Below, in pieces: positions 1-41,144 of a DNA stretch of 41,144 bases; position 1 is the first letter of the stretch, and every line of letters starts with the position of its first letter. The stretch covers positions 1-41,144 of the forward strand of contig JAHQWS010000137.1 of the NCBI GenBank assembly GCA_029856295.1. Direction: 5' to 3'. The notes beneath the pieces were generated by a model. The model did not search any database, was not told where the DNA came from, and was given only the letters and a program-made list of their open reading frames with translations. Made by a program: the position numbers and the translations under genes. This DNA comes from Promethearchaeia archaeon. GTDB taxonomy: Archaea; Asgardarchaeota; Lokiarchaeia; Sigyniarchaeales; SOKP01.

Positions 1-2
1 GA

Positions 3-245
3 AATAACTCAGAAATATATTTTGAAGTAGTCGATTTAGATGGATTACTTCAAAAATTGAAGAAAGAGGGTATAGAAATAATCCATCCAATAAGAGCGCA
101 TCCATGGGGTCAGAGAGGGTTTAGGTTTTATGATCCTGATTATCATATCATCGAATTTAGCGAACCGATGCTTAATGTCGTTGCTCGTATGTATCAAAAT
201 GGAATGAATATCGAAGAAATTGAGAAGAATATCAATGATGCTTAA
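3..245 (+). CDS. VOC / glyoxalase-bleomycin-resistance fold protein, C-terminal fragment (5' end lies outside the window)
   Basis: The frame is open from the window edge (..EIYFEVVDLDGLLQKLKKEGIEIIHPIRAHPWGQRGFRFYDPDYHIIEFSEP). The F.V.DLD..G..PWG.R.F.F.DPD...IE pattern is typical of the last module of VOC-fold proteins. Confidence 0.7.
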   Translation, partial: NNSEIYFEVVDLDGLLQKLKKEGIEIIHPIRAHPWGQRGFRFYDPDYHIIEFSEPMLNVVARMYQNGMNIEEIEKNINDA

Positions 246-274
246 AGAATTTATAGAGATGGCTATTAAAAATA

Positions 275-967
275 TTAGGAAATAGCGTTATATAAGTTGT
301 CTCCAACAATAGCACCTATTAATACAAAAATAAAGCATAGAATTGTCCCCAGTAATAAATTTATTATCAATTGCTTAGATGTTTCCGTATTATCTTCTTG
401 CGCAGGAGCAAAACAAGCCATCATCGCACCATAAATTCCCATAGCTCCACCACCTAATATTATGATAAAAGCAATATTACCTGAAAAAATAATTTCAATT
501 AAGAATCCCTGGATTGCTCCTAATACAAAAAATTCTCCAGGATTTAATTTTCTTTTAATATGTAATAAATAGATTCCTAAACCAATCCCTAAGAAAACGG
601 GAACCGCAAGTAATAGGTCATGTTCTAAACTTTTCGCTTTTCCTCCTAATCCGCCTCCATTATAATATATGACGGTTTCTTCTATGATAGCAAGAATTAG
701 GATTGCCGGAATATAAATATATTTGAAATTTTCATTGAGAAATGAAGATTTGTGAAATTTTTTAAATAGTAATATTGTGAATAAGAGCCAGAAAACGAGA
801 ATTACTCCCGCGAGAATCGTTTGGGTATGAATTTCTAAGATTCCAGAAAGAAAGAACAGAAACGTGGTTAATAGATAGAGTATTATAATAATTATTATTA
901 ATTTCCGTAAAAATCCCGAATCATTCTCATCATAAAACAATAAATTTTCAAATTTATTTTCAGACAT
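275..967 (-). CDS. Polytopic membrane protein, unknown function
   Basis: 230-aa ORF with about 6-7 long hydrophobic segments and Gly-rich loops (NGGGLGGKAKS, ILGGGAMGIYGA). No recognisable catalytic motif. Confidence 0.6.
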   Translation of the reverse strand: MSENKFENLLFYDENDSGFLRKLIIIIIILYLLTTFLFFLSGILEIHTQTILAGVILVFWLLFTILLFKKFHKSSFLNENFKYIYIPAILILAIIEETVIYYNGGGLGGKAKSLEHDLLLAVPVFLGIGLGIYLLHIKRKLNPGEFFVLGAIQGFLIEIIFSGNIAFIIILGGGAMGIYGAMMACFAPAQEDNTETSKQLIINLLLGTILCFIFVLIGAIVGDNLYNAIS

Positions 968-1252
968 TGAGAATCATTACTTCATGGAATTTAAATAAGT
1001 ATAGTGATCATAAGAGCAGATTTATTATAAATTTACGAGAATTATATCCGAAAACATGTTGAATTTTGAGCAACTCTATTTTCAAGTTGATTTAGAACCT
1101 TTTCAGTTATCTACTGGTTTTGTTATGTAAATTTGGACGTATATGTTAAACTTCTTTGACGCGTATGTTAATAAATTAAGTTAAAATTTAAATTAACTAA
1201 TGGAGTATTAAAATTATCTCTTTAATTAGGAAATAAAGAGGAAAAAAATAGG

Positions 1253-1891
1253 ATGAATACTAAAAATTGGAACCACAAAGCATTTCTTTTTGAAATCTTA
1301 GGATGTAGTGTATATGTTATTCTTATAGTTTTAGCAATGGTGTTCTATCCAGGAGGTACTCCTACTAATCCAAATACTCAGGGTTATTCGTTTTGGGAGA
1401 ATTGGTTAAGTGATTTGGGTCTAATTCAATCATATTCGGGGGAAAATAACATAGTTTCAATGATATTATTTACAAGTGCATTAACTTTTTGGGGCTTATC
1501 TTTAATTCCATTCTTTTTGGCGCTACGATCATTATTTACTGAAAGTCAATTGGAGAAAGTATTTAGCACTATTGGATCTGTATTAGGGGTAATTGCCGGA
1601 ATTGGTTTGGTCGGTATAGCATATACACCTGCTGATATTCTTGGTCTTCTACATATTACATTTGTTTACATTGCATATTTATCCTTATTTGTCTTAGGAA
1701 TACTCTATTCGATAACGTTATTTAAAAGCAAGAGACTCCCAAAGCAATATGCGATTATTTTCTTAATTTGGACTATAATATTTTTCCTTACATTGTCGAT
1801 GGGGATAGTTGGTCAAAAAATTGGGAGATTTTCAACCATAATTAGCTTCGCATATGTCGGATATGGTGCGTGGAAATTAGAAAAAACATAA
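1253..1891 (+). CDS. Membrane protein, DUF998-like (recollection-based call)
   Basis: 212-aa ORF with about 6 TM helices. The N-terminal YPGG...GYSFWENWLSDLG resembles the YPG..S...ISDLG signature I recall for DUF998. A purine-rich stretch (aaagaggaaaaaaatagg) precedes the ATG. Confidence 0.55.
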   Translation: MNTKNWNHKAFLFEILGCSVYVILIVLAMVFYPGGTPTNPNTQGYSFWENWLSDLGLIQSYSGENNIVSMILFTSALTFWGLSLIPFFLALRSLFTESQLEKVFSTIGSVLGVIAGIGLVGIAYTPADILGLLHITFVYIAYLSLFVLGILYSITLFKSKRLPKQYAIIFLIWTIIFFLTLSMGIVGQKIGRFSTIISFAYVGYGAWKLEKT

Positions 1892-1921
1892 TATTTCTTA
1901 TTTTTAAAAACTTTTTTTTTA
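1892..1921. terminator. Oligo-T/oligo-A tract between convergent genes (probable bidirectional archaeal terminator)
   Basis: atatttcttatttttaaaaactttttttttta lies between the stops of 1253-1891 (+) and 1922-3145 (-). Archaeal RNA polymerase terminates at oligo-T runs. Confidence 0.4.
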
Positions 1922-3145
1922 TCATTCTAATTGTCGCTTTGTCAATGTATAAAGCAATCCAAGTATTAAGACAAGAAGTATCGATATAATGAGGATCACT
2001 TGATAAACAGCATTAATTCCCCCAGTATTAAAAAACGGTTCATAAAATGCGGGAACAAGTGCAATTCCGATAAAGTATCCTGCTGTTAAAAGCCCAGCAA
2101 GAGCCCCGCGCCTTTCAGGAGAGAGGATTTGACTGTAATACATAATAGAAGGAAAAAGAATTCCACCAGCAACACCAGCTAATAATAAACAAATACCCAC
2201 ATAAAAAATAATCTCAGAACGGGTGATATCTCCTAAAATTATTAGAAAAGCCGTTGTTAATAATAGTGAGATTAATCCAATTGATAATGTAAACCCTATG
2301 CCCATTCGTTTAATTATATTACCGTTCACGAGTCCTGAAATTGCTCCAGCAATTCCGACTAAACTAAGCAGAATTCCTATAATAGATTCGCTCACAGCTC
2401 CAGTAAAAGCTCTTGAAGTCCAAATAATAATTGCTAAATACGTAAAAGATATTAAAAAAGCCGAAAAAATCATGAGAATTACCGAAGGACGTCGTATTTC
2501 TTGGTCTATATGGGAGAATAGAACACTGAGTCCTAAATTTTCATTTTTTTTTTGAGTGGTTCTTTTTATTGTAAACAATATGATTATACATGCGATAGTA
2601 ATTAAAATAAAAATAATGTATATATAACGCCAGCCAAAATGGACTATCTGTCCCGCAAATAAGGGACCTAAACCAAGACCGATAGCAGCAACGGCTCCCA
2701 AATATCCCATTTTTTTAGGGATTTTCGGTCCTGGGGGAGTTATATCTGTCATTAACGCAATTAAAACAGGATTCACAAAGCCAAATCCAATCCCAGCTAA
2801 AATATTCCCGACAATAAACATCAATAAGGTAAAAGAAATTGCAGCAATGAACCAACCAAATCCAAATATAATAAGACCAAATATCATAACCGGAAATCGA
2901 CCTCTCACATCAGAAATAGCACCAGAAAATAGTTGAATAATTGCAAATGGAACCATAAATGCCGGTATTGCTATTAACAACGCATTTGGGCTCACATTGA
3001 AATCGTTGGAAAGCACTCCAAATAAGACTAAAATAACATTTCCCGTAACGGGCCCGAAGCCAAAAAGAAGGTAGATGATAATTTCAATTAATTTTGACTT
3101 TTTTTGAGGTTCATTTGCCCCCGTTCTACTTAACTCTTGATTCAT
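1922..3145 (-). CDS. MFS transporter
   Basis: About 12 TM segments and an MFS motif-A-like GAISDVRGRFPVMIFG after TM2. I place the start at the ATG at 3145 (MNQELSRTG..) because AGAGGTGA lies 5 nt upstream. The ORF track extends to 3184. Confidence 0.85.
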   Translation of the reverse strand: MNQELSRTGANEPQKKSKLIEIIIYLLFGFGPVTGNVILVLFGVLSNDFNVSPNALLIAIPAFMVPFAIIQLFSGAISDVRGRFPVMIFGLIIFGFGWFIAAISFTLLMFIVGNILAGIGFGFVNPVLIALMTDITPPGPKIPKKMGYLGAVAAIGLGLGPLFAGQIVHFGWRYIYIIFILITIACIIILFTIKRTTQKKNENLGLSVLFSHIDQEIRRPSVILMIFSAFLISFTYLAIIIWTSRAFTGAVSESIIGILLSLVGIAGAISGLVNGNIIKRMGIGFTLSIGLISLLLTTAFLIILGDITRSEIIFYVGICLLLAGVAGGILFPSIMYYSQILSPERRGALAGLLTAGYFIGIALVPAFYEPFFNTGGINAVYQVILIISILLVLILGLLYTLTKRQLE

Positions 3146-3425
3146 TATTTCACCTCTTTGATATTCTCCAAGAATAATCAACAATAAGCAGATTAACCAT
3201 ATAAATCTACTTAAATTCCGTTATTTTTGGCTTTCTTTTTAAGTTAAAACAAACCTTATTTTTTGCAATACAATTGATACCTTAAAGCACCATAACTTAC
3301 AAAAATGTTAATATTACAAAAAAGTTAAATATTAGAATGCCATCATATAATTTGAACTAATGTTTTAGTGAATAATTTGGATTTCATTAAGAAATAACTA
3401 AATTTGGATGTGAAAAGAAAAAGTG

Positions 3426-3569
3426 ATGGAAGTACCAAAACCTGAGGAAAAAGAAAAAAAAAACGACAAAGAAGAAAATATTGCAAATTTAGAGGAATTA
3501 AAAAAATTGATTGAATATTTCAAAGGTTTAGAACATTTACATTCATTTTTTCGGGATTTAGTTCCATAG
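3426..3569 (+). CDS. Small Lys/Glu-rich ORF (47 aa), paralog of the next ORF
   Basis: Hand translation: MEVPKPEEKEKKNDKEENIANLEELKKLIEYFKGLEHLHSFFRDLVP*. It shares the first ~35 nt (atggaagtacca..) and the N-terminal peptide MEVP.P with the ORF at 3621. It is below the ORF-track size cut-off. Confidence 0.3.
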   Translation: MEVPKPEEKEKKNDKEENIANLEELKKLIEYFKGLEHLHSFFRDLVP

Positions 3570-3620
3570 GAAAGTTAAATATTTATAAATAAAAAATAAT
3601 GGAAGAGGAGTAATAAAAAA

Positions 3621-3818
3621 ATGATGGAAGTACCAGTACCTAAAAAAGAAGAAAAAAAAGCAGAAAAAGAAAAAGAGGTTATTAAAAAAGAAGAAAAAAT
3701 AGAACCAAAAAAGGAAAGCTTAGCAGCTAGGATCTTAAATTTACTTTTCGGGTGGCCCCCATACGATCCCGATATCCAAAATATTTCTCTCATTTACAAA
3801 CTAAGTTATTTTTTTTAA
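3621..3818 (+). CDS. Small Lys/Glu-rich ORF (65 aa)
   Basis: MMEVPVPKKEEKKAEKEKE... with N-terminus and 5' DNA similar to 3426-3569. Low-complexity A-rich coding, so it could be spurious. The antisense ORF at 3575-3793 is its shadow. Confidence 0.3.
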   Translation: MMEVPVPKKEEKKAEKEKEVIKKEEKIEPKKESLAARILNLLFGWPPYDPDIQNISLIYKLSYFF

Positions 3819-3872
3819 GAATAATCCCTAATAGCTGTAAGTAGAGAGGTAAAAATTCAATTAAATAGTCCT

Positions 3873-4700
3873 TTAAATAAATTTGATAATCTCATCTACC
3901 ACTTTTTCGGGAATTTCACCATTAATGCCGTGATTTTGCTTTTTAAAGACGACAAGTTTAGAGTGTGGAATGAGCTCATTTAATTCATAACTCCGCGCAG
4001 GAGGTACAAGACTATCTTTATCTCCGGTAAGAATTAGAGTCGGGATTTCCAAATTTTTTAATTGATCTTTTACGTTAAAATTATAAATGAAATTCTCCAT
4101 AGCGGCAAAAATTACCTGTGAGGGGCATTTCATTTTTCCCTCAATTTCCTTTTCTAGATATTCTGGATGCTCTTTTTTAAATCTTAATGTATAAGCGCTA
4201 CGTGCTGTTATAACAAAACTTTCGCGCAGATCTCCCAGCTTCCCACTCTTTAAATCTTCTAAAACTTTCACCATTCCCTCCGAATACATAGTATAGGAAG
4301 TGCTTCCTAATATAAGCTTTTTTATTATATCAGGATATTTTAAGGCAAACACTTGGGAAATCATTCCGCCCATACTATGTCCGTAGACAGAAATTTTGGG
4401 GTATTTATCCAATAGTCCCAACGCTTTTAGTAATAGATAGTTGTCTTCAGCAAATTTCTCTATATTATATGTTTGCTTGGTTGATTCATAATCATCTTCA
4501 AAGATAGGTTTATCAGAATCGCCATGGCCTCTTAAATCTGATCTTAGAACTAAAAATTTCTTAGTTAGTAATGAAAAAATCTCATCATAACCATACATCC
4601 AAGAGCCGTAGCCATGAATTAGTAAAAGAAGACCTCCATCTTCATTGCCTTCTAATTGATAATTGATATTAATATCATTATTTAGCTTTACTATAGGCAT
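3873..4700 (-). CDS. Alpha/beta-fold hydrolase
   Basis: Oxyanion-hole-type HGYGS, nucleophile elbow GHSMGG, a late Asp (GDKDSLVP) and a C-terminal His (QNHGING). Typical length of 275 aa. Confidence 0.85.
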   Translation of the reverse strand: MPIVKLNNDININYQLEGNEDGGLLLLIHGYGSWMYGYDEIFSLLTKKFLVLRSDLRGHGDSDKPIFEDDYESTKQTYNIEKFAEDNYLLLKALGLLDKYPKISVYGHSMGGMISQVFALKYPDIIKKLILGSTSYTMYSEGMVKVLEDLKSGKLGDLRESFVITARSAYTLRFKKEHPEYLEKEIEGKMKCPSQVIFAAMENFIYNFNVKDQLKNLEIPTLILTGDKDSLVPPARSYELNELIPHSKLVVFKKQNHGINGEIPEKVVDEIIKFI

Positions 4701-4809
4701 AATAATAAAAAATGATTTTATTTTTATAAATGTTTTATGGTCAATAATCTTTATTTACTCTTATTCTATTCAAAATATAAATAAATTAGAACTAATTTAA
4801 TAAAATATC

Positions 4810-5946
4810 ATGAATAAAATTAACGATAAGATACATGAAATTTTAGAATCAAGTATAGTTATAGATAGTCTTAGCCACGGTCCCATCTTATGGACAGATG
4901 ATTTGAAAGCGGCCATTACTGAAATGTTATTGAAAGATATGGATCCTTGGAGAATTGTTCAAGATATAATTCTACTATTTGCTCAAAAGATTGTCTCAGA
5001 TAACAATTATTTTAATAAGTATACTGAAGCATGGATAAAATCCGGAGTTTCATGTATTAGTTGGACTGTTGGACCTATATATGAGAGACCATATACTTTC
5101 GATGGTATCATTCATAATTATTCCTTTTTAACACATATTATTGAAAATAGGAATGATTTTTTCCAAAAAGTCTTGAAAGTAAAAGATATAGAAATGGCAA
5201 AAGCACATGGAAAAAAAGGAATCATAATAAATCTTCAAAATTTGGAACCTATCGGTTCAAATCTTGAGATGGTAGATCTTTTTTACATGATGGGTATTAG
5301 AATCGCTCAACTGACATTAAATACTAAAAATCTAATAGGCACAGGTTGTCTTGCCAGAAGGGACAGAGGGTTAACGGATTTTGGATCTGAAGTAATTGAA
5401 CGTATGGAAAGCCTTGGTATGATTGTAGATATTTCTCATTGTGGACCTCAAACAAGTAAAGATGCTGTAGAACATTCAAATAATCCAATTATGGCAACCC
5501 ATACTTCAGCAAAAAATTTATATGATCATCCAAGAGCAAAGGATAATGATTTATTGACAGCTATTGCAGAAAAGGGAGGATATATTGGTGTATTGACTAT
5601 TCAAGGATTTATTAATGAAAAATTAAAACCATCTATAGAAGACTGGCTTGACCATATTGATTATATAGTAAACCTCGCAGGAATTGATCACGTTGGTATT
5701 GGAACTGACTATTTTGGTCACTCACTTCCACATAAATTAGCCGCTAAATTAGACGAATTTTTAAGTAAACTAGGTATGGGACCCGAACATGGGGGATCAT
5801 TTCAGTATAAAATGGAAGGATTCGGGGATTATACTGAATTTCCAAATTTAATCAAAGGATTAATAGATAGAGGCTATAGCGATAACGAAATAAAAAAGAT
5901 CTCTGGAGAAAATTTCCTTCGCGTATTTAAAAAAGTTGTAGGCTAG
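4810..5946 (+). CDS. Membrane (renal) dipeptidase family M19-like metallohydrolase
   Basis: DISHCGPQTSKDAVEHSNNPIMATHTSAKNLYDHPRAKDNDLLTAIAEKGGYIGV matches the M19 core (D.SH....T..D......P.I.SHS.......H.RN..D..L.AIA..GG.IGV). The usual N-terminal DGH.D metal-ligand motif reads IDSLSHGP here. Confidence 0.8.
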   Translation: MNKINDKIHEILESSIVIDSLSHGPILWTDDLKAAITEMLLKDMDPWRIVQDIILLFAQKIVSDNNYFNKYTEAWIKSGVSCISWTVGPIYERPYTFDGIIHNYSFLTHIIENRNDFFQKVLKVKDIEMAKAHGKKGIIINLQNLEPIGSNLEMVDLFYMMGIRIAQLTLNTKNLIGTGCLARRDRGLTDFGSEVIERMESLGMIVDISHCGPQTSKDAVEHSNNPIMATHTSAKNLYDHPRAKDNDLLTAIAEKGGYIGVLTIQGFINEKLKPSIEDWLDHIDYIVNLAGIDHVGIGTDYFGHSLPHKLAAKLDEFLSKLGMGPEHGGSFQYKMEGFGDYTEFPNLIKGLIDRGYSDNEIKKISGENFLRVFKKVVG

Positions 5947-6124
5947 TTGAAGTGAAATATCTATAAAAGCGTTAAAATTTCCATGAAAAAAAAAAATTAA
6001 TGATGTAAATCAAATTTATCGGCTCTACCATTTTTAGAGGGGCTCGTAATTTAATTAATTACAATGTTATTAAAGAGTGTGTACTTTTTCAACCCTTCTA
6101 TAAGATTTTTAGCTAGGCTCTAGT

Positions 6125-7303
6125 TTACATCCTGTCGAAAAACAAGGCCCCATCGATAAATGAAAACGCAATACGCTTTTTCTTTATCCACTCCTCCCCG
6201 AACCTAGAATAATGCTTCCGAAACATATCATTTGATATGATAAATGCGTCTTTTCGCTTGGCATATTGCAGTATAAAATAGTCCGCTTCCGTGCCCCCAG
6301 GCGTTTCATCAAATTCATCTCTCTCTTTTAACGCCTTATATGCGTCTTGATTGTCGATTTTATGATGAAGATTTCTATCACTTAATACTTTAAACTGTGT
6401 TATTCCTAGAGAATGGAGCCTTTCGACTAACTGATAGAGAGTAGAGATCATTGGTCTGTTCTCACTATCCTTAATATCTAATGCGACATTGGCACCATCA
6501 ATTACAAAATAACACTCCTCCGCGTTATAAGGCTCATCGTCAATATAAATAATTTGATCCATACAGTTTTCATAGGCACTCGATGGTTCAATTACTTCAG
6601 TTGGAATAACTCCCTTGATCTCAATAATGCTCTCTGAGGGCACCTTAGCAAGCTCTCTGTGCCCAGAAGTAATGGTATCATTAAAAAAGCTATCTGGATA
6701 TGCTTTCAATTTTTTATAAATGTTATTTATGCGGAGTGCTAAATGATCAAGAAGCGTATCTTTTTCTTCTTGCTCTTTTTGGCTGGAACTATATGCATCT
6801 CCTAATTTCTTGGACTCTTGGGTAAGGAAAAAAGAGATAAATTTGGCAATGTCTTCAAATATCCGAATGTATGAGGCAAGCACCGTTTTTTTTAATTCTT
6901 TTGGAGTGATACTTCCCTGGGTAAACGCGCTTATCGTAGTCTTCAATGCTGTAAGTTCCCGCTTATCAAAAATGATACGCTCCAAAATGTCGTGGATATT
7001 TACTTCTGGAGCAAATTCGCCTGTCGAATCAAGGGATTCTCTATTTTGTGGTATAGCAAGATTATCTTCTGGAAGAATATTCTCTGTCTGCTCTTCATAT
7101 TCAAAGCTAGTAGGTTCTGGAGTAATCTCACTCTCTTCTAAAGCCCGAATCGCATCGTACTGTTCAAAATCATGCTCGTCAATACCCAACTCATTATTAA
7201 AAGTGTTATCCTGAGAAATAATTGTTTTCGATCGCTTGGTAGAGTTAGAATGGGAGCCACCCCAGGTAGTAAGATCCTTTTCTTTTGACATAGAAATGCT
7301 CAA
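6125..7303 (-). CDS. Protein with a C-terminal Zc3h12a/NYN-type (PIN-like) ribonuclease domain
   Basis: The C-terminal ~130 aa (FVIDGANVALD...FKVLSDRNL...EADYFILQYAKRKDAFIISNDMFRKH...WIKKKRIAFSFIDGALFFD) follows the Zc3h12a/N4BP1 pattern (VIDGSNVA...DD.FI...A......IVSND.YRD......RL..YSF....F). The N-terminal 260 aa is acidic and helical with no call. Confidence 0.7.
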   Translation of the reverse strand: MSISMSKEKDLTTWGGSHSNSTKRSKTIISQDNTFNNELGIDEHDFEQYDAIRALEESEITPEPTSFEYEEQTENILPEDNLAIPQNRESLDSTGEFAPEVNIHDILERIIFDKRELTALKTTISAFTQGSITPKELKKTVLASYIRIFEDIAKFISFFLTQESKKLGDAYSSSQKEQEEKDTLLDHLALRINNIYKKLKAYPDSFFNDTITSGHRELAKVPSESIIEIKGVIPTEVIEPSSAYENCMDQIIYIDDEPYNAEECYFVIDGANVALDIKDSENRPMISTLYQLVERLHSLGITQFKVLSDRNLHHKIDNQDAYKALKERDEFDETPGGTEADYFILQYAKRKDAFIISNDMFRKHYSRFGEEWIKKKRIAFSFIDGALFFDRM

Positions 7304-7346
7304 TTTCCATATATAATTATGATTGGTTTAAAAGAAGTACTGACAG

Positions 7347-7364
7347 TTATATATAAAGAAAAAA
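7347..7364 (-). promoter_or_regulatory. T-run + TATA-like promoter box for the NYN-domain gene
   Basis: The minus strand reads TTTTTTCTTTATATATAA, ~45-60 nt upstream of the ATG at 7303. This motif recurs upstream of many genes in the window. Confidence 0.5.
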
Positions 7365-7501
7365 TTACTATTCTTGGACACATTACTTCATTGAACGTAT
7401 ACATGATAGACGAACATGACCCAATAATAAGAAAACTCAATTTTTTCTTTAAATAATTTAGATGATATTAGTATTCTAATAGCTTTCCCTTGCGATGAGC
7501 G

Positions 7502-7921
7502 ATGAGCTTAAGTAGACACAAGCTAAATAATGTTAAGTTAGCAAAAATCACCTTTCGACTCGAAAATGAGCATAATTTCGCCATTATTGAGTTCCAAAAG
7601 AGGAAATCTCAGTTTGTAAACGAATTATCGAGTCTATTATTTACCCATAAAGAAGATAGGGAAATAGCAGTCATTATTTCTGAGTTAATGGTGTTTACTC
7701 TTACTATTCAAGAACGCCATTTTTTAGACAAAGTATATACGACCTCTAAAACTAATGTGTTTACCGCGTTTGAACCAAACGAGTATCTTATCATACTCAA
7801 AAAAATTCATATGCTTCTCTTTCAATCGGGATGCCTATCTGAAAAAGAGAGGCTCAGGTTATATCGCTTAGAGCGGTTTTGCATAAAACGATATTTAAAT
7901 AGTTCTACATCGTTACGGTAA
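7502..7921 (+). CDS. Hypothetical protein (139 aa)
   Basis: Clean ORF diverging from the NYN gene. No recognisable motif. Confidence 0.45.
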   Translation: MSLSRHKLNNVKLAKITFRLENEHNFAIIEFQKRKSQFVNELSSLLFTHKEDREIAVIISELMVFTLTIQERHFLDKVYTTSKTNVFTAFEPNEYLIILKKIHMLLFQSGCLSEKERLRLYRLERFCIKRYLNSSTSLR

Positions 7922-7934
7922 CAGTTTTCCTTTC

Positions 7935-8465
7935 TTATTTTAAAGTATAATAGTCATTTTGTAACGCAATAAGAGAGCCTTTTTGGGTAAACCTGCTCAT
8001 TAATATAGGGATTTCATGTTCAGGAATATGATATTCAGGTGCTATCATTACGATCATATATCTTGGAAACCTATTAAATTGTAAGAAAAGGTCTTTTAAC
8101 AAAGCTCTAAATGCGTCTGCATAGTTAACATCAATTTCATCAGGGTTTGAAAGCTTTTTATGAAGGTCTGGTTGTTCGACAGAGTGCGACGCAATATGAA
8201 AATCATTATTTGCCCTTAAATCCGGCGTATGACCGGTCTTTTGTATCGCTAATGCGTTTTGCTTTTGTTTTACTGCATCGATTGCGCTACTCATTCCATA
8301 CACGATTTCGGTGTTGCCCGGCAATTTAGCCACTTGATGAACTCGATTACACGTAAGACATTTTTTGGTCTTTTGGACGGTTTTTACGTAGAGCATCCTG
8401 CCACATTTAAGACAGGCAAATATATAGTAGGGCGTCTCGTCTTTTTTCCACTTTTTAACTTCCAT
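7935..8465 (-). CDS. Zinc-ribbon protein (DUF1922-like N-terminus) with a C-terminal helical domain
   Basis: MEVKKWKKDETPYYIFACLKCGRMLYVKTVQKTKKCLTCNRVHQV is a CxxC..CxxC ribbon resembling the small archaeal DUF1922 ribbon as I recall it. I chose the start at 8465 because GAGGT lies ~8 nt upstream. The ORF track starts at 8513. Confidence 0.6.
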   Translation of the reverse strand: MEVKKWKKDETPYYIFACLKCGRMLYVKTVQKTKKCLTCNRVHQVAKLPGNTEIVYGMSSAIDAVKQKQNALAIQKTGHTPDLRANNDFHIASHSVEQPDLHKKLSNPDEIDVNYADAFRALLKDLFLQFNRFPRYMIVMIAPEYHIPEHEIPILMSRFTQKGSLIALQNDYYTLK

Positions 8466-8512
8466 ATACATTACCTCTTTAAGATAATAAAAAATTAGAA
8501 AAAAAAATAACA

Positions 8513-11224
8513 TTATTTATGGACGGGGATGCCACCTGATTTTCTCTTCGATTTACTGGAGGTGATAATTACGATTGACGGAACTGTAATTAAGGTGATC
8601 ATTATCGGAAGGGCCGTTTGATTAGAGGGCTCGATAATTTGTCTTTCTTCTGAATTATCCTGAGATGTGCTTTCTTTTCCTAAACTATCACTATTCCCGT
8701 ATACGCTGGATGTGGTTTGGATGGTTATAGGGAGCCGAACTTTCTCTATACCGCTATCTTTTACTAGGATATCTCCGTATACTATTGGATAGTTTTCTTC
8801 TTTATTCTCTAGATAAACAACTCCTTGATAATAGCCTTTTGTGCCATCCCAGTAAAAATCAGTAAAAGTGCCTGCTTGATCGTCGCTATTAAATTGCACT
8901 GTTATAGCAGATCCGAAATAATCAAGAACAATATTGTTAATTGATACATTCATGATAATTTCCGACCCTAATTCAACTGAGGGCGGGTAGATCGCAGTAA
9001 TTTTCATATCGTCATTTTTGGCCATGTCACAAATCCATAAAAACACCTCGTCACTTAGAACTTCTCTGTCCGACGTTAGATAAAACTCATTAGATTCATC
9101 TAGATAGATCTCCCTTACTAATTGATTGGTACGCAGGTTATCAAACACAATATTCAGGTCTAAAAGCTCCGAGATTTTATAACTATAATAGATATTTTTG
9201 ATATTTGAATAGTTAATATTTTGAACAACAAAGGTTTTTATTTTACCTTTTTCGGAGTCTAAACTCCCTGAGGCTATTAGATTCATAAGATAGGCCATAT
9301 AATAGGTATTTCTCAATCTGGTATCAATCTCATCACTATACCAAGGATCGTAATATAAGGTAGCTCCATCTCCCTGTTGACCTCGGATAAGATATGCGAC
9401 TAAGGCGCCTACATTAACACCGACATCAGAAATATCCCCTAATTCGAGCCAGTCAGCAAGAATTTTCAGCGACCTAATTGCAAAGTATGCATATTCTAAA
9501 TAAATATAATTATTTTGCTGCTCATCATCCAAATGACTCTTTAACACTGTGTTTGGCAAGAACCCGCCGTAATTCGAGTATGCATCATTTAAAAACTGAG
9601 AGTCTAAAATATATTGCACTAAATCATTTAAGTCACATTCGTTTTCGAAATTATCCAAGCCTTTTATGGTTCTTAAGATGTCCAACGCATAGAACGTGGT
9701 TTTAAGCGTATATGGTAACCCGATCTCATTGTATTTTTCGTCATACAGTCCACAGTAAAATTCAATTGGTCGAGAGCGAAAATCCATATTTTTTAACGAG
9801 TTATAGGTTAGGGATTGTTGGAACATGTGTAAAGATCCCCCAAAAAAATGATCGCCATAAGAATAATGATAATTTGAGAGGATGAGGTTATAGAGGGTCT
9901 CTTTAAAGTCCTTATCATCGTAGTCATCTATCCAATAAATAGATAACGCGCTTTTCATAATTGCGTGCATAAGCCTTAATGAGGTATCATCCTTAGAAAG
10001 AAGAGAAAATCCGTTGTCATATTGTTGAAAATACTTTTTTAAAGACGTTGCGATTTGATTCTTATCATCAGAAGATAATTGAGAGATCTCCCCGGTCTCA
10101 TCTAAGCCTCTAATGACCTGAAAAGTATCTATGAGCTCATGGTATGGATAGGTTGTAGAAGATTCCCAAATACCCCACGAATTGCGATGGTTTAGAATTA
10201 AATTGATTACTCCGATACGATCTATGCTTGAGTATCCCGTTAAATCAGACAACTGAAGTCCAAGAGCAGTGCCCACAATATCACTGTAATTTTTTGGGCT
10301 CAATTTAAAACTTATTTCAAAATATGGCACGCTGCTGTCATAATGTTTCTCTAAAAATTGATGGAACCCTGAATATGATATAATGTAATTAAGCATGTCT
10401 AAGCTTTTTAAACAGTAATATGAGCTCAGAAGAGTCACATCCAAATTATCCACACTTCCAAAATTGGCGACCTCATCATTGTAAAACCCGCCGTAGAATA
10501 TACTAGTTGTTGTGGTATTTTGTAAATCTGATATAAAATTTTCAATATCTGACCATTCTTCGTTATGTTCGCTTTTATCATCTTGAAGGGCATCTAATGT
10601 AAGAATTGCATAAAATGTGTTGTCCATTGTGGAAATTTTAAATTTTGGATGTAAGCTAGGTAAGTATGGCTGTCCGATAAATCCGCTAGTGTCTGTGTTG
10701 TAGCAGTCCCAGATGAATGTACCCGCTTTTTGTTTATCGATAGCAGTCAAGTTGCCTAGGATACTAAGTGATAACAAGGCATAACAATTCACCTCTAAGA
10801 CAGTCGTTAAAGAATAATATTTATAAGAAAAATCAGTCCCTAAATATCTTTTCGCGCCGCGATCCATAAACATTCCAGAGTTCTCATCATAATGAGCCAT
10901 GATATAGTTAAACGCTTCTGTCTGGTTAATTAAATCCAACATACCGATCGCTTTGAGAATATATAAGGCATAATAGGTTGCTTGAAGCGAGCTTTCATAG
11001 GTCTGAGAAAAGTAGTTTCGAGAGTTAAATTCATCGTATCTTTCATCAAATATATCATTGATGTATTCATATGTTTCTCCTGCGGCTATATATGGTTCAT
11101 TTAACATATGATAAGCGGATTCATGCAAAGGATTATTATTACGAGCCTCATATAATGGAACCATCATACTAACTAAGATACTAAATACTACTGCTGCAAA
11201 AATACACGTTTTTAGTAGTTTCAT
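8513..11224 (-). CDS. Cell-surface protein: signal peptide, ~10-11 prenyltransferase/terpene-cyclase-like alpha-alpha toroid repeats, beta-rich domain, Ser/Thr/Glu stalk, C-terminal TM anchor
   Basis: N-terminal MKLLKTCIFAAVVFSILVSMMVPLYEA. Recurrent helix motif (ATYYALYILKAIGML, NCYALLSLSILGNL, NTFYAILTLDAL, SYYCLKSLDML, TFQVIRGLDETG, TTFYALDILRTIKGL, YAYFAIRSLKIL, NTYYMAYLMNLI). C-terminal PIMITLITVPSIVIITSS followed by KSKRKSG. Confidence 0.7.
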   Translation of the reverse strand: MKLLKTCIFAAVVFSILVSMMVPLYEARNNNPLHESAYHMLNEPYIAAGETYEYINDIFDERYDEFNSRNYFSQTYESSLQATYYALYILKAIGMLDLINQTEAFNYIMAHYDENSGMFMDRGAKRYLGTDFSYKYYSLTTVLEVNCYALLSLSILGNLTAIDKQKAGTFIWDCYNTDTSGFIGQPYLPSLHPKFKISTMDNTFYAILTLDALQDDKSEHNEEWSDIENFISDLQNTTTTSIFYGGFYNDEVANFGSVDNLDVTLLSSYYCLKSLDMLNYIISYSGFHQFLEKHYDSSVPYFEISFKLSPKNYSDIVGTALGLQLSDLTGYSSIDRIGVINLILNHRNSWGIWESSTTYPYHELIDTFQVIRGLDETGEISQLSSDDKNQIATSLKKYFQQYDNGFSLLSKDDTSLRLMHAIMKSALSIYWIDDYDDKDFKETLYNLILSNYHYSYGDHFFGGSLHMFQQSLTYNSLKNMDFRSRPIEFYCGLYDEKYNEIGLPYTLKTTFYALDILRTIKGLDNFENECDLNDLVQYILDSQFLNDAYSNYGGFLPNTVLKSHLDDEQQNNYIYLEYAYFAIRSLKILADWLELGDISDVGVNVGALVAYLIRGQQGDGATLYYDPWYSDEIDTRLRNTYYMAYLMNLIASGSLDSEKGKIKTFVVQNINYSNIKNIYYSYKISELLDLNIVFDNLRTNQLVREIYLDESNEFYLTSDREVLSDEVFLWICDMAKNDDMKITAIYPPSVELGSEIIMNVSINNIVLDYFGSAITVQFNSDDQAGTFTDFYWDGTKGYYQGVVYLENKEENYPIVYGDILVKDSGIEKVRLPITIQTTSSVYGNSDSLGKESTSQDNSEERQIIEPSNQTALPIMITLITVPSIVIITSSKSKRKSGGIPVHK

Positions 11225-11273
11225 TTTTCATTTTAAAAATTTTTCTAGTAAATTGATCTCCCTTTCAATTAGA

Positions 11274-11291
11274 TTTATATAAAGAAAAAAA
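11274..11291 (-). promoter_or_regulatory. T-run + TATA-like promoter box for the 903-aa surface protein gene
   Basis: The minus strand reads TTTTTTTCTTTATATAAA, ~50-65 nt upstream of the ATG at 11224. Confidence 0.5.
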
Positions 11292-11460
11292 TCTTTTTTG
11301 GCAGAAATTAAGCCGTACGTTCAAAACTGCTTTGTTTGATCCGATCCTCAATGGACGCAAGTTCTTTCACATTTAAAACTTGCCTGTGGAGAAAGATCTT
11401 AATAAACAAACTTAATTTGCCTTACACCTTTCGCTCTAAGATCAAATGGTTATGTTCAAT

Positions 11461-11479
11461 TTTTTTCTTTTATATATAT
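11461..11479 (+). promoter_or_regulatory. T-run + TATA-like promoter box for pcn
   Basis: TTTTTTCTTTTATATATAT, ~60 nt upstream of the ATG at 11538. Confidence 0.5.
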
Positions 11480-11537
11480 CGGACTTATCTTTGAAATAAT
11501 CTCAATTTTTTGTAAGATAAAAAAGTGAAATAAAAAC

Positions 11538-12386
11538 ATGACCGAAGTGAAAACCACCTTAAAGAAAAGGCTAAAAGAACAATTTAAGATTAAAAAAGAA
11601 AATTCGGGGTTCCTAAAGAAAATAATCGAGACTCTTTCGGCGCTTATCGAAGAGACTCAGTTTATAGTGACTCCGGAAGGGTTCCATATAAAAGCCATGG
11701 ACCCGAGTAAGGCATGTATGGTCTCACTTTTCATTGGAAAAGAGAATTTCGATGAGTTCGAGTGTAGTTTACCATGTAAATTAAGCTTGAACTTAGATAA
11801 TTTTGATAAAATCTTGAGGCGGAGCACCAATAATGATCATCTTATGCTTACCTATAATGAGGAGGAACAGAAGATTAAAGTTCAAATAATTCCAGAGGGG
11901 AGCACGTATTCGCGTACATTTAGTCTTGCCCTACTTGACATAGAATACGAGGAAATACCAGTAGAAAACCTTAGTCGCATCATATTCCATACGAAATTTT
12001 TCCTTGATATAGATTTTTTAATACAGGTGGTCAAAGACGCAGAAATCTACTCTGACACCTTTAGCATGAAGTCCATACAGGGGCAAGGGTTAGAGTTCTA
12101 TTCCATAGGATCGATAGGGGAGATGGGATATAAAATCTCTCCCGAAGATATTCCGAACTTAGACCTTGAAATTATCGAGGAGAGCTGCGATTCATTCTCC
12201 ATTGAATACCTCAAAAAAATTACAAAAATTCACAACATTGCCGAAAAAACAGATATTTCTCTACGCACGGATCATCCCTTAAAGATGGAAATCTCTCTCA
12301 TCGAGGGAGGTGAATTGTTATACTATCAGGCTCCAAGAGCTGAGAAAGATGAAATAAACGGCAGTGATGAAATTAATGATTTATAA
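11538..12386 (+). CDS. pcn: DNA polymerase sliding clamp (PCNA) with a basic ~25-aa N-terminal extension and an acidic C-terminal tail
   Basis: FLKKIIETLSALIEETQFIVTPEGFHIKAMDPSKACMVSLFIGKENFDEFEC matches the PCNA N-terminal domain pattern (L....ID.L..LVDE..F....DGI...AMD.S.VALV.L.L....F.EY). The C-terminal ..LYYQAPRAE matches ..LAPRIE. At 282 aa it is longer than the usual ~250. Confidence 0.9.
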   Translation: MTEVKTTLKKRLKEQFKIKKENSGFLKKIIETLSALIEETQFIVTPEGFHIKAMDPSKACMVSLFIGKENFDEFECSLPCKLSLNLDNFDKILRRSTNNDHLMLTYNEEEQKIKVQIIPEGSTYSRTFSLALLDIEYEEIPVENLSRIIFHTKFFLDIDFLIQVVKDAEIYSDTFSMKSIQGQGLEFYSIGSIGEMGYKISPEDIPNLDLEIIEESCDSFSIEYLKKITKIHNIAEKTDISLRTDHPLKMEISLIEGGELLYYQAPRAEKDEINGSDEINDL

Positions 12387-12389
12387 GTA

Positions 12390-12416
12390 GTACTTTTATT
12401 TTTTCTTAGTTTTTAG
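12390..12416 (+). terminator. Oligo-T tracts downstream of pcn
   Basis: gtacttttattttttcttagttttt lies immediately after the pcn stop codon. Confidence 0.4.
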
Positions 12417-12595
12417 TTAAATCTGAAATTATAAGATATAAGTAACAATAATTAAAAAGAAAAGGTATAGGGGATTGAGAAAAAAAAGAAATCTTTTGAA
12501 ATTGCCCCAAAAAGAACTAATAGGACTATTGCAAATAGGGATATCACGGATTTTTTGCTAAAAAAAAGAAAAACTGATATTTAATTATGTCAGAT

Positions 12596-15500
12596 TTATT
12601 TTTTTTTATTTTTAACACCGCATCCAGGACAATATAGAGAATTTGGCTCTATTATCGTTCCACATAACTCACAAGTCCTTACTATATTGATCTCCACGTG
12701 TTCTTTTACTTTATGATAAAAATCTGAAAAAATATTATACGTATTAACAACTTTCGCTTCTAAATCTCTGTCGTGTTCATGAAAATTATTACAATAAGTT
12801 AGATAATTATGTAACTTTTCTTGTGAAAATGGAAGTTTCTGGTTTATAGAAAGATAATTACAAAACGCTTCCAAATCTTTTTTGGTGATGGGAGTAATGA
12901 CCTCATCTATGCGATATAACTTTTGATATACATTCATGAGAAACGTTTTTATGTAGAATTTTTCAATGTTTAGTGCCGATTTTAGATCTTTAGTAGTAAT
13001 ATGCTTATAAATTTGAAATAATTCATAATATAGGTCATCTAATTCTTTGGCCAAAACTTTGTTAAGATTTTCGTCTTCAAGAACACTCTCAGGTGCAATA
13101 TTCATAGTTTCGTTCTCAATATGGATGTCTCGATCAAAGTTTTGTTCTACGACCTCAACTGAAATATCCGTCATTTGTGCTTTTTTTGTCTGAAAGTAAT
13201 CATCTACGGCTTTTTGATAGTGCTCTCCAACTTGATAAGAAGTTCGCATGGTCTCTTGACCTCCCGCATTTTTCGGATGGGACTCTACTAAATATCTCTG
13301 CGTGATAAGGATAGTAAACAGATCATTTTTCAATTTCTTCAGTTCTCTCTTATCGTGCGTGGTCATTTTGGCTTTTTCATGAATCACTTTCTTCAGCTCA
13401 TCCTTAATCTGTCTCTCAGAGATCGGAAGCTTATGCACCATCTTTAGACCATTTAATAAGTTAATAATCTCAGGAATAAATTGCGAGTACTTTCCGAAAT
13501 CTTTTTCGAAAATGGTCTTTCTGGTGTGCTCTAAAATGCGCTTTTCAGTTAAATTGAGGTCATACCCCTGCTCTTTCATGAACTCGGCAATTTCATCCAT
13601 ATTCATGGGTGACACCTGCTCTATGTCATCTACCTCAAATTCTACAGGAAATGTTTGGTTCTCGTCATCTCGTTTTACTAATATTTCAGTAGGCTTCATA
13701 CTCTTGAGGTATTCAATTTGGTAGGTATCATTTCGTGACTTGCTATAATATCCGGTTCCATGAAGCTCTTGAAGGCCCATTATATTTTTCAGCACTTTTA
13801 TATCCCGATAATCGGTGGCTTGGAAGGTGATAAAGTTTTTAAACAATTTTAAGAAATGGTGGTGCAAGTAATGCACTTGATTGGCCAGTACCACCGTTCC
13901 AAACCCTTCTCGTCGCAGGGGCTCGAAAAATTTGTCGATGATCCCAAAATCCAGTTGTTTATCTAACGATTTCTCATCAAACACCAGATCTAAGTGAGGT
14001 AAGAAGAGTACTTTTTCACAAAACGCATCAAAATTTGAAATATAATGAATGATTTTCGATAAAATGACGAACATTAAAAAGTTTTTTTTCTTCAGATCAT
14101 TGGACATGGACAGATCAACAATGACGGTTTTATCATCTGAGAGAAACGTTTGAAACGTTACCGCTTGCTCTTGCCCCGTTTGGGTGCTATGTAGAAACGT
14201 TATATCATCTTCCGTGAAATCTTCAAACATAGAAATCAATTCCTCGACATGAGGATTTTTCTTCCAGGATACTTGATTCTTGAGCTCTAACGCAAGTGAT
14301 GCCAGGTCTAAGTCTTTATGTTCTTGTATAAATTTACGCAACCTGTCAACGGAATAGCGGTCTTTTTTAAATGTGAGGGCATACGAATCATACATATAGT
14401 CCAAATAGGCAGTATTTTTCTTTTCATATAGAATATCTGAATTAAGCGGGTCGATACTAAAGGCCTTGCCCATTTTAAAATGAACGATATCGTACTGGTG
14501 TTGAGTGTCCTCAAAATATTTGATTAGCCTTGACCACTCTCCGCTATAATCAAAGATAATAGAAGGGACCCCTTGCTTGACCAACTGGATTACCATCCTC
14601 ATTGCCAATAGATCTCTCTCACGGGCAGTTCCGTTGACAATTAACACATTATCCAATTGATCTCTGGTAAGTCCGGCAGGGGCTTCTTTTTGCCAAAACT
14701 CGGTATTGATGGTATGGCCAAATGCAATAAAGTTTTCTAAACTTAAAGGAGTATTAAATTCGGCGGCCAGTCTAGTATCAATTCCTTTTTTAAACACATC
14801 CTCGATTCTGATAAGATGCATTAACACTTTACCTTGAAATAAGAGGTAATGTAAATGAGTGCCCGAAAGAGTGTATAACTTGGTCTTTAAAATCTCAGAG
14901 AGGCACCCCGAAACAAGTTTCTGTGAGCTAAGCGGAGTCACATAAAACTCGTCCAGCCGGGCAGTAAACCTATCTTCCAAAAACGCGATGTAATTTTGTG
15001 AGCGATTTGCTAATTCAATGAAATCGTGTTCTGTAATTGAATTCACGTCTTCAAACGATTTGTAGGCATAGGTAGATGCAGTCAGGATAACTTGCCATAC
15101 ACCTGAACGAGTTTTTAGCCAACCCTCTCCTTCTATATCGCTGGTAACGTATTCTTTGAGCTTACTCTGAGTGTTAGGATTTAATTTGTTATATGCTATT
15201 CTATCAAAGCGATAGAAACTTAAAGGGCTGGCCATTACGGTGTAGATAAAAGGAATTTTCCTTTCAATTAGTTCCAAGTAATATTTACCGGGGTAAAAAT
15301 CGATAATCTTAGCTGCGTTCTCATTATATTGAAATCTTACTGCCGCATGGTTGATATTAAACATTTTTTCGCAAACAAGTAGCGTATTATTTATGAGAAA
15401 AAAGAGCGCATCCGAAATTCCTCTGTATCGAAATGCTTGAATTCCTTGAAAGGGCTTTACAATGTTGAACTCTTTACTCTTCAGCAGATTATAAGCGGTC

Positions 15501-16534
15501 AAATAATAGAGCGGCGCTCTCCACCACACCCAGAGCATCACAACTAGTAAGCAAAGGTCTATAAGCACTATAATCCAAAAGGAAATGTTAAATAACAACA
15601 AAAATAATGAGGTACAATAGAGAACAAATAAACAGAAACCCGTTTTCATGGCATAGGAGCTTATACTGATGTTCGGTTTTATGACCTCCATCTGTTTTGG
15701 AACGGTATAGGGGATGTCTCGTATGACAAACGACCTGAGAGCATGGATTAATTGATTTCCAGATAATAACTGAACCTTATAATGATGAAAATCACCTACA
15801 AAATCGGCGCGCATGGAATCTACAAACCGTCCAAATACATCTTGGAGCGTCGTTAATTTTCGAGCGGTAAGTATTCCCGATGCATCATAATAGGTCGCAA
15901 AATAGATGGCCGTCTGAAAGGATCGCATCGGTTCTTCATGTTCTTGGGATAAATTCTCTTCAAACCTTCTTGATGCCGTGCTAGAAATAATGGGCTGTTG
16001 ATGGATCTGGAAGGTGTAGGGCATGGCATGTTTATTGAGCACTTTAATATATTGATTTAAGGTCGCTTTCGTAGTTTCTGGGAGACCCTCGACTTTAAAG
16101 ATACTGAGAGCCACTGTTTTTAACTGCTCTTTATTGGTAATATATAATACATTTGCCGCATCATCAGTAAAAAAAAAGGTAAAATCACTGAACATATTCA
16201 CTTTACGATACTTGCTAAATGGCGTGGAAAAACCCCCTCTCAAACCAAATATCGTGTCAGAAAAGGTAACCATAAAAAGGATCACAGTGAACACTCCCAC
16301 AAGCACTCCCAACATAGGATTAGAACTGATAAGATAGAGAGCAATCATAAAAAATATGGCAACAGCGAGTACTGAAAGCCCTTTTATATTTGCATAGAGC
16401 ACATTAATATCGGTAAATGAAGGGTTATCGTCCCATATGTCTAAATATTTACTTTTACTCGGCTTTTGTTCAGTCGCTTCTTTCTTCTTGTTGGCAAACG
16501 GGTGATCCGAATAGACTTTTTTACTTCTACTCAT
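12596..16534 (-). CDS. Giant membrane-anchored HerA/VirB4/FtsK-like (DUF87-type) protein with degenerate Walker A/B, helical tail and C-terminal zinc ribbon
   Basis: TM hairpins at about aa 52-95 and 297-345, each followed by a ~200-aa soluble module. Residues 625-920 align by eye to the HerA/DUF87 core: LIVNGTARERDLL..VPSIIFDYSGEWS (versus ..G.TGSGKS....vlIfD.hGEY), VIVDLS, VLFLPHLD (versus llvlEEAH), REGFGTVVLANQVH (versus GRKyGvgl.l.sQrPs), FQATDYRD. No G....GK[ST] occurs anywhere in the 1312 aa. The C-terminus is CELCG..x11..CPGCG. Confidence 0.75.
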   Translation of the reverse strand: MSRSKKVYSDHPFANKKKEATEQKPSKSKYLDIWDDNPSFTDINVLYANIKGLSVLAVAIFFMIALYLISSNPMLGVLVGVFTVILFMVTFSDTIFGLRGGFSTPFSKYRKVNMFSDFTFFFTDDAANVLYITNKEQLKTVALSIFKVEGLPETTKATLNQYIKVLNKHAMPYTFQIHQQPIISSTASRRFEENLSQEHEEPMRSFQTAIYFATYYDASGILTARKLTTLQDVFGRFVDSMRADFVGDFHHYKVQLLSGNQLIHALRSFVIRDIPYTVPKQMEVIKPNISISSYAMKTGFCLFVLYCTSLFLLLFNISFWIIVLIDLCLLVVMLWVWWRAPLYYLTAYNLLKSKEFNIVKPFQGIQAFRYRGISDALFFLINNTLLVCEKMFNINHAAVRFQYNENAAKIIDFYPGKYYLELIERKIPFIYTVMASPLSFYRFDRIAYNKLNPNTQSKLKEYVTSDIEGEGWLKTRSGVWQVILTASTYAYKSFEDVNSITEHDFIELANRSQNYIAFLEDRFTARLDEFYVTPLSSQKLVSGCLSEILKTKLYTLSGTHLHYLLFQGKVLMHLIRIEDVFKKGIDTRLAAEFNTPLSLENFIAFGHTINTEFWQKEAPAGLTRDQLDNVLIVNGTARERDLLAMRMVIQLVKQGVPSIIFDYSGEWSRLIKYFEDTQHQYDIVHFKMGKAFSIDPLNSDILYEKKNTAYLDYMYDSYALTFKKDRYSVDRLRKFIQEHKDLDLASLALELKNQVSWKKNPHVEELISMFEDFTEDDITFLHSTQTGQEQAVTFQTFLSDDKTVIVDLSMSNDLKKKNFLMFVILSKIIHYISNFDAFCEKVLFLPHLDLVFDEKSLDKQLDFGIIDKFFEPLRREGFGTVVLANQVHYLHHHFLKLFKNFITFQATDYRDIKVLKNIMGLQELHGTGYYSKSRNDTYQIEYLKSMKPTEILVKRDDENQTFPVEFEVDDIEQVSPMNMDEIAEFMKEQGYDLNLTEKRILEHTRKTIFEKDFGKYSQFIPEIINLLNGLKMVHKLPISERQIKDELKKVIHEKAKMTTHDKRELKKLKNDLFTILITQRYLVESHPKNAGGQETMRTSYQVGEHYQKAVDDYFQTKKAQMTDISVEVVEQNFDRDIHIENETMNIAPESVLEDENLNKVLAKELDDLYYELFQIYKHITTKDLKSALNIEKFYIKTFLMNVYQKLYRIDEVITPITKKDLEAFCNYLSINQKLPFSQEKLHNYLTYCNNFHEHDRDLEAKVVNTYNIFSDFYHKVKEHVEINIVRTCELCGTIIEPNSLYCPGCGVKNKKK

Positions 16535-16536
16535 AG

Positions 16537-17406
16537 CTACACTATCCCTCCTTTTTTAAAGTATTGTCTATAGAGCATGATAAAGAAACATCCCGTGCCA
16601 AAAAATGTTAAGGAGAATATGCTTATTAAAGCAGTGAGTTTTGGATGGTATATCGTCTGAATTGCCACCGCCAGTCCCAGTACAAAAAATAGCAGGAACA
16701 GCCCAATCATCAAATATCCAAAAATATTGGGAATTGAGCGCTGATAGATAAGATTATCTTTTAGCCGTCCCCGAAGCACAATTTTTCCACCTGCATGTTG
16801 CTGCAACGCAACTTTGGCGTTTTTAAAGGTAATCATTTTTTCGAACTTCTCTTTATCATATGCCTCATTCAATTCTTTTTGCATTTGTATCTCCTGCTCT
16901 TTAAATCCGTGAATAATGACATCTTTTAGCTTCTGATCGCTTTTTTTTCTCTTTACCTGTTCTGAAATTCCTGAAAGAAACGAGTAAACCCTCATTTCAC
17001 TATTTTGAGCGATAGCTTCCAAATCTAATTTTTCAAATAAGTTTGGAATCTCTAATTTTCTAAAATCATAATATAACTTATACACTTGAGAGATGAATTC
17101 CATAGGGATATTTCCTTTATGTTTACTAAATAAGAGTTCAGTTTTTTTGATGGATTCGATTACATCCTCTTGAAATAGAATCATTTTAAAATTATGATAT
17201 AGTATAGAGTTAAGTAAGGTCATATAATGAAAAATAGCCTCATGAGCATCTTTATCTCTTGGGCGAATCCCTAATTTCACTCCAATCTCGTCTAATACGT
17301 TTCCAACCAAAACTAAACTAAGAGCCGCTAACTTTTGGTAATTGTGGGTCTGATTACATACCTTAATTAGCGTCTTTAACTTAGGATCAATCAATTCGTA
17401 GTTCAT
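16537..17406 (-). CDS. Operon protein 3: helical cytoplasmic domain plus C-terminal TM hairpin (289 aa), unknown function
   Basis: Start overlaps the upstream stop (ATGA at 17403-17406) and the ORF ends 2 nt before the 1312-aa gene. C-terminal IFGYLMIGLFLLFFVLGLAVAI and ALISIFSLTFFGTGCFFIML are two TM helices. Confidence 0.7.
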   Translation of the reverse strand: MNYELIDPKLKTLIKVCNQTHNYQKLAALSLVLVGNVLDEIGVKLGIRPRDKDAHEAIFHYMTLLNSILYHNFKMILFQEDVIESIKKTELLFSKHKGNIPMEFISQVYKLYYDFRKLEIPNLFEKLDLEAIAQNSEMRVYSFLSGISEQVKRKKSDQKLKDVIIHGFKEQEIQMQKELNEAYDKEKFEKMITFKNAKVALQQHAGGKIVLRGRLKDNLIYQRSIPNIFGYLMIGLFLLFFVLGLAVAIQTIYHPKLTALISIFSLTFFGTGCFFIMLYRQYFKKGGIV

Positions 17407-18149
17407 GAACCCGTCCTCTTTTTTATTGGTTGTGGGTGAAAGATCTCCAGCTCTTCGAGAACATCAAAAGAGTCGTCGCCGAATTTAAGTTTTAATTGCT
17501 CATTGGCAATTAATTTATCCATATCAACTGGGTCTTGTATGTCTTTCACATATTGTGCTACCGCATTTTTTGCAGAATGTTCCTGAGATTGAAAACCAGT
17601 GACCGTATAATAATAAAACAGTGCATAAGGAAACACAAAAATAAAGCCAAATATTTGAAGGCAGTATCCAGGACCTATAGAATATTGATACACCATATCC
17701 GCATCTTTATCTTTGACATGCAAAAAAGGGAAATAGAGATCATTGGGGACTAAATAAAATACGGGAAAAGCAAAAATATAAAACAACATGAGCATAAGCA
17801 GAAAAATATTAGCATAGGCATTTATCGTTAATTTTTCGAGCTCCTCGTATTGTTCCACGTCCCGAAAGATGACGGTATATGCTGAAACTGCAAGCATTAT
17901 AATATATATAATAGTCAAAGTTATCGGAATGTGAAAGGTGCTAGGCTTGAGGGTATTATTGACGGTTGAGTTCTCAGAAAACACCGTCGTCCATCCTGTA
18001 ATAGGGTTATAACTCCAATATGATTTTAAGCTTAGATGGGAATCGTACACTTGATAGATATACCACTCTAAAAATAAAGACACAAACGACAAAAGAAGCC
18101 CCAGCACATAAAGAATTCGAAACTGTTTACGAGTGTTAGCTATCATCAT
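17403..18149 (-). CDS. Operon protein 2: 4-TM membrane protein (248 aa) with an acidic C-terminal tail, unknown function
   Basis: Four long hydrophobic segments rich in aromatic residues. Begins 7 nt downstream of the stop of the 595-aa gene. Confidence 0.7.
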   Translation of the reverse strand: MMIANTRKQFRILYVLGLLLSFVSLFLEWYIYQVYDSHLSLKSYWSYNPITGWTTVFSENSTVNNTLKPSTFHIPITLTIIYIIMLAVSAYTVIFRDVEQYEELEKLTINAYANIFLLMLMLFYIFAFPVFYLVPNDLYFPFLHVKDKDADMVYQYSIGPGYCLQIFGFIFVFPYALFYYYTVTGFQSQEHSAKNAVAQYVKDIQDPVDMDKLIANEQLKLKFGDDSFDVLEELEIFHPQPIKKRTGS

Positions 18150-18156
18150 TTTTCAA

Positions 18157-19944
18157 TCAATCCTCCAAGAACGCGCTATATTTTGAGATCATTTGCCCTT
18201 TCAGTGATTCTTCTTTCGATTCCCTAGAACCTTTAGCTTCTATATCCATTTCCTCTCTTTCATACTGAGAAGCTATGGTGATATTTCTTTCTTTTCTCAA
18301 TGGAATATCTTCTTGGTCCTCGAGAGCTTTTTCACTTTCAATTTCAATGACGCAGGAGAATTCACAAGATTTCCCAAACCATTCATAAAGGGCTTGGTCA
18401 AGTTCATGGGCGCTCATGGTGTCTTTTATGCTATATACATCAACCTCATCTATCTGAACGGGTTTAAGAAAGTAGGGTGTCTGATAGTCTGCTTTGATAG
18501 TTTTTTGGGATTTTATAAAAGTATTATAGATAAACCACATAACAAACCCATAAATAACTAGTGCGGCAACTCCTAGATTGGTAAACGTCGCTAAAAGAAA
18601 GATATTTTGTAGGAGCGTAATAAATAAAAATATAATACCAAACAATAAGAAAGGAATCGAGTATTTTTGAAAATCGTTTTTCATCTTGGCAAGTGATTTG
18701 TCATATTGTATAACCGCATTTTCTTGTGAAAAGAATTCCCTGAGAGAGACCTTTTTTTCCAAGAATTTTACCAAGGCCTTTATCGCTTCACATTCAACCA
18801 CGTGTAGATTTATCTTGCGCTGATATGAAAACATAGCAGTTTTTTCAAGAAACGCGGGCTCACTTATACTCACTAAAACTGGATGTATGACTGGTTTATA
18901 TTCCTTTTGATTAGCAGCAATAAATAAGGGTGTTCCGTCTTTGGTTTTTATAATAGATAAAGTCTTTTTTGCCAGTTTTTTGCGTAATAATTGAAATAAA
19001 GTTCCTCCCATGGTTATATTTTGAAATACCTCTTTTTGAGCAGATACTAAACTCTCTTTAGATATCTCGACTGGGATGTTGGTAGGCTTGTAGATAATAT
19101 GCTCGTCAGAGATCAGCAAAATCCCTCTTAGGTGGCTTATTTTCACTGGAAAAAAGACAAATATCCCTACAGAGTTATTTACATCCAGTATTTTATAAAC
19201 CAATACATCAATATCTTTCGAAATACCTCTGAGCAGGTTTGATTGCTTGTCAAGAATGGAATATCCTAACTTCTCAAAGCGAAGTATTATCGTTTTTTTC
19301 ACTTGGATAAGCTCTTCTTTGCTCAACATCTCCCCGTTAAGTTTATTATAGCCCTCATTTTCATAGGGAATAAAAACTTCTTGAAGGTGTTCTTTTTCTG
19401 GTTTTTGAGGTGTAAGCTCGTTTTCAATAAAGGGCTCTATTTCCTCAATAGCTGTATCTGGTTGATTGATTGACGGGAAGCTTTGTATACTATCGTGGTC
19501 ACTCGGGTTTGTGAAAAGTATTCGTTCCTTATTTTTAACGGAAACGAGTTGTTCTATCTCCGCGAATTCTTGGAATTGGGCTTCTGTCTCATCTTGAAAA
19601 GGTTCTTCTAATGGTTCCTCTTCTTCTAATATCGAATAGCTGTTTAATGTCACATTATCGTCTTTAGCATCTGATTGTTTCTCAAAAACGGGCGCGAGTT
19701 GCTTTTCATAGGTTGGCTCATTTATTACAGCATCATGAGTACCGTCCCCATTATGTTTTGTAAACTCCTGTGCGTTTTCGATAATTTTTTTTGAGGTTGC
19801 AGCTCCAAACCCTTTTACTTCTGCCAATTGTTCAGGAGAAAGGGCTGCCAATTGATCAACACTAGTAATCCCGGCACTAATTAATTTATTTTTGGTAGAC
19901 TCTCCAATCCCATCTATATTGGTAAGCTCATATTCTAATTCCAT
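18157..19944 (-). CDS. Operon protein 1: N-terminal tandem helix-hairpin-helix (HhH2) DNA-binding domain, acidic linker, possible restriction-endonuclease-like fold, 2 TM helices, C-terminal domain
   Basis: LTNIDGIGESTKNKLISAGITSVDQLAALSPEQLAEVKGFGAATSKKIIENAQEF contains two GhG hairpins as in the RadA N-terminal domain or ComEA. Residues 208-270 (ILRFEKLGYSILDK..KDIDVLVYK..GIFVFFPVKIS) resemble Mrr/Hjc-type cores. The TM pair lies at about aa 429-476. Confidence 0.75.
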   Translation of the reverse strand: MELEYELTNIDGIGESTKNKLISAGITSVDQLAALSPEQLAEVKGFGAATSKKIIENAQEFTKHNGDGTHDAVINEPTYEKQLAPVFEKQSDAKDDNVTLNSYSILEEEEPLEEPFQDETEAQFQEFAEIEQLVSVKNKERILFTNPSDHDSIQSFPSINQPDTAIEEIEPFIENELTPQKPEKEHLQEVFIPYENEGYNKLNGEMLSKEELIQVKKTIILRFEKLGYSILDKQSNLLRGISKDIDVLVYKILDVNNSVGIFVFFPVKISHLRGILLISDEHIIYKPTNIPVEISKESLVSAQKEVFQNITMGGTLFQLLRKKLAKKTLSIIKTKDGTPLFIAANQKEYKPVIHPVLVSISEPAFLEKTAMFSYQRKINLHVVECEAIKALVKFLEKKVSLREFFSQENAVIQYDKSLAKMKNDFQKYSIPFLLFGIIFLFITLLQNIFLLATFTNLGVAALVIYGFVMWFIYNTFIKSQKTIKADYQTPYFLKPVQIDEVDVYSIKDTMSAHELDQALYEWFGKSCEFSCVIEIESEKALEDQEDIPLRKERNITIASQYEREEMDIEAKGSRESKEESLKGQMISKYSAFLED

Positions 19945-20007
19945 TTTTACGACCTTTTTTTACATTATTTTCATTTTTGATTTGATTTGATCCTAAAAAC
20001 TATTCTT

Positions 20008-20024
20008 CTTATATAAAGAAAAAA
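20008..20024 (-). promoter_or_regulatory. T-run + TATA-like promoter box for the four-gene membrane operon
   Basis: The minus strand reads TTTTTTCTTTATATAAG, ~65-80 nt upstream of the ATG at 19944. No comparable box occurs inside the operon. Confidence 0.5.
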
Positions 20025-20175
20025 TGGAACGATATGATATGCTCTTAGGATATTTTAGAAATTTCCCGGTAATAAGTTGTTTATATAATCTGTTTTTTTT
20101 CTCTCTCTACAGTTTGATGCAATTTTTTTCTTTCTTTAAATCAGAGTCCGTTCACTGAATTTTGCACCCACTCCA

Positions 20176-20195
20176 TTTTTTTTATTTAAATATAC
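20176..20195 (+). promoter_or_regulatory. T-run + TATA-like promoter box for the HExxH membrane protein gene
   Basis: TTTTTTTTATTTAAATATAC, ~20-35 nt upstream of the candidate starts. A second similar box (TTTTTTTCTTTCTTTAAATC) lies at about 20123-20142. Confidence 0.45.
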
Positions 20196-20213
20196 TCAAC
20201 TGAATTGTTATTC

Positions 20214-20990
20214 ATGTACGATATGTTTATCATCTTGATGTTTTTTCCCATATTTCTAGGGGTTTCGTATATTATAACACGATGGCTCCTACGTATTGAT
20301 TATGGTCCGTTTAGTAACGTTCTATGGGCTCTGCGCTTTATCGGAGTTGCCGTCCATGAGCTCAGTCATTTTACAATGTGCATTATCGTAGGAATACGCC
20401 CAAAAGGGATTGTTATACGATTGCGATCCAGAATGACTGGAAATGTAAATCCCAGCGGAAAAGTATCAGTAGATTGGCATAATGGCACGTTTTTACAAGC
20501 GATGTTCATCTGTCTCGCCCCGCTTATTTTCGCGACATGGCTTTTCTTTTGGTCACTCTCAATTGTATTTACTGCACACCTAAACCCCTTTATTCGAATC
20601 ATCGCCGGATTTTTTTGCGTCTCCCTTTTCTTAGGTGCCACCCCTTCAAAGCCGGATTTTCGAATTATTGGTCATTGGTTTAAAAAAAATCCGAAATATT
20701 CGCTGTACCAACTGACTCTATTAGTGCTTTCAGGATTTTTCATGTGGGCCGTTTTGGTCTATTACAGCATTGTATTACCCCTTGATCTTATCTATTATAT
20801 CTTAGTTGAGATAGGGTACTATATCCTTAAATACGGTTTTCGAGCAATTGGCTGGGCAGTATTCAAAGTCGCCTCATTTCACAATCCCCAAAGGTCTACC
20901 TCACCGCGAATTAAGTATGGGCAATTTATGGCAAGACGATTTAAACCATCTAAACCCTCAAAATTTGGCAAAAGGGAGGCTCCGTGGTGA
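20214..20990 (+). CDS. Polytopic membrane protein with an HExxH motif (putative intramembrane zinc metallopeptidase, DUF3267/M50-like)
   Basis: FIGVAVHELSHFTMCIIVG sits at a membrane boundary and there are about 6 TM helices. I moved the start to the first ATG (20214) because the TATA-like box at 20176-20195 leaves little leader. The ORF track uses TTG at 20205. Confidence 0.6.
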   Translation: MYDMFIILMFFPIFLGVSYIITRWLLRIDYGPFSNVLWALRFIGVAVHELSHFTMCIIVGIRPKGIVIRLRSRMTGNVNPSGKVSVDWHNGTFLQAMFICLAPLIFATWLFFWSLSIVFTAHLNPFIRIIAGFFCVSLFLGATPSKPDFRIIGHWFKKNPKYSLYQLTLLVLSGFFMWAVLVYYSIVLPLDLIYYILVEIGYYILKYGFRAIGWAVFKVASFHNPQRSTSPRIKYGQFMARRFKPSKPSKFGKREAPW

Positions 20991-21021
20991 ATATATGGGT
21001 CAAAAAATAAACAATTTAATA

Positions 21022-21040
21022 TTTTTTATTTATAAATATA
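21022..21040 (+). promoter_or_regulatory. T-run + TATA-like promoter box for the 201-aa ORF
   Basis: TTTTTTATTTATAAATATA, ~40-60 nt upstream of the ATG at 21081. Confidence 0.45.
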
Positions 21041-21080
21041 CACGCTAAATAGTTCTCAAAAAAAAGTAGGTTCACTAAAT

Positions 21081-21686
21081 ATGTCCAATAGTACAGAAGT
21101 AATTAATGTAAAAATTACATATGATTCAAATATATCAGATGATAGAGAGACAAAAAGAATAGTATTAAATTCTTTTTTAAGGGAATATCCGCTTTTGCAA
21201 AATGATAATTCCATGATTAATTTATCTAGACAAGATTTAGGAGAATTATGCTCTACTATTAACATCCCCCCTAAACTTGTCTTACGAGAAGCTGTCCTGG
21301 ATGGAATAATTATCGGGTTTATGGCAAAGCTAACGTATTTCAAAAGGTTTTTTACTAATTGTACAATTAGAAGTAGCTCAGGTAATATGGAGAGAAAAAC
21401 CAGAGTATATTTACATAAAATCCATCGCCTTGCGCCAGTGTTTAGTTATAGGCGATCAGTAGCAAATTTAAAGCCTTTATACAGATTATTTTCTCGAGAA
21501 AATTTTTTTCCATCAGTTAGTACGCAGCTTGCTATCGTAATTTATATTACTGATAAGTTGGATAAAAGTTTTCCAAAAAAGATTATGCAAAAAAATATAC
21601 GTTATATTTGTAGCTGCTCGGCCTATGCCTTTCATAACGCGAAAAACCGTTTGGGTATTGACAGATTAATTAATAAAAAAGAGTAA
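21081..21686 (+). CDS. Hypothetical protein (201 aa)
   Basis: ORF preceded by a consensus T-run/TATA box (21022-21040) ~45 nt upstream. No motif recognised. The overlapping minus ORF at 21056-21343 has no such support. Confidence 0.5.
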   Translation: MSNSTEVINVKITYDSNISDDRETKRIVLNSFLREYPLLQNDNSMINLSRQDLGELCSTINIPPKLVLREAVLDGIIIGFMAKLTYFKRFFTNCTIRSSSGNMERKTRVYLHKIHRLAPVFSYRRSVANLKPLYRLFSRENFFPSVSTQLAIVIYITDKLDKSFPKKIMQKNIRYICSCSAYAFHNAKNRLGIDRLINKKE

Positions 21687-21695
21687 CTCTTAAAC

Positions 21696-23849
21696 CTAAT
21701 TCTTTTTCTTATTATGTTTGTAAATGTTGTCTATAAAATAATAAAGCTCCTCAACCATATCGATGGTAATGAGTTTTACTTTATCACTACTCATATCGTT
21801 CCATTCGTGTAATTTTCTTTTCAACAGCCGTTTTTCTCCTTCATAGCCCTCTTTGAAATCTATGAAAATGACTATTAAAAATAAGAACTGATATAATTCT
21901 TCCAAGGAAGTAGAAACGTCCGTCAGCAACTTTTCCGTATCGTTTTGTAAGTGCTTTGCTTTATAGATTTGAATGGCAATGTTATTGAATAAGATCATAT
22001 GAGCGGGAGCATTACCCGTGTCGAAAGGGATTCCTTTCTCAGTTAGCATATTTCGTATTCCAAGATCCATAGGGAGTGATGAGTTTAGCAAAATATCATT
22101 TGGATGGTTCTCTTTGGAGTTAAGAAACGACTGGAGGCTATATTGCGCTTTCTTTTTTTCATATCCGGTTTTTTCGGGTAACGGAATGGTATCAGATCTA
22201 GTAGATACCATGGCTTCTCCTATATGATCCCTTTTTTGTGTTTTTTCATACGAACGTAATGATCCCGGGTTTTTGAGGTTTACGTTCATTCTTTTTAATT
22301 TATTTAAGGCAATATTCAGATATATCTCGTCATTGGTGTCTTTACAGTAAAGGATGATTACCTTTCCTTCTCTGTGCCGGGCAGTCCTGCCTTTTCTTTG
22401 GATTAAGCGAATTTCAGAGGCTACAATATCATAAAAAATCACCAGATCGCATTCTGCAATATCTAATCCTTCTTCGCCAACATTCGTGCTCACTAATACG
22501 TTATAATTTCCTTGTTTAAATAAGTCTAAGATCTCAATTTGCTTTTTTTGAGAGAGCCCTTTATCGTCTTTGGATTTGGTTGCTTGTCCTACAAACCTCA
22601 CAGGCATTATGGCCTCTTTAGTGCGTAATTTTTCTACGATATTTTTCACAGAATCTCGTAATTTGACAAAGACTAATATTTTCGACTCAGGGGCCTTAGA
22701 AATCTCTTGTAAAATGAGCTGTTCTAATACATTATATTTAGGATGAATCAGGTATTGCGGAGATAAATCTTCGTTTCTCTTAAGCTCGATATAAACGTCA
22801 CGTAATCGCGCCTCAGAGGCCAGCACTTTTATAGCTTTTGAGCTGTTACGTTTACGAGCGTCCTTATAGACTTTCTCTAAGTATATGAGAAGAATATCTA
22901 AGCCTTGTTGTTCAATAAGCTCGATCATGTGATATAAAATTAATGCCTGAGCGTTAATAGAAATTGCGCTATAAACTCGACTTTTATCTCCATTTAGCCC
23001 CTCAACCATGTCAACAAGCTCTTTGTTAAGCTTGAGCAAATCCTTACGAATGATTTTGTCAAAATCAGGTTCTTTCTGTAGAAATCCTGACTGGGAGAGG
23101 TAATGCAGCCTTTTTTCAATTAAACTTTTCACCGCAAAATAGCTATCTTCCATGAGCTCAGTTAAGTTCACGCCGATCTTTCCGATGTCCATAGGCTTCA
23201 AATAGGTTTTTACATCCGTGTCTTTTCTGGTTCTAATATGGATATTATTCACGGGAATATGCAAATTGTGGCATAGTTCAATGATCTTTTTCTTGGATGC
23301 GCCCGGGGAGGCAGTGAGGGCCAAAATGTTTCCATCAGGATTCTGATCTCTATACTCATCTGCAATTAACGTATACGGATAATCACCGCTTGCGTGATGG
23401 GCTTCGTCAAATATGATGAGGCATGTATTTTTTAAGGTATACTTTCTATTTACCAGATCATTTCTTAACGTTTGGGGGGTATAAAATATGATTTGCTTTA
23501 TCTCAAAGAACTCGGCACGGTCTTTCGGAGGCACTTTACCGGTTAAAATACTGAATTTGTCTTCCGGTATTTCTAAAAATTTCAGAAAGGATTTGTAATG
23601 CTGGTCGATTAACGGTCTGGTTGGAGCTAGCATGATAACTTTACTTTGGTCAGGATGTATCTGTAATGTTTTAGCTGCCACCATTGCTCCAATGACGGTC
23701 TTTCCGAGTCCTGTCGGCAATACCACTAACGAATTTTTCTTCACGCATGCGTCTGAAATATCATGTTGAAACTTTCGGTCTTCAATTCGGTCCAATGCGA
23801 GAAGGGATTGTTTCCCATTATTATTTCTAACTTCCTTAGGTTCTGACAT
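21696..23849 (-). CDS. hef: Hef/FANCM/Mph1-family SF2 helicase with a degenerate ERCC4-like C-terminal domain
   Basis: Helicase motifs VVLPTGLGKT (I), IIFDEAHHA (II), LTASPG (III), LVSTNVGEEGLDIAECDLVIFYD (V) and IQRKGRTAR (VI), plus KQIEILDLFKQGNYNVLV, all typical of Hef. The C-terminal ~135 aa aligns to the ERCC4 nuclease fold but lacks its catalytic residues. Start taken at ATG 23849 (GAGGAAG 8 nt upstream). The ORF track uses TTG at 23864. Confidence 0.9.
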   Translation of the reverse strand: MSEPKEVRNNNGKQSLLALDRIEDRKFQHDISDACVKKNSLVVLPTGLGKTVIGAMVAAKTLQIHPDQSKVIMLAPTRPLIDQHYKSFLKFLEIPEDKFSILTGKVPPKDRAEFFEIKQIIFYTPQTLRNDLVNRKYTLKNTCLIIFDEAHHASGDYPYTLIADEYRDQNPDGNILALTASPGASKKKIIELCHNLHIPVNNIHIRTRKDTDVKTYLKPMDIGKIGVNLTELMEDSYFAVKSLIEKRLHYLSQSGFLQKEPDFDKIIRKDLLKLNKELVDMVEGLNGDKSRVYSAISINAQALILYHMIELIEQQGLDILLIYLEKVYKDARKRNSSKAIKVLASEARLRDVYIELKRNEDLSPQYLIHPKYNVLEQLILQEISKAPESKILVFVKLRDSVKNIVEKLRTKEAIMPVRFVGQATKSKDDKGLSQKKQIEILDLFKQGNYNVLVSTNVGEEGLDIAECDLVIFYDIVASEIRLIQRKGRTARHREGKVIILYCKDTNDEIYLNIALNKLKRMNVNLKNPGSLRSYEKTQKRDHIGEAMVSTRSDTIPLPEKTGYEKKKAQYSLQSFLNSKENHPNDILLNSSLPMDLGIRNMLTEKGIPFDTGNAPAHMILFNNIAIQIYKAKHLQNDTEKLLTDVSTSLEELYQFLFLIVIFIDFKEGYEGEKRLLKRKLHEWNDMSSDKVKLITIDMVEELYYFIDNIYKHNKKKN

Positions 23850-24471
23850 CTTGATCTTCCTCAAAGATAATTAGTGAATGATTCAATTCGATATCGGTCA
23901 GCTTTTTATGGGTTTTCCTATACGAGAGGATCGTCTCTCCTAGTAATAAACCCATCTCGGAGGGATAAGTAAGATTATTACCATTTTCCGTAAATAGATA
24001 GGGGTAGGTAGTCTTTAATGTTTTCATGTTTTTGAGCAATTCATTATTAATAAACTTTAAATTAAAACCCTTTCCTCTATTTACGTACTTAAAAGTGTAC
24101 GTGATATCACTGAATAGCTTCGCACTGGATTGAGTCATCTGGATCTGTTTCGGAATTAAAGGGGTTGTATCATCTTTATCGGCGATAAGATAGATGGCAC
24201 CATTGACTATTTTCCTTTTTAGGCGGTGATATTTAAAGTTATTTTTAAAGAGTTTCTGAAACTTTAAAACTAACGTAAGAATTTTATTGGCATCTTGAGT
24301 AGAGAGCTTAAGATACTCCGCCAGCTTCTCATAATTTAATTTTTTATGATAATTACCTTCAAATGCTTCTAGTGCTTTTAGTACGTTATTTAGTGCAGAA
24401 AGTGTCTCTCTTCTATCCAATCGTTTAGCTTTTCTATTAACGCTCTCGTGTACATTAGCATCCGATACCAT
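23836..24471 (-). CDS. Hypothetical protein (211 aa), co-transcribed with and overlapping the hef start
   Basis: Its stop overlaps the hef start by 14 nt (29 nt with the TTG start). A TATA-like box at 24491-24507 lies just upstream of its ATG. No motif recognised. Confidence 0.6.
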   Translation of the reverse strand: MVSDANVHESVNRKAKRLDRRETLSALNNVLKALEAFEGNYHKKLNYEKLAEYLKLSTQDANKILTLVLKFQKLFKNNFKYHRLKRKIVNGAIYLIADKDDTTPLIPKQIQMTQSSAKLFSDITYTFKYVNRGKGFNLKFINNELLKNMKTLKTTYPYLFTENGNNLTYPSEMGLLLGETILSYRKTHKKLTDIELNHSLIIFEEDQDVRT

Positions 24472-24490
24472 ATGATTGGGTTCAAATAGA

Positions 24491-24507
24491 ATTATATAAA
24501 GGAAAAA
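24491..24507 (-). promoter_or_regulatory. T-run + TATA-like promoter box for the 211-aa gene / hef operon
   Basis: The minus strand reads TTTTTCCTTTATATAAT, ~20-35 nt upstream of the ATG at 24471 (short or absent leader). It lies ~35 nt downstream of the proposed intron 3' end. Confidence 0.5.
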
Positions 24508-24542
24508 TCTTTTTTTTACAACTCATATCTTTTCCAAACCTA

Positions 24543-24618
24543 GTTAAATAAGGAGAGGATGTTACCATCCTCTTCCTCTTTTAGGAACCCCGCGTGCCAG
24601 TTTCCCTGCACGGGGCTC
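24543..24618 (-). ncRNA. Group II intron catalytic core, domains V and VI
   Basis: The 34-nt DV has a 9-bp lower helix including the AGC triad, an AC bulge on the 3' strand, a 5-position upper helix (4 pairs and one A-G mismatch) and a GAAA tetraloop. DVI is GAGGAUG-GUAA-CAUCCUC extended by further pairs with a bulged A. Confidence 0.85.
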
Positions 24619-25373
24619 GCGCCTTAAGAACCCGTTCACGTCGCCGTGTTCCTTTGGTTCATATTTCTCATAATCCCCCCGAAACCATCCAAGTCACCTC
24701 GGACGTTTCTATAGGAAATGATCACATTGGCGTAGTTCCACGCCAAGACTTACCATATCTTATCACGGGTTACTCGAAAGATCCTTTCTTGAATCCGTCT
24801 TACGTGTCGCTTGGGTGTACCCCATTGGATACTATCCCAGTCCACTACACGCCCGTTGTTCTGTTCAATGAGTTCACTCATCGTTTAACTTCTCCTCCGG
24901 TTAAGACTTTTCAATGCTTCTCTTTCGTTAAGACCTGTTTCGGAAGTCAGCATTCTTTCAAATTGGGTATCTCTGTAGTTCATACACTACTACAGCCCTA
25001 TCCACTTTATTATAAAATGGCGTTCGCTTTTTCCTACATCCTCTGCCCGCTGAACCTTCCCCCATCCTCACGTCTGGGATACCACTACCCTCGTGGGACT
25101 CATCGGGTTTACCAAGTTCCTTATGCTCAACTTTCAACAGAGCCCTTAGGGAGATGCTCTCCCCCGGTTGCACGACGGATGACAAAGGAATGAAAAAAAA
25201 CCATTCCTACCCGGCAACTTACCTTTTGGTCTCGGCGTATCAGCTATATTTCGCCGATTTTTAATAACGGGGTTTATCACACCTTCACTTTCGTTTCCCA
25301 TAGGCTCCTTGGCTAGCCCACAGTCCACCTTATAGCTAGGCGCTGACGGTACATTGTCCTTGCAGCTTCACAC
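24543..25373 (-). mobile_element. ORF-less group II intron (self-splicing ribozyme-type retroelement without an intron-encoded protein)
   Basis: The minus-strand RNA starts GUGUGAAGC at 25373. Domain V (24618-24585) is GAGCCCCGUGCAGGGAAACUGGCACGCGGGGUUC. Domain VI is a hairpin with a bulged A at 24549, the 7th nt from the proposed ..UUUAAC 3' end at 24543. AAAGUC at 24910-24905 (EBS1 candidate) is complementary to the 6 nt immediately upstream of GUGUG (GACUUU, 25379-25374). The region is visibly GC-richer than its flanks, has many GNRA-capped hairpins, and has no ORF with reverse-transcriptase motifs. Boundaries are approximate. Confidence 0.8.
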
Positions 25374-25500
25374 AAAGTCGTTACCAACAATGCATGTGCA
25401 AGTAGCCATTATCGGTCATCTCGATACCAGTTTTTAAAAATCACCTTATTACATTTTCTATTTCAAGTCCTGTATTCGAACATAAGATTTTCTTGTCACA

Positions 25501-25519
25501 CTTTTTTCTTTAAATATTC
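25501..25519 (+). promoter_or_regulatory. T-run + TATA-like promoter box upstream of the small-TM / RadB-like gene pair
   Basis: CTTTTTTCTTTAAATATTC, ~100 nt upstream of the ATG at 25616. A weaker TATA-like stretch (TTTTATATTAA) lies at ~25591. Confidence 0.4.
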
Positions 25520-25615
25520 ATAAGATATTTGGTGGTAACAGTTAAAAATAGCACATGAAAAGGTGAAAAGCGAATTAAAGTATTTATCTATTTTATATTA
25601 ATCATCGCATTTTTA

Positions 25616-25918
25616 ATGTTTTACCAGCAAAATCCGGTATTTGCGGTAATTATCGTAGGTTTGATTTTAGGGATTTACCTATTTTTTAAAGCACGAAAGT
25701 CCAGAGGGACCTCCGCTCCTGGCTCGTTTCTTAGTGGCTCCCGAAGCTCCCAGACTAACAATATGGATGATTTTCTGAAGGTTCTATTGCTTCAACAGTT
25801 TACCAATTCAGGATCACCCTCTTTCGTCCAGAATTCAACGACTCCCAAAAAAATAAGTAAGCGCCAGGAACAGATCGAAAAAACGCAAAAAGAAGTACTT
25901 GAACTATTAGAGAGTTAA
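25616..25918 (+). CDS. Small single-pass membrane protein (100 aa)
   Basis: N-terminal TM helix FAVIIVGLILGIYLFF followed by KARKSRG and a Ser-rich tail. Its TAA stop shares one base with the ATG of the next gene (TAATG). Confidence 0.55.
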   Translation: MFYQQNPVFAVIIVGLILGIYLFFKARKSRGTSAPGSFLSGSRSSQTNNMDDFLKVLLLQQFTNSGSPSFVQNSTTPKKISKRQEQIEKTQKEVLELLES

Positions 25919-26634
25919 TGGTCATGATACAAGGCACCATATATGATGTGTTCGTCCAAAGGCTATTTCGCAAGAACGTCATTTCAATTTCAGGTCCCGC
26001 AGGCACAGGAAAAACCACCCTTGCTCTGTCTTTAGTTGGCAATTTCTTGAGTTTAAACCCTTCCCTTAACGAAAGCGGTATATGGATTCAAGCCAGTGAA
26101 GCTTTCCCCAAAAACCGGTTAAAGACCATGTTTGTGAAACAGCCAGATATATTACAATATCTTAATGAGCATATCTTTATTATCCCCCCCAAAAAACCAT
26201 GCTCCAGCTATGAAGAACACCTCTCCATCTTAAAACAGATAAGCGCCAAAGAATTCATTCCCCCTCCTGACCTAAAGTTCATCGTAATAGATAATATTTC
26301 GCATCATCTACGCTATAAGATTTCTTTATTTCATGATGTAAAAGATACTGTGATGTGTCTAAATGATTTTTCTGATAATTACTTATTACCGCTCATCCTT
26401 TTGTGCAATAGAGAGAAGTTAATTCTTATTTTGATTCATGAAGCCACGTTTGACATCAACCGGGGCACAACCAGACCGTTTTTTTATAAATTGTATGACA
26501 GAATTGATGCGCTTAATATCAACTTACGCAAAAAAATCAACCAAAATATGTGTGAGATTAAGCTTGACAAGGATTTTATGACGTTTCAGTACCGCCTTGT
26601 CGATAGCGGAATTGTTTTGACAAAAAGTCTATAA
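25918..26634 (+). CDS. RecA-superfamily ATPase, RadB / Rad51-paralog-like
   Basis: Walker A is ISISGPAGTGKTTLALSL and Walker B is KFIVIDNISHHLR, followed by LILILIHEAT. The 238-aa size and motif spacing fit RadB/KaiC-like single-domain RecA proteins. Confidence 0.7.
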   Translation: MVMIQGTIYDVFVQRLFRKNVISISGPAGTGKTTLALSLVGNFLSLNPSLNESGIWIQASEAFPKNRLKTMFVKQPDILQYLNEHIFIIPPKKPCSSYEEHLSILKQISAKEFIPPPDLKFIVIDNISHHLRYKISLFHDVKDTVMCLNDFSDNYLLPLILLCNREKLILILIHEATFDINRGTTRPFFYKLYDRIDALNINLRKKINQNMCEIKLDKDFMTFQYRLVDSGIVLTKSL

Positions 26635-27049
26635 AAATATAAACAAACCAAACATACTTGTTCCAGTTCAGGAAGCTAAAAAAGTTAAATTGGAAAAAAT
26701 ATCGGAAAGTTAAAGGTTGGGTAAAAAGGATGATAAAGAAATTCCCGTGAAATTAGAAGATTTAGAATTTTTAATAGAATTTTTTGATTATCAGCAACTC
26801 ATTACTAAAGGTCATGAGTTTAATCTAAATAAAGTAGATTCAAAACAACAAGGATTAAATAATCCATTTACCTACTATTAAGTGAAATATGCCACAAGAC
26901 AACTGGAAGACTGAATTTTTATTTTTGGATTTATTGAGGATTTGAATTTTTTATCTTATTTTCTAAACCTTTTAAGATTTAACACTAACTAAATTACGCT
27001 GAAGAATTATATTAAGAAACATTTTAGTAAATATATTAAAATAGTTTGA

Positions 27050-28168
27050 TTAAGAACCATGTGAATATAATTCGAGCTTCATTGCATTAACTATGTCTGA
27101 TTCACTTATGAACCCGACAATTCTTTGTGTTTCATTGTCTTTCACGACGGCAACATGAGGTCGATGATCCATTTGATTGAATTTTCTCATAGCATCTTTT
27201 CCTGTTTCTTCTTCATATATTAAAGGGAATTCGGAAAGACTCTTCATGAAATAGCCAATTATGAATTCAGATCTTTGTTCAATCGGCACTCTTTTTATAT
27301 CATCTAAATGAACTATTCCTACAATATCATTTCCTCTTACAACTGGGAAATATGTCTGCGTAAAGACTATAAAATAATTCCTTATTGCATCATTAAGCAG
27401 CGTATCAAAAGGTATAGCAAATTCTGGCCAACCAGCTACATCTCTAACATTTATTTTTGACAATGTAACTTCATTTTTCGCTTGAACATACGACTTTCTT
27501 GCTGATTTATCTAAAAATGAACCCATAAATATTAGCCAAAATCCTCCAAATTGGCCAAATAGTATTTGTATAAAACCAAGAGCCATCATAGAATATCCAA
27601 CAATGCGTCCTAATTTACTCGCGGTCTTTGTTGCTGATAAAAGATTATTCCTTCTATTCCAAAGATAAGCTCTTAAAACTCTGCCACCATCCATAGGAAA
27701 TGCGGGAATAAGATTAAAAATACCTAATCCAATATTTGAAATTCCTGAATATAATAGTGTAACAAACAACCAAGGAGGTAAAATTAATGGATTAAAAAGC
27801 ATTACTGCTAGAAATATGGCTCCCAATATTAAAGAACTTAAAGGACCAACAATAGATATGATCATTTCGCTTTTTGGTGTTCTTGGTTCTTCTTCAATTT
27901 TAGAAACTCCCCCAAATAAATATAGTTCAATCTCAGAAACTTTAAGTCCATATTGCTGAGCTACTAATGAATGCGCTAATTCATGGATTAGAATCGAAAA
28001 TAAGATTATAACGCCATTTATAATACCTACTAATAAAATCTCGACTAATGAAGCCTCAGGTACTAAATCCAAGAAGAGAGTTACAGCATAAAAGCCTACC
28101 AAACCAACTATTATTAATGTTGAGAAATGTAATTTAATTTTAATACCTCTAACAGTTCCTATTTTCAT
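27050..28168 (-). CDS. Site-2 protease family (M50) zinc metalloprotease with a C-terminal CBS pair
   Basis: HELAHSLVA in a TM helix, a second motif NLIPAFPMDGGRVL, about 6 TM helices, then two CBS-like modules (..FPVVRGNDIVGIVHLDDI.. and ..HVAVVKDNETQRIVGFISESDIV..). Confidence 0.9.
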   Translation of the reverse strand: MKIGTVRGIKIKLHFSTLIIVGLVGFYAVTLFLDLVPEASLVEILLVGIINGVIILFSILIHELAHSLVAQQYGLKVSEIELYLFGGVSKIEEEPRTPKSEMIISIVGPLSSLILGAIFLAVMLFNPLILPPWLFVTLLYSGISNIGLGIFNLIPAFPMDGGRVLRAYLWNRRNNLLSATKTASKLGRIVGYSMMALGFIQILFGQFGGFWLIFMGSFLDKSARKSYVQAKNEVTLSKINVRDVAGWPEFAIPFDTLLNDAIRNYFIVFTQTYFPVVRGNDIVGIVHLDDIKRVPIEQRSEFIIGYFMKSLSEFPLIYEEETGKDAMRKFNQMDHRPHVAVVKDNETQRIVGFISESDIVNAMKLELYSHGS

Positions 28169-28583
28169 TATTTTATCATATCTTGTTTTTATTTGAATTT
28201 ATGTAAATTTGAATTTTTGTAAAATTATTAATCGCCAAAATCAATTTTCTTCTTCGATTTTTTTTCTTTTTTTTCTTTGCATTGGGAATTACTTTTCTTG
28301 GAGATTTGGAATGAGATTTTGGTTTATTTTTCATTATTAAGGATTTTATGCTAATTCGAAAATAAAATAAAAATAGTCTTAAATGAAGAGGATTTTAGAA
28401 AAGAACAAAAATCTACAGTATTGAAATATGAAAAAAAGACTACTTTTCTTAGAGTTATATAAATCTTTATCTAACTTTTACAGGAAATGAAGCAGAATAA
28501 GTAAGATTTTATTAGAGAGTCTAAGTTATTCTGGAAAACAAAATAATTCTGCTTACGAAATCTATTGAGTAATTAAAATTTTC

Positions 28584-28600
28584 ATTTTTTCTTTTAATAC
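28584..28600 (+). promoter_or_regulatory. T-run + TATA-like promoter box for fen
   Basis: ATTTTTTCTTTTAATAC, ~25-40 nt upstream of the ATG at 28623. Confidence 0.45.
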
Positions 28601-28622
28601 TCCCAAGTGCATTATATAAAAT

Positions 28623-29717
28623 ATGGGAGTAAAATTACAAGATCTCGTACGAAGAGATCCTATTAATATATCAGAGTTAGAAGGAAAAATTATAGCCGTG
28701 GATGCCCCAAACATCATTTTTTCCCTGTTTAATTTTTCCTATAAGAATCAGCGCTTTGATCTTTCCAGTCTCATGACCGATAGAACCCAGAGAGCAATAT
28801 CGCATCTCTACGGGCTATTGTTCAGGATAAATTTTTATTACAGCAAAAAAATGTTTCCCGTCCTTTGCTTTGATGGGCGAGATTCTGAGTTAAAGCGCAT
28901 GGTTACCAAGGACCAACTTGCCGATTTTCGAGTGGTTAGACTATGGTATCAAGATACGATTGACAACAACAACACTGAGTTAGCACGAAAAATTGCGTTA
29001 GGAAAAGAGTTTTTATGGCCCAATATTATTGCCGAATCAAAACGCCTTCTTAATGCGTTAGGGGTTCCTTACCTTGAATCACCCGCTTCAGCAGAATCAC
29101 AATGTGCCTATTTGGTAAAGATCGGGATCGCTCATTATGTGGTTTCCCAAGACTTCGATTCGCTGTTATTTGGCTGTCCGACTCTCATACAAAACCTTTC
29201 CAAATCTCTGAAAAGAAAGGTACAAGGCAAATGGGTGTATAATAAGGTGTCCACTTTAAAAGTTGATTTAGAGGCTAATTTGAAAAGACTCAAGCTCGAT
29301 CCTTTTCAATTAGTTGATGTGGCTATGTTACTCGGCACTGATTATAATCCTGGAGTCAAACATATTGGTCCCAAAACTGCGTTAGAACTTATCAAAAAAT
29401 ATCGCAACCTTGAAAGTATCATCGTTAACCAAAAAAATCGGTATGAATTTACCCATTTCTCTCCTGAAATTATTCAGAAGATTCGCAAGATTTTTCTAAT
29501 GCCTGATGTATTGAAAATATTGCCTGATCTTTATTGGGATCCTCCTAACAAGGCAAAAATAACAGCGCTGATGTGTAAAGATCACACTCTCAATCCAGAG
29601 CGAGTGGAAAAAAACATTAAAAATGTCATCAAGAGTTATATTGCCTGTAAAGACTATTTTCATGAACTAAGATCTGGACCAAAGGTTATCCAAAAAACGC
29701 TTGATATGAGTTTTTAA
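28623..29717 (+). CDS. fen: Flap endonuclease 1 (FEN1)
   Basis: MGVKLQDLV..LEGKIIAVDAPNIIFSLF is the N domain. ESPASAESQCAYL..VVSQDFDSLLFG is the I domain with acidic residues. LLGTDYNPGVKHIGPKTALELIKKY is the H3TH motif. The C-terminal QKTLDMSF is a PIP-box-like Q..L..SF. Confidence 0.9.
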   Translation: MGVKLQDLVRRDPINISELEGKIIAVDAPNIIFSLFNFSYKNQRFDLSSLMTDRTQRAISHLYGLLFRINFYYSKKMFPVLCFDGRDSELKRMVTKDQLADFRVVRLWYQDTIDNNNTELARKIALGKEFLWPNIIAESKRLLNALGVPYLESPASAESQCAYLVKIGIAHYVVSQDFDSLLFGCPTLIQNLSKSLKRKVQGKWVYNKVSTLKVDLEANLKRLKLDPFQLVDVAMLLGTDYNPGVKHIGPKTALELIKKYRNLESIIVNQKNRYEFTHFSPEIIQKIRKIFLMPDVLKILPDLYWDPPNKAKITALMCKDHTLNPERVEKNIKNVIKSYIACKDYFHELRSGPKVIQKTLDMSF

Positions 29718-30215
29718 ACAGAGAAAAATAGAATTTATATTTATTCTTAGAACAGGTCGATGCTTTGTTAGATTTTGACAATAATTCCGAAGATCTCTTA
29801 TTGAAAAAACAGTAACTTAAAATTGCATGATATAGCAATATATGATGGATATGCATATCTTGGATTAAGTATGGCAATAGGAGGCATGTTTTGTATAGCA
29901 GATGATAAAAATATTAACAAGCTTCCTAAGAGATTAAAAAAACATGGAAAAAATTTAAGTCAAATTGAAGAAGTTTTCAACTAATCTTCAAGGAAAAGAT
30001 TTTATTTTTTCTTGCTCTTCCCATTCATAAAATTAATTAAGTATCTGGTACTAATATGTTCTTCTCCTATAACATTTTCCAAATAATTCTATTTTGAGTC
30101 GTTTTTTTAGATTTTGATTAAGATACATTTAAAAATAAGCCGCTGCCTACAATGCAAATGTAAATTTTAATACTATAGCCCCAAACTTTTAATATTTTTG
30201 AATATATTGATTATT

Positions 30216-30662
30216 ATGAGTTTTGGTGATCGAGGTCGAGGCGGAGGAGGTAGAGGTCGGGGTAAAGGGCGGGGTTTGGGCCCCTCAGGTTTTTGTCAAT
30301 GCCCTAAATGCGGTAGAAAAGAGTCACATCGTCCTGGCGTTCCATGTAATCAAACAATATGCCCTGCATGTAATATTCCAATGATGAGACAAGCAATAAA
30401 TCAAAATTTTTCAAGAATTATGCAGAACTCTATACAAAATCCCAGCGTAAATCAACTAACTTCATCATATATGCAAAATAATATACAACAGATATCCCCT
30501 CCTATAGTAGATACGAATAAATGTAATGGTTGTTCTGAATGTGTTAATCAATGTCCAAATGGTGCAATCAGTATAATAAACGATAAGGCTGTAATCAATT
30601 ATATAAAATGCAGAAATTGTAGAATTTGTGAAAATATTTGTCCAGTTAATGCAATCGGTTAA
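30216..30662 (+). CDS. 2x[4Fe-4S] ferredoxin-domain protein with an N-terminal RGG-rich segment and Cys4 ribbon
   Basis: GDRGRGGGGRGRGKGRG, then CQCPKCG..CNQTICPAC, then CNGCSECVNQCP and CRNCRICENICP (two CxxCxxCxxxCP clusters). First ATG at 30216. The ORF track uses TTG at 30198. Confidence 0.8.
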   Translation: MSFGDRGRGGGGRGRGKGRGLGPSGFCQCPKCGRKESHRPGVPCNQTICPACNIPMMRQAINQNFSRIMQNSIQNPSVNQLTSSYMQNNIQQISPPIVDTNKCNGCSECVNQCPNGAISIINDKAVINYIKCRNCRICENICPVNAIG

Positions 30663-30941
30663 TTAAATTAATGAAGATTTTTAGTAAGCTTGAAAAAATA
30701 CCATAACGAGCTTAGAGTTAATAATCTTATTTCAGAAATGCAACTTGAAGAAATTGGAATACATAGAGAATGTGTCGTGCGGAGAGCAAAGTCTCAGAAC
30801 AAAAATACCTTTTATAGATGATTTAGGAGATCTAACTACGAAAGAAAAGCTTTATGTAGATTTAGCAGCATTTTTATATGACGCTTGGCTCACATTTCTG
30901 TAATTTTGAAAGATTGTAGTAGTAATTTTTTGTCAATTTCT

Positions 30942-30960
30942 ATTTTTCCTTTATATATTC
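30942..30960 (+). promoter_or_regulatory. T-run + TATA-like promoter box for the mglB-mglA operon
   Basis: ATTTTTCCTTTATATATTC, ~50-65 nt upstream of the ATG at 31009. Confidence 0.5.
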
Positions 30961-31008
30961 TCATTTTAGATAGTGTCTAATATAATTATAACGGAGATAT
31001 TAAAGAAC

Positions 31009-31560
31009 ATGACAATAAATACCGTTCCAAAAATGTTATATCAAAACAAGATAGCTGAGATTTTAGATGAGGTAAGAGATAACTACGGCAAGCTCACACG
31101 CAAAGGATATATTTACGGGCTCATTGCAATCGACCAAGATGCCAAAATCATCGCTATTGACTCTCGATTTGACCGCCAGTTAAATTATTGGGATTTAAGT
31201 TCGATTGGCGCCGCTCTGTATGGAGTCTCCAGACAAGGACAGGATTTTTTTGACGCAGAATACCTCGATCGAGCCTCTATCATTTATAATAACCTACAGT
31301 TATTTGTAAGATCAATAGGGCACGTAAATGTCCATAAGAAAGGGAAGAGAGAGATCCTTATCGTGCTTTTAGCAGACAAAGACGTAAATATCGGAGTTAT
31401 CATTCTTCAAATGAGCAGGTTTGGCATGAAAATTAAGAGTGAAATAGAAAAAAGCGGGACTATAAAAAATACCTTGAAGATGTCTGAAAAGGAGCTTAAA
31501 GAACATATTAAAAAGCTCAAGAAAGAGATTTTTTCCCAAAAAATTAGCGAAACTTCTTAA
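31009..31560 (+). CDS. mglB: Roadblock/LC7 (MglB-like) domain protein with a C-terminal coiled-coil extension
   Basis: KIAEILDEVRDNYG...GLIAIDQDAKIIAIDSRFD...DLSSIGAALYGVSRQG follows the Roadblock/LC7 pattern. It lies directly upstream of an MglA-like GTPase. Start set at ATG 31009 because the TATA-like box at 30942-30960 is too close to the GTG at 30973. Confidence 0.75.
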   Translation: MTINTVPKMLYQNKIAEILDEVRDNYGKLTRKGYIYGLIAIDQDAKIIAIDSRFDRQLNYWDLSSIGAALYGVSRQGQDFFDAEYLDRASIIYNNLQLFVRSIGHVNVHKKGKREILIVLLADKDVNIGVIILQMSRFGMKIKSEIEKSGTIKNTLKMSEKELKEHIKKLKKEIFSQKISETS

Positions 31561-31580
31561 ACAAAAAGAGGTAATAGAAC

Positions 31581-32222
31581 ATGAAAAATACAGAAGTCCT
31601 TCTAAACGACCATGGAGAGGCAATGCTTAGCAATCACAACGATGGGATAATACAGTTTAAGATCGTATATTGGGGCCCCGGGGAATCGGGTAAGACCACT
31701 AATTTTTTACGATTAAAAGAGAAGTTTCACTTTACGAAGCTCACTGAGGGCTATTCCATCGAGACTTCCGAGGGTCGAACGCTGTGGCAAGACTCGTTGT
31801 TTCTCTCGTTTAAATTTAATATCAACGAGAAAAAATATAATATCATCACTCAAATCGTCACCTGTACCGGGCAAGAGAGATTCTTATCTACCAGGGAATA
31901 TGTGTTGGACGGCGCAGACGGCATTATTTTCATAGCCGACTCCCATAAGGATATGAGAGAACAAAACAAGCGTAGTTTTCGAGAATTAATCAATTTTACT
32001 CAGCATAAAGAGATTCCCTATATCGTACAATTAAATAAGAGAGATATCGAAGATGCCGTTACTATAGAAGATTTTAAGAAATTACTGGGGCTTCCTAAAG
32101 ATGAGACCTATCCCGATGGAACCTATGTGGTATATCCGGCAGTGGCCTTAAACGGAGAGAATGTAGTTGATTGTTTTCAAGATTTAATCGTCCAAGTTGT
32201 TTTTGATTATTTTAGCCTTTAA
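31581..32222 (+). CDS. mglA: MglA-like small Ras-superfamily GTPase
   Basis: G1 is KIVYWGPGESGKTT. The G2-region is SEGRTLWQDSL. G3 is TCTGQERF (T..GQ as in MglA rather than D..GQ). Then DGIIFIADS. G4 is IPYIVQLNKRD. The G5-like region is YPAVAL. It aligns along its length to Myxococcus MglA as I recall it. AGAGGTAA lies upstream of the ATG. Confidence 0.85.
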   Translation: MKNTEVLLNDHGEAMLSNHNDGIIQFKIVYWGPGESGKTTNFLRLKEKFHFTKLTEGYSIETSEGRTLWQDSLFLSFKFNINEKKYNIITQIVTCTGQERFLSTREYVLDGADGIIFIADSHKDMREQNKRSFRELINFTQHKEIPYIVQLNKRDIEDAVTIEDFKKLLGLPKDETYPDGTYVVYPAVALNGENVVDCFQDLIVQVVFDYFSL

Positions 32223-32234
32223 CCTATAAGAGAG

Positions 32235-33428
32235 GTGAGAAGAATAGACACAGGCGTTGATTTCATCCAACCGGAATTTCTCAACATTTTATTTTTTCAG
32301 CAAAAGAACTTAGTGGTATTTCCCTATGTTGATTTAAAACATTTGCACGGTCTGGAGACCTTTACCGTAGGATACAATGTTATTGACTTAGAATCTACTG
32401 CCCTGTATAATATAAAAGAAATCATTGAGTTTGAGGCGAATAATTGCTATTCTCAAAATAAAACCCTTTTTTTTATTTATAGTTTGGACAAAACAAAGGT
32501 ACAAGATATTATGGGCATTGAGGGGATTCGATGTGTGCTAAATACCAATGATGATGTGAAAACGCTTGCCAACGGGAACAAGGATTTTGTGTTTTATAAT
32601 AAGAAAAACAACACATTCTTAAACTATCATATACATTCAGACGGTTTAAAGTTTGAGCGTCATTTAATTACTACTTCTCAAAACGAAACAATATTATATG
32701 AAAAAATCCAGAAAATTAAAATTATTGCTACGAAAATTTTTACGGAAATCAATAACTATCCTGACTCGTATGAATCGAGCATACCTAAGATTCTTGAAGA
32801 ATATGACTCCTCATACTGGGAAAAAATCTTAGATTTTACACGCTCCTATTTTCAGATCGAGATCCCTGTTAAAAATTTAGCACGTAGCAACCCCGTTATA
32901 AAAAAAGACTCAAACTCCGTTTCAAATGAGCAACAAGCAGACATTTTAAGAGAGTTTAACTTTATCAAGTCATTAAACATACATATTGCTAACGAGTTTA
33001 TAAAACTGCTGCATGTATATCGAAGCGAAAAAGTAAATCCCAGCAATTTAGATTTAGAACAATTATACCACCCTCAAAGGCTGTATGTATACTTACGTAC
33101 TCATCACTGGAAGGATCAGATTGATCCTCATTTTTTTTCCCAATTAAGCCAAATGAAACTTACCGGGTATGTGCTCACTGAGCAAGATAGAGAGGATCTT
33201 GGGCAATTATACAGGAAGTTTGGGGTGAAAATGAATCCTGCTCACGCTAATTCGGGTGTAAAAGCCCATTCAAATCCTGTCCTTCACGCCACCCTTTCAG
33301 TTATGGCCCCCTCTCAGCAAAAGAGCAATAATTCTATCCCTAAAGCCAAAGACTTTGATAAGTATAAAGCTTTTGTGTTTAAACGATTACAAGAGATTGA
33401 AGCAATACTTGCCAAAAAATTCCCATGA
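32235..33428 (+). CDS. Hypothetical protein (397 aa), third gene of the mglB-mglA operon
   Basis: ORF begins 13 nt after the mglA stop. The annotated GTG lies inside an SD-like AGAGGTGAG, so the true start is uncertain. No motif recognised. Confidence 0.6.
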   Translation: MRRIDTGVDFIQPEFLNILFFQQKNLVVFPYVDLKHLHGLETFTVGYNVIDLESTALYNIKEIIEFEANNCYSQNKTLFFIYSLDKTKVQDIMGIEGIRCVLNTNDDVKTLANGNKDFVFYNKKNNTFLNYHIHSDGLKFERHLITTSQNETILYEKIQKIKIIATKIFTEINNYPDSYESSIPKILEEYDSSYWEKILDFTRSYFQIEIPVKNLARSNPVIKKDSNSVSNEQQADILREFNFIKSLNIHIANEFIKLLHVYRSEKVNPSNLDLEQLYHPQRLYVYLRTHHWKDQIDPHFFSQLSQMKLTGYVLTEQDREDLGQLYRKFGVKMNPAHANSGVKAHSNPVLHATLSVMAPSQQKSNNSIPKAKDFDKYKAFVFKRLQEIEAILAKKFP

Positions 33429-33647
33429 AGTTAGATTTTTTGATATAATCGTATCATTTTTTACAGAGTTTTTTCCAATCCAATTCCTTTCTTTAGGAAA
33501 TATAGCGTACTTTTTTGATTTAATACTTCAAAGTCAGAAAACTTTGCATAATTGTTATGATTATGAATGATACCTTGCCAGATTATCATGCAAAACTAAT
33601 TGCCTAATTAAAAATATTATTTGAATCAATTTTATTTTGATTATCAT

Positions 33648-33664
33648 ATTTTTTATTTAAATAC
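33648..33664 (+). promoter_or_regulatory. T-run + TATA-like promoter box for radA
   Basis: ATTTTTTATTTAAATAC, ~55-70 nt upstream of the ATG at 33720. Confidence 0.5.
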
Positions 33665-33719
33665 TCAGAACAGAAAGATCATTCAATTAAAAATATGGAG
33701 GTAAGAAAAAAGAAAAACG

Positions 33720-34961
33720 ATGTCAGATTTAAGCCAAATTAAAGGAATTAATGCCAGACAAATAAAACTCCTTCAGGAAAATGGCGTAAGTACTGCTGAA
33801 GCTTTGGCGATGTCTCCTCTTAATATCGTTTCAGATATTGACGGATTAGGCGATAAAACTGCAAAGAAGCTCATTTGGAACGCAAGAAATGCGTTAGGGA
33901 TGACTGAATTTATATCTGCCTCAGAGATTGACGAGAATATCGAATATTTTACCACAGGGTCATCAGAACTTAATAAAATATTAGGAGGCGGGTTTCAAAC
34001 TGGCAAATTGACCGAAGTTTATGGACCCTTTAAATCAGGAAAAACCAATTTAGCCCATACCATTGCAGTTACCATTCAATTACCTAAAGAAAGTGGCGGT
34101 CTTGACTGTGCTGCCGCGTACATTGATACCGAGAATACATTTTCTAAGGATAAGATCAAGCGTATTGCCAACCGATTCGGACTAGATGAGGAACAAGTGC
34201 TTTCTAAAATATATCATGCCAGGATTTATAGTTCTGATCATCAATCTCAAATGATCATGAAAGCAGAGACGCTGTGTAAGACTAGAAATGTGAGATTAAT
34301 TGTTTTAGATAGCTTAATGGCCCTTTTGCGCGTTGAATATGTTGGCATAGGCTCACTTGCTAAAAGGCAAGGAGTGCTGAACAATATGATTCATGGTATG
34401 TCAAGAATAGCAGAAACATATAATTGTGCCGTATTGCTCACAAATCAAGTTGCAACTAAAATGGCGGGAATGTTTTCCGCCAATGATGCTATTGGAGGTA
34501 ATATAGTAGCACATGGCTGTCACTTTCGAGTAATGTTTAAGACCAAAGGATTTTCCTCGAACAATTCGCTGAAGCGAAGAGCCGTTATTGTGGATGCTCC
34601 TGATCTGCCCCCTGAAGAGTGCGAGTTTTACATTACAAGTGCCGGAATCGCTGACACGGATAAAGTTGAGCTTCCCGAATCACAGGAGTCGGATTTGGAG
34701 TTTGAAATAGAGTCCTTATACGAAGAAAGTAAGGTGAGCAGTGAAGCTGTCGCTAATTCCGCCGATTCATCCGACGTCCCCCTCACTAACGTAAAGGGCA
34801 TTGGAAAAGGAACTGCCGAGTCATTGAAAATGAACGGAATTACCAGCATAGATGATTTGCTTTCAGCAGAGCCAGACGGACTTTCAGCTAAGATAAGCGG
34901 CGTATCTTCTACTATGGTAGGCGAGTGGCAGAGATCGGCCAAAGTGCTAATTAGTCCCTAA
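33720..34961 (+). CDS. radA: RadA recombinase with an extra C-terminal acidic linker and second HhH2 domain
   Basis: N-terminal HhH (LSQIKGINARQ..DIDGLGDKTAKK), Walker A (YGPFKSGKTNLAHT), AAYIDTENTF, Walker B (LIVLDSLMALLR), LLTNQV, and GGNIVAHGCHFRV. The canonical core ends near ITSAGIAD (aa ~312). Residues 353-410 (LTNVKGIGKGTAESLKMNGITSIDDLLSAEPDGLSAKISGVS..) form a second HhH2. Confidence 0.92.
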   Translation: MSDLSQIKGINARQIKLLQENGVSTAEALAMSPLNIVSDIDGLGDKTAKKLIWNARNALGMTEFISASEIDENIEYFTTGSSELNKILGGGFQTGKLTEVYGPFKSGKTNLAHTIAVTIQLPKESGGLDCAAAYIDTENTFSKDKIKRIANRFGLDEEQVLSKIYHARIYSSDHQSQMIMKAETLCKTRNVRLIVLDSLMALLRVEYVGIGSLAKRQGVLNNMIHGMSRIAETYNCAVLLTNQVATKMAGMFSANDAIGGNIVAHGCHFRVMFKTKGFSSNNSLKRRAVIVDAPDLPPEECEFYITSAGIADTDKVELPESQESDLEFEIESLYEESKVSSEAVANSADSSDVPLTNVKGIGKGTAESLKMNGITSIDDLLSAEPDGLSAKISGVSSTMVGEWQRSAKVLISP

Positions 34962-35152
34962 TTATTTCCTTTTTTTCTTTTATTGTGAAATATGATAGAT
35001 ATTCTGATAAAAATGCGTGCTCTATGTAATCGGAGTAGAGCAGTTAAGGTAAGGTGAGCTAAGGTGAGTATTCTATAGCGATTGATCAGTTTGTATCCGA
35101 AGATGAGGGGTTTGATGAGAAATCTGAGAAGTATAAAGAATTTATCAATTTA

Positions 35153-37636
35153 GTGGGACATCAAACAATTGCCAGAGTGTTAATTGAGTCGAACATCCGT
35201 GAACTTCGGGACATTCAGATACGTGCTATAAAGAAAGGTCTGTTTTTTAGAAACTCGTTTTTAATTTGTGCCCCTTCAGGAAGCGGTAAAACGTTAATCG
35301 GGGAGATATGTGCCATGAACAATATTTTTCAAGGGCTTGGCAAATCAGTATACTTAGTACCTTTTAAAGCCTTAGCTACCGAGAAATATAATGCATTTAA
35401 GAAGAGTTATCAGCGATTTGGCATAAAAGTGGTGTTGTCCATAGGGGATTTTGATGTGGATGATAAAAAATTGGCAAAAGCCGATATTGTTATTACCACC
35501 TATGAAAAAATGGATTCAATTTTAAGAAATTTTTACGATAAAGAGTGGATTTTTGAAATCTCCACAATCATCATTGACGAGATTCATATGATAGGTGAGT
35601 CAGATAGGGGTCCGAGGTTAGAGTCTCTTGTTGTTAGGCTCAATGAATTCTTACATAATCCCCAAATAATCGGTCTCTCGGCAACTATTGCCAACCCTCA
35701 GTTTTTTACCTCATGGTTATCCTCTCTGGGAAATAAAACCACATTAATTGCCTCTGATAAGCGCCCGGTGCCCCTTCATTATCGGGTAGAGCTCACGCAA
35801 AATAAAGATTCCACCATAAAAAAAATAGTAAAAGACACTTTGGGCAAGGACGGGCAGGTGTTAATCTTTCTTAAGACCAGAAATGCCACTCAGCAGTTAT
35901 CTGAAACATTGAGAAATCTAGTTAAAAGCCATATGGAAGATGGGAAGCTACAGGTTTGTGAAGGATTAAAACGAGAGTTAGAGTCGCTTAAAGACGGGAA
36001 CTTAGCCTTGAGAAAAGTTATTAAATATGGTGTTGCATTTCATCACGCAGGATTGTTGTCCAAAGAGCGCAGACTAGTAGAGGATAATTTTCGAAGCCAT
36101 CACATTAAAGTTATCTGCTGTACTACCACTCTTTCGGCAGGAGTGAATGTGCCTGCCCGGGTGGTGATTTTAAAAGATTTCAAAAAATTCGTCACGTCAG
36201 GATATAATATTAAAAACTTTGCCGGGTTTCATGAGAACGGCGATGGATTTAGCTATTTTAAGGCGTTTTCGGCCAATGAAATATTTCAGATGCTTGGGCG
36301 GGCAGGAAGACCGGGACTGGATACCGTAGGATATGGGTACCTGCTTGCCAAAGATCTTGACGAGAAAATGTTTATTGAAGATCATTATTTCCAAAACTAC
36401 TCTTCGCAAGGAAAACGCATTCCCAGATATAACGATTTAACCTCAGAGCTCAACAATCTCAACATTCTCAAGGAGCAGGTCCTTTTGAGAGTTTATGAAG
36501 AGCAACATATTACCATCGAGAAATTAAAGCAATTTTTCGAAAAGACCTATTTTTGGTATAGCATTACCCATAAACTTCAGGCTCAGCACATCCCTATTGA
36601 CCAGTTCTTAATGATCAACGAGGTGTCCCCGAAAAATATTTTAAAATTACACTCGAACCCTGAAACCCTTCATAAACTTCAAGCGCTTCGCTATCCGAAA
36701 AAATTATCGAAAATTACCAGCTCCACCATTTTAGGACATATAAAAACGGATTATGGGGTATATACCTGCCAGTTTGATATTGAAGAGGGGATAAAATGCT
36801 CCTGCGGGTTTCAAAACGGGATTTCCGACAATTTTACCGGACAGAAATTTGCCTTTGAGTTTTGCAGTCATGTGTCCATGTTTCTGCTCTATTTAATTGA
36901 ACTGCCTGATAAAGATTTTGAGAAGTACGTCAATGATATCATTCCAAAATCAGTGAGAAACCAATACGTACTCAAATATTTATTTGAAAAAGGACTTATC
37001 ATCAGAAATGAGGATAGTACCCTTAAATGCTCTCATTTTGGAAAGCTAATAATTCGACTCTATTTATATCCTGCTTCTGGAGTACTTATTCGCTACAAGC
37101 TGGAGCATAAAGAGTTAAACTCATTTAAGGCCCTTATAGAAGCAGCTTATGATGTGCTCAAGGCAGAGTTTAAAGTGCGCGACAAGAAAATGTTAGAACC
37201 CTTGCTCGAGTGGACAGATGAGGAGCCCATAGATAAGATTTTAGAGCGTTCAAGGATTATGGCCGGCGATTTTTATTCGATAAGGGATAATATAGAGAGA
37301 ATCATTACGTTTATTGGCACCATCGCCAGGAATTTAGGGCCCAGTGATATCGAATTGCAAGAAAAGCTTATAAAGGTCTCGGAAATGGCTGAAACTCTCA
37401 GAATACGGGTGCATCATGGCATTAAAGAGGAGTTGTTCGATCTGGTCCTGCGGCTAAATAATGTAGGAAGGGTCAGAGCCAGGATATTATATGATGTGGG
37501 ATATCATACCGCAACGCAAGTGAAAAAAGAAAAAACCTATACGCTCAATAGAAAAACCGGGCTCGGCATTAATTTATGTAAGAAAATAATTGAAAGCTCG
37601 AAAGAAAAAAAGAAAAAAGAGAAAAATATCTTATAA
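35153..37636 (+). CDS. hel308: Hel308/Ski2-like SF2 DNA helicase with an inserted SWIM-type zinc finger
   Basis: Motifs ICAPSGSGKT, IIIDEIHMIG, LSATIANP, VAFHHAGL, TTTLSAGVNVPAR and QMLGRAGRPG. The C-terminal LRLNNVGRVRARILYDVGYHT matches the Hel308 domain-5 HhH. C549-x-C551-x19-C571-x-H573 (36797-36871) is a SWIM signature. The GTG start has no obvious SD, so the start is uncertain. Confidence 0.88.
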   Translation: MGHQTIARVLIESNIRELRDIQIRAIKKGLFFRNSFLICAPSGSGKTLIGEICAMNNIFQGLGKSVYLVPFKALATEKYNAFKKSYQRFGIKVVLSIGDFDVDDKKLAKADIVITTYEKMDSILRNFYDKEWIFEISTIIIDEIHMIGESDRGPRLESLVVRLNEFLHNPQIIGLSATIANPQFFTSWLSSLGNKTTLIASDKRPVPLHYRVELTQNKDSTIKKIVKDTLGKDGQVLIFLKTRNATQQLSETLRNLVKSHMEDGKLQVCEGLKRELESLKDGNLALRKVIKYGVAFHHAGLLSKERRLVEDNFRSHHIKVICCTTTLSAGVNVPARVVILKDFKKFVTSGYNIKNFAGFHENGDGFSYFKAFSANEIFQMLGRAGRPGLDTVGYGYLLAKDLDEKMFIEDHYFQNYSSQGKRIPRYNDLTSELNNLNILKEQVLLRVYEEQHITIEKLKQFFEKTYFWYSITHKLQAQHIPIDQFLMINEVSPKNILKLHSNPETLHKLQALRYPKKLSKITSSTILGHIKTDYGVYTCQFDIEEGIKCSCGFQNGISDNFTGQKFAFEFCSHVSMFLLYLIELPDKDFEKYVNDIIPKSVRNQYVLKYLFEKGLIIRNEDSTLKCSHFGKLIIRLYLYPASGVLIRYKLEHKELNSFKALIEAAYDVLKAEFKVRDKKMLEPLLEWTDEEPIDKILERSRIMAGDFYSIRDNIERIITFIGTIARNLGPSDIELQEKLIKVSEMAETLRIRVHHGIKEELFDLVLRLNNVGRVRARILYDVGYHTATQVKKEKTYTLNRKTGLGINLCKKIIESSKEKKKKEKNIL

Positions 37637-37638
37637 AA

Positions 37639-37827
37639 TTATTTTTTTTGCAGCACCCACGTATCGATTTTGAAGGTCTGAGCTACGCCTATCTGAGGCA
37701 TATATTTTGACTTGATGGTAGATTTGCGGATCCATACTTCTTTTCTCGAGCCAAGCACGACAAGCAGTGCTTTTTTCGTTTCTACTTTTATTTCTCCCTC
37801 CATCGAGGAGATTTTTGGTGTTAACAA
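37639..37827 (-). CDS. Possible small protein (62 aa; may start at the internal MEGEIK..)
   Basis: Beta-rich-looking sequence EGEIKVETKKALLVVLGSRKEVWIRKSTIKSKY..FKIDTWVLQKK convergent with hel308. It competes with an overlapping 81-aa ORF in another frame. Weak support only. Confidence 0.3.
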   Translation of the reverse strand: MLTPKISSMEGEIKVETKKALLVVLGSRKEVWIRKSTIKSKYMPQIGVAQTFKIDTWVLQKK

Positions 37828-38050
37828 AGATGTTGTTAAAAGTTGGTTGATGAATCTTGGAGATCCTACATTTCACCGTATAAGTTAGGAAATGAAGAAG
37901 CTCATTGGTAAATAACGATTAAATAAATGACAGAATTTGCAATATCATTTTTCTTTTTAATTAATTATAATTAATTTTCGTTCTCATCTACAATATGACT
38001 TCTTTTTCTTTATTTTTATTTAAAGAATAAATTCGGTGGCTATCAGAGAC

Positions 38051-38068
38051 ATTTTTCTTTAAATATGC
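38051..38068 (+). promoter_or_regulatory. T-run + TATA-like promoter box for the 127-aa zinc-finger ORF
   Basis: ATTTTTCTTTAAATATGC, ~20-40 nt upstream of the ATG at 38089. Confidence 0.45.
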
Positions 38069-38088
38069 ACAATATTTGAATTAAATAT

Positions 38089-38472
38089 ATGAACAGTCTC
38101 AAAATTTTTGTCAATTCATTAGATAATTCATTAAAATGTGCAATTTGTAGAGCCGACATAAAGAATAACACAAATATTTACCAATCAGAGCATAACTTTG
38201 GTATTGTATGTTCGAACTGTTGTCAAAAATTTTCAATAAATGATATTGAGTGGATGATGAAGATTTTTTTGGCATACGGGGGCTACTTTGCGGAACTTGA
38301 AGATCAAAATTTCTCTCTAGAAAGGTACTTATGTAATTTAGCTGAAGATTTAATAAAAAATGAAAAAATTTTAGATATAAATGAGTTAAATATTAAATTT
38401 ATCCATGAAATTTTGCTACATGGAATAACAATCCAAGAATATCAAAAGAAGTTAGAATCTTTTTTGAAATGA
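38089..38472 (+). CDS. Hypothetical Cys4 zinc-finger protein (127 aa)
   Basis: CAIC..x25..CSNCC near the N-terminus. A consensus T-run/TATA box lies at 38051-38068. Confidence 0.5.
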   Translation: MNSLKIFVNSLDNSLKCAICRADIKNNTNIYQSEHNFGIVCSNCCQKFSINDIEWMMKIFLAYGGYFAELEDQNFSLERYLCNLAEDLIKNEKILDINELNIKFIHEILLHGITIQEYQKKLESFLK

Positions 38473-38583
38473 TGCATGCTTTTTATTTGATATTCCCTGT
38501 TGTTTTAAAATTTTTATAATAAACTTTTCTTGAAATTATTTATTAGGTTAACTTATTAAACTAAATATTTTAAATAAATAATA

Positions 38584-39594
38584 ATGAATTCAAGAGAACG
38601 AGTATTAACAACTTTCAAGTTTAAAGAAGCAGATAGAGTACCTCTTTTTGAAGCATGGATTGAGATTGAGATTATGGACGCGATAGGAGGAGGGAGTCCT
38701 TATAAAACTCGTGAAATTCTCAATCTTGATTGCATTCCTATAGCAGTCGGGCATCCTAAAAGCACTAATGCATGGCGAACCGGAGTTGATGAATGGGGTA
38801 GAGTTTTTAAAAATGGATGGTATATGAAAGGTATAGTAAATAACCTGGATGATTTGGAAAAATATACTCCTCCATTAGAATATGCAAAAACCTGGTTTCC
38901 TGAAAGTATTGTGAAAAGTACAAAGAAGAAGTATGGTGAAACCCATGCAATTTATTATGCGTTTCATGATGCGTGCTTAGGATTATCCTATATGAGCATG
39001 GGATTAGATAAATTTTTTATAGCAATCCATAGAAATAAAGAATTAGTTGAAGCCCTTATGAAAAGAAGCACAGAATGGACAATTGCTATGATCAATGAAG
39101 CTAACACTAGCGGAGTCGATTTCATCATGGTGGGTGATGATGTTGCTTTTAGGTCAGGATCTATGATGTCGCCTAAAATATTCCGAGAATTAGTACTTCC
39201 ATATTATAAAAAAATCGTCAAATCATCTAAAGTTCCACTTATTTGGCACTCGGATGGGGCAATTGAACTTCTAATCCCTATGATTATCGAAGCTGGATTT
39301 GCTGGTATTCATTCCCTTGAACCAAACGCAAATATAGACCTTGCCCGAGTTAAAGAAAAATATGGGAACAAATTAATATTAGCGGGAAATTTAGATGTAA
39401 CGAATGTTCTTACTCAGAGTAATCTTGAATTAGTTCATAAGGATGTAGAGCGATGTATTGAACAAGGTGCACCAGGTGGCGGATACCTCTTTTCTTCATC
39501 AAATAGTTTATTTAAAGGAATGGAAATTGACTCTATCGTTGAAGCTTACCGTTATGCAAAAGAAATTGGAGTGTATAAAAAAAGAAAAAGTTAA
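38584..39594 (+). CDS. Uroporphyrinogen decarboxylase (URO-D) family protein, MtaA/CmuA-like methyltransferase type
   Basis: N-terminal RERVLTTFKFKEADRVPLFE, mid DFIMVGDDVAFRSGSMMSPKIFRELVLPYYKKI, then IWHSDG and LAGNLD, which fit the URO-D-fold methyltransferase/decarboxylase family. Length 336 aa. Confidence 0.75.
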   Translation: MNSRERVLTTFKFKEADRVPLFEAWIEIEIMDAIGGGSPYKTREILNLDCIPIAVGHPKSTNAWRTGVDEWGRVFKNGWYMKGIVNNLDDLEKYTPPLEYAKTWFPESIVKSTKKKYGETHAIYYAFHDACLGLSYMSMGLDKFFIAIHRNKELVEALMKRSTEWTIAMINEANTSGVDFIMVGDDVAFRSGSMMSPKIFRELVLPYYKKIVKSSKVPLIWHSDGAIELLIPMIIEAGFAGIHSLEPNANIDLARVKEKYGNKLILAGNLDVTNVLTQSNLELVHKDVERCIEQGAPGGGYLFSSSNSLFKGMEIDSIVEAYRYAKEIGVYKKRKS

Positions 39595-39642
39595 AACAAA
39601 TATTTAGGTAAAGGCTTCTCTAAAACTTTAATATTTAATCTC

Positions 39643-40719
39643 TTATTTTGATTTAAAATCTAATCGTGCTAAGTTCTTTTTTCTTTGATTAGTTAAAATC
39701 ACGAGCATGACACCGGAAAGACTCCCTACAAATATAAATGTAGCGATGGTCCACTCAATGGGTAATGAAATTGCGTCACTTTTCAAATCTTCTAGTAGAT
39801 CTATATTATCACTCTCTTCGGAACTCTTAGAGCTCGTCTCGTTAACCTTGATAACATCACTGATTTGATAATCCTCAACCATCGCATAGGCAACATTCAC
39901 ATACGCAACACTACAATATATCCTCAACTTAATCTCATATTCTCCGGCTACAGAAGTTCCAAAACTAGATGAATTTATGCTATTAACATCAGCTAAATCA
40001 TTATTTGTATATATAATAAAATTAACTCCATTAGGATCTTCAATATTATAATCTACTCTCACTATATTGCTCTCTGTAATGGAAATTGCTGACACTCGTC
40101 CGATATAAAATTTGTATGAAACATCCGTTTTTAAATCTATATCATGTTCTTTGTATTTATTATTATCAAAGGTCGTCACTTCATGAAGGATTATATTATC
40201 ATGCTCCTGAGAATCAATCTTATCGTAAAGACATAATGGTCCTTGCTCCATACGGATGTAAAGATTAAAATTCACCAGAGATTCAGAATAAAACTCGATT
40301 CTATATTGTCCAGCCATCTCCGTTCCAAATGGAACTTCAAAAGATCTACCAAAATTTGGTTTATAAAACATCTCACTCTCAAAGACATTAAACTGCTTAC
40401 TATCAGGATCCCAAATAGTAATCCTCATTTTGGAACAGTTATGAGGGGTTACAAGCTCTATATAGATATAATACATGTATTCTTTCTCTAAATAAAGACC
40501 ACTAAAAGTCAAGTTATTATTGGGAGCTAAAAATGTATATACCTTATCTGGTAATTCTAAATCACTACTTTTTATGTCTATCATTCGTTGATTATATTCT
40601 TCACAACTAATATAATCATCACTAACAGTAAATTGAGAGTTTCTTGTATATATCCCATAAATACTTAAAAATATTAAAAAATAAAATAAAATAAAGTAAT
40701 TCATCCTTCTAATACCCAT
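39643..40719 (-). CDS. Surface-anchored protein with two beta-sandwich-like repeats, N-terminal signal/anchor and C-terminal TM
   Basis: N-terminal YFILFYFLIFLSIYGIYT and C-terminal WTIATFIFVGSLSGVMLVILT followed by NQRKKN. An internal repeat is marked by AGQYRIEFYSE and AGEYEIKLRIY. Confidence 0.6.
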   Translation of the reverse strand: MGIRRMNYFILFYFLIFLSIYGIYTRNSQFTVSDDYISCEEYNQRMIDIKSSDLELPDKVYTFLAPNNNLTFSGLYLEKEYMYYIYIELVTPHNCSKMRITIWDPDSKQFNVFESEMFYKPNFGRSFEVPFGTEMAGQYRIEFYSESLVNFNLYIRMEQGPLCLYDKIDSQEHDNIILHEVTTFDNNKYKEHDIDLKTDVSYKFYIGRVSAISITESNIVRVDYNIEDPNGVNFIIYTNNDLADVNSINSSSFGTSVAGEYEIKLRIYCSVAYVNVAYAMVEDYQISDVIKVNETSSKSSEESDNIDLLEDLKSDAISLPIEWTIATFIFVGSLSGVMLVILTNQRKKNLARLDFKSK

Positions 40720-41038
40720 ACACCTTTAAATCTGTAAATTCCTTAGTAAGTTCATTAATCCTTTCGCATTTATCAAATTCTACACAAGAAAAACAAGGAC
40801 CATCAGCCCAGAAATAGGCTTTCTGATTTTGTTTTTCTATGATTAATATCGGTAACTCTCTTATGGGACAAATCAACGCGGAATTGCTGATGGTCCCTCG
40901 TTTGGGCAACGCATATGAGAGCCCGCAAATTTCACACTTTGCAAATCGCTTATAATTATTTGTTTTAAATATTGAAATTGAGCAATTACAATTAGGACAT
41001 ATTCCGATTTCTTCAATTTTTCGCATTTTATCGTACAA
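40709..41038 (-). CDS. Small zinc-ribbon protein resembling topoisomerase-type C4 zinc fingers
   Basis: CPNCNCSISIFKTNNYKRFAKCEICGLSYALPKRG follows the CP.CG......F..C..C.....LP..G pattern. A second Cys cluster is CPI...CFSCVEFDKC. It overlaps the downstream gene by 11 nt and has a TATA-like box at 41071-41089. Confidence 0.6.
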   Translation of the reverse strand: MYDKMRKIEEIGICPNCNCSISIFKTNNYKRFAKCEICGLSYALPKRGTISNSALICPIRELPILIIEKQNQKAYFWADGPCFSCVEFDKCERINELTKEFTDLKVYGY

Positions 41039-41070
41039 ATTTAGTTTGATTAAATTTAGGATAAATTCGT

Positions 41071-41089
41071 ATTATATAAAGAAAAAAAA
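41071..41089 (-). promoter_or_regulatory. T-run + TATA-like promoter box for the zinc-ribbon / surface-protein gene pair
   Basis: The minus strand reads TTTTTTTTCTTTATATAAT, ~35-50 nt upstream of the ATG at 41038. Confidence 0.5.
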
Positions 41090-41144
41090 TTTCTTCTAAC
41101 GCGAAATTTAAATTTGTATGGATTTCTGATTTTTTTTTTATAAA

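Follow-up and report, generated by a model that had tools for sequence, protein, structure and literature searches.

To our knowledge, the VirB4 of every known type IV secretion (T4SS), Ced or Ted system is catalytically competent. The tails of VirB3 and VirB8 dock on the VirB4 N-terminal domain. DNA uptake in Gram-positive competence is powered by ComFA, and systems of DNA uptake classically include an HhH2 domain and a nuclease. HhH2 domains bind DNA without sequence specificity and are also able to mediate protein contacts. ATP hydrolysis is required by the HerA proteins of defence systems. Ced and Ted are described as derivatives of T4SS, with repair genes, among them HerA and Rad50, in the same loci (PMC9905601).

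The locus described here is found in a window of 41,144 nucleotides (the whole stretch of DNA analysed) from a Promethearchaeia archaeon. It is a conserved, unannotated Asgard-archaeal operon.

Operon layout and conservation

Four tightly spaced open reading frames, G1, G2, G3 and G4, are read from the minus strand of the window (Table 1) and their coordinates are exactly those given by an earlier sequence-only reading. The junctions also read as that reading had them, i.e. a 7-nt gap between G1 and G2, an ATGA overlap of G2 and G3 and a 2-nt gap between G3 and G4. A GGAGG-like motif is located 8–13 nt 5′ of each internal ATG, within the preceding gene. The T-run and TATA-like element of the putative promoter is present where it had been proposed (about 20009–20024), and the block CATTTTTTCTTTATATA is kept in the window and in the two closest loci (L001 and L003) though the rest of the spacer has diverged.

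Table 1. Positions in the window of the operon, its protein domains and associated features
Feature	Positions	Strand	Basis
G1, 595 aa	18157–19944	(-)	ORF; ortholog in 13 loci
G1 HhH2 domain, residues 6–59	19768–19929	(-)	Pfam HHH_5, E 4.6e-14
G1 conserved central domain, residues 205–428	18661–19332	(-)	alignment block
G1 TM hairpin, residues ~430–478	18511–18657	(-)	hydropathy
G2, 248 aa	17403–18149	(-)	ORF
G3, 289 aa	16537–17406	(-)	ORF
G4, 1312 aa	12596–16534	(-)	ORF, AF2 model, Foldseek
G4 TM hairpin 1, residues ~52–95	16250–16381	(-)	hydropathy
G4 soluble module 1, alpha/beta, residues ~100–296	15647–16237	(-)	hhalign, AF2 secondary structure
G4 TM hairpin 2, residues ~298–340	15515–15643	(-)	hydropathy and AF2 helices
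G4 soluble module 2, residues ~343–600	14735–15508	(-)	hhalign duplicate of module 1
G4 RecA-like core, HerA/VirB4 class, residues 600–965	13640–14737	(-)	Foldseek, HMM alignment
Degenerate Walker A, N634-G-T-A-R-E-R640-D641	14612–14635	(-)	two independent alignments
Probable winged helix in G4 tail, residues ~1040–1105	13220–13417	(-)	AF2 pattern H-H-H-beta-beta
G4 C-terminal CxxC...CxxC zinc ribbon	12620–12673	(-)	Pfam Zn_ribbon_15, E 2e-3
Putative archaeal promoter, T-run and TATA-like TTTATATA, ~65 nt 5′ of G1 ATG	20006–20025	(-)	sequence
Candidate archaeal terminator, oligo-T runs past G4 stop codon	12557–12573	(-)	sequence
Displaced G5 homolog fused to NYN nuclease	6125–7303	(-)	G5 HMM, E 1.4e-20
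G5-like region	~6701–7006	(-)	
NYN domain	~6155–6505	(-)	Pfam RNase_Zc3h12a, E 1.1e-13
HExxH polytopic membrane protein, 261 aa, divergently transcribed	20205–20990	(+)	alignment, family profile

The order G1-G2-G3-G4 and the tight spacing are found in 13 independent Asgard loci, where the full-length orthologs of the operon genes display identities of 24–75% and the identity of G4 goes down to about 33%. Because full-length orthologs are present in all of these loci, G1–G4 are real genes and not chance open reading frames. Their co-conservation supports the proposal of a single, tightly coupled transcription unit, as predicted from the sequence. The G4 family is larger, with 224 cluster representatives of which 65 are full-length. 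L022 has G4 and an S2P-like gene with no G1–G3 within 8 kb, and distant branches of the family are also without G1. Thus the HhH2 protein is an add-on of one subfamily and not part of the ancestral core.

The G4 protein

Two copies of a TM hairpin followed by a soluble module had been proposed for G4. The hairpins are detected by hydropathy, and modules 1 and 2 are homologous (hhalign probability 96–97%, E 1e-9 to 1e-10). Judging from the structural model, module 2 probably corresponds to the N-terminal domain of VirB4. The probable winged-helix region aligns with a part of the distant homolog P0148 that has weak PadR/HTH_34 matches. The predicted C-terminal zinc ribbon is present as a weak match and is lineage-specific, i.e. 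it is found only in the window and in its closest relative, P0001.

The AF2 model of G4 residues 113–1312 is of high confidence, with a pLDDT of 86.0 and a pTM of 0.68. Foldseek matches it to R388 TrwK/VirB4 (E 2.4e-17, probability 1.0), with HerA behind (E 2.4e-10). Full-length TrwK aligns over 909–990 columns with E-values of 1e-15 to 1e-17, the CTD-only VirB4 structure gives an E-value of 6.5e-7 (VirB4 CTD TMt 0.65), and a library of viral structures returns the same VirB4/HerA classes. No match of G4 as DUF87, HerA or VirB4 was found in Pfam, NCBIfam, PADLOC, PHROGs or PDB sequences; the class of the protein is visible by fold only and not via sequence libraries. A transitive link to a HerA-type ATPase is given by an HMM of the G4-family core, which matches L017_794 with 41.7 bits over ~300 residues. 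L017_794 is a bona fide ATPase with the Walker A sequence GIPKTGKS and the Walker B sequence ILEEAH, a Pfam HerA_C match above cutoff and a PADLOC HerA match (E 6e-14). The HerA/VirB4-type domain of the sequence-only reading therefore stands as a fold, but its P-loop does not.

The Walker A register is identical in two alignments, one with GIPKTGKS of the L017 HerA-like protein and the other with GQSSSGKT of TrwK. R640 of G4 is at the position of the Walker A Lys and D641 at that of the Ser/Thr. None of 153 G4-family representatives has [AG]xxxxGK[ST] at the P-loop position, where NGTxxxR[E/D] replaces GxxxxGK[ST]. Of 100 sequences, 77% have Arg at the Lys position and 4% have Lys. Pro and His/Asn stand in place of the Walker B acidic pair, with Pro846 in 82 of 94 (87%).

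By these substitutions G4 is a predicted pseudo-ATPase, catalytically dead across the family and non-motor. Since the P-loop is destroyed in every family member, the operon is without a motor and the self-powered DNA-translocating machine suggested earlier is unlikely. The substituted residues are themselves conserved, which argues for purifying selection for a new function. With Arg in place of the Walker A Lys, and with the conserved acidic residue, the site could still allow nucleotide binding with some allosteric role.

The G1, G2 and G3 proteins

G1 is predicted to be a membrane-tethered DNA-binding protein. An alignment of 11 orthologs displays an HhH2 domain, an acidic linker, a conserved central domain, a TM hairpin and a C-terminal domain that ends in an invariant KYSxFLE[DE]. 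The N-terminal HhH2 domain noted earlier is a clear Pfam match, and in the PDB its profile best matches the N-terminal domain of RadA/Rad51, Topo V and the C-terminal repeats of NusA. The central domain, where a possible restriction-endonuclease-like fold had been suggested, has no Pfam match, and its profile has none in the PDB. The hairpin is tight, with a short uncharged loop and Lys-rich flanks on either side. The N-terminal 430-aa region is acidic and is without a signal peptide. Given these properties, the positive-inside rule predicts an N-in/C-in topology with the HhH2 domain on the cytoplasmic side.

G2 is polytopic with about four TM segments, three strong by hydropathy and a weaker fourth. 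It has two short outside loops (~40 and ~25 residues), the only extracellular loops predicted among G1–G4, and a conserved C-terminal helix, Q[ED]P[LI]D[LM]DKLIAxEELK, which is predicted to be cytoplasmic. G3 has an N-terminal domain of ~225 aa, predicted to be cytoplasmic, followed by a C-terminal TM hairpin. Searches of Pfam and other family collections gave no match for G2 or G3. The membrane segments that had been assigned to G1, G2 and G3 are all found by simple hydropathy.

Accessory genes and neighbourhood

G5 is a small gene located directly 3′ of G4 in nine other loci and is also present in distant relatives. In the window its homolog is displaced 5 kb from G4. NYN has been fused to system components twice independently, i.e. 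to G1 in L008 and to G5 in the window.

The divergently transcribed membrane protein displays HELSH at residues 51–55 in the numbering of alignment A13 (from residue 48 in the trimmed ORF). Homologs adjoin G4 relatives in L001, L003, L015, L017, L018 and L022, and for L023 there is just a gene call that matches M50 weakly. At least seven loci have an S2P-like gene next to one of the G4 family, in varied arrangements; the clusters of L006–L014 have none in their immediate surroundings. Six of eight members of the HExxH family match M50B, M50 or DUF3267, the window protein itself being below Pfam thresholds. Against structures the family profile matches S2P only, i.e. aq_1964 (E 0.003), MJ0392, RseP and SpoIVFB. 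The window protein is a putative protease of a divergent site-2-protease (M50) type. The unit had been taken to consist of four genes only, however the small G5 protein and the S2P-like intramembrane metalloprotease also belong to it.

A Hef or Hel308-like helicase adjoins 12 of the 13 complete loci (the exception is L023), and genes for FEN1, PCNA and a topoisomerase are recurrent neighbours of the cluster. Part of the helicase/PCNA/FEN1 adjacency may be inherited synteny and not functional linkage. The flank is syntenic and housekeeping, and the operon matches the flanks in composition. No integrase, relaxase, pilin, capsid or att-like features were seen near the operon, in agreement with the earlier view that hallmarks of mobile elements are lacking nearby.

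Discussion

A link of the system to DNA is seen in the G1 HhH2 domain, the probable wHTH of G4, the NYN fusions and the adjoining Hef/Hel308-like helicases. The best explanation, with a probability of roughly 0.45, is a catalytically dead, domesticated platform of the VirB4 type, which would dock DNA on the inner side of the membrane. With the nucleotide site destroyed family-wide, G4 would act as a membrane-anchored scaffold and not as a motor. The locus would encode a chromosomally fixed inner-membrane complex, probably originating from a type IV secretion/HerA-class machine whose engine was lost. G4 would provide the duplicated unit of TM hairpin and N-terminal-type module, the RecA-like core, the winged helix and the helical tail, and G1, G2 and G3 would be its co-translated membrane partners, with nearly all of the mass of the four proteins on the cytoplasmic side. 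The RadA/Rad51-type HhH2 dsDNA-binding domain of G1, hung on a long acidic linker, and the G4 winged helix would keep DNA at the membrane on its cytoplasmic side. The G1 C-terminal KYSxFLED and the G2 C-terminal helix may dock on the duplicated G4 N-terminal modules, which would parallel the VirB3 and VirB8 tails on VirB4. G5 (small and helical, here NYN-fused) and the S2P-like metalloprotease would be accessory parts, and hairpin-anchored subunits could be set free or turned over by the protease. Movement and processing of DNA would be left to enzymes recruited in trans, the obvious candidates being the neighbours Hef and Hel308. We infer that the complex is an oligomeric scaffold with a link to replication/repair.

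It is unlikely that the locus represents a functional analogue of Ced/Ted, a third domesticated T4SS of archaea through which DNA would cross the membrane. The conduit would be formed by 12 TM helices in each protomer set (two in G1, four in G2, two in G3 and four in G4), with G4 as a non-catalytic gate or platform and the motor in trans, e.g. the neighbouring SF2 helicases Hef/Hel308 (cf. ComFA). The VirB4-like fold, the pairing of HhH2 with a nuclease, the repair genes that Ced/Ted loci also carry and the helicases, FEN1, PCNA and topoisomerase that recur here are consistent with such a conduit, and in L017, a distant relative, the pseudo-ATPase is directly followed by an active ATPase of the HerA type. 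However none of the 13 core loci has an active ATPase in the operon, no signals of a pilin-like small 2-TM gene, VirB6, VirB8 or VirD4 were found in the system, the extracellular loops are those of G2 only, the HhH2 domain is predicted to be cytoplasmic, and a dead G4 departs from the competent VirB4 of the T4SS, Ced and Ted systems known to us.

Regulated intramembrane proteolysis is a somewhat less probable explanation. G1 (HhH2) and G4 (wHTH) would be parked by their TM hairpins and freed by the S2P-like protease, such that a membrane or envelope signal leads to release onto the nucleoid, with a topology like that of SREBP/S2P or RseA/RseP. The recurrence of the S2P-like gene in varied gene orders fits with this, as do the SREBP-like layout of G1 (DNA-binding domain and acidic region at the N-terminus, then a tight 2-TM hairpin and the C-terminal domain, both ends predicted cytoplasmic) and the hairpin anchors, which are the sole membrane parts of G1, G3 and G4. 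However DNA binding without sequence specificity is unusual in a released regulator, the S2P-like gene is absent close to the L006–L014 clusters, the protease role of the sub-threshold window protein is putative, and the need for a 1300-aa VirB4-like scaffold is left unexplained.

Anti-virus or anti-plasmid defence of the HerA-scaffold type (cf. Sir2-HerA, DUF4297-HerA) is improbable. A VirB4/HerA-like ring would sense foreign DNA at the membrane and engage NYN or protease effectors. Many Foldseek matches of G4 are HerA defence complexes, NYN is twice fused to system components, a protease-like partner exists, and P0148 has a weak PADLOC mad8 match (E 0.014) and a HerA-class neighbour. However PADLOC gave no match for any window component, NYN is present in some lineages only, and the site is conserved, syntenic and housekeeping in deeply diverged genomes and not a variable island. 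The ATP hydrolysis that HerA defence requires would also be beyond a dead G4.

A functionless relic left by the decay of an integrated conjugative element or of a packaging module of a virus, to which the VirB4-like fold with its dead active site and the G4-like proteins encoded by large phages (viral structure library) might point, is already disfavoured and hardly credible, since the open reading frames are intact and full-length at 33–75% identity with ~190 invariant columns in 10 aligned orthologs, the operon structure is conserved across 13 loci and 65 full-length representatives, composition is identical to the flanks with none of the mobile-element features seen, and the P-loop substitutions are conserved.

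The sequence-only reading is partly supported as a whole, also in that neither Ced/Ted nor a conjugative T4SS nor a viral packaging module cleanly matches the operon. The ComEA-like logic that it gave to the membrane-tethered HhH2 domain is not supported; unlike ComEA, the HhH2 domain of G1 is predicted to be cytoplasmic. G4 shares the fold of T4SS VirB4, but its nucleotide site is destroyed, and the operon appears to be a new offshoot of the machinery for DNA transfer, one that is not a motor.

Organization of the G1–G4 locus

G1 to G4 occupy, on the minus strand of the window, exactly the four open reading frames that had been read from the sequence alone. Their junctions are likewise as read: a 7-nt gap, then an ATGA overlap, then a 2-nt gap. 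A GGAGG-like motif lies 8–13 nt 5′ of each internal start, within the preceding gene. Within the spacer 5′ of G1, only the block CATTTTTTCTTTATATA is well conserved across the three closest loci, and oligo-T runs are found 3′ of the G4 stop codon. The tight junctions, the conserved block and the oligo-T runs thus make a single G1–G4 transcription unit plausible. The window is AT-rich (GC 30–40%) and its composition is unbroken at this locus.

At the G1/G2 junction, the codons of the invariant C-terminal G1 peptide KYSxFLED double, in the window, as the GGAGGA Shine-Dalgarno-like motif of G2. This stretch may be under dual constraint, as peptide and as motif.

Coordinates of features in the window and, where a locus is named, in other loci compared
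Feature	Position	Strand	Length	Remarks
G1	19944–18157	−	595 aa	HhH2 membrane protein
G2	18149–17403	−	248 aa	membrane protein
G3	17406–16537	−	289 aa	membrane protein
G4	16534–12596	−	1312 aa
Conserved block CATTTTTTCTTTATATA	~20009–20025			5′ of G1
G1/G2 junction stretch	18157–18183	−		KYSxFLED codons and GGAGGA motif
Displaced G5 + NYN fusion	6125–7303	−	392 aa	G5-like ~6701–7006; C-terminal NYN ~6155–6505
S2P-like HExxH protein	20205–20990	+	261 aa	polytopic; HELSH; TTG start; divergent from G1
SF2 helicase neighbor (Hef)	21696–23864	−
SF2 helicase neighbor	L006:3013–5100	−
SF2 helicase neighbor	L021:1–1411	−
Type IA topoisomerase	L021:5472–7670	−		Toprim + Topoisom_bac
G1 ortholog with NYN insert	L008:5990–8335	+	782 aa
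Split G4 ortholog	L008:~9940–13760	+	238 + 1039 aa
Six-gene operon	L017:4449–12931	+		distant relative
M50 + CBS protease	27050–28168
Prenyltransferase toroid protein	8513–11224	−	903 aa
DUF1922 zinc-ribbon protein	7935–8513
KaiC/AAA_22-like P-loop protein	25918–26634	+	238 aa
Its partner	25616–25918		100 aa
Reverse transcriptase	L003:16206–17705	−		RVT_N, RVT_1, GIIM

Conservation of gene order and size of the G4 family

A word-indexed protein search returned three G4 homologs, even with a 10-sequence profile, and their contigs display the same G1-G2-G3-G4 layout. Ten more Asgard loci, found by scanning GTDB species representatives, carry the labels Promethearchaeota, Hermodarchaeota and, in one case, "Odinarchaeota"; gene order was read by tblastn and ORF extraction. 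The neighborhood survey that the sequence-only reading had proposed as a check shows the four genes to co-occur, in the same order, in 13 Asgard loci in total, including the divergent L021 and L023, with identities down to approximately 33% for G4 and 24% for G1. The order, with short gaps or overlaps, is kept in every locus with enough contig. In L021, G1–G3 are parted from G4 and the small gene G5 by an opposite-strand type IA topoisomerase gene. L022 is an exception: G1–G3 are absent within 8 kb of its G4, and the gene immediately downstream encodes an HExxH membrane protein. G1 is confined to the Loki/Hermod-type cluster, and genes resembling G2 (E 1.5e-14) and G3 (E 1e-3) are also present in L015. 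The G4 ortholog of L008 is split into two open reading frames, by frameshift, pseudogene formation or assembly error.

Searched exhaustively by HMMER, a profile of G4 residues 343–1285 gives 224 cluster representatives at 50% identity (E ≤ 1e-3), which take in a distant branch at 75–190 bits. The indexed search, with three proteins versus 224, badly under-reports this AT-rich, fast-evolving family. The 153 family sequences used below comprise 150 among the HMMER matches listed and the three from the word-indexed search; 65 of them are at least 1000 aa long. Every named member is a "hypothetical protein" from Promethearchaeota MAGs. The distant branch is Asgard as well, since one member adjoins an ESCRT-II gene.

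Sequence features and topology of G1–G3

The HhH2 module proposed for the N-terminus of G1 is recognized by Pfam (HHH_5, residues 6–59, E 4.6e-14). A G1 profile matches PDB entries through HhH2 only, the best being the RadA/Rad51 N-terminal domain, Topo V and the NusA C-terminal repeats; profiles of the G1 central domain, G2 and G3 have no PDB match, and single-sequence searches add none. The putative restriction-endonuclease-like fold that the sequence-only reading had raised for G1 likewise finds no counterpart in the profile search of the central domain. Searches of G1–G4 against Pfam, NCBIfam, PADLOC and PHROGs show nothing beyond HhH2 and a zinc ribbon at the C-terminal end of G4. This ribbon, which the sequence-only reading had listed among the G4 domains, is indeed present, as a weak library match (E 2e-3), and is limited to the closest relatives of the window.

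Hydropathy indicates tight TM hairpins in G1 (~430–478), G3 (~228–279) and G4 (~52–95 and 298–340), and about four TM segments in G2. Each hairpin turns through a short loop of uncharged residues between Lys/Arg-rich flanks. G1 is without a signal peptide or N-terminal anchor, and an acidic stretch of ~430 residues precedes its first TM segment. The positive-inside rule predicts that almost the entire mass, HhH2 included, is cytoplasmic, with outside loops in G2 only (~40 and 25 residues). This argues against an elaborate extracellular apparatus and against the analogy with ComEA that had been drawn for G1; a ComEA-like outside receptor is rejected on the predicted topology. A MIM1-type motif in the C-terminal helix of G2 was also considered and rejected, as it misfits the ESCRT MIM1 consensus when compared by eye.

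By hhalign, an insensitive test here, neither G1–G3 nor G5, the HExxH protein or the individual TM hairpins give a signal against VirB2/3/5/6/8 of plasmid R388, with probabilities of 1% or less. Pfam searches with G1–G3 and their orthologs, again an insensitive test, show no T4SS-part signal, and hairpin-versus-hairpin comparisons within the system show none either.

Fold and domains of G4

The G4 sequence does not match the curated VirB4/CagE/TraC/DUF87, HerA or FtsK models of Pfam and NCBIfam, nor any PDB sequence, whether searched singly or as a 10-sequence profile. Pfam makes no ATPase family call on 20 distant G4 relatives. An AF2 model from a 4-sequence MSA was unusable (pLDDT 37.8); a model of residues 113–1312 from an 84-sequence MSA has a mean pLDDT of 86.0 and a pTM of 0.68.

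The five best Foldseek matches of the latter model in the PDB are all R388 TrwK/VirB4 structures (7o42, 7o43, 8rtd; E 2.4e-17 to 2.4e-15, probability 1.0), with alignments of 909–990 columns and TMt of 0.43–0.54. A second tier is made up of HerA hexamers, with Sulfolobus HerA at E 2.4e-10, followed by HerA-NurA, Sir2-HerA, DUF4297-HerA and TdpAB (to 1e-7). Against a library of viral structures the model finds these classes again. On this model the VirB4/HerA-class fold claimed for G4 is secure. The VirB4 CTD structure 4ag5 matches at E 6.5e-7 (TMt 0.65, rmsd 5.4 Å). Because full-length VirB4 is far more significant than this CTD-only entry, the E-values, from Foldseek output that carries no residue ranges, suggest that the N-terminal-type modules of G4 also contribute to the match.

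The two copies of hairpin plus soluble module in G4, first seen in the sequence, prove to be a true internal duplication (hhalign probability 96–97%, E 1e-9 to 1e-10). Beyond the core, residues ~1040–1105 are modeled as a helix-helix-helix-β-β unit and align with a region of the distant G4 relative P0148 that gives weak PadR/HTH_34 matches; this unit is likely a winged helix. The remainder of the tail is helical (~300 aa).

The nucleotide site of G4

In locus L017, P0148 is followed by a 794-aa protein (L017_794) with the Walker A sequence GIPKTGKS and the Walker B sequence LLIILEEAHEL. Its Pfam HerA_C score is 24.6 bits, above the cutoff of 22, and the PADLOC HerA model matches at E 6e-14; by these motifs and matches it is a genuine HerA-type ATPase. 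The G4-family core HMM matches it with 41.7 bits over ~300 residues and so provides a register. In this alignment the Walker B Glu-Glu of the reference falls on Pro846-His847 of G4 (LFL-P846-H847 over IIL-E-E), the reference REYGVGLMVIDH falls on G4 REGFGTVVLANQ and, with the register extended upstream, the Walker A Lys-Ser falls on Arg640-Asp641. A non-significant hhalign comparison of the G4 profile with TrwK (E 0.27) arrives at an identical register, with NGTARERD opposite GQSSSGKT and PSIIFD opposite PTIVAFD.

The P-loop that the sequence-only reading had assigned to G4 is degenerate as a nucleotide site. None of the 153 family sequences has [AG]xxxxGK[ST] at this position (NGTARERD in the window). 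Of 100 sequences, 77% have Arg and 4% have Lys where Walker A has its Lys, and Pro846, at the Walker B acidic pair, is found in 82 of 94. G4 combines the two-domain fold of VirB4, and a HerA-homologous RecA-like core that places it in the HerA/FtsK-class ASCE P-loop superfamily, with loss of both Walker motifs. Because the substituted site residues are themselves conserved, G4 is a selected pseudo-ATPase rather than a gene in decay, and the dead nucleotide site is secure. Canonical criteria rule it out as a motor.

G5, NYN fusions and the S2P-like protein

G5 encodes a small helical protein of ~107–127 aa and is directly 3′ of G4 in nine loci by ORF clustering, being a stand-alone gene of ~115 aa in most loci other than the window. 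G5-like genes also follow distant G4 relatives, in L016 (E 3e-5) and, weakly, in L018. In the window G5 is displaced ~5 kb from G4 and fused to an NYN domain (G5 HMM E 1.4e-20; NYN/Zc3h12a-type nuclease, Pfam E 1.1e-13). In the G1 ortholog of L008, the linker that joins HhH2 to the central domain is interrupted by an NYN domain (Pfam E 1.8e-17). NYN has therefore joined the system twice, independently.

The S2P-like protein has homologs beside G4-family genes in L001, L003, L022 (E 1.6e-30), L015, L017 and L018, in four arrangements; L023 has only a gene call with a weak M50 match. The family of eight homologs displays an invariant HExxH and a GAxPSxxD motif, where the canonical second site-2-protease motif is NxxPxxxLDG. 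M50B matches are found in six of the eight, M50 in four (best E 5e-6) and DUF3267 in three, the window protein itself being at E 0.24. In the PDB the family profile matches site-2 proteases only (aq_1964 at E 0.003, then MJ0392, RseP and SpoIVFB). A canonical M50 + CBS protease is also encoded in the window.

Together, the conserved operon, HhH2, the duplicated hairpin-module and the recurrence of the G5 and S2P-like partners are secure.

Gene neighborhood

Twelve of the 13 complete loci encode Hef or a Hel308-like helicase no more than a few kb from the cluster; L023, the exception, has neither in its 8-kb flanks. Hef is present in eight loci and the Hel308-like gene (with Helicase_dom4_arc) in seven; in several, the latter is divergent from G1. 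PCNA, FEN1 and topoisomerase genes are also near the cluster. This neighborhood is probably in part inherited synteny, and its persistence at ~33% G4 identity is suggestive, not conclusive. Searches of the neighbors find no integrase, relaxase, pilin, capsid or defence-model match. A mobile element or viral module is rejected: the composition is like that of the flanks, the housekeeping flanks are syntenic, and integrase and relaxase are absent.

The distant relative L017 has a tight six-gene operon that encodes a 372-aa protein, a CxxCxxCC protein, an S2P-like protein, a 257-aa protein, the G4-like pseudo-ATPase with a C-terminal wHTH, and the adjoining HerA-type ATPase (GIPKTGKS / ILEEAH). 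This pairing of a dead and a live subunit may reflect the ancestral state.

Several other genes were observed near the cluster. A prenyltransferase alpha-alpha-toroid protein in the window has one hydrophobic segment in its N-terminal part and a hydrophobic anchor at its C-terminus. Proteins with a prenyltransferase domain also neighbor the cluster, or relatives of it, in L001, L009, L018 and L023. The DUF1922 zinc-ribbon protein that follows it also recurs. The KaiC/AAA_22-like protein and its partner are kept in the flank of the three closest loci. In L003, from a Promethearchaeota MAG, a group II intron-type reverse transcriptase lies ~2.4 kb downstream of the cluster.

Interpretation

The HhH2 tether, the winged helix, the NYN nucleases, the S2P-like protease and the Hef/Hel308 neighbors point to DNA handling at the membrane. 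The reading we prefer, at a probability of roughly 0.45 and therefore tentative, is that G4 is a membrane-anchored, non-catalytic VirB4-type platform. DNA would be docked at the cytoplasmic face through the HhH2 of G1 and the winged helix of G4, the tails of partner proteins would bind the duplicated N-terminal modules of G4, recruitment in trans would supply enzymes such as helicases and NYN nucleases, and the S2P-like protease would remodel the hairpin anchors.

An unlikely alternative is a DNA conduit like that of Ced/Ted with its motor supplied in trans. Both Ced/Ted and the present system are archaeal, chromosomal, domesticated T4SS relatives with a VirB4/HerA-like protein and small 2-TM and polytopic membrane proteins. 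The Ced (Sulfolobales) and Ted (Thermoproteales) loci are, like the present one, linked to DNA-repair genes, and CedB/TedB are ATPases that power DNA translocation (PMC9905601). CedB/TedB are active, whereas the G4 site is dead. In comparisons confined to R388 VirB6/VirB2, no CedA/TedA-type channel of 6–7 TM segments or CedA1/TedC pilin is recognizable; G2 has about four TM segments and there is no small stand-alone 2-TM gene. In addition, Ced/Ted are without an HhH2 membrane protein, an S2P-like partner or G5, and belong to Thermoproteota, not Asgard.

A release module that works by regulated proteolysis, as in SREBP, would draw on the S2P-like partner and the hairpin anchor of G1; we regard it as improbable.

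HerA is the second-tier structural match, the HerA-type ATPase of L017 aligns to the G4 core HMM, and HerA often scaffolds a nuclease partner, as NYN is attached to components here. A defence system on a HerA scaffold is nevertheless very improbable. G4 differs from HerA in its membrane anchor, its dead site and N-terminal modules closer by Foldseek E-value to VirB4, and no NurA, Sir2 or DUF4297 partner is found among the neighbors, nor any PADLOC match for window proteins. A decayed mobile-element remnant could explain a dead site but hardly the conservation of its replacement residues, and can be all but dismissed.

The platform reading has a bolder form, which is a long shot: a widespread, vertically inherited, T4SS-derived pseudo-ATPase complex of Asgard archaea that tethers chromosomal DNA to the cytoplasmic membrane face, release or remodelling being under the control of an S2P-type protease. 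If true, it would be a prokaryotic membrane-chromatin tether with the topological logic of eukaryotic inner-nuclear-membrane DNA tethers and of SREBP-type hairpin-anchored DNA-binding proteins, and a third, mechanistically distinct archaeal domestication of conjugation machinery. Apart from this, the fold and evolutionary origin of a large unannotated family (224 clusters, no Pfam model) are now assigned, and the family belongs to the archaeal lineage nearest to eukaryotes; the chromosome organization, DNA exchange and membrane biology of Asgard archaea bear directly on eukaryogenesis. A VirB4-type protein that has lost its ATP site and kept the replacement residues would be an unusual case, and it widens the fates of conjugation machinery beyond Ced/Ted. 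We are aware of no other T4SS-class platform that has been retained purely as a scaffold.

Comparison with known systems

No description of an Asgard VirB4/HerA/T4SS-like cluster was found in the literature searched, and the locus, as first suspected, is not a clean match to Ced/Ted, a T4SS or a viral module: G4 lacks the motifs of an active VirB4 and VirB6, VirB2, VirB8 and VirD4 partners are not recognizable. To our knowledge a cytoplasmic HhH2 tether, G5, the S2P-like protein and NYN fusions have not been described for any T4SS, Ced or Ted.

ComEA exposes its HhH2 outside the cell by way of an N-terminal anchor. G1 is similar in being a membrane-anchored HhH2 dsDNA-binding module; however, its HhH2 is at the extreme N-terminus, 430 residues before a hairpin with positive flanks on both sides, and is predicted to be cytoplasmic.

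In FtsK, TM segments at the N-terminus are followed by a RecA-like domain of the ring type, and the winged helix at the C-terminus contacts DNA. G4 resembles FtsK/SpoIIIE in this overall logic only. FtsK is an active pump, its matches to G4 are far weaker than those of VirB4/HerA (none in the PDB top 50), and no KOPS-type evidence was found for the G4 system.

The closest relation is to VirB4/TrwK, the best structural match, which appears to span the N-terminal and RecA-like domains, with the same strand and motif order in the core. A TM hairpin ahead of an N-terminal-type module recalls VirB3-VirB4 fusions. Unlike VirB4, G4 has family-wide changes of Walker A Lys/Thr to Arg-Asp/Glu and of the Walker B acidic pair to Pro-His/Asn, duplicates the hairpin and N-terminal-type module, adds a wHTH and a helical tail, and is without sequence-level similarity. 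Unlike a T4SS, the operon has no VirB2, B3, B5, B6, B8, B11, VirD4 or relaxase partner detectable by the insensitive searches used, and its context is chromosomal and housekeeping. In how it would work, the nearest analogue of the system is an inner-membrane T4SS platform after a domestication like that of Ced and Ted (PMC9905601).

Follow-up and report, generated by a model that had tools for sequence, protein, structure and literature searches.

A conserved Asgard VirB4-like protein with a remodelled nucleotide site, a probable non-catalytic scaffold encoded with membrane proteins

What is the role of a protein that keeps the fold of a ring ATPase and lacks its catalytic motifs? The question is raised by P0001, a 1312-aa membrane-anchored VirB4-like pseudo-ATPase whose open reading frame lies on the minus strand at 12596..16534 of a 41,144-nucleotide stretch of Asgard DNA (contig JAHQWS010000137.1, hereafter the window). 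The genome to which the window belongs, 72% complete, has a single copy of the gene, and its 125 homologues, of about 1260 aa each, are all named 'hypothetical' with no Pfam domain in any of them. An earlier note, made from the sequence by eye, had proposed that this protein contains a HerA/VirB4-like domain in which both Walker motifs are degenerate. The six strings on which that proposal relied were located by script on the translation and stand where they had been placed: LIVNGTARERD (residues 631-641, 14612-14644), IIFDYSGEWS (residues 659-668, 14531-14560), VIVDLS (residues 804-809, 14108-14125), VLFLPHLD (residues 842-849, 13988-14011), REGFG (residues 875-879, 13898-13912), and ANQVH (residues 884-888, 13871-13885). 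The script also confirmed that G....GK[ST] is absent from all 1312 residues and that the only GK dipeptides are those of PGKY, QGKV, MGKA, and FGKY; the relaxed pattern [AG]....[AG]K[ST] is likewise absent from the whole protein.

Curated models give no hint of such a domain. P0001 has no HerA, DUF87, VirB4, or AAA_10 match at E<=1 in Pfam or NCBIfam, and PADLOC and PHROGs return nothing relevant for it. A PF01935 scan of its own genome retrieves four other genes and not P0001, while a PF12846 scan of the same 72% complete genome has no match anywhere. Against PDB sequences, both phmmer with P0001 and hmmsearch with the full-length family profile yield noise only. We built a profile of the RecA-like domain, residues 596-968 (13631..14749, minus strand), which span the segment 13745-14737 delimited in the earlier note, and searched it against a library of 1.8 billion proteins. 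The profile matches an intact DUF87 ATPase, P0376 (Pfam DUF87, 3.3e-10), with an E-value of 3.6e-8 over 313 residues and in the motif register that had been read by eye. P0376 carries AGITGSGKT, FVVEEAH, and DQQPS and aligns with P0001 motif for motif, and no intact Walker A or B occurs elsewhere in P0001.

The predicted structure agrees with this alignment. An AF2 model of residues 420-1010 (pLDDT 79 overall, mostly >88 in the core) was submitted to Foldseek and shows a RecA-like core whose strand order and helical insertions are of the HerA/VirB4/FtsK type. It matches HerA 4d2i with an E-value of 2.4e-11 and VirB4 with an E-value of 5e-9 (4ag5, TM 0.65, rmsd 5.5). In total, 141 PDB matches reach E<=1e-3, and the best 50 listed are all HerA or VirB4 chains with a probability of 1.00; further HerA-type matches are 9x1m, 8xav, and 8zis. 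Since the models are multi-domain, the TM-scores given by Foldseek reach modest values of 0.36-0.44 on the query. By hhalign, the P0001 family shows a weak resemblance to an Asgard membrane DUF87 family (E 0.006 over 292 columns, probability 6%), and the family profile gives insignificant results with single DUF87 proteins of its own genome. In one hhalign run, the register at Walker B was off by one to five residues, with F852-D853 on the E-D pair; this register was rejected as it conflicts with both HMMER and the AF2 strand, and the HMMER register was preferred because D849 and F852 stay aligned across the intermediates.

One could still object that the resemblance to P-loop ATPases is due to chance, or is purely architectural, in a domain that is not homologous to HerA or VirB4, given that not even the family profile finds a Pfam, NCBIfam, or PDB sequence. 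We consider this objection effectively refuted and give it next to no credit. The match to an intact DUF87 ATPase is significant at the scale of the whole library with all motifs in register, two independent AF2 models match HerA/VirB4 and VirB4, respectively, each with a probability of 1.00, and intermediate Asgard clades keep the Walker B acids. The by-eye alignment was right where curated models miss the homology and routine annotation is blind.

The N-terminal half of the protein narrows down the type of ATPase to which P0001 is related. In an AF2 model of residues 1-640 (pLDDT 84, pTM 0.82), a first TM hairpin at residues ~45-90 (16265..16402, minus strand; helices 45-70 and 73-90, hydrophobicity peaks 53-71 and 74-92) is followed by an alpha/beta module at residues ~109-267 (15734..16210, minus strand), a second TM hairpin at residues ~291-337 (15524..15664, minus strand; helices 291-314 and 319-337, hydrophobicity peak 317-335), and a second alpha/beta module at residues ~356-549 (14888..15469, minus strand) which resembles the N-terminal domain of VirB4 in Foldseek. 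Only nine Foldseek matches of this model reach E<=1e-3, and every one is TrwK/VirB4 of R388 (7o42, 7o43, 8rtb, 8rtd, and 7o41 at E<=1e-7), with E-values of 2e-9 to 2e-7, a probability of 1.00, and ~500 aligned columns, inside which the first module also falls; the next match has an E-value of 0.15. The HerA/VirB4-like label of the earlier note thus stands for the C-terminal domain and is refined by the N-terminal 640 residues, which match TrwK/VirB4 alone. Judged by these models, the VirB4-like character extends over the entire protein, also its N-terminal domain, and a generic HerA-like label is too broad. In type IV secretion systems (T4SS), the TM hairpin is supplied by VirB3, which some systems encode as a fusion with VirB4; the first hairpin of P0001 would occupy the position of such a fused VirB3-type anchor and could replace VirB3. 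At the other end, a C-terminal extension of ~340 residues terminates in a zinc ribbon (CxxC...CxxC, 12617..12682, minus strand) supported by weak Pfam zinc-ribbon matches. This ribbon is found in only 2 of 103 full-length homologues, P0001 itself and P0007, and is a lineage-specific appendage. A winged helix was also considered for this extension and rejected: Pfam wHTH matches occur in distant relatives of ~530-850 aa, and since the alignment to them ends at residue ~954, we do not claim a wHTH for P0001.

With the register fixed, the nucleotide site can be read column by column. At Walker A, the remnant N634-G-T-A-R-E-R640-D641 (14612..14635, minus strand) follows a family consensus N-G-[T]-x-x-x-R-[E/D], with N in 73, G in 80, R in 75, and E/D in 72 of 81 sequences. 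The HMM alignment to AGITGSGKT of P0376 places G635 on the first Walker glycine, R640 on the lysine, and D641 on the serine/threonine, with one residue deleted, so that G-x4-G-K-[S/T] has become G-x4-R-[E/D] through loss of one glycine and replacement of the lysine by arginine and of the hydroxyl residue by an acid. In the AF2 model, a helix begins at residue 637 and the P-loop is shortened to a three-residue loop. At Walker B, the remnant V-L-F-L-P846-H847-L-D849 (13988..14011, minus strand), of which residues 842-846 form a predicted strand, fits the family pattern hhhh-P-[H/N]-h-D: P846 is found in 77/77 and D849 in 76/77 sequences, with H or N at position 847. In the HMM alignment with P0376 (FVVEEAH) and P0368 (VLIDDAD), P846 and H847 sit at both acidic positions. 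Further downstream, REGFG...ANQVH (13871..13912, minus strand) corresponds to the (G)RKyG...sQRPs region of HerA-type ATPases and aligns to DYGWG...DQQPS of P0376, with G879 in 77/77, Q886 in 72/77, and H891 in 77/77 sequences. Both Walker motifs are therefore non-canonical across the family, as the earlier note had proposed for P0001 itself.

The relatives share this state. GK[ST] is found at the Walker A site in none of 81 species-level sequences, and among the 106 cluster representatives covering the site, K-[ST] occurs in one (P0376) and arginine in 79. G635, R640, P846, and D849 lie at about the 87th-94th percentile of column conservation, and loop residues 637-639 at the 6th-19th, that is, a hypervariable interior between near-invariant flanks. 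For the C-terminal domain compared with that of its closest relative, dN is 0.114 and dS ~2.05 (dN/dS ~0.06), values that indicate strong purifying selection. The motifs had been described as eroded; the canonical residues are indeed lost, yet simple erosion does not describe a site in which another set, G635, R640, E/D641, P846, and D849, is conserved instead. From this remodelling we infer that P0001 is unable to bind or hydrolyse ATP, and the fixation of the replacement residues together with purifying selection suggests that the fold now serves a function other than ATP hydrolysis.

The same conserved residues could be taken to mean that the site is non-canonical and not dead, G-x4-R-[E/D] and D849 binding a nucleotide, another phosphorylated ligand, or a metal in a regulatory switch or a slow enzyme. 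The replacements are chemically suggestive as well as highly conserved, since an arginine at the lysine position, a carboxylate in place of the Mg-ligand hydroxyl, and D849 could form a phosphate or metal site, and many members have a loop with abundant Ser, Asn, and Thr. We nevertheless find such activity unlikely: the loop is shorter by one residue and has lost both conserved glycines that precede the lysine position, residues 637-639 are among the least conserved columns and tolerate Pro, Tyr, and Phe, AF2 predicts a three-residue turn and not a P-loop, and both Walker B acids are replaced, one of them by an invariant proline.

If the fold does not serve ATP hydrolysis, its gene neighbours may indicate what it serves. 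P0001 belongs to a four-gene operon that is retained in 44 of 54 informative loci. Gene 1 (595 aa, 18157..19944, minus strand) combines an N-terminal HhH2 DNA-binding module (Pfam HHH_5, 4.6e-14, residues 6-59) with an acidic linker and a TM hairpin (TM peaks 433-466). Gene 2 (17403..18149, minus strand) encodes a 248-aa polytopic membrane protein, as judged by its translation and hydrophobicity, and there is a 4-nt overlap between its stop and the start of gene 3. By the same approach, the product of gene 3 (289 aa, 16537..17406, minus strand) is helical in its N-terminal part and carries a C-terminal TM hairpin. Orthologues of gene 1 and of gene 2 are each present in 52/80 loci, and that of gene 3 adjoins the VirB4-like gene in 56/80. 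Genes 2 and 3 have no family match in Pfam, and gene 1 has the HhH alone; the profiles of genes 2 and 3 retrieve no PDB sequence, and no similarity to VirB6, VirB2, VirB8, or CedA is detectable in that search. The statement that no other P-loop NTPase is encoded in the operon also holds, as there is no Walker A in any of the three upstream proteins; the single 'GKS' of P0004 lies outside any Walker context.

A fifth component is displaced in the window, ~5 kb from the operon, and lies directly downstream in most relatives. In this 392-aa protein (6125..7303, minus strand), residues ~100-200 form a helical domain of ~100 residues, and a nuclease domain of the NYN/Zc3h12a type is located C-terminally (Pfam RNase_Zc3h12a, 1.1e-13). 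The helical domain is homologous to a small ORF that lies 3-17 nt after the VirB4-like gene, or overlaps it, in 49/80 loci. In most loci this small partner has no NYN domain; the domain is fused to it in three (L011, L058, L059), is fused to the VirB4-like protein itself in P0082, and lies inside gene 1 in L022. No conserved neighbourhood extends past the five genes, and the PCNA, Hef, and exported toroid protein genes of the window are not syntenic in relatives. DNA-repair genes (Hel308-like, RadA, PNK3P) are scattered as neighbours in some relatives, an anecdotal observation.

A linked nuclease beside a HerA-like fold recalls anti-virus defence modules such as Sir2-HerA and DUF4297-HerA, in which case the NYN nuclease would be the effector and P0001 its platform. 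Many defence HerA complexes are among the top Foldseek matches, and the nuclease domain is recurrently linked or fused. This reading seems to us highly improbable, however, as the N-terminal domain matches VirB4 only and not defence HerAs, the small partner lacks the NYN domain in most loci, and PADLOC and PHROG searches of the five window proteins give no match apart from a trivial HhH. Moreover, the gene is syntenic, is usually single-copy, and occurs in 52 of the 68 genomes sampled from the GTDB family of the window, unlike patchy defence islands, and, to our knowledge, the known HerA defence systems depend on an active ATPase.

We consider it probable that P0001, a full-length protein of the VirB4 branch of the FtsK-HerA superfamily, is a non-catalytic scaffold of a membrane complex that handles nucleic acids. 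In such a complex, P0001 would form the structural core, probably oligomeric by analogy with VirB4 and HerA, and its partners would be the three co-operonic membrane proteins, one with a cytoplasmic HhH2 DNA-binding head, and the small NYN-linked protein. The gene set of HhH2, NYN-linked, and membrane proteins points to a role in DNA or RNA handling on the cytoplasmic side of the membrane. If energy is needed, an unlinked ATPase would supply it, much as an intact DUF87 ATPase is encoded next door in a paralogous clade.

In this paralogous clade (clade B), an intact DUF87 ATPase of 600-664 aa (GLTGxGKT, hhhDE) is encoded directly downstream of the dead paralogue in ten loci. Its hhalign comparison with the dead domain is insignificant, and the partner ATPase is therefore not a close paralogue of that domain. 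These loci lend indirect support to a variant of the scaffold reading, not its opposite, in which a live HerA/DUF87-type ATPase from another locus of the genome would pair with the dead protein in a mixed assembly, its live subunits giving the energy and P0001 being non-catalytic; the earlier note had already raised a partner as an alternative. The own genome of P0001 encodes four bona fide DUF87 ATPases at other sites, including the membrane-anchored C84, which is at least 70% identical across Asgard lineages. On the other hand, no orthologue of the clade-B partner is found in the window or in the 72% complete genome, and the 44 loci that retain the HhH-type operon include none with a linked ATPase gene. 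Since candidate partner ATPases are ubiquitous, their co-occurrence with P0001 is uninformative, and we regard a mixed assembly as possible though rather doubtful.

VirB4 is the single component common to all conjugation and type IV secretion machines, where it is regarded as the obligatory motor. Like VirB4/TrwK/TraC (R388 TrwK; Thermoanaerobacter VirB4, 4ag5), P0001 joins a VirB4-type N-terminal domain to a RecA-like C-terminal domain of the FtsK-HerA superfamily (ASCE P-loop fold), is membrane-associated via a short TM hairpin, and is encoded with several small membrane proteins. It differs from them by the lack of Walker A and B, two integral TM hairpins, the ~340-residue C-terminal extension, the absence of any Pfam VirB4, AAA_10, or DUF87 match, and a chromosomal gene that is lineage-wide and not in a mobile element. 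Its operon partners are membrane proteins of a size suited to T4SS parts, and no recognisable VirB2, VirB6, VirB8, VirB10, VirD4, or relaxase gene was found. The hexameric HerA translocases (HerA-NurA, Sir2-HerA, DUF4297-HerA, TdpAB) provide the best structural matches of the C-terminal domain and share its motif order, hhhhG..., hhhFD.xGE[WY], hhhDLS, Walker B, GxG...Q; P0001 is distinguished from them by its membrane embedding, its VirB4-like N-terminus, and its lack of a match to the Pfam DUF87 model or of catalytic motifs. No NurA-like gene was seen among the Pfam matches of the neighbouring genes, and no effector partner of a known type is recognised.

Non-catalytic domains of the FtsK-HerA superfamily have precedents. 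The degenerate D2-D3 ATPase domains of EccC/EssC, the membrane-anchored FtsK-like motors of T7SS, illustrate that P-loop-fold domains without catalysis serve in regulation or assembly; EccC/EssC proteins still carry one or more active domains within the chain, whereas P0001 has none. In archaea, the Ced and Ted systems descend from VirB4 machines, and their VirB4 is active. CedB and TedB are chromosomal VirB4/HerA-like proteins of these DNA-import systems, which are domesticated T4SS, and, like P0001, they are encoded with small two-TM and polytopic membrane proteins (PMC9905601), CedA/TedA being VirB6-like and CedA1/TedC a VirB2-like pilin. Compared by description, P0001 departs from Ced/Ted in its dead site and in its HhH2 membrane and NYN-linked partners, which are not components of those systems. 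A further precedent is RvhB4-II of the Rickettsiales rvh T4SS, a divergent and strictly conserved VirB4 paralogue that 'lack[s] conserved ATPase active sites' and is thought to join the machine without supplying energy (PMC4676284). It resembles P0001 in VirB4-like size, lineage-wide conservation, and loss of the catalytic sites, an analogy and not shared descent, as RvhB4-II is bacterial and unrelated in sequence. Its T4SS is complete and also contains an active RvhB4-I (PMC4676284), a coexistence that favours a mixed assembly; the surroundings of P0001 are not a recognisable T4SS, and no active VirB4 paralogue is detectable in its 72% complete genome. Our literature search retrieved no paper on an Asgard VirB4-like pseudo-ATPase.

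The loss of Walker A is shared by Asgard clades further removed from the P0001 family, in some of which the Walker B acids persist, and it predates that family. Inactivation of the site probably preceded the diversification of this Asgard (Lokiarchaeon-like) family. No T4SS-like genes were recognised around the tier-2 and tier-3 relatives in other Asgard families. A bolder proposal, speculative and on balance improbable, is that one Asgard family domesticated a conjugation-type VirB4 inner-membrane core into a chromosomal five-component apparatus made of the dead VirB4 scaffold, the DNA-binding HhH2 membrane protein, the two smaller membrane proteins of the operon, and an adaptor linked to the NYN nuclease. 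Such an apparatus might move or process DNA or RNA at the membrane without a motor of its own, by means of an unlinked ATPase, the machinery of the substrate, or the membrane potential. The closest prokaryotic relatives of eukaryotes would then possess a hitherto unrecognised system to exchange or tether nucleic acids.

P0001 is a full-length VirB4-like protein kept under strong purifying selection across an Asgard lineage after its nucleotide site was rebuilt, in a family that no curated model of Pfam, NCBIfam, PADLOC, or PHROGs recognises. It offers a clean natural example of a ring-ATPase fold re-used after catalysis was lost, for which the paralogous clade with its live ATPase provides a side-by-side comparison. 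Even if P0001 were merely a structural membrane protein, these results would give an annotation to ~170 orphan protein clusters. The family also provides a testable case of possible nucleic-acid handling at the membrane in organisms whose cell biology matters particularly to eukaryogenesis, and of which cultured representatives exist. A distant homologue, UYP48509.1, is present in Lokiarchaeum ossiferum.

P0001, the product of gene 4 (12596-16534, minus strand), is read from a 1312-codon ORF, the last of a tight four-gene cluster that also comprises gene 1 (18157-19944), gene 2 (17403-18149) and gene 3 (16537-17406), all on the minus strand. A scripted search recovered every motif string listed in the earlier note at its claimed position, among them LIVNGTARERD (14612-14644) and VLFLPHLD (13988-14011). 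Over the whole protein, neither G....GK[ST] nor the relaxed [AG]....[AG]K[ST] was found, the four GK dipeptides being PGKY, QGKV, MGKA and FGKY, and no Walker A is present in any of the three upstream operon proteins. On P0001, Pfam and NCBIfam returned nothing beyond weak C-terminal zinc-ribbon matches, PDB sequence searches with the protein or its family profile as query gave noise, and the PF01935 (DUF87) profile run over the whole 3.24-Mb assembly matched four other genes, P0001 not being among them; its kinship with HerA/VirB4 is one that routine annotation would miss. The zinc ribbon itself (CxxC...CxxC, 12617-12682, minus strand) occurs in 2 of 103 full-length homologues, namely P0001 and a 78%-identical relative.

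With a word-indexed search we collected 125 homologues (about 1260 aa, 37-78% identity); every one is annotated as 'hypothetical', carries no Pfam domain and comes from a MAG labelled Promethearchaeota or Hermod-, Hod- or Thorarchaeota. In species-representative genomes, scanning detected 80 loci with a family member. We built a domain profile (A2) of residues 596-968 from 76 sequences of the locus scan and searched it against 1.84 billion cluster representatives, obtaining 173 matches at E<=1e-3. The profile matched P0376 (710 aa) at E 3.6e-8, a bona fide DUF87 ATPase (Pfam 3.3e-10) with the motifs AGITGSGKT, AIVFDWKGDY, FVIYDLS, FVVEEAH and DQQPS. In the HMMER alignment these motifs fall on NGTARERD, IIFDYSGEW, VIVDLS, VLFLPHLD and ANQVH of P0001, the register that had been proposed by eye. 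Residues 420-1010 were modelled with AlphaFold2 from an alignment of 63 sequences (pLDDT 79, core blocks 88-97), and a Foldseek comparison of the model with the PDB produced 141 matches at E<=1e-3, the best being S. solfataricus HerA (4d2i, E 2.4e-11), with HerA-NurA, Sir2-HerA, DUF4297-HerA, TdpAB and Thermoanaerobacter VirB4 (4ag5, TM 0.65 on the target, rmsd 5.5) also at the top. Finally, a profile-profile comparison (hhalign) with the aligned membrane-anchored DUF87 family of Asgard archaea produced a weak but concordant match (E 0.006, 292 columns), in which Walker A, the FD..GE[WY] and DLS strands and the GxG motif were in register. Three independent lines (sequence, predicted structure and profile-profile comparison) thus show that the C-terminal domain of P0001 is of the HerA/VirB4 type.

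The nucleotide site of this domain has been replaced by other conserved residues. Among 81 species-level sequences, the Walker A columns read N634 (73/81), G635 (80/81), four variable positions, R640 (75/81) and Glu or Asp at 641 (72/81). Compared with the intact P0376, G635 corresponds to the first Walker glycine, one loop residue is deleted, R640 stands in place of the lysine, and the acid at 641 in place of the Mg-ligand Ser/Thr. At Walker B, K841 and four hydrophobic residues precede P846 (77/77), which is followed by His or Asn at 847, one more hydrophobic residue and D849 (76/77), so that P846 and H847 occupy both acid positions of FVV-E-E-AH in P0376 and D849 the position of the HerA His. 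This register is supported by an AlphaFold2 strand at 842-846; hhalign moves it locally by one to five residues, and an acidic pair appears in no register. G635, R640, P846, D849, K841 and F852 lie at about the 87th-94th percentile of column conservation. Loop positions 637-639 lie at the 6th-19th percentile and tolerate Pro, Tyr and Phe, which is the opposite of a phosphate-binding loop, and the AlphaFold2 model shows three residues only (NGT) from strand to helix at the Walker A site. In comparison with the 78%-identical relative, the domain gave a dN of 0.114 and a dS of about 2.05, showing that it is under strong purifying selection; the site was therefore rebuilt and then fixed, and is not decaying. 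The earlier note, which described a fold with eroded motifs, was right about the loss of catalytic Walker A and B, while the 81 sequences and their column statistics replace decay by fixed, conserved substitutions. We infer that P0001 neither binds nor hydrolyses ATP. The deletion of a glycine, the hypervariability of the loop and the invariant Walker B proline weigh against the alternative of a non-canonical active site.

The family proper was defined by scores above 300 bits in the representative search, and further Asgard clades scored 50-137 bits. The latter include relatives of about 1250 aa, such as UYP48509.1 of the cultured Lokiarchaeum ossiferum, and a clade of about 800-850 aa from Helarchaeota- and Lokiarchaeota-labelled genomes (P0332, P0337, P0346, P0351, P0365, P0368 and P0383), in which P0368, like the shorter relative P0327, carries a C-terminal winged helix (Pfam HTH_34). 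The absence of GK[ST] extends to all these 50-137-bit clades; the 800-850-aa proteins typically read GGTxxxR[F/H], and several of them retain a Walker B of the form hhhhD[D/E]A[D] (DD/DE/ED). At the Walker A site, K-[ST] is found in P0376 only and Arg in 79 of the 106 representatives covering it; at Walker B, two acids are kept in nine of the 103 covering representatives and Pro is found in 79. Judged from the distribution among clades rather than from a rooted tree, the loss of Walker B, in the lineage to which the window's family belongs, likely followed that of Walker A. The 800-850-aa clade looks intermediate in evolution, with live DUF87 ATPases on one side and the fully remodelled family on the other.

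In the AlphaFold2 model of residues 1-640 (pLDDT 84, pTM 0.82), a unit made up of a TM hairpin and, after it, an alpha/beta domain occurs twice, the first with TM 45-90 and domain 109-267, the second with TM 291-337 and domain 356-549. Foldseek returned nine matches at E<=1e-3, all of them TrwK/VirB4 chains of the R388 type IV secretion system (7o42, 7o43, 8rtb, 8rtd and 7o41; about 500 aligned columns), the tenth match dropping to E 0.15. Because of these matches, we describe P0001 as a two-domain VirB4 plan anchored by integral hairpins. The first TM hairpin may stand in for VirB3. The N-terminus is basic and the helices are even in number, which suggests that all soluble domains are cytoplasmic. 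Among the nearest known proteins are VirB4 proper and its conserved Rickettsiales paralogue RvhB4-II, which 'lack[s] conserved ATPase active sites' (PMC4676284). On catalytic grounds P0001 qualifies neither as a VirB4 nor as a HerA and it matches no curated model, and we therefore class its family as VirB4-like pseudo-ATPases of Asgard archaea, of which full-text literature searches returned no description.

Genes 1-3 accompany gene 4 in 44 of the 54 loci having enough upstream DNA, and the operon arrangement is identical in two further contigs with independently called genes. Gene 1 encodes an HhH2 module (HHH_5, 4.6e-14) and a TM hairpin; genes 2 and 3 both encode membrane proteins, with no relatives detectable among solved structures. 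The gene 1 product lacks a signal peptide and its TM segments are even in number, so the HhH2 head is probably cytoplasmic, which argues against a ComEA-like extracellular receptor. On a Hermodarchaeota-labelled contig, a PNK3P-type gene (PNK3P / AAA_33 / HAD, L008:7357-8307) lies between the HhH2 gene and gene 2.

When all window ORFs were scanned against the loci, a 392-aa protein encoded at 6125-7303 (minus strand), with a C-terminal NYN/Zc3h12a nuclease domain (Pfam 1.1e-13), had homologues in 35 loci at a stringent cut-off and in 49 of 80 at E<=1e-6. These homologues are a small ORF (110-300 aa) starting 3-17 nt past the end of gene 4 or overlapping it, and what they share with the 392-aa protein is the helical domain at its residues ~100-200. 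Because of this homology, we regard the 6125-7303 gene as a displaced fifth member of the system, about 5 kb away in the window with PCNA and an exported toroid-repeat protein in between. The NYN domain is limited to some lineages; in L011, L058 and L059 it is joined to the small ORF. It is also fused to the C-terminus of the VirB4-like protein P0082 (Pfam 1.5e-15, residues 891-1020) and inserted in the HhH2 gene of a Hermodarchaeota-labelled locus (L022:2789-5134), two cases that are domain-fusion evidence for a functional link. The five-gene association, with its DNA-binding and nuclease modules, is shown to be conserved. P0001 would be the structural core of a membrane complex, and this complex would handle nucleic acid on the cytoplasmic side. 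Replication and repair genes lie nearby, namely PCNA (11538-12386, plus strand) and a Hef-like helicase (21696-23864, minus strand) in the window, and Hel308-like helicases (L007:1782-4406, L093:1051-3210) and RadA (L094:2419-3432) near other family members; they are not syntenic across loci and therefore may be coincidental.

The family was found in 52 of the 68 sampled genomes of the window's GTDB family; the sister GTDB family gave weak matches only (2/7 genomes), and elsewhere in the phylum the 225 other genomes sampled yielded a single strong match (G241) together with three that were weak and partial. The own genome, 72% complete, has a single copy. A role in defence is unlikely given this distribution like that of a core gene, the lack of PADLOC matches and the VirB4-specific N-terminal domain. 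In genomes with several paralogues, some extra copies contain in-frame stops (G195:C4:91086-92206, G171:C23:230433-231554; 3 TGA and 3 TAA in one, 1 TAA in another), which suggests decaying duplicates or sequencing errors.

A core-region tree sets apart a clade without the HhH operon (L041, L048, L049, L051, L062, L068, L069, L074, L077, L078, L079 and L083). In ten loci, six of which belong to this clade, a gene for a DUF87-type ATPase of about 600-664 aa lies directly downstream of the dead gene (L040:12911-14704, L062:6607-8676, L068, L069:10746-12680, L074, L075:11895-13811, L078:10535-12526, L079:6545-8503, L083:5094-6608 and L088:5517-7565). GLTGxGKT and hhhhDE are intact in this ATPase, which also carries FRSRG (Pfam DUF87 2.9e-8; best PADLOC match 'mad8', 1.4e-9), and the dead paralogues beside it show the same remodelled motifs as the window's family. 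The arrangement looks like a dead-plus-live gene pair and is the best available support for such proteins working beside a live ATPase. No orthologue of the downstream ATPase was found in the 72%-complete own genome, and in no locus does the HhH-type operon have a linked ATPase gene. The own genome does encode intact DUF87 ATPases, one of them on C205. Another, on contig C84 (L004:1111-3528), is a membrane-anchored protein of the DUF87/FtsK type (805 aa) that retains its motifs (GATGTGKS, VVEDAQ) and to our knowledge is uncharacterised. It is unusually conserved, with MAGs labelled as Loki-, Hod-, Hermod-, Thor- and Heimdallarchaeota sharing at least 70% identity in the core (550 matches, E<=1e-5).

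Follow-up and report, generated by a model that had tools for sequence, protein, structure and literature searches.

Locus and extent of the intron

The window analysed here comprises 41,144 nt of contig JAHQWS010000137.1, assigned to a Promethearchaeia archaeon. Two divergent genes in this window are separated by 1144 nt, and 959 nt of this spacer are occupied by a minus-strand element (Table 1). The element is a genuine group II intron lacking its own RT gene, and it was shown to lie at its cognate target TTTAAAGAAAAAA^T in a spacer of otherwise 185 nt. Two Rfam families exceeded their gathering scores, namely Intron_gpII (RF00029) with 47.0 bits (gathering score 40, E 2.7e-06) and group-II-D1D4-7 (RF02012) with 57.1 bits (gathering score 34, E 2.6e-09). 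Matches to RAGATH-27, SNORA62, CRISPR-DR60 and isrK remained far under their gathering scores and were judged as chance. A previous sequence-only reading had proposed that an archaeal intergenic region richer in GC than its surroundings holds a maturase-less group II intron. Its core stands, as does the GC contrast (0.42-0.50 across ~24400-25450 vs 0.31-0.35 in the flanks). We regard the identity of the intron, its boundaries and its origin, taken jointly, as practically certain.

Homology to at least 24 close relatives starts 15-16 nt before 25501 and stops at 24543 (+0-3). A related genome (L151) carries the syntenic locus without the intron and with an uninterrupted target, GGAATATATAAAGAAAAAA^TAGATTTT, confirming both intron ends; its spacer comprises 182 nt, comparable to the 185 nt (1144-959) at the window locus. 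These homology limits, the covariation of EBS1, EBS2 and EBS3 with the exons and the empty L151 site fix both boundaries. GUGUG at 25501 fits the 5' consensus GUGYG, which throughout the class precedes the Rfam-model motif by about 92-132 nt, and ..AAC at 24543 fits the 3' consensus AY. The ligated-exon junction predicted from these boundaries is AAAGAAAAAA|UAGGUUUGG.

The sequence-only reading had started the intron at a GUGUG at 25373, 128 nt downstream of the true end, resulting in an 831-nt element whose EBS1, AAAGUC (24910-24905), would pair with GACUUU just upstream. Both the GUGUG and the complementary 6-mer are present, and the GC-rich block begins near 25430. However, conservation, helices I(i) and I(ii) and the Rfam model all reach upstream of 25373, and excision of 25373..24543 would not recreate the uninterrupted sequence seen in L151. 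The 6-mer proposed as EBS1 is a chance match in domain IV instead of domain I, 24 nt before the start codon of the RT remnant, whereas the covarying EBS1 sits at 25200-25193. The 831-nt version, to which we assign next to no probability, is refuted by the homology limits, the EBS1/IBS1 covariation and the empty site. The internal GUGUG is part of a conserved domain-I hairpin, in which helices 3-4 are 92-99.6% paired. The true 5' end was overlooked because of the low GC content (29%) of the stretch holding it. The RF02012 model starts within domain I, spanning no more than intron positions ~75-208, and has a GUGYG in its own interior, so that boundaries called from D1D4-7 are about 100-130 nt short. 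The idea that the ~55 nt upstream of 25373 are a 5' exon with conserved structure, as in IIC/attC-like targeting or a twintron, was rejected, as conservation among the relatives begins at 25501.

Table 1. Features of the intron locus (minus-strand features are given in window coordinates)
Feature	Position	Strand	Description
Promoter-like motif TTTTTTCTTTAAA	25502..25514	plus	reverse complement of IBS2+IBS1; ORF 25616..25918 follows 101 nt downstream
IBS2 UUUAA	25510..25514	minus	exon -13..-9; pairs with EBS2 UUAAA
IBS1 GAAAAAA	25502..25508	minus	exon -7..-1; pairs with EBS1 U-run
Whole ORF-less group II intron	25501..24543	minus	959 nt, 5' GUGUG to 3' ..AAC
Domain I	25113..25501	minus	RNAalifold on 42 sequences and pair counts
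Basal helix I(i)	25495-25492/25116-25113	minus	RNAalifold and pair counts
Basal helix I(ii)	25487-25476/25130-25119	minus	RNAalifold and pair counts
Internal GUGUG (5' end of the sequence-only reading)	25369..25373	minus	3' strand of conserved domain-I hairpin 25402-25359, GUAA loop; RF02012 alignment
Helix with 11-nt-type tetraloop receptor	25140..25307	minus	GAGCC-UAUGG-G 25307-25297 / C-CCUAAG-GGCUC 25151-25140
EBS2 UUAAA	25260..25264	minus	covarying column block
EBS1 hairpin	25187..25207	minus	U8 loop 25200-25193 is EBS1
EBS3 G	25159	minus	faces IBS3 U at 24542, G.U wobble
Domain II	25046..25107	minus	RNAalifold and pair counts, helices 11-14
Domain III	24940..25036	minus	RNAalifold and pair counts, helices 15-18
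Domain IV, shortened by deletion	24621..24934	minus	basal helix GUCUUAA 24934-24928 / UUAAGGC 24627-24621
RT/maturase remnant, 43-aa ORF	24750..24881	minus	codons 1-41, then I-W-stop past the frameshifting junction
Deletion junction GAUAAG|AUAUGG	24758..24759	minus	~1339 nt gone, equal to positions 752-2090 of relative L128 (2307 nt); codons ~42-487
Last 11 RT/maturase codons and stop, YGKSWRGTTPM*	24722..24757	minus	other frame; tblastn to residues 488-499, 75-92% identity
Domain V	24585..24618	minus	AGC triad, AC bulge, GAAA loop; RF00029
Domain VI	24543..24584	minus	bulged branch-point A 24549, 3' end ..AAC
Spurious antisense ORF, 199 aa	24594..25193	plus	may be annotated by a gene caller

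Fold of the ribozyme

Minimum free energy folding of the 831-, 885- and 959-nt versions was uninformative at such RNA length, and comparative folding was used instead. In domains I-III, RNAalifold of 42 sequences yielded 96 consensus pairs, of which 79 show compensatory changes. The consensus pairing holds in 95.2% of cells, compared to 69% in shuffles and 36-45% in slid controls. The window intron keeps 92 of the 96 pairs, full-length copies keep 90-95. With a basal helix of domain IV that covaries class-wide and the model match of domains V and VI, a secondary structure with covariation covers all six domains, and domains I-IV can be folded around the domain V/VI pair of the sequence-only reading. 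Eleven substitutions in the first 600 nt are private to the window intron. Three of these fall into helices and all three keep the pairing, numbers too small to separate a recent deletion from ongoing selection.

The covarying helices 5-6 carry an 11-nt-type tetraloop receptor, judged from its sequence to be a putative zeta receptor that would bind the GAAA loop of domain V. Domain V has the full 34 nt, reads exactly as previously quoted and scored 86.9 bits with a purpose-built covariance model (R1). A private U>G exchange creates one A.G mismatch in its distal helix compared to 16 relatives. In domain VI, the bulged A previously described 7 nt from the ..AAC end is present and conserved in 16 relatives.

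Exon-binding sequences and structural class

In an alignment of 78 sequences the EBS1 block comprised the best exon-complementary columns, with 79% of cells paired. The U8 loop of the window intron pairs with AAAAAA at 25507-25502. IBS1 and EBS1 covary, e.g. as AGAAAGA/UCUUUCU in L027 and AACUGUU/AACAGUU in L110, as well as in many bacterial relatives. For EBS2, relatives with the exon sequence UAUAA have UUAUA. The EBS1-IBS1 (7 bp) and EBS2-IBS2 (5 bp) pairings of the window intron both covary in the family and in bacterial relatives. An AAAUAU loop at ~25250 and a CUUUG after the EBS1 hairpin were dismissed as EBS2 candidates, since the column scan located the covariation at 25264-25260. At the EBS3 column, 73% of 41 introns have the Watson-Crick partner of the first base of the 3' exon, whereas the window copy has only a G.U pair.

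The window RNA belongs to structural class IIB, as indicated by the pairing of EBS3 with the first 3'-exon nucleotide and by the presence of EBS2. Class IIC was rejected: EBS2 is present and covaries, domain V has its full length, and the upstream hairpin in the Rfam match belongs to domain I and not to the exon.

Remnants of the RT gene and origin by deletion

No minus-strand ORF inside the intron exceeds 75 aa, as previously stated. The accompanying claim that none shows RT motifs does not hold. The 43-aa ORF 24881..24750 is the N-terminus of an intron RT (Pfam RVT_N, E 3.5e-4), 72-79% identical in tblastn to residues 1-43 of the 499-aa proteins encoded by relatives. An SD-like GGAGGAG is located 12 nt upstream, and no stop or frameshift occurs ahead of the deletion junction. 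The last 11 codons of the gene persist beyond this junction.

As remnants of both ends of the RT gene are retained around a single mapped junction, comparison with the relatives shows that the window intron, which has no intact RT/maturase ORF, arose from an RT/maturase-encoding parent of ~2.3 kb via one deletion of ~1.34 kb. This deletion left the ribozyme whole, i.e. domains I-III, the basal helix and start-codon region of domain IV, and domains V and VI. The previously suggested search for further copies and an RT-encoding master copy was answered for the 41-kb window, in which tblastn with the 499-aa proteins detected no RT-like sequence and the covariance model no second domain V.

The GC-rich block could alternatively be a plus-strand protein gene with incidental RNA-family matches, given that a 199-aa ORF is present there and that all relatives have antisense frames open over 75-149 aa. 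We consider this extremely improbable. A Pfam match for the 199-aa ORF was not found, and the ORF crosses domain V and the deletion junction, so it cannot be one unit in full-length relatives. Conservation tracks RNA pairing, as seen from the 79 compensatory pairs, and the stop-poor antisense frames fit a purine-rich sense strand, which depletes antisense stop codons.

The intron family and its host

The full-length relatives comprise 2301-2307 nt. Their 499-aa protein contains RVT_N, RVT_1 and GIIM domains and matches TIGR04416 at 365 bits; no HNH domain was matched in these proteins. By domain content, the IEP of the family is thus of the endonuclease-less type (D/E/F-type). The IEP of RmInt1 comprises about 419 aa. 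The parent family occurs in Lokiarchaeia-type Asgard archaea of sediments, with copies at many unrelated loci. An Asgard-type host had been considered for the window, too, and the best named RadA matches are indeed MAGs of Promethearchaeota, Lokiarchaeota, Hodarchaeota and Thorarchaeota.

Among the matches listed, about 40% of the complete copies in the family have lost the ORF through independent deletions; for the D1D4-7-type class, the RNA-motif search gave about a third of complete elements as ORF-less among the matches listed. At least six independent ORF-less derivatives were found, and all of them retain domains I-III, V and VI as well as the base of domain IV, which suggests that survival of ORF-less copies depends on a working ribozyme. 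Two ORF-less copies, L142 and L144, have near-identical breakpoints and different flanks, a pattern consistent with mobilisation after deletion. The junction GATAAG|ATATGG of the window intron was not found at a second locus among the matches listed. Tandem ORF-less copies considered in L116 were not supported, as no 5' ends were found. A search of plasmids returned two short bacterial matches, a Klebsiella fragment and an ORF-less intron of Nitrosococcus.

Insertion at promoter-like motifs

The sequence adjoining the 5' end of the window intron reads, on the plus strand, as the promoter-like motif TTTTTTCTTTAAA, which occurs 12 times in the window with 1.6 occurrences expected. It lies upstream of 12 of the 31 window genes in sense orientation and of 1 of 31 in antisense, and the same pattern was seen in L151. 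Read as its reverse complement, the family target TWTAAAGAAAAAA gives the apparent core-promoter consensus of the host. Copies are therefore located directly behind promoters and in antisense orientation to the gene of the promoter. The two EBS2 alleles fit the presumed promoter variants TTTAAA and TTTATA.

These data point to a tentative model for the Lokiarchaeial family, which we place a little short of an even chance. EBS1 and EBS2 would complement the antisense strand of the host core promoter (sense TTTTTTCTTTAWA), so that the introns land behind promoters and damage neither genes nor promoters. The recurrent ribozyme-only copies, with their ribozymes intact, would be serviced or mobilised by a few RT/maturase siblings.

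Activity in trans, decay or co-option

The best explanation for the window element is in our view a non-autonomous 959-nt IIB-type intron, a deletion derivative at its cognate target that needs an RT/maturase in trans; we favour this reading with somewhat better than even confidence. If transcribed, the RNA would fold into the ribozyme, with the exon ends paired to EBS1, EBS2 and EBS3. Attack of the bulged A 24549 on the 5' splice site would then release the intron in lariat form. To splice efficiently, or to move further by reverse splicing into DNA, the intron would need the 499-aa protein, supplied in trans from a full-length sibling elsewhere in the genome. Without such a sibling copy the intron would be an inert passenger. 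According to PMC4424553 and PMC12584367, ORF-less bacterial introns are nearly always accompanied by related RT-encoding copies, and support of splicing in trans has been demonstrated experimentally.

Whether the window intron is still competent for splicing or mobility in trans appears to us evenly balanced. Each of the two flanking genes has its own promoter-like motif near the start codon. For the downstream 211-aa gene, the intron is located on the upstream side of this motif. It runs antisense to the promoter-like motif nearest to it, and no sense-oriented promoter motif was seen upstream of it. This antisense placement, the A.G mismatch in domain V and the EBS3-IBS3 wobble were counted against activity in trans.

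The same observations, together with the absence of an RT gene from the window, favour a dead relic of the same deletion origin, which would have no sense transcription, neither splice nor move, and decay in a harmless intergenic spot. To this we give an appreciable probability that is clearly below even. It is opposed by the retention of nearly all consensus pairs with every private helix substitution preserving pairing, by the perfect match of EBS1 and EBS2 to the exon, by an RT remnant free of lesions before the junction and by the intact domains of the six ORF-less derivatives of the family. Alternatively, the RNA might have been domesticated for the benefit of the host, e.g. as a structured insulator or regulator between two divergent promoters. 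Its place is exactly between two promoter-like motifs, in a spacer that it expands from ~185 to 1144 nt. But the orthologous locus of the related genome L151 has no intron, copies of the family occur at many unrelated loci, and every feature fits an ordinary mobile intron, which makes co-option very unlikely.

Comparison with known group II introns

The introns of Methanosarcina (Dai & Zimmerly 2003), as summarised in PMC4424553, resemble the window intron in having an archaeal host and a location outside host coding sequence. ORF-less copies exist there beside RT-encoding relatives of bacterial-type classes, and IEPs are presumed to act in trans, as here. In contrast, the Methanosarcina introns use other group II introns as homing sites and occur as nests, whereas the target of the window family is an AT-rich intergenic motif and the window copy is not nested; moreover, the host is a methanogen and not an Asgard archaeon. 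The group II introns reported from Asgard archaea (PMC9887622; bioRxiv 10.1101/2024.12.10.627823) share the host group, an IEP with RT and maturase domains and the same Rfam models. Both surveys began from maturase proteins, so that ORF-less copies like the window intron would have gone uncounted, and a text search of the two full texts found no mention of ORF-less copies or target sites.

Endonuclease-less IIB-type bacterial introns of classes D, E and F/g1-g4, e.g. RmInt1 (PMC4424553; PMC3552965), have an IIB-like RNA with EBS1, EBS2 and EBS3, as does the window family. Their IEP consists of RT and X domains and a C-terminal extension without HNH, and the 499-aa IEP of the family is likewise HNH-less. 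The ORF-less introns in dnaN of Trichodesmium are, according to PMC12584367, ribozyme-only elements spliced in trans by the RT of a related intron, and we liken the window copy to them. They interrupt an essential gene and must splice, whereas the intergenic window copy is under no such host constraint.

IIC introns located after transcription terminators offer an analogy only, in that an intron lineage has specialised on an intergenic host signal that is recurrent and harmless. According to PMC12584367 and PMC4424553 they recognise a DNA hairpin and a very short IBS and have no EBS2. The window family, in contrast, has an IIB-type RNA and pairs with a promoter-like sequence through an ordinary EBS1 and EBS2 of 5-7 nt. 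The ORF-less intron on plasmid pNHAL01 of Nitrosococcus halophilus (NC_013958.1, ~53.2-54.1 kb) belongs to the same D1D4-7-type class and comprises ~0.8 kb. It keeps a 42-aa N-terminal RT remnant, which is annotated as 'reverse transcriptase N-terminal domain-containing protein' and followed directly by domain V. Its host is bacterial, its identity to the window intron is ~60-70% in conserved parts only, and its deletion is independent.

Implications

Group II introns are already known in Asgard archaea, and the window adds one ORF-less member. As an object it is ordinary; its analysis corrects the previous anatomy with respect to the 5' splice site, EBS1/IBS1 and the RT remnants. The suggestion that such an intron bears on the origin of spliceosomal introns keeps its premise of an Asgard host, but the bearing is weaker than implied. 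ORF-based surveys of archaeal introns overlook ORF-less copies, a point of relevance to the route proposed to lead from mobile to trans-serviced introns. The sequence TTTTTTCTTTAWA is a candidate promoter motif for these Lokiarchaeia. If confirmed, promoter targeting would be a new insertion niche of group II introns, with a logic like that of IIC introns and terminators. If the model of a few siblings servicing many ribozyme-only copies is true, the family would represent a natural system of many introns and few trans-acting maturases in the closest archaeal relatives of eukaryotes.

Identity and boundaries of the intron

The element on the minus strand is a real, structurally intact, non-autonomous group II intron of type IIB in an Asgard archaeon. 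At Rfam gathering thresholds exactly two matches were found in the 41-kb window, both on this strand (see table). The sequence-only reading had proposed an ORF-less group II intron here, and much of its description holds: positions 24543-25430 have a GC content of 0.42-0.50 compared to 0.31-0.35 in the flanks, the domain V sequence is present as described, the bulged A of domain VI lies 7 nt from the ..AAC end and no internal minus-strand ORF exceeds 75 aa.

The 5' end, previously placed at GUGUG 25373, has to be moved. The D1D4-7 match reaches 54 nt upstream of this pentamer, placing it within a hairpin. In an alignment with two Asgard loci, L027 (Promethearchaeia ABR02, 80.6% identity across 767 nt) and L110 (Ca. 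Harpocratesius repetitus), conservation sets in with GTGYGACAAG at window position 25501. The internal motif was present in at least 120 loci of bacteria and archaea, where GTGYG likewise sits about 92-132 nt upstream of it. A metagenome scan yielded 24 close relatives (81-87% identity), whose homology to the window begins 15-16 nt before 25501 and stops at 24543 (+0-3). Furthermore, a related genome (GCA_019058445.1, L151) contains the syntenic locus without the intron; as in the window, one side holds a 100-aa ORF and an AAA ATPase, the other the 206/211-aa ORF and the Hef helicase. The spacer is 182 nt long in L151 and 1144-959 = 185 nt in the window; the empty site GGAATATATAAAGAAAAAA^TAGATTTT corresponds to GAATATTTAAAGAAAAAA-[intron]-TAGGTTTGG. 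We therefore assign the intron to 25501..24543 (959 nt, minus strand). Its first 75 nt have only 29% GC, and this low value accounts for the true 5' end having been missed. The RF02012 model (D1D4-7; window match 25294-25427) begins about 75-130 nt inside the intron and includes a conserved internal GUGYG within a hairpin, so that boundaries derived from such matches are too short at the 5' end.

Features of the intron, deletion breakpoints of ORF-less relatives and copies of the target motif
Feature	Position	Strand	Remarks
group-II-D1D4-7	25427..25294	-	Rfam, 57.1 bits (gathering 34), E 2.6e-09
Intron_gpII (domains V/VI)	24620..24543	-	Rfam, 47.0 bits (gathering 40), E 2.7e-06
Domain I	25501-25113	-	helices; closed by I(i) and I(ii)
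Domain II	25107-25046	-	helices
Domain III	25036-24940	-	helices
EBS2	25264-25260	-	UUAAA; pairs with exon -9..-13 (UUUAA)
EBS1	25207-25187	-	hairpin; its U8 loop is EBS1 and pairs with exon -1..-7 (GAAAAAA)
Breakpoints L131	749/2150		L128 coordinates
Breakpoints L141	664/2131		L128 coordinates
Breakpoints L145	664/2176		L128 coordinates
Breakpoints L142	737/2224		L128 coordinates
Breakpoints L144	738/2225		L128 coordinates
Motif TTTTTTCTTTAWA / reverse complement TWTAAAGAAAAAA	7352-7364, 7441-7453, 11278-11290, 20012-20024, 20128-20140, 20178-20190, 25502-25514, 28585-28597, 33649-33661, 38019-38031, 38051-38063, 41075-41087

RNA structure and exon-binding sites

Domains I-III fold by comparison. 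For the first 590 nt of 42 sequences, RNAalifold predicted 96 pairs, and compensatory changes occur in 79 of these. Paired cells amounted to 95.2% versus 69.1% in shuffles (observed value reached in 0/500) and dropped to 36-45% after shifting the partners by 1-3 columns. In the window 92 of the 96 consensus pairs are preserved, in full-length relatives 90-95. The basal helix of domain IV (GUCUUAA/UUAAGGC) covaries throughout the class. A helix GAGCC-UAUGG-G / C-CCUAAG-GGCUC has the shape of an 11-nt tetraloop receptor, and we infer that it is the zeta receptor of the domain V GAAA loop. Eleven substitutions in the first 600 nt are private to the window; the three located in helices all keep pairing. 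A further private substitution in domain V (U>G) creates an A.G mismatch in the distal helix.

Exon-binding sites were sought column by column in a 78-sequence domain-I alignment, comparing each intron with its own 5' exon. EBS1 covaries with the exon (UCUUUCU/AGAAAGA in L027, AACAGUU/AACUGUU in L110 and many bacterial cases), as does EBS2, where UUAUA accompanies exon UAUAA in the close family. In 73% of 41 introns the domain-I column 25159 is Watson-Crick to the base that opens the 3' exon; on this pairing it is EBS3, a IIB feature. In the window EBS3-IBS3 is a G opposite U, this wobble being the second structural blemish. The element behaved as a IIB intron in every sequence-level test and failed the IIC tests. 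AAAGUC at 24910-24905, formerly taken as EBS1, is a chance match located in domain IV, 24 nt before the start codon of a reverse transcriptase (RT) remnant.

This start codon lies within a 5-bp hairpin AUGAG-UGAA-CUCAU (24868-24881), retained in the relative L127 despite differing codons, with an SD-like GGAGGAG 12 nt upstream. The hairpin resembles the stem with start codon in domain IVa of other group II introns that binds the intron-encoded protein (IEP). At the 3' end of the intron (final 45 nt, window 24543-24584), the close relatives show two domain-VI/3'-end types, ..UUAUUUAAC and ..UUAUUCGAC/GGC, distributed independently of 5'-part similarity, suggesting recombination between intron copies.

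Loss of the reading frame

The 499-aa protein encoded by about ten full-length relatives (2301-2307 nt) contains RVT_N, RVT_1 and GIIM domains (TIGR04416, 365 bits) and no HNH endonuclease domain. The window intron had been described as free of RT motifs, whereas its 43-aa ORF (24881..24750, minus strand) corresponds to residues 1-41 of this protein followed by I-W-stop. The last 11 codons (YGKSWRGTTPM*) come next in another frame (24757..24722, minus strand). Blast against the full-length reference L128 (2307 nt) revealed a single deletion of positions 752-2090 with the junction GATAAG|ATATGG (window 24759|24758), by which origin through one deletion is shown. The other ORF-less relatives have differing breakpoints (see table), therefore loss of the ORF was recurrent. 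L142 and L144 share an almost identical junction in different flanks, which hints at movement of an ORF-less form. All derivatives retain domains I-III, the start-codon region and base of domain IV, and domains V and VI. Neither other RT-like sequence (tblastn) nor a second domain V was detected in the window; continued splicing or mobility would require a sibling IEP as well as sense transcription.

Archaeal group II introns, both ORF-less and RT-encoding, were already known in 2003; the endonuclease domain is absent from classes C, D, E and F, of which D, E and F possess IIB RNAs, and archaea harbour CL, D and E (PMC4424553). Asgard genomes contain several IEP types (PMC9887622), and a 2024 preprint surveyed Asgard introns starting from maturase proteins (10.1101/2024.12.10.627823). 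The window intron adds a member to a known kind. ORF-less introns in bacteria are termed rare and usually occur alongside related IEPs, possibly acting in trans (PMC4424553). This statement from ORF-based surveys contrasts with the wider D1D4-7-type class in the GTDB genomes sampled, where 12 of 38 complete elements among the matches listed were ORF-less (770-960 nt), e.g. in Methanolobus (L060), Caldilinea (L077) and Ralstonia (L036). Of 15 complete copies in the close family about 6 are ORF-less, a share worth following up, and at least 4-5 deletion junctions arose independently. The Nitrosococcus halophilus plasmid pNHAL01 (L002:3053-3788) carries a bacterial member of the class, likewise ORF-less, which retains a 42-aa RT N-terminal remnant, annotated as a separate protein in RefSeq. 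The 5' breakpoints of independent ORF-less copies cluster within about 40 codons of the start, which could reflect either a deletion hot spot or a constraint to retain the part of domain IV that binds the IEP.

Two more complex arrangements were seen. A Desulfatiglandales MAG (L038:1531-5981) carries two full-length introns (2226 and 2225 nt) head to tail, the 3' exon of the first being GTGCGAC of the second. A Promethearchaeum sp. contig (L116) has three group II signatures within 2.5 kb, a domain-I start (615-780, plus) and two domain V/VI copies separated by 769 nt (1711-1789 and 2480-2558, minus) with no recognisable 5' ends; these may be nested or fragmented introns.

Genomic context and target

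The window proteins include archaeal Hef, RadA, RadB-like, Hel308 and FEN-1 as well as an Arf-family GTPase. The supposed Asgard-type host is supported by RadA: among its best 120 relatives (74-82% identity), every named one is an Asgard MAG, mostly Promethearchaeota; Promethearchaeia belong to the Asgard kingdom Promethearchaeati. Between the AAA-ATPase gene and FEN-1 (region 26635-28622), the window carries an M50 peptidase-CBS gene (27050..28168, minus); the otherwise collinear L151 has only 48 nt there. A 1312-aa ORF (12596-16534) has no Pfam or NCBIfam match, a 903-aa ORF (8513-11224) only a prenyltransferase-like toroid stretch and a 595-aa protein (18157-19944) only a RadA-type N-terminal HhH region.

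The intron is placed between two divergent genes. On the intron strand the 211-aa ORF has its ATG 71 nt downstream; on the other strand the 100-aa ORF has its ATG at a distance of 114 nt. No ORF runs across the joined exons in the window or any relative. A 199-aa plus-strand ORF (24594-25193) is considered spurious, having no family match and crossing the deletion junction. Antisense frames are stop-poor in all relatives because the sense strand is purine-rich, and the 199-aa ORF is a likely source of false gene calls.

The 13-mer TTTAAAGAAAAAA (at most 1 mismatch) occurs 12 times in the window, always intergenic, compared to 1.6 expected (0/100 shuffles). Of 31 gene starts, 12 are preceded at 17-101 nt by its reverse complement TTTTTTCTTTAWA in sense (5 perfect matches) and only 1 by the same motif in antisense; most genes lacking it are internal to operons. 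In L151 all six matches are in sense, 16-100 nt upstream of gene starts. We conclude that TTTTTTCTTTAWA is probably the core promoter (T-run and TATA box) of the host Lokiarchaeon, and the DNA target of the intron family is this motif read on the opposite strand. Of 17 non-redundant family loci, 12 have a divergent ORF whose start lies 36-142 nt upstream of the 5' splice site, against 20.5% for random intergenic window positions (binomial p ~1e-5, with loci partly dependent and ORF definitions differing between the counts). IIC introns show specialised intergenic targeting at terminators (PMC12584367); no mention of promoter-antisense targeting was found in the open-access literature. We infer that this family inserts right behind promoters, in antisense to the gene concerned, so that gene and promoter stay joined, a pattern worth following up.
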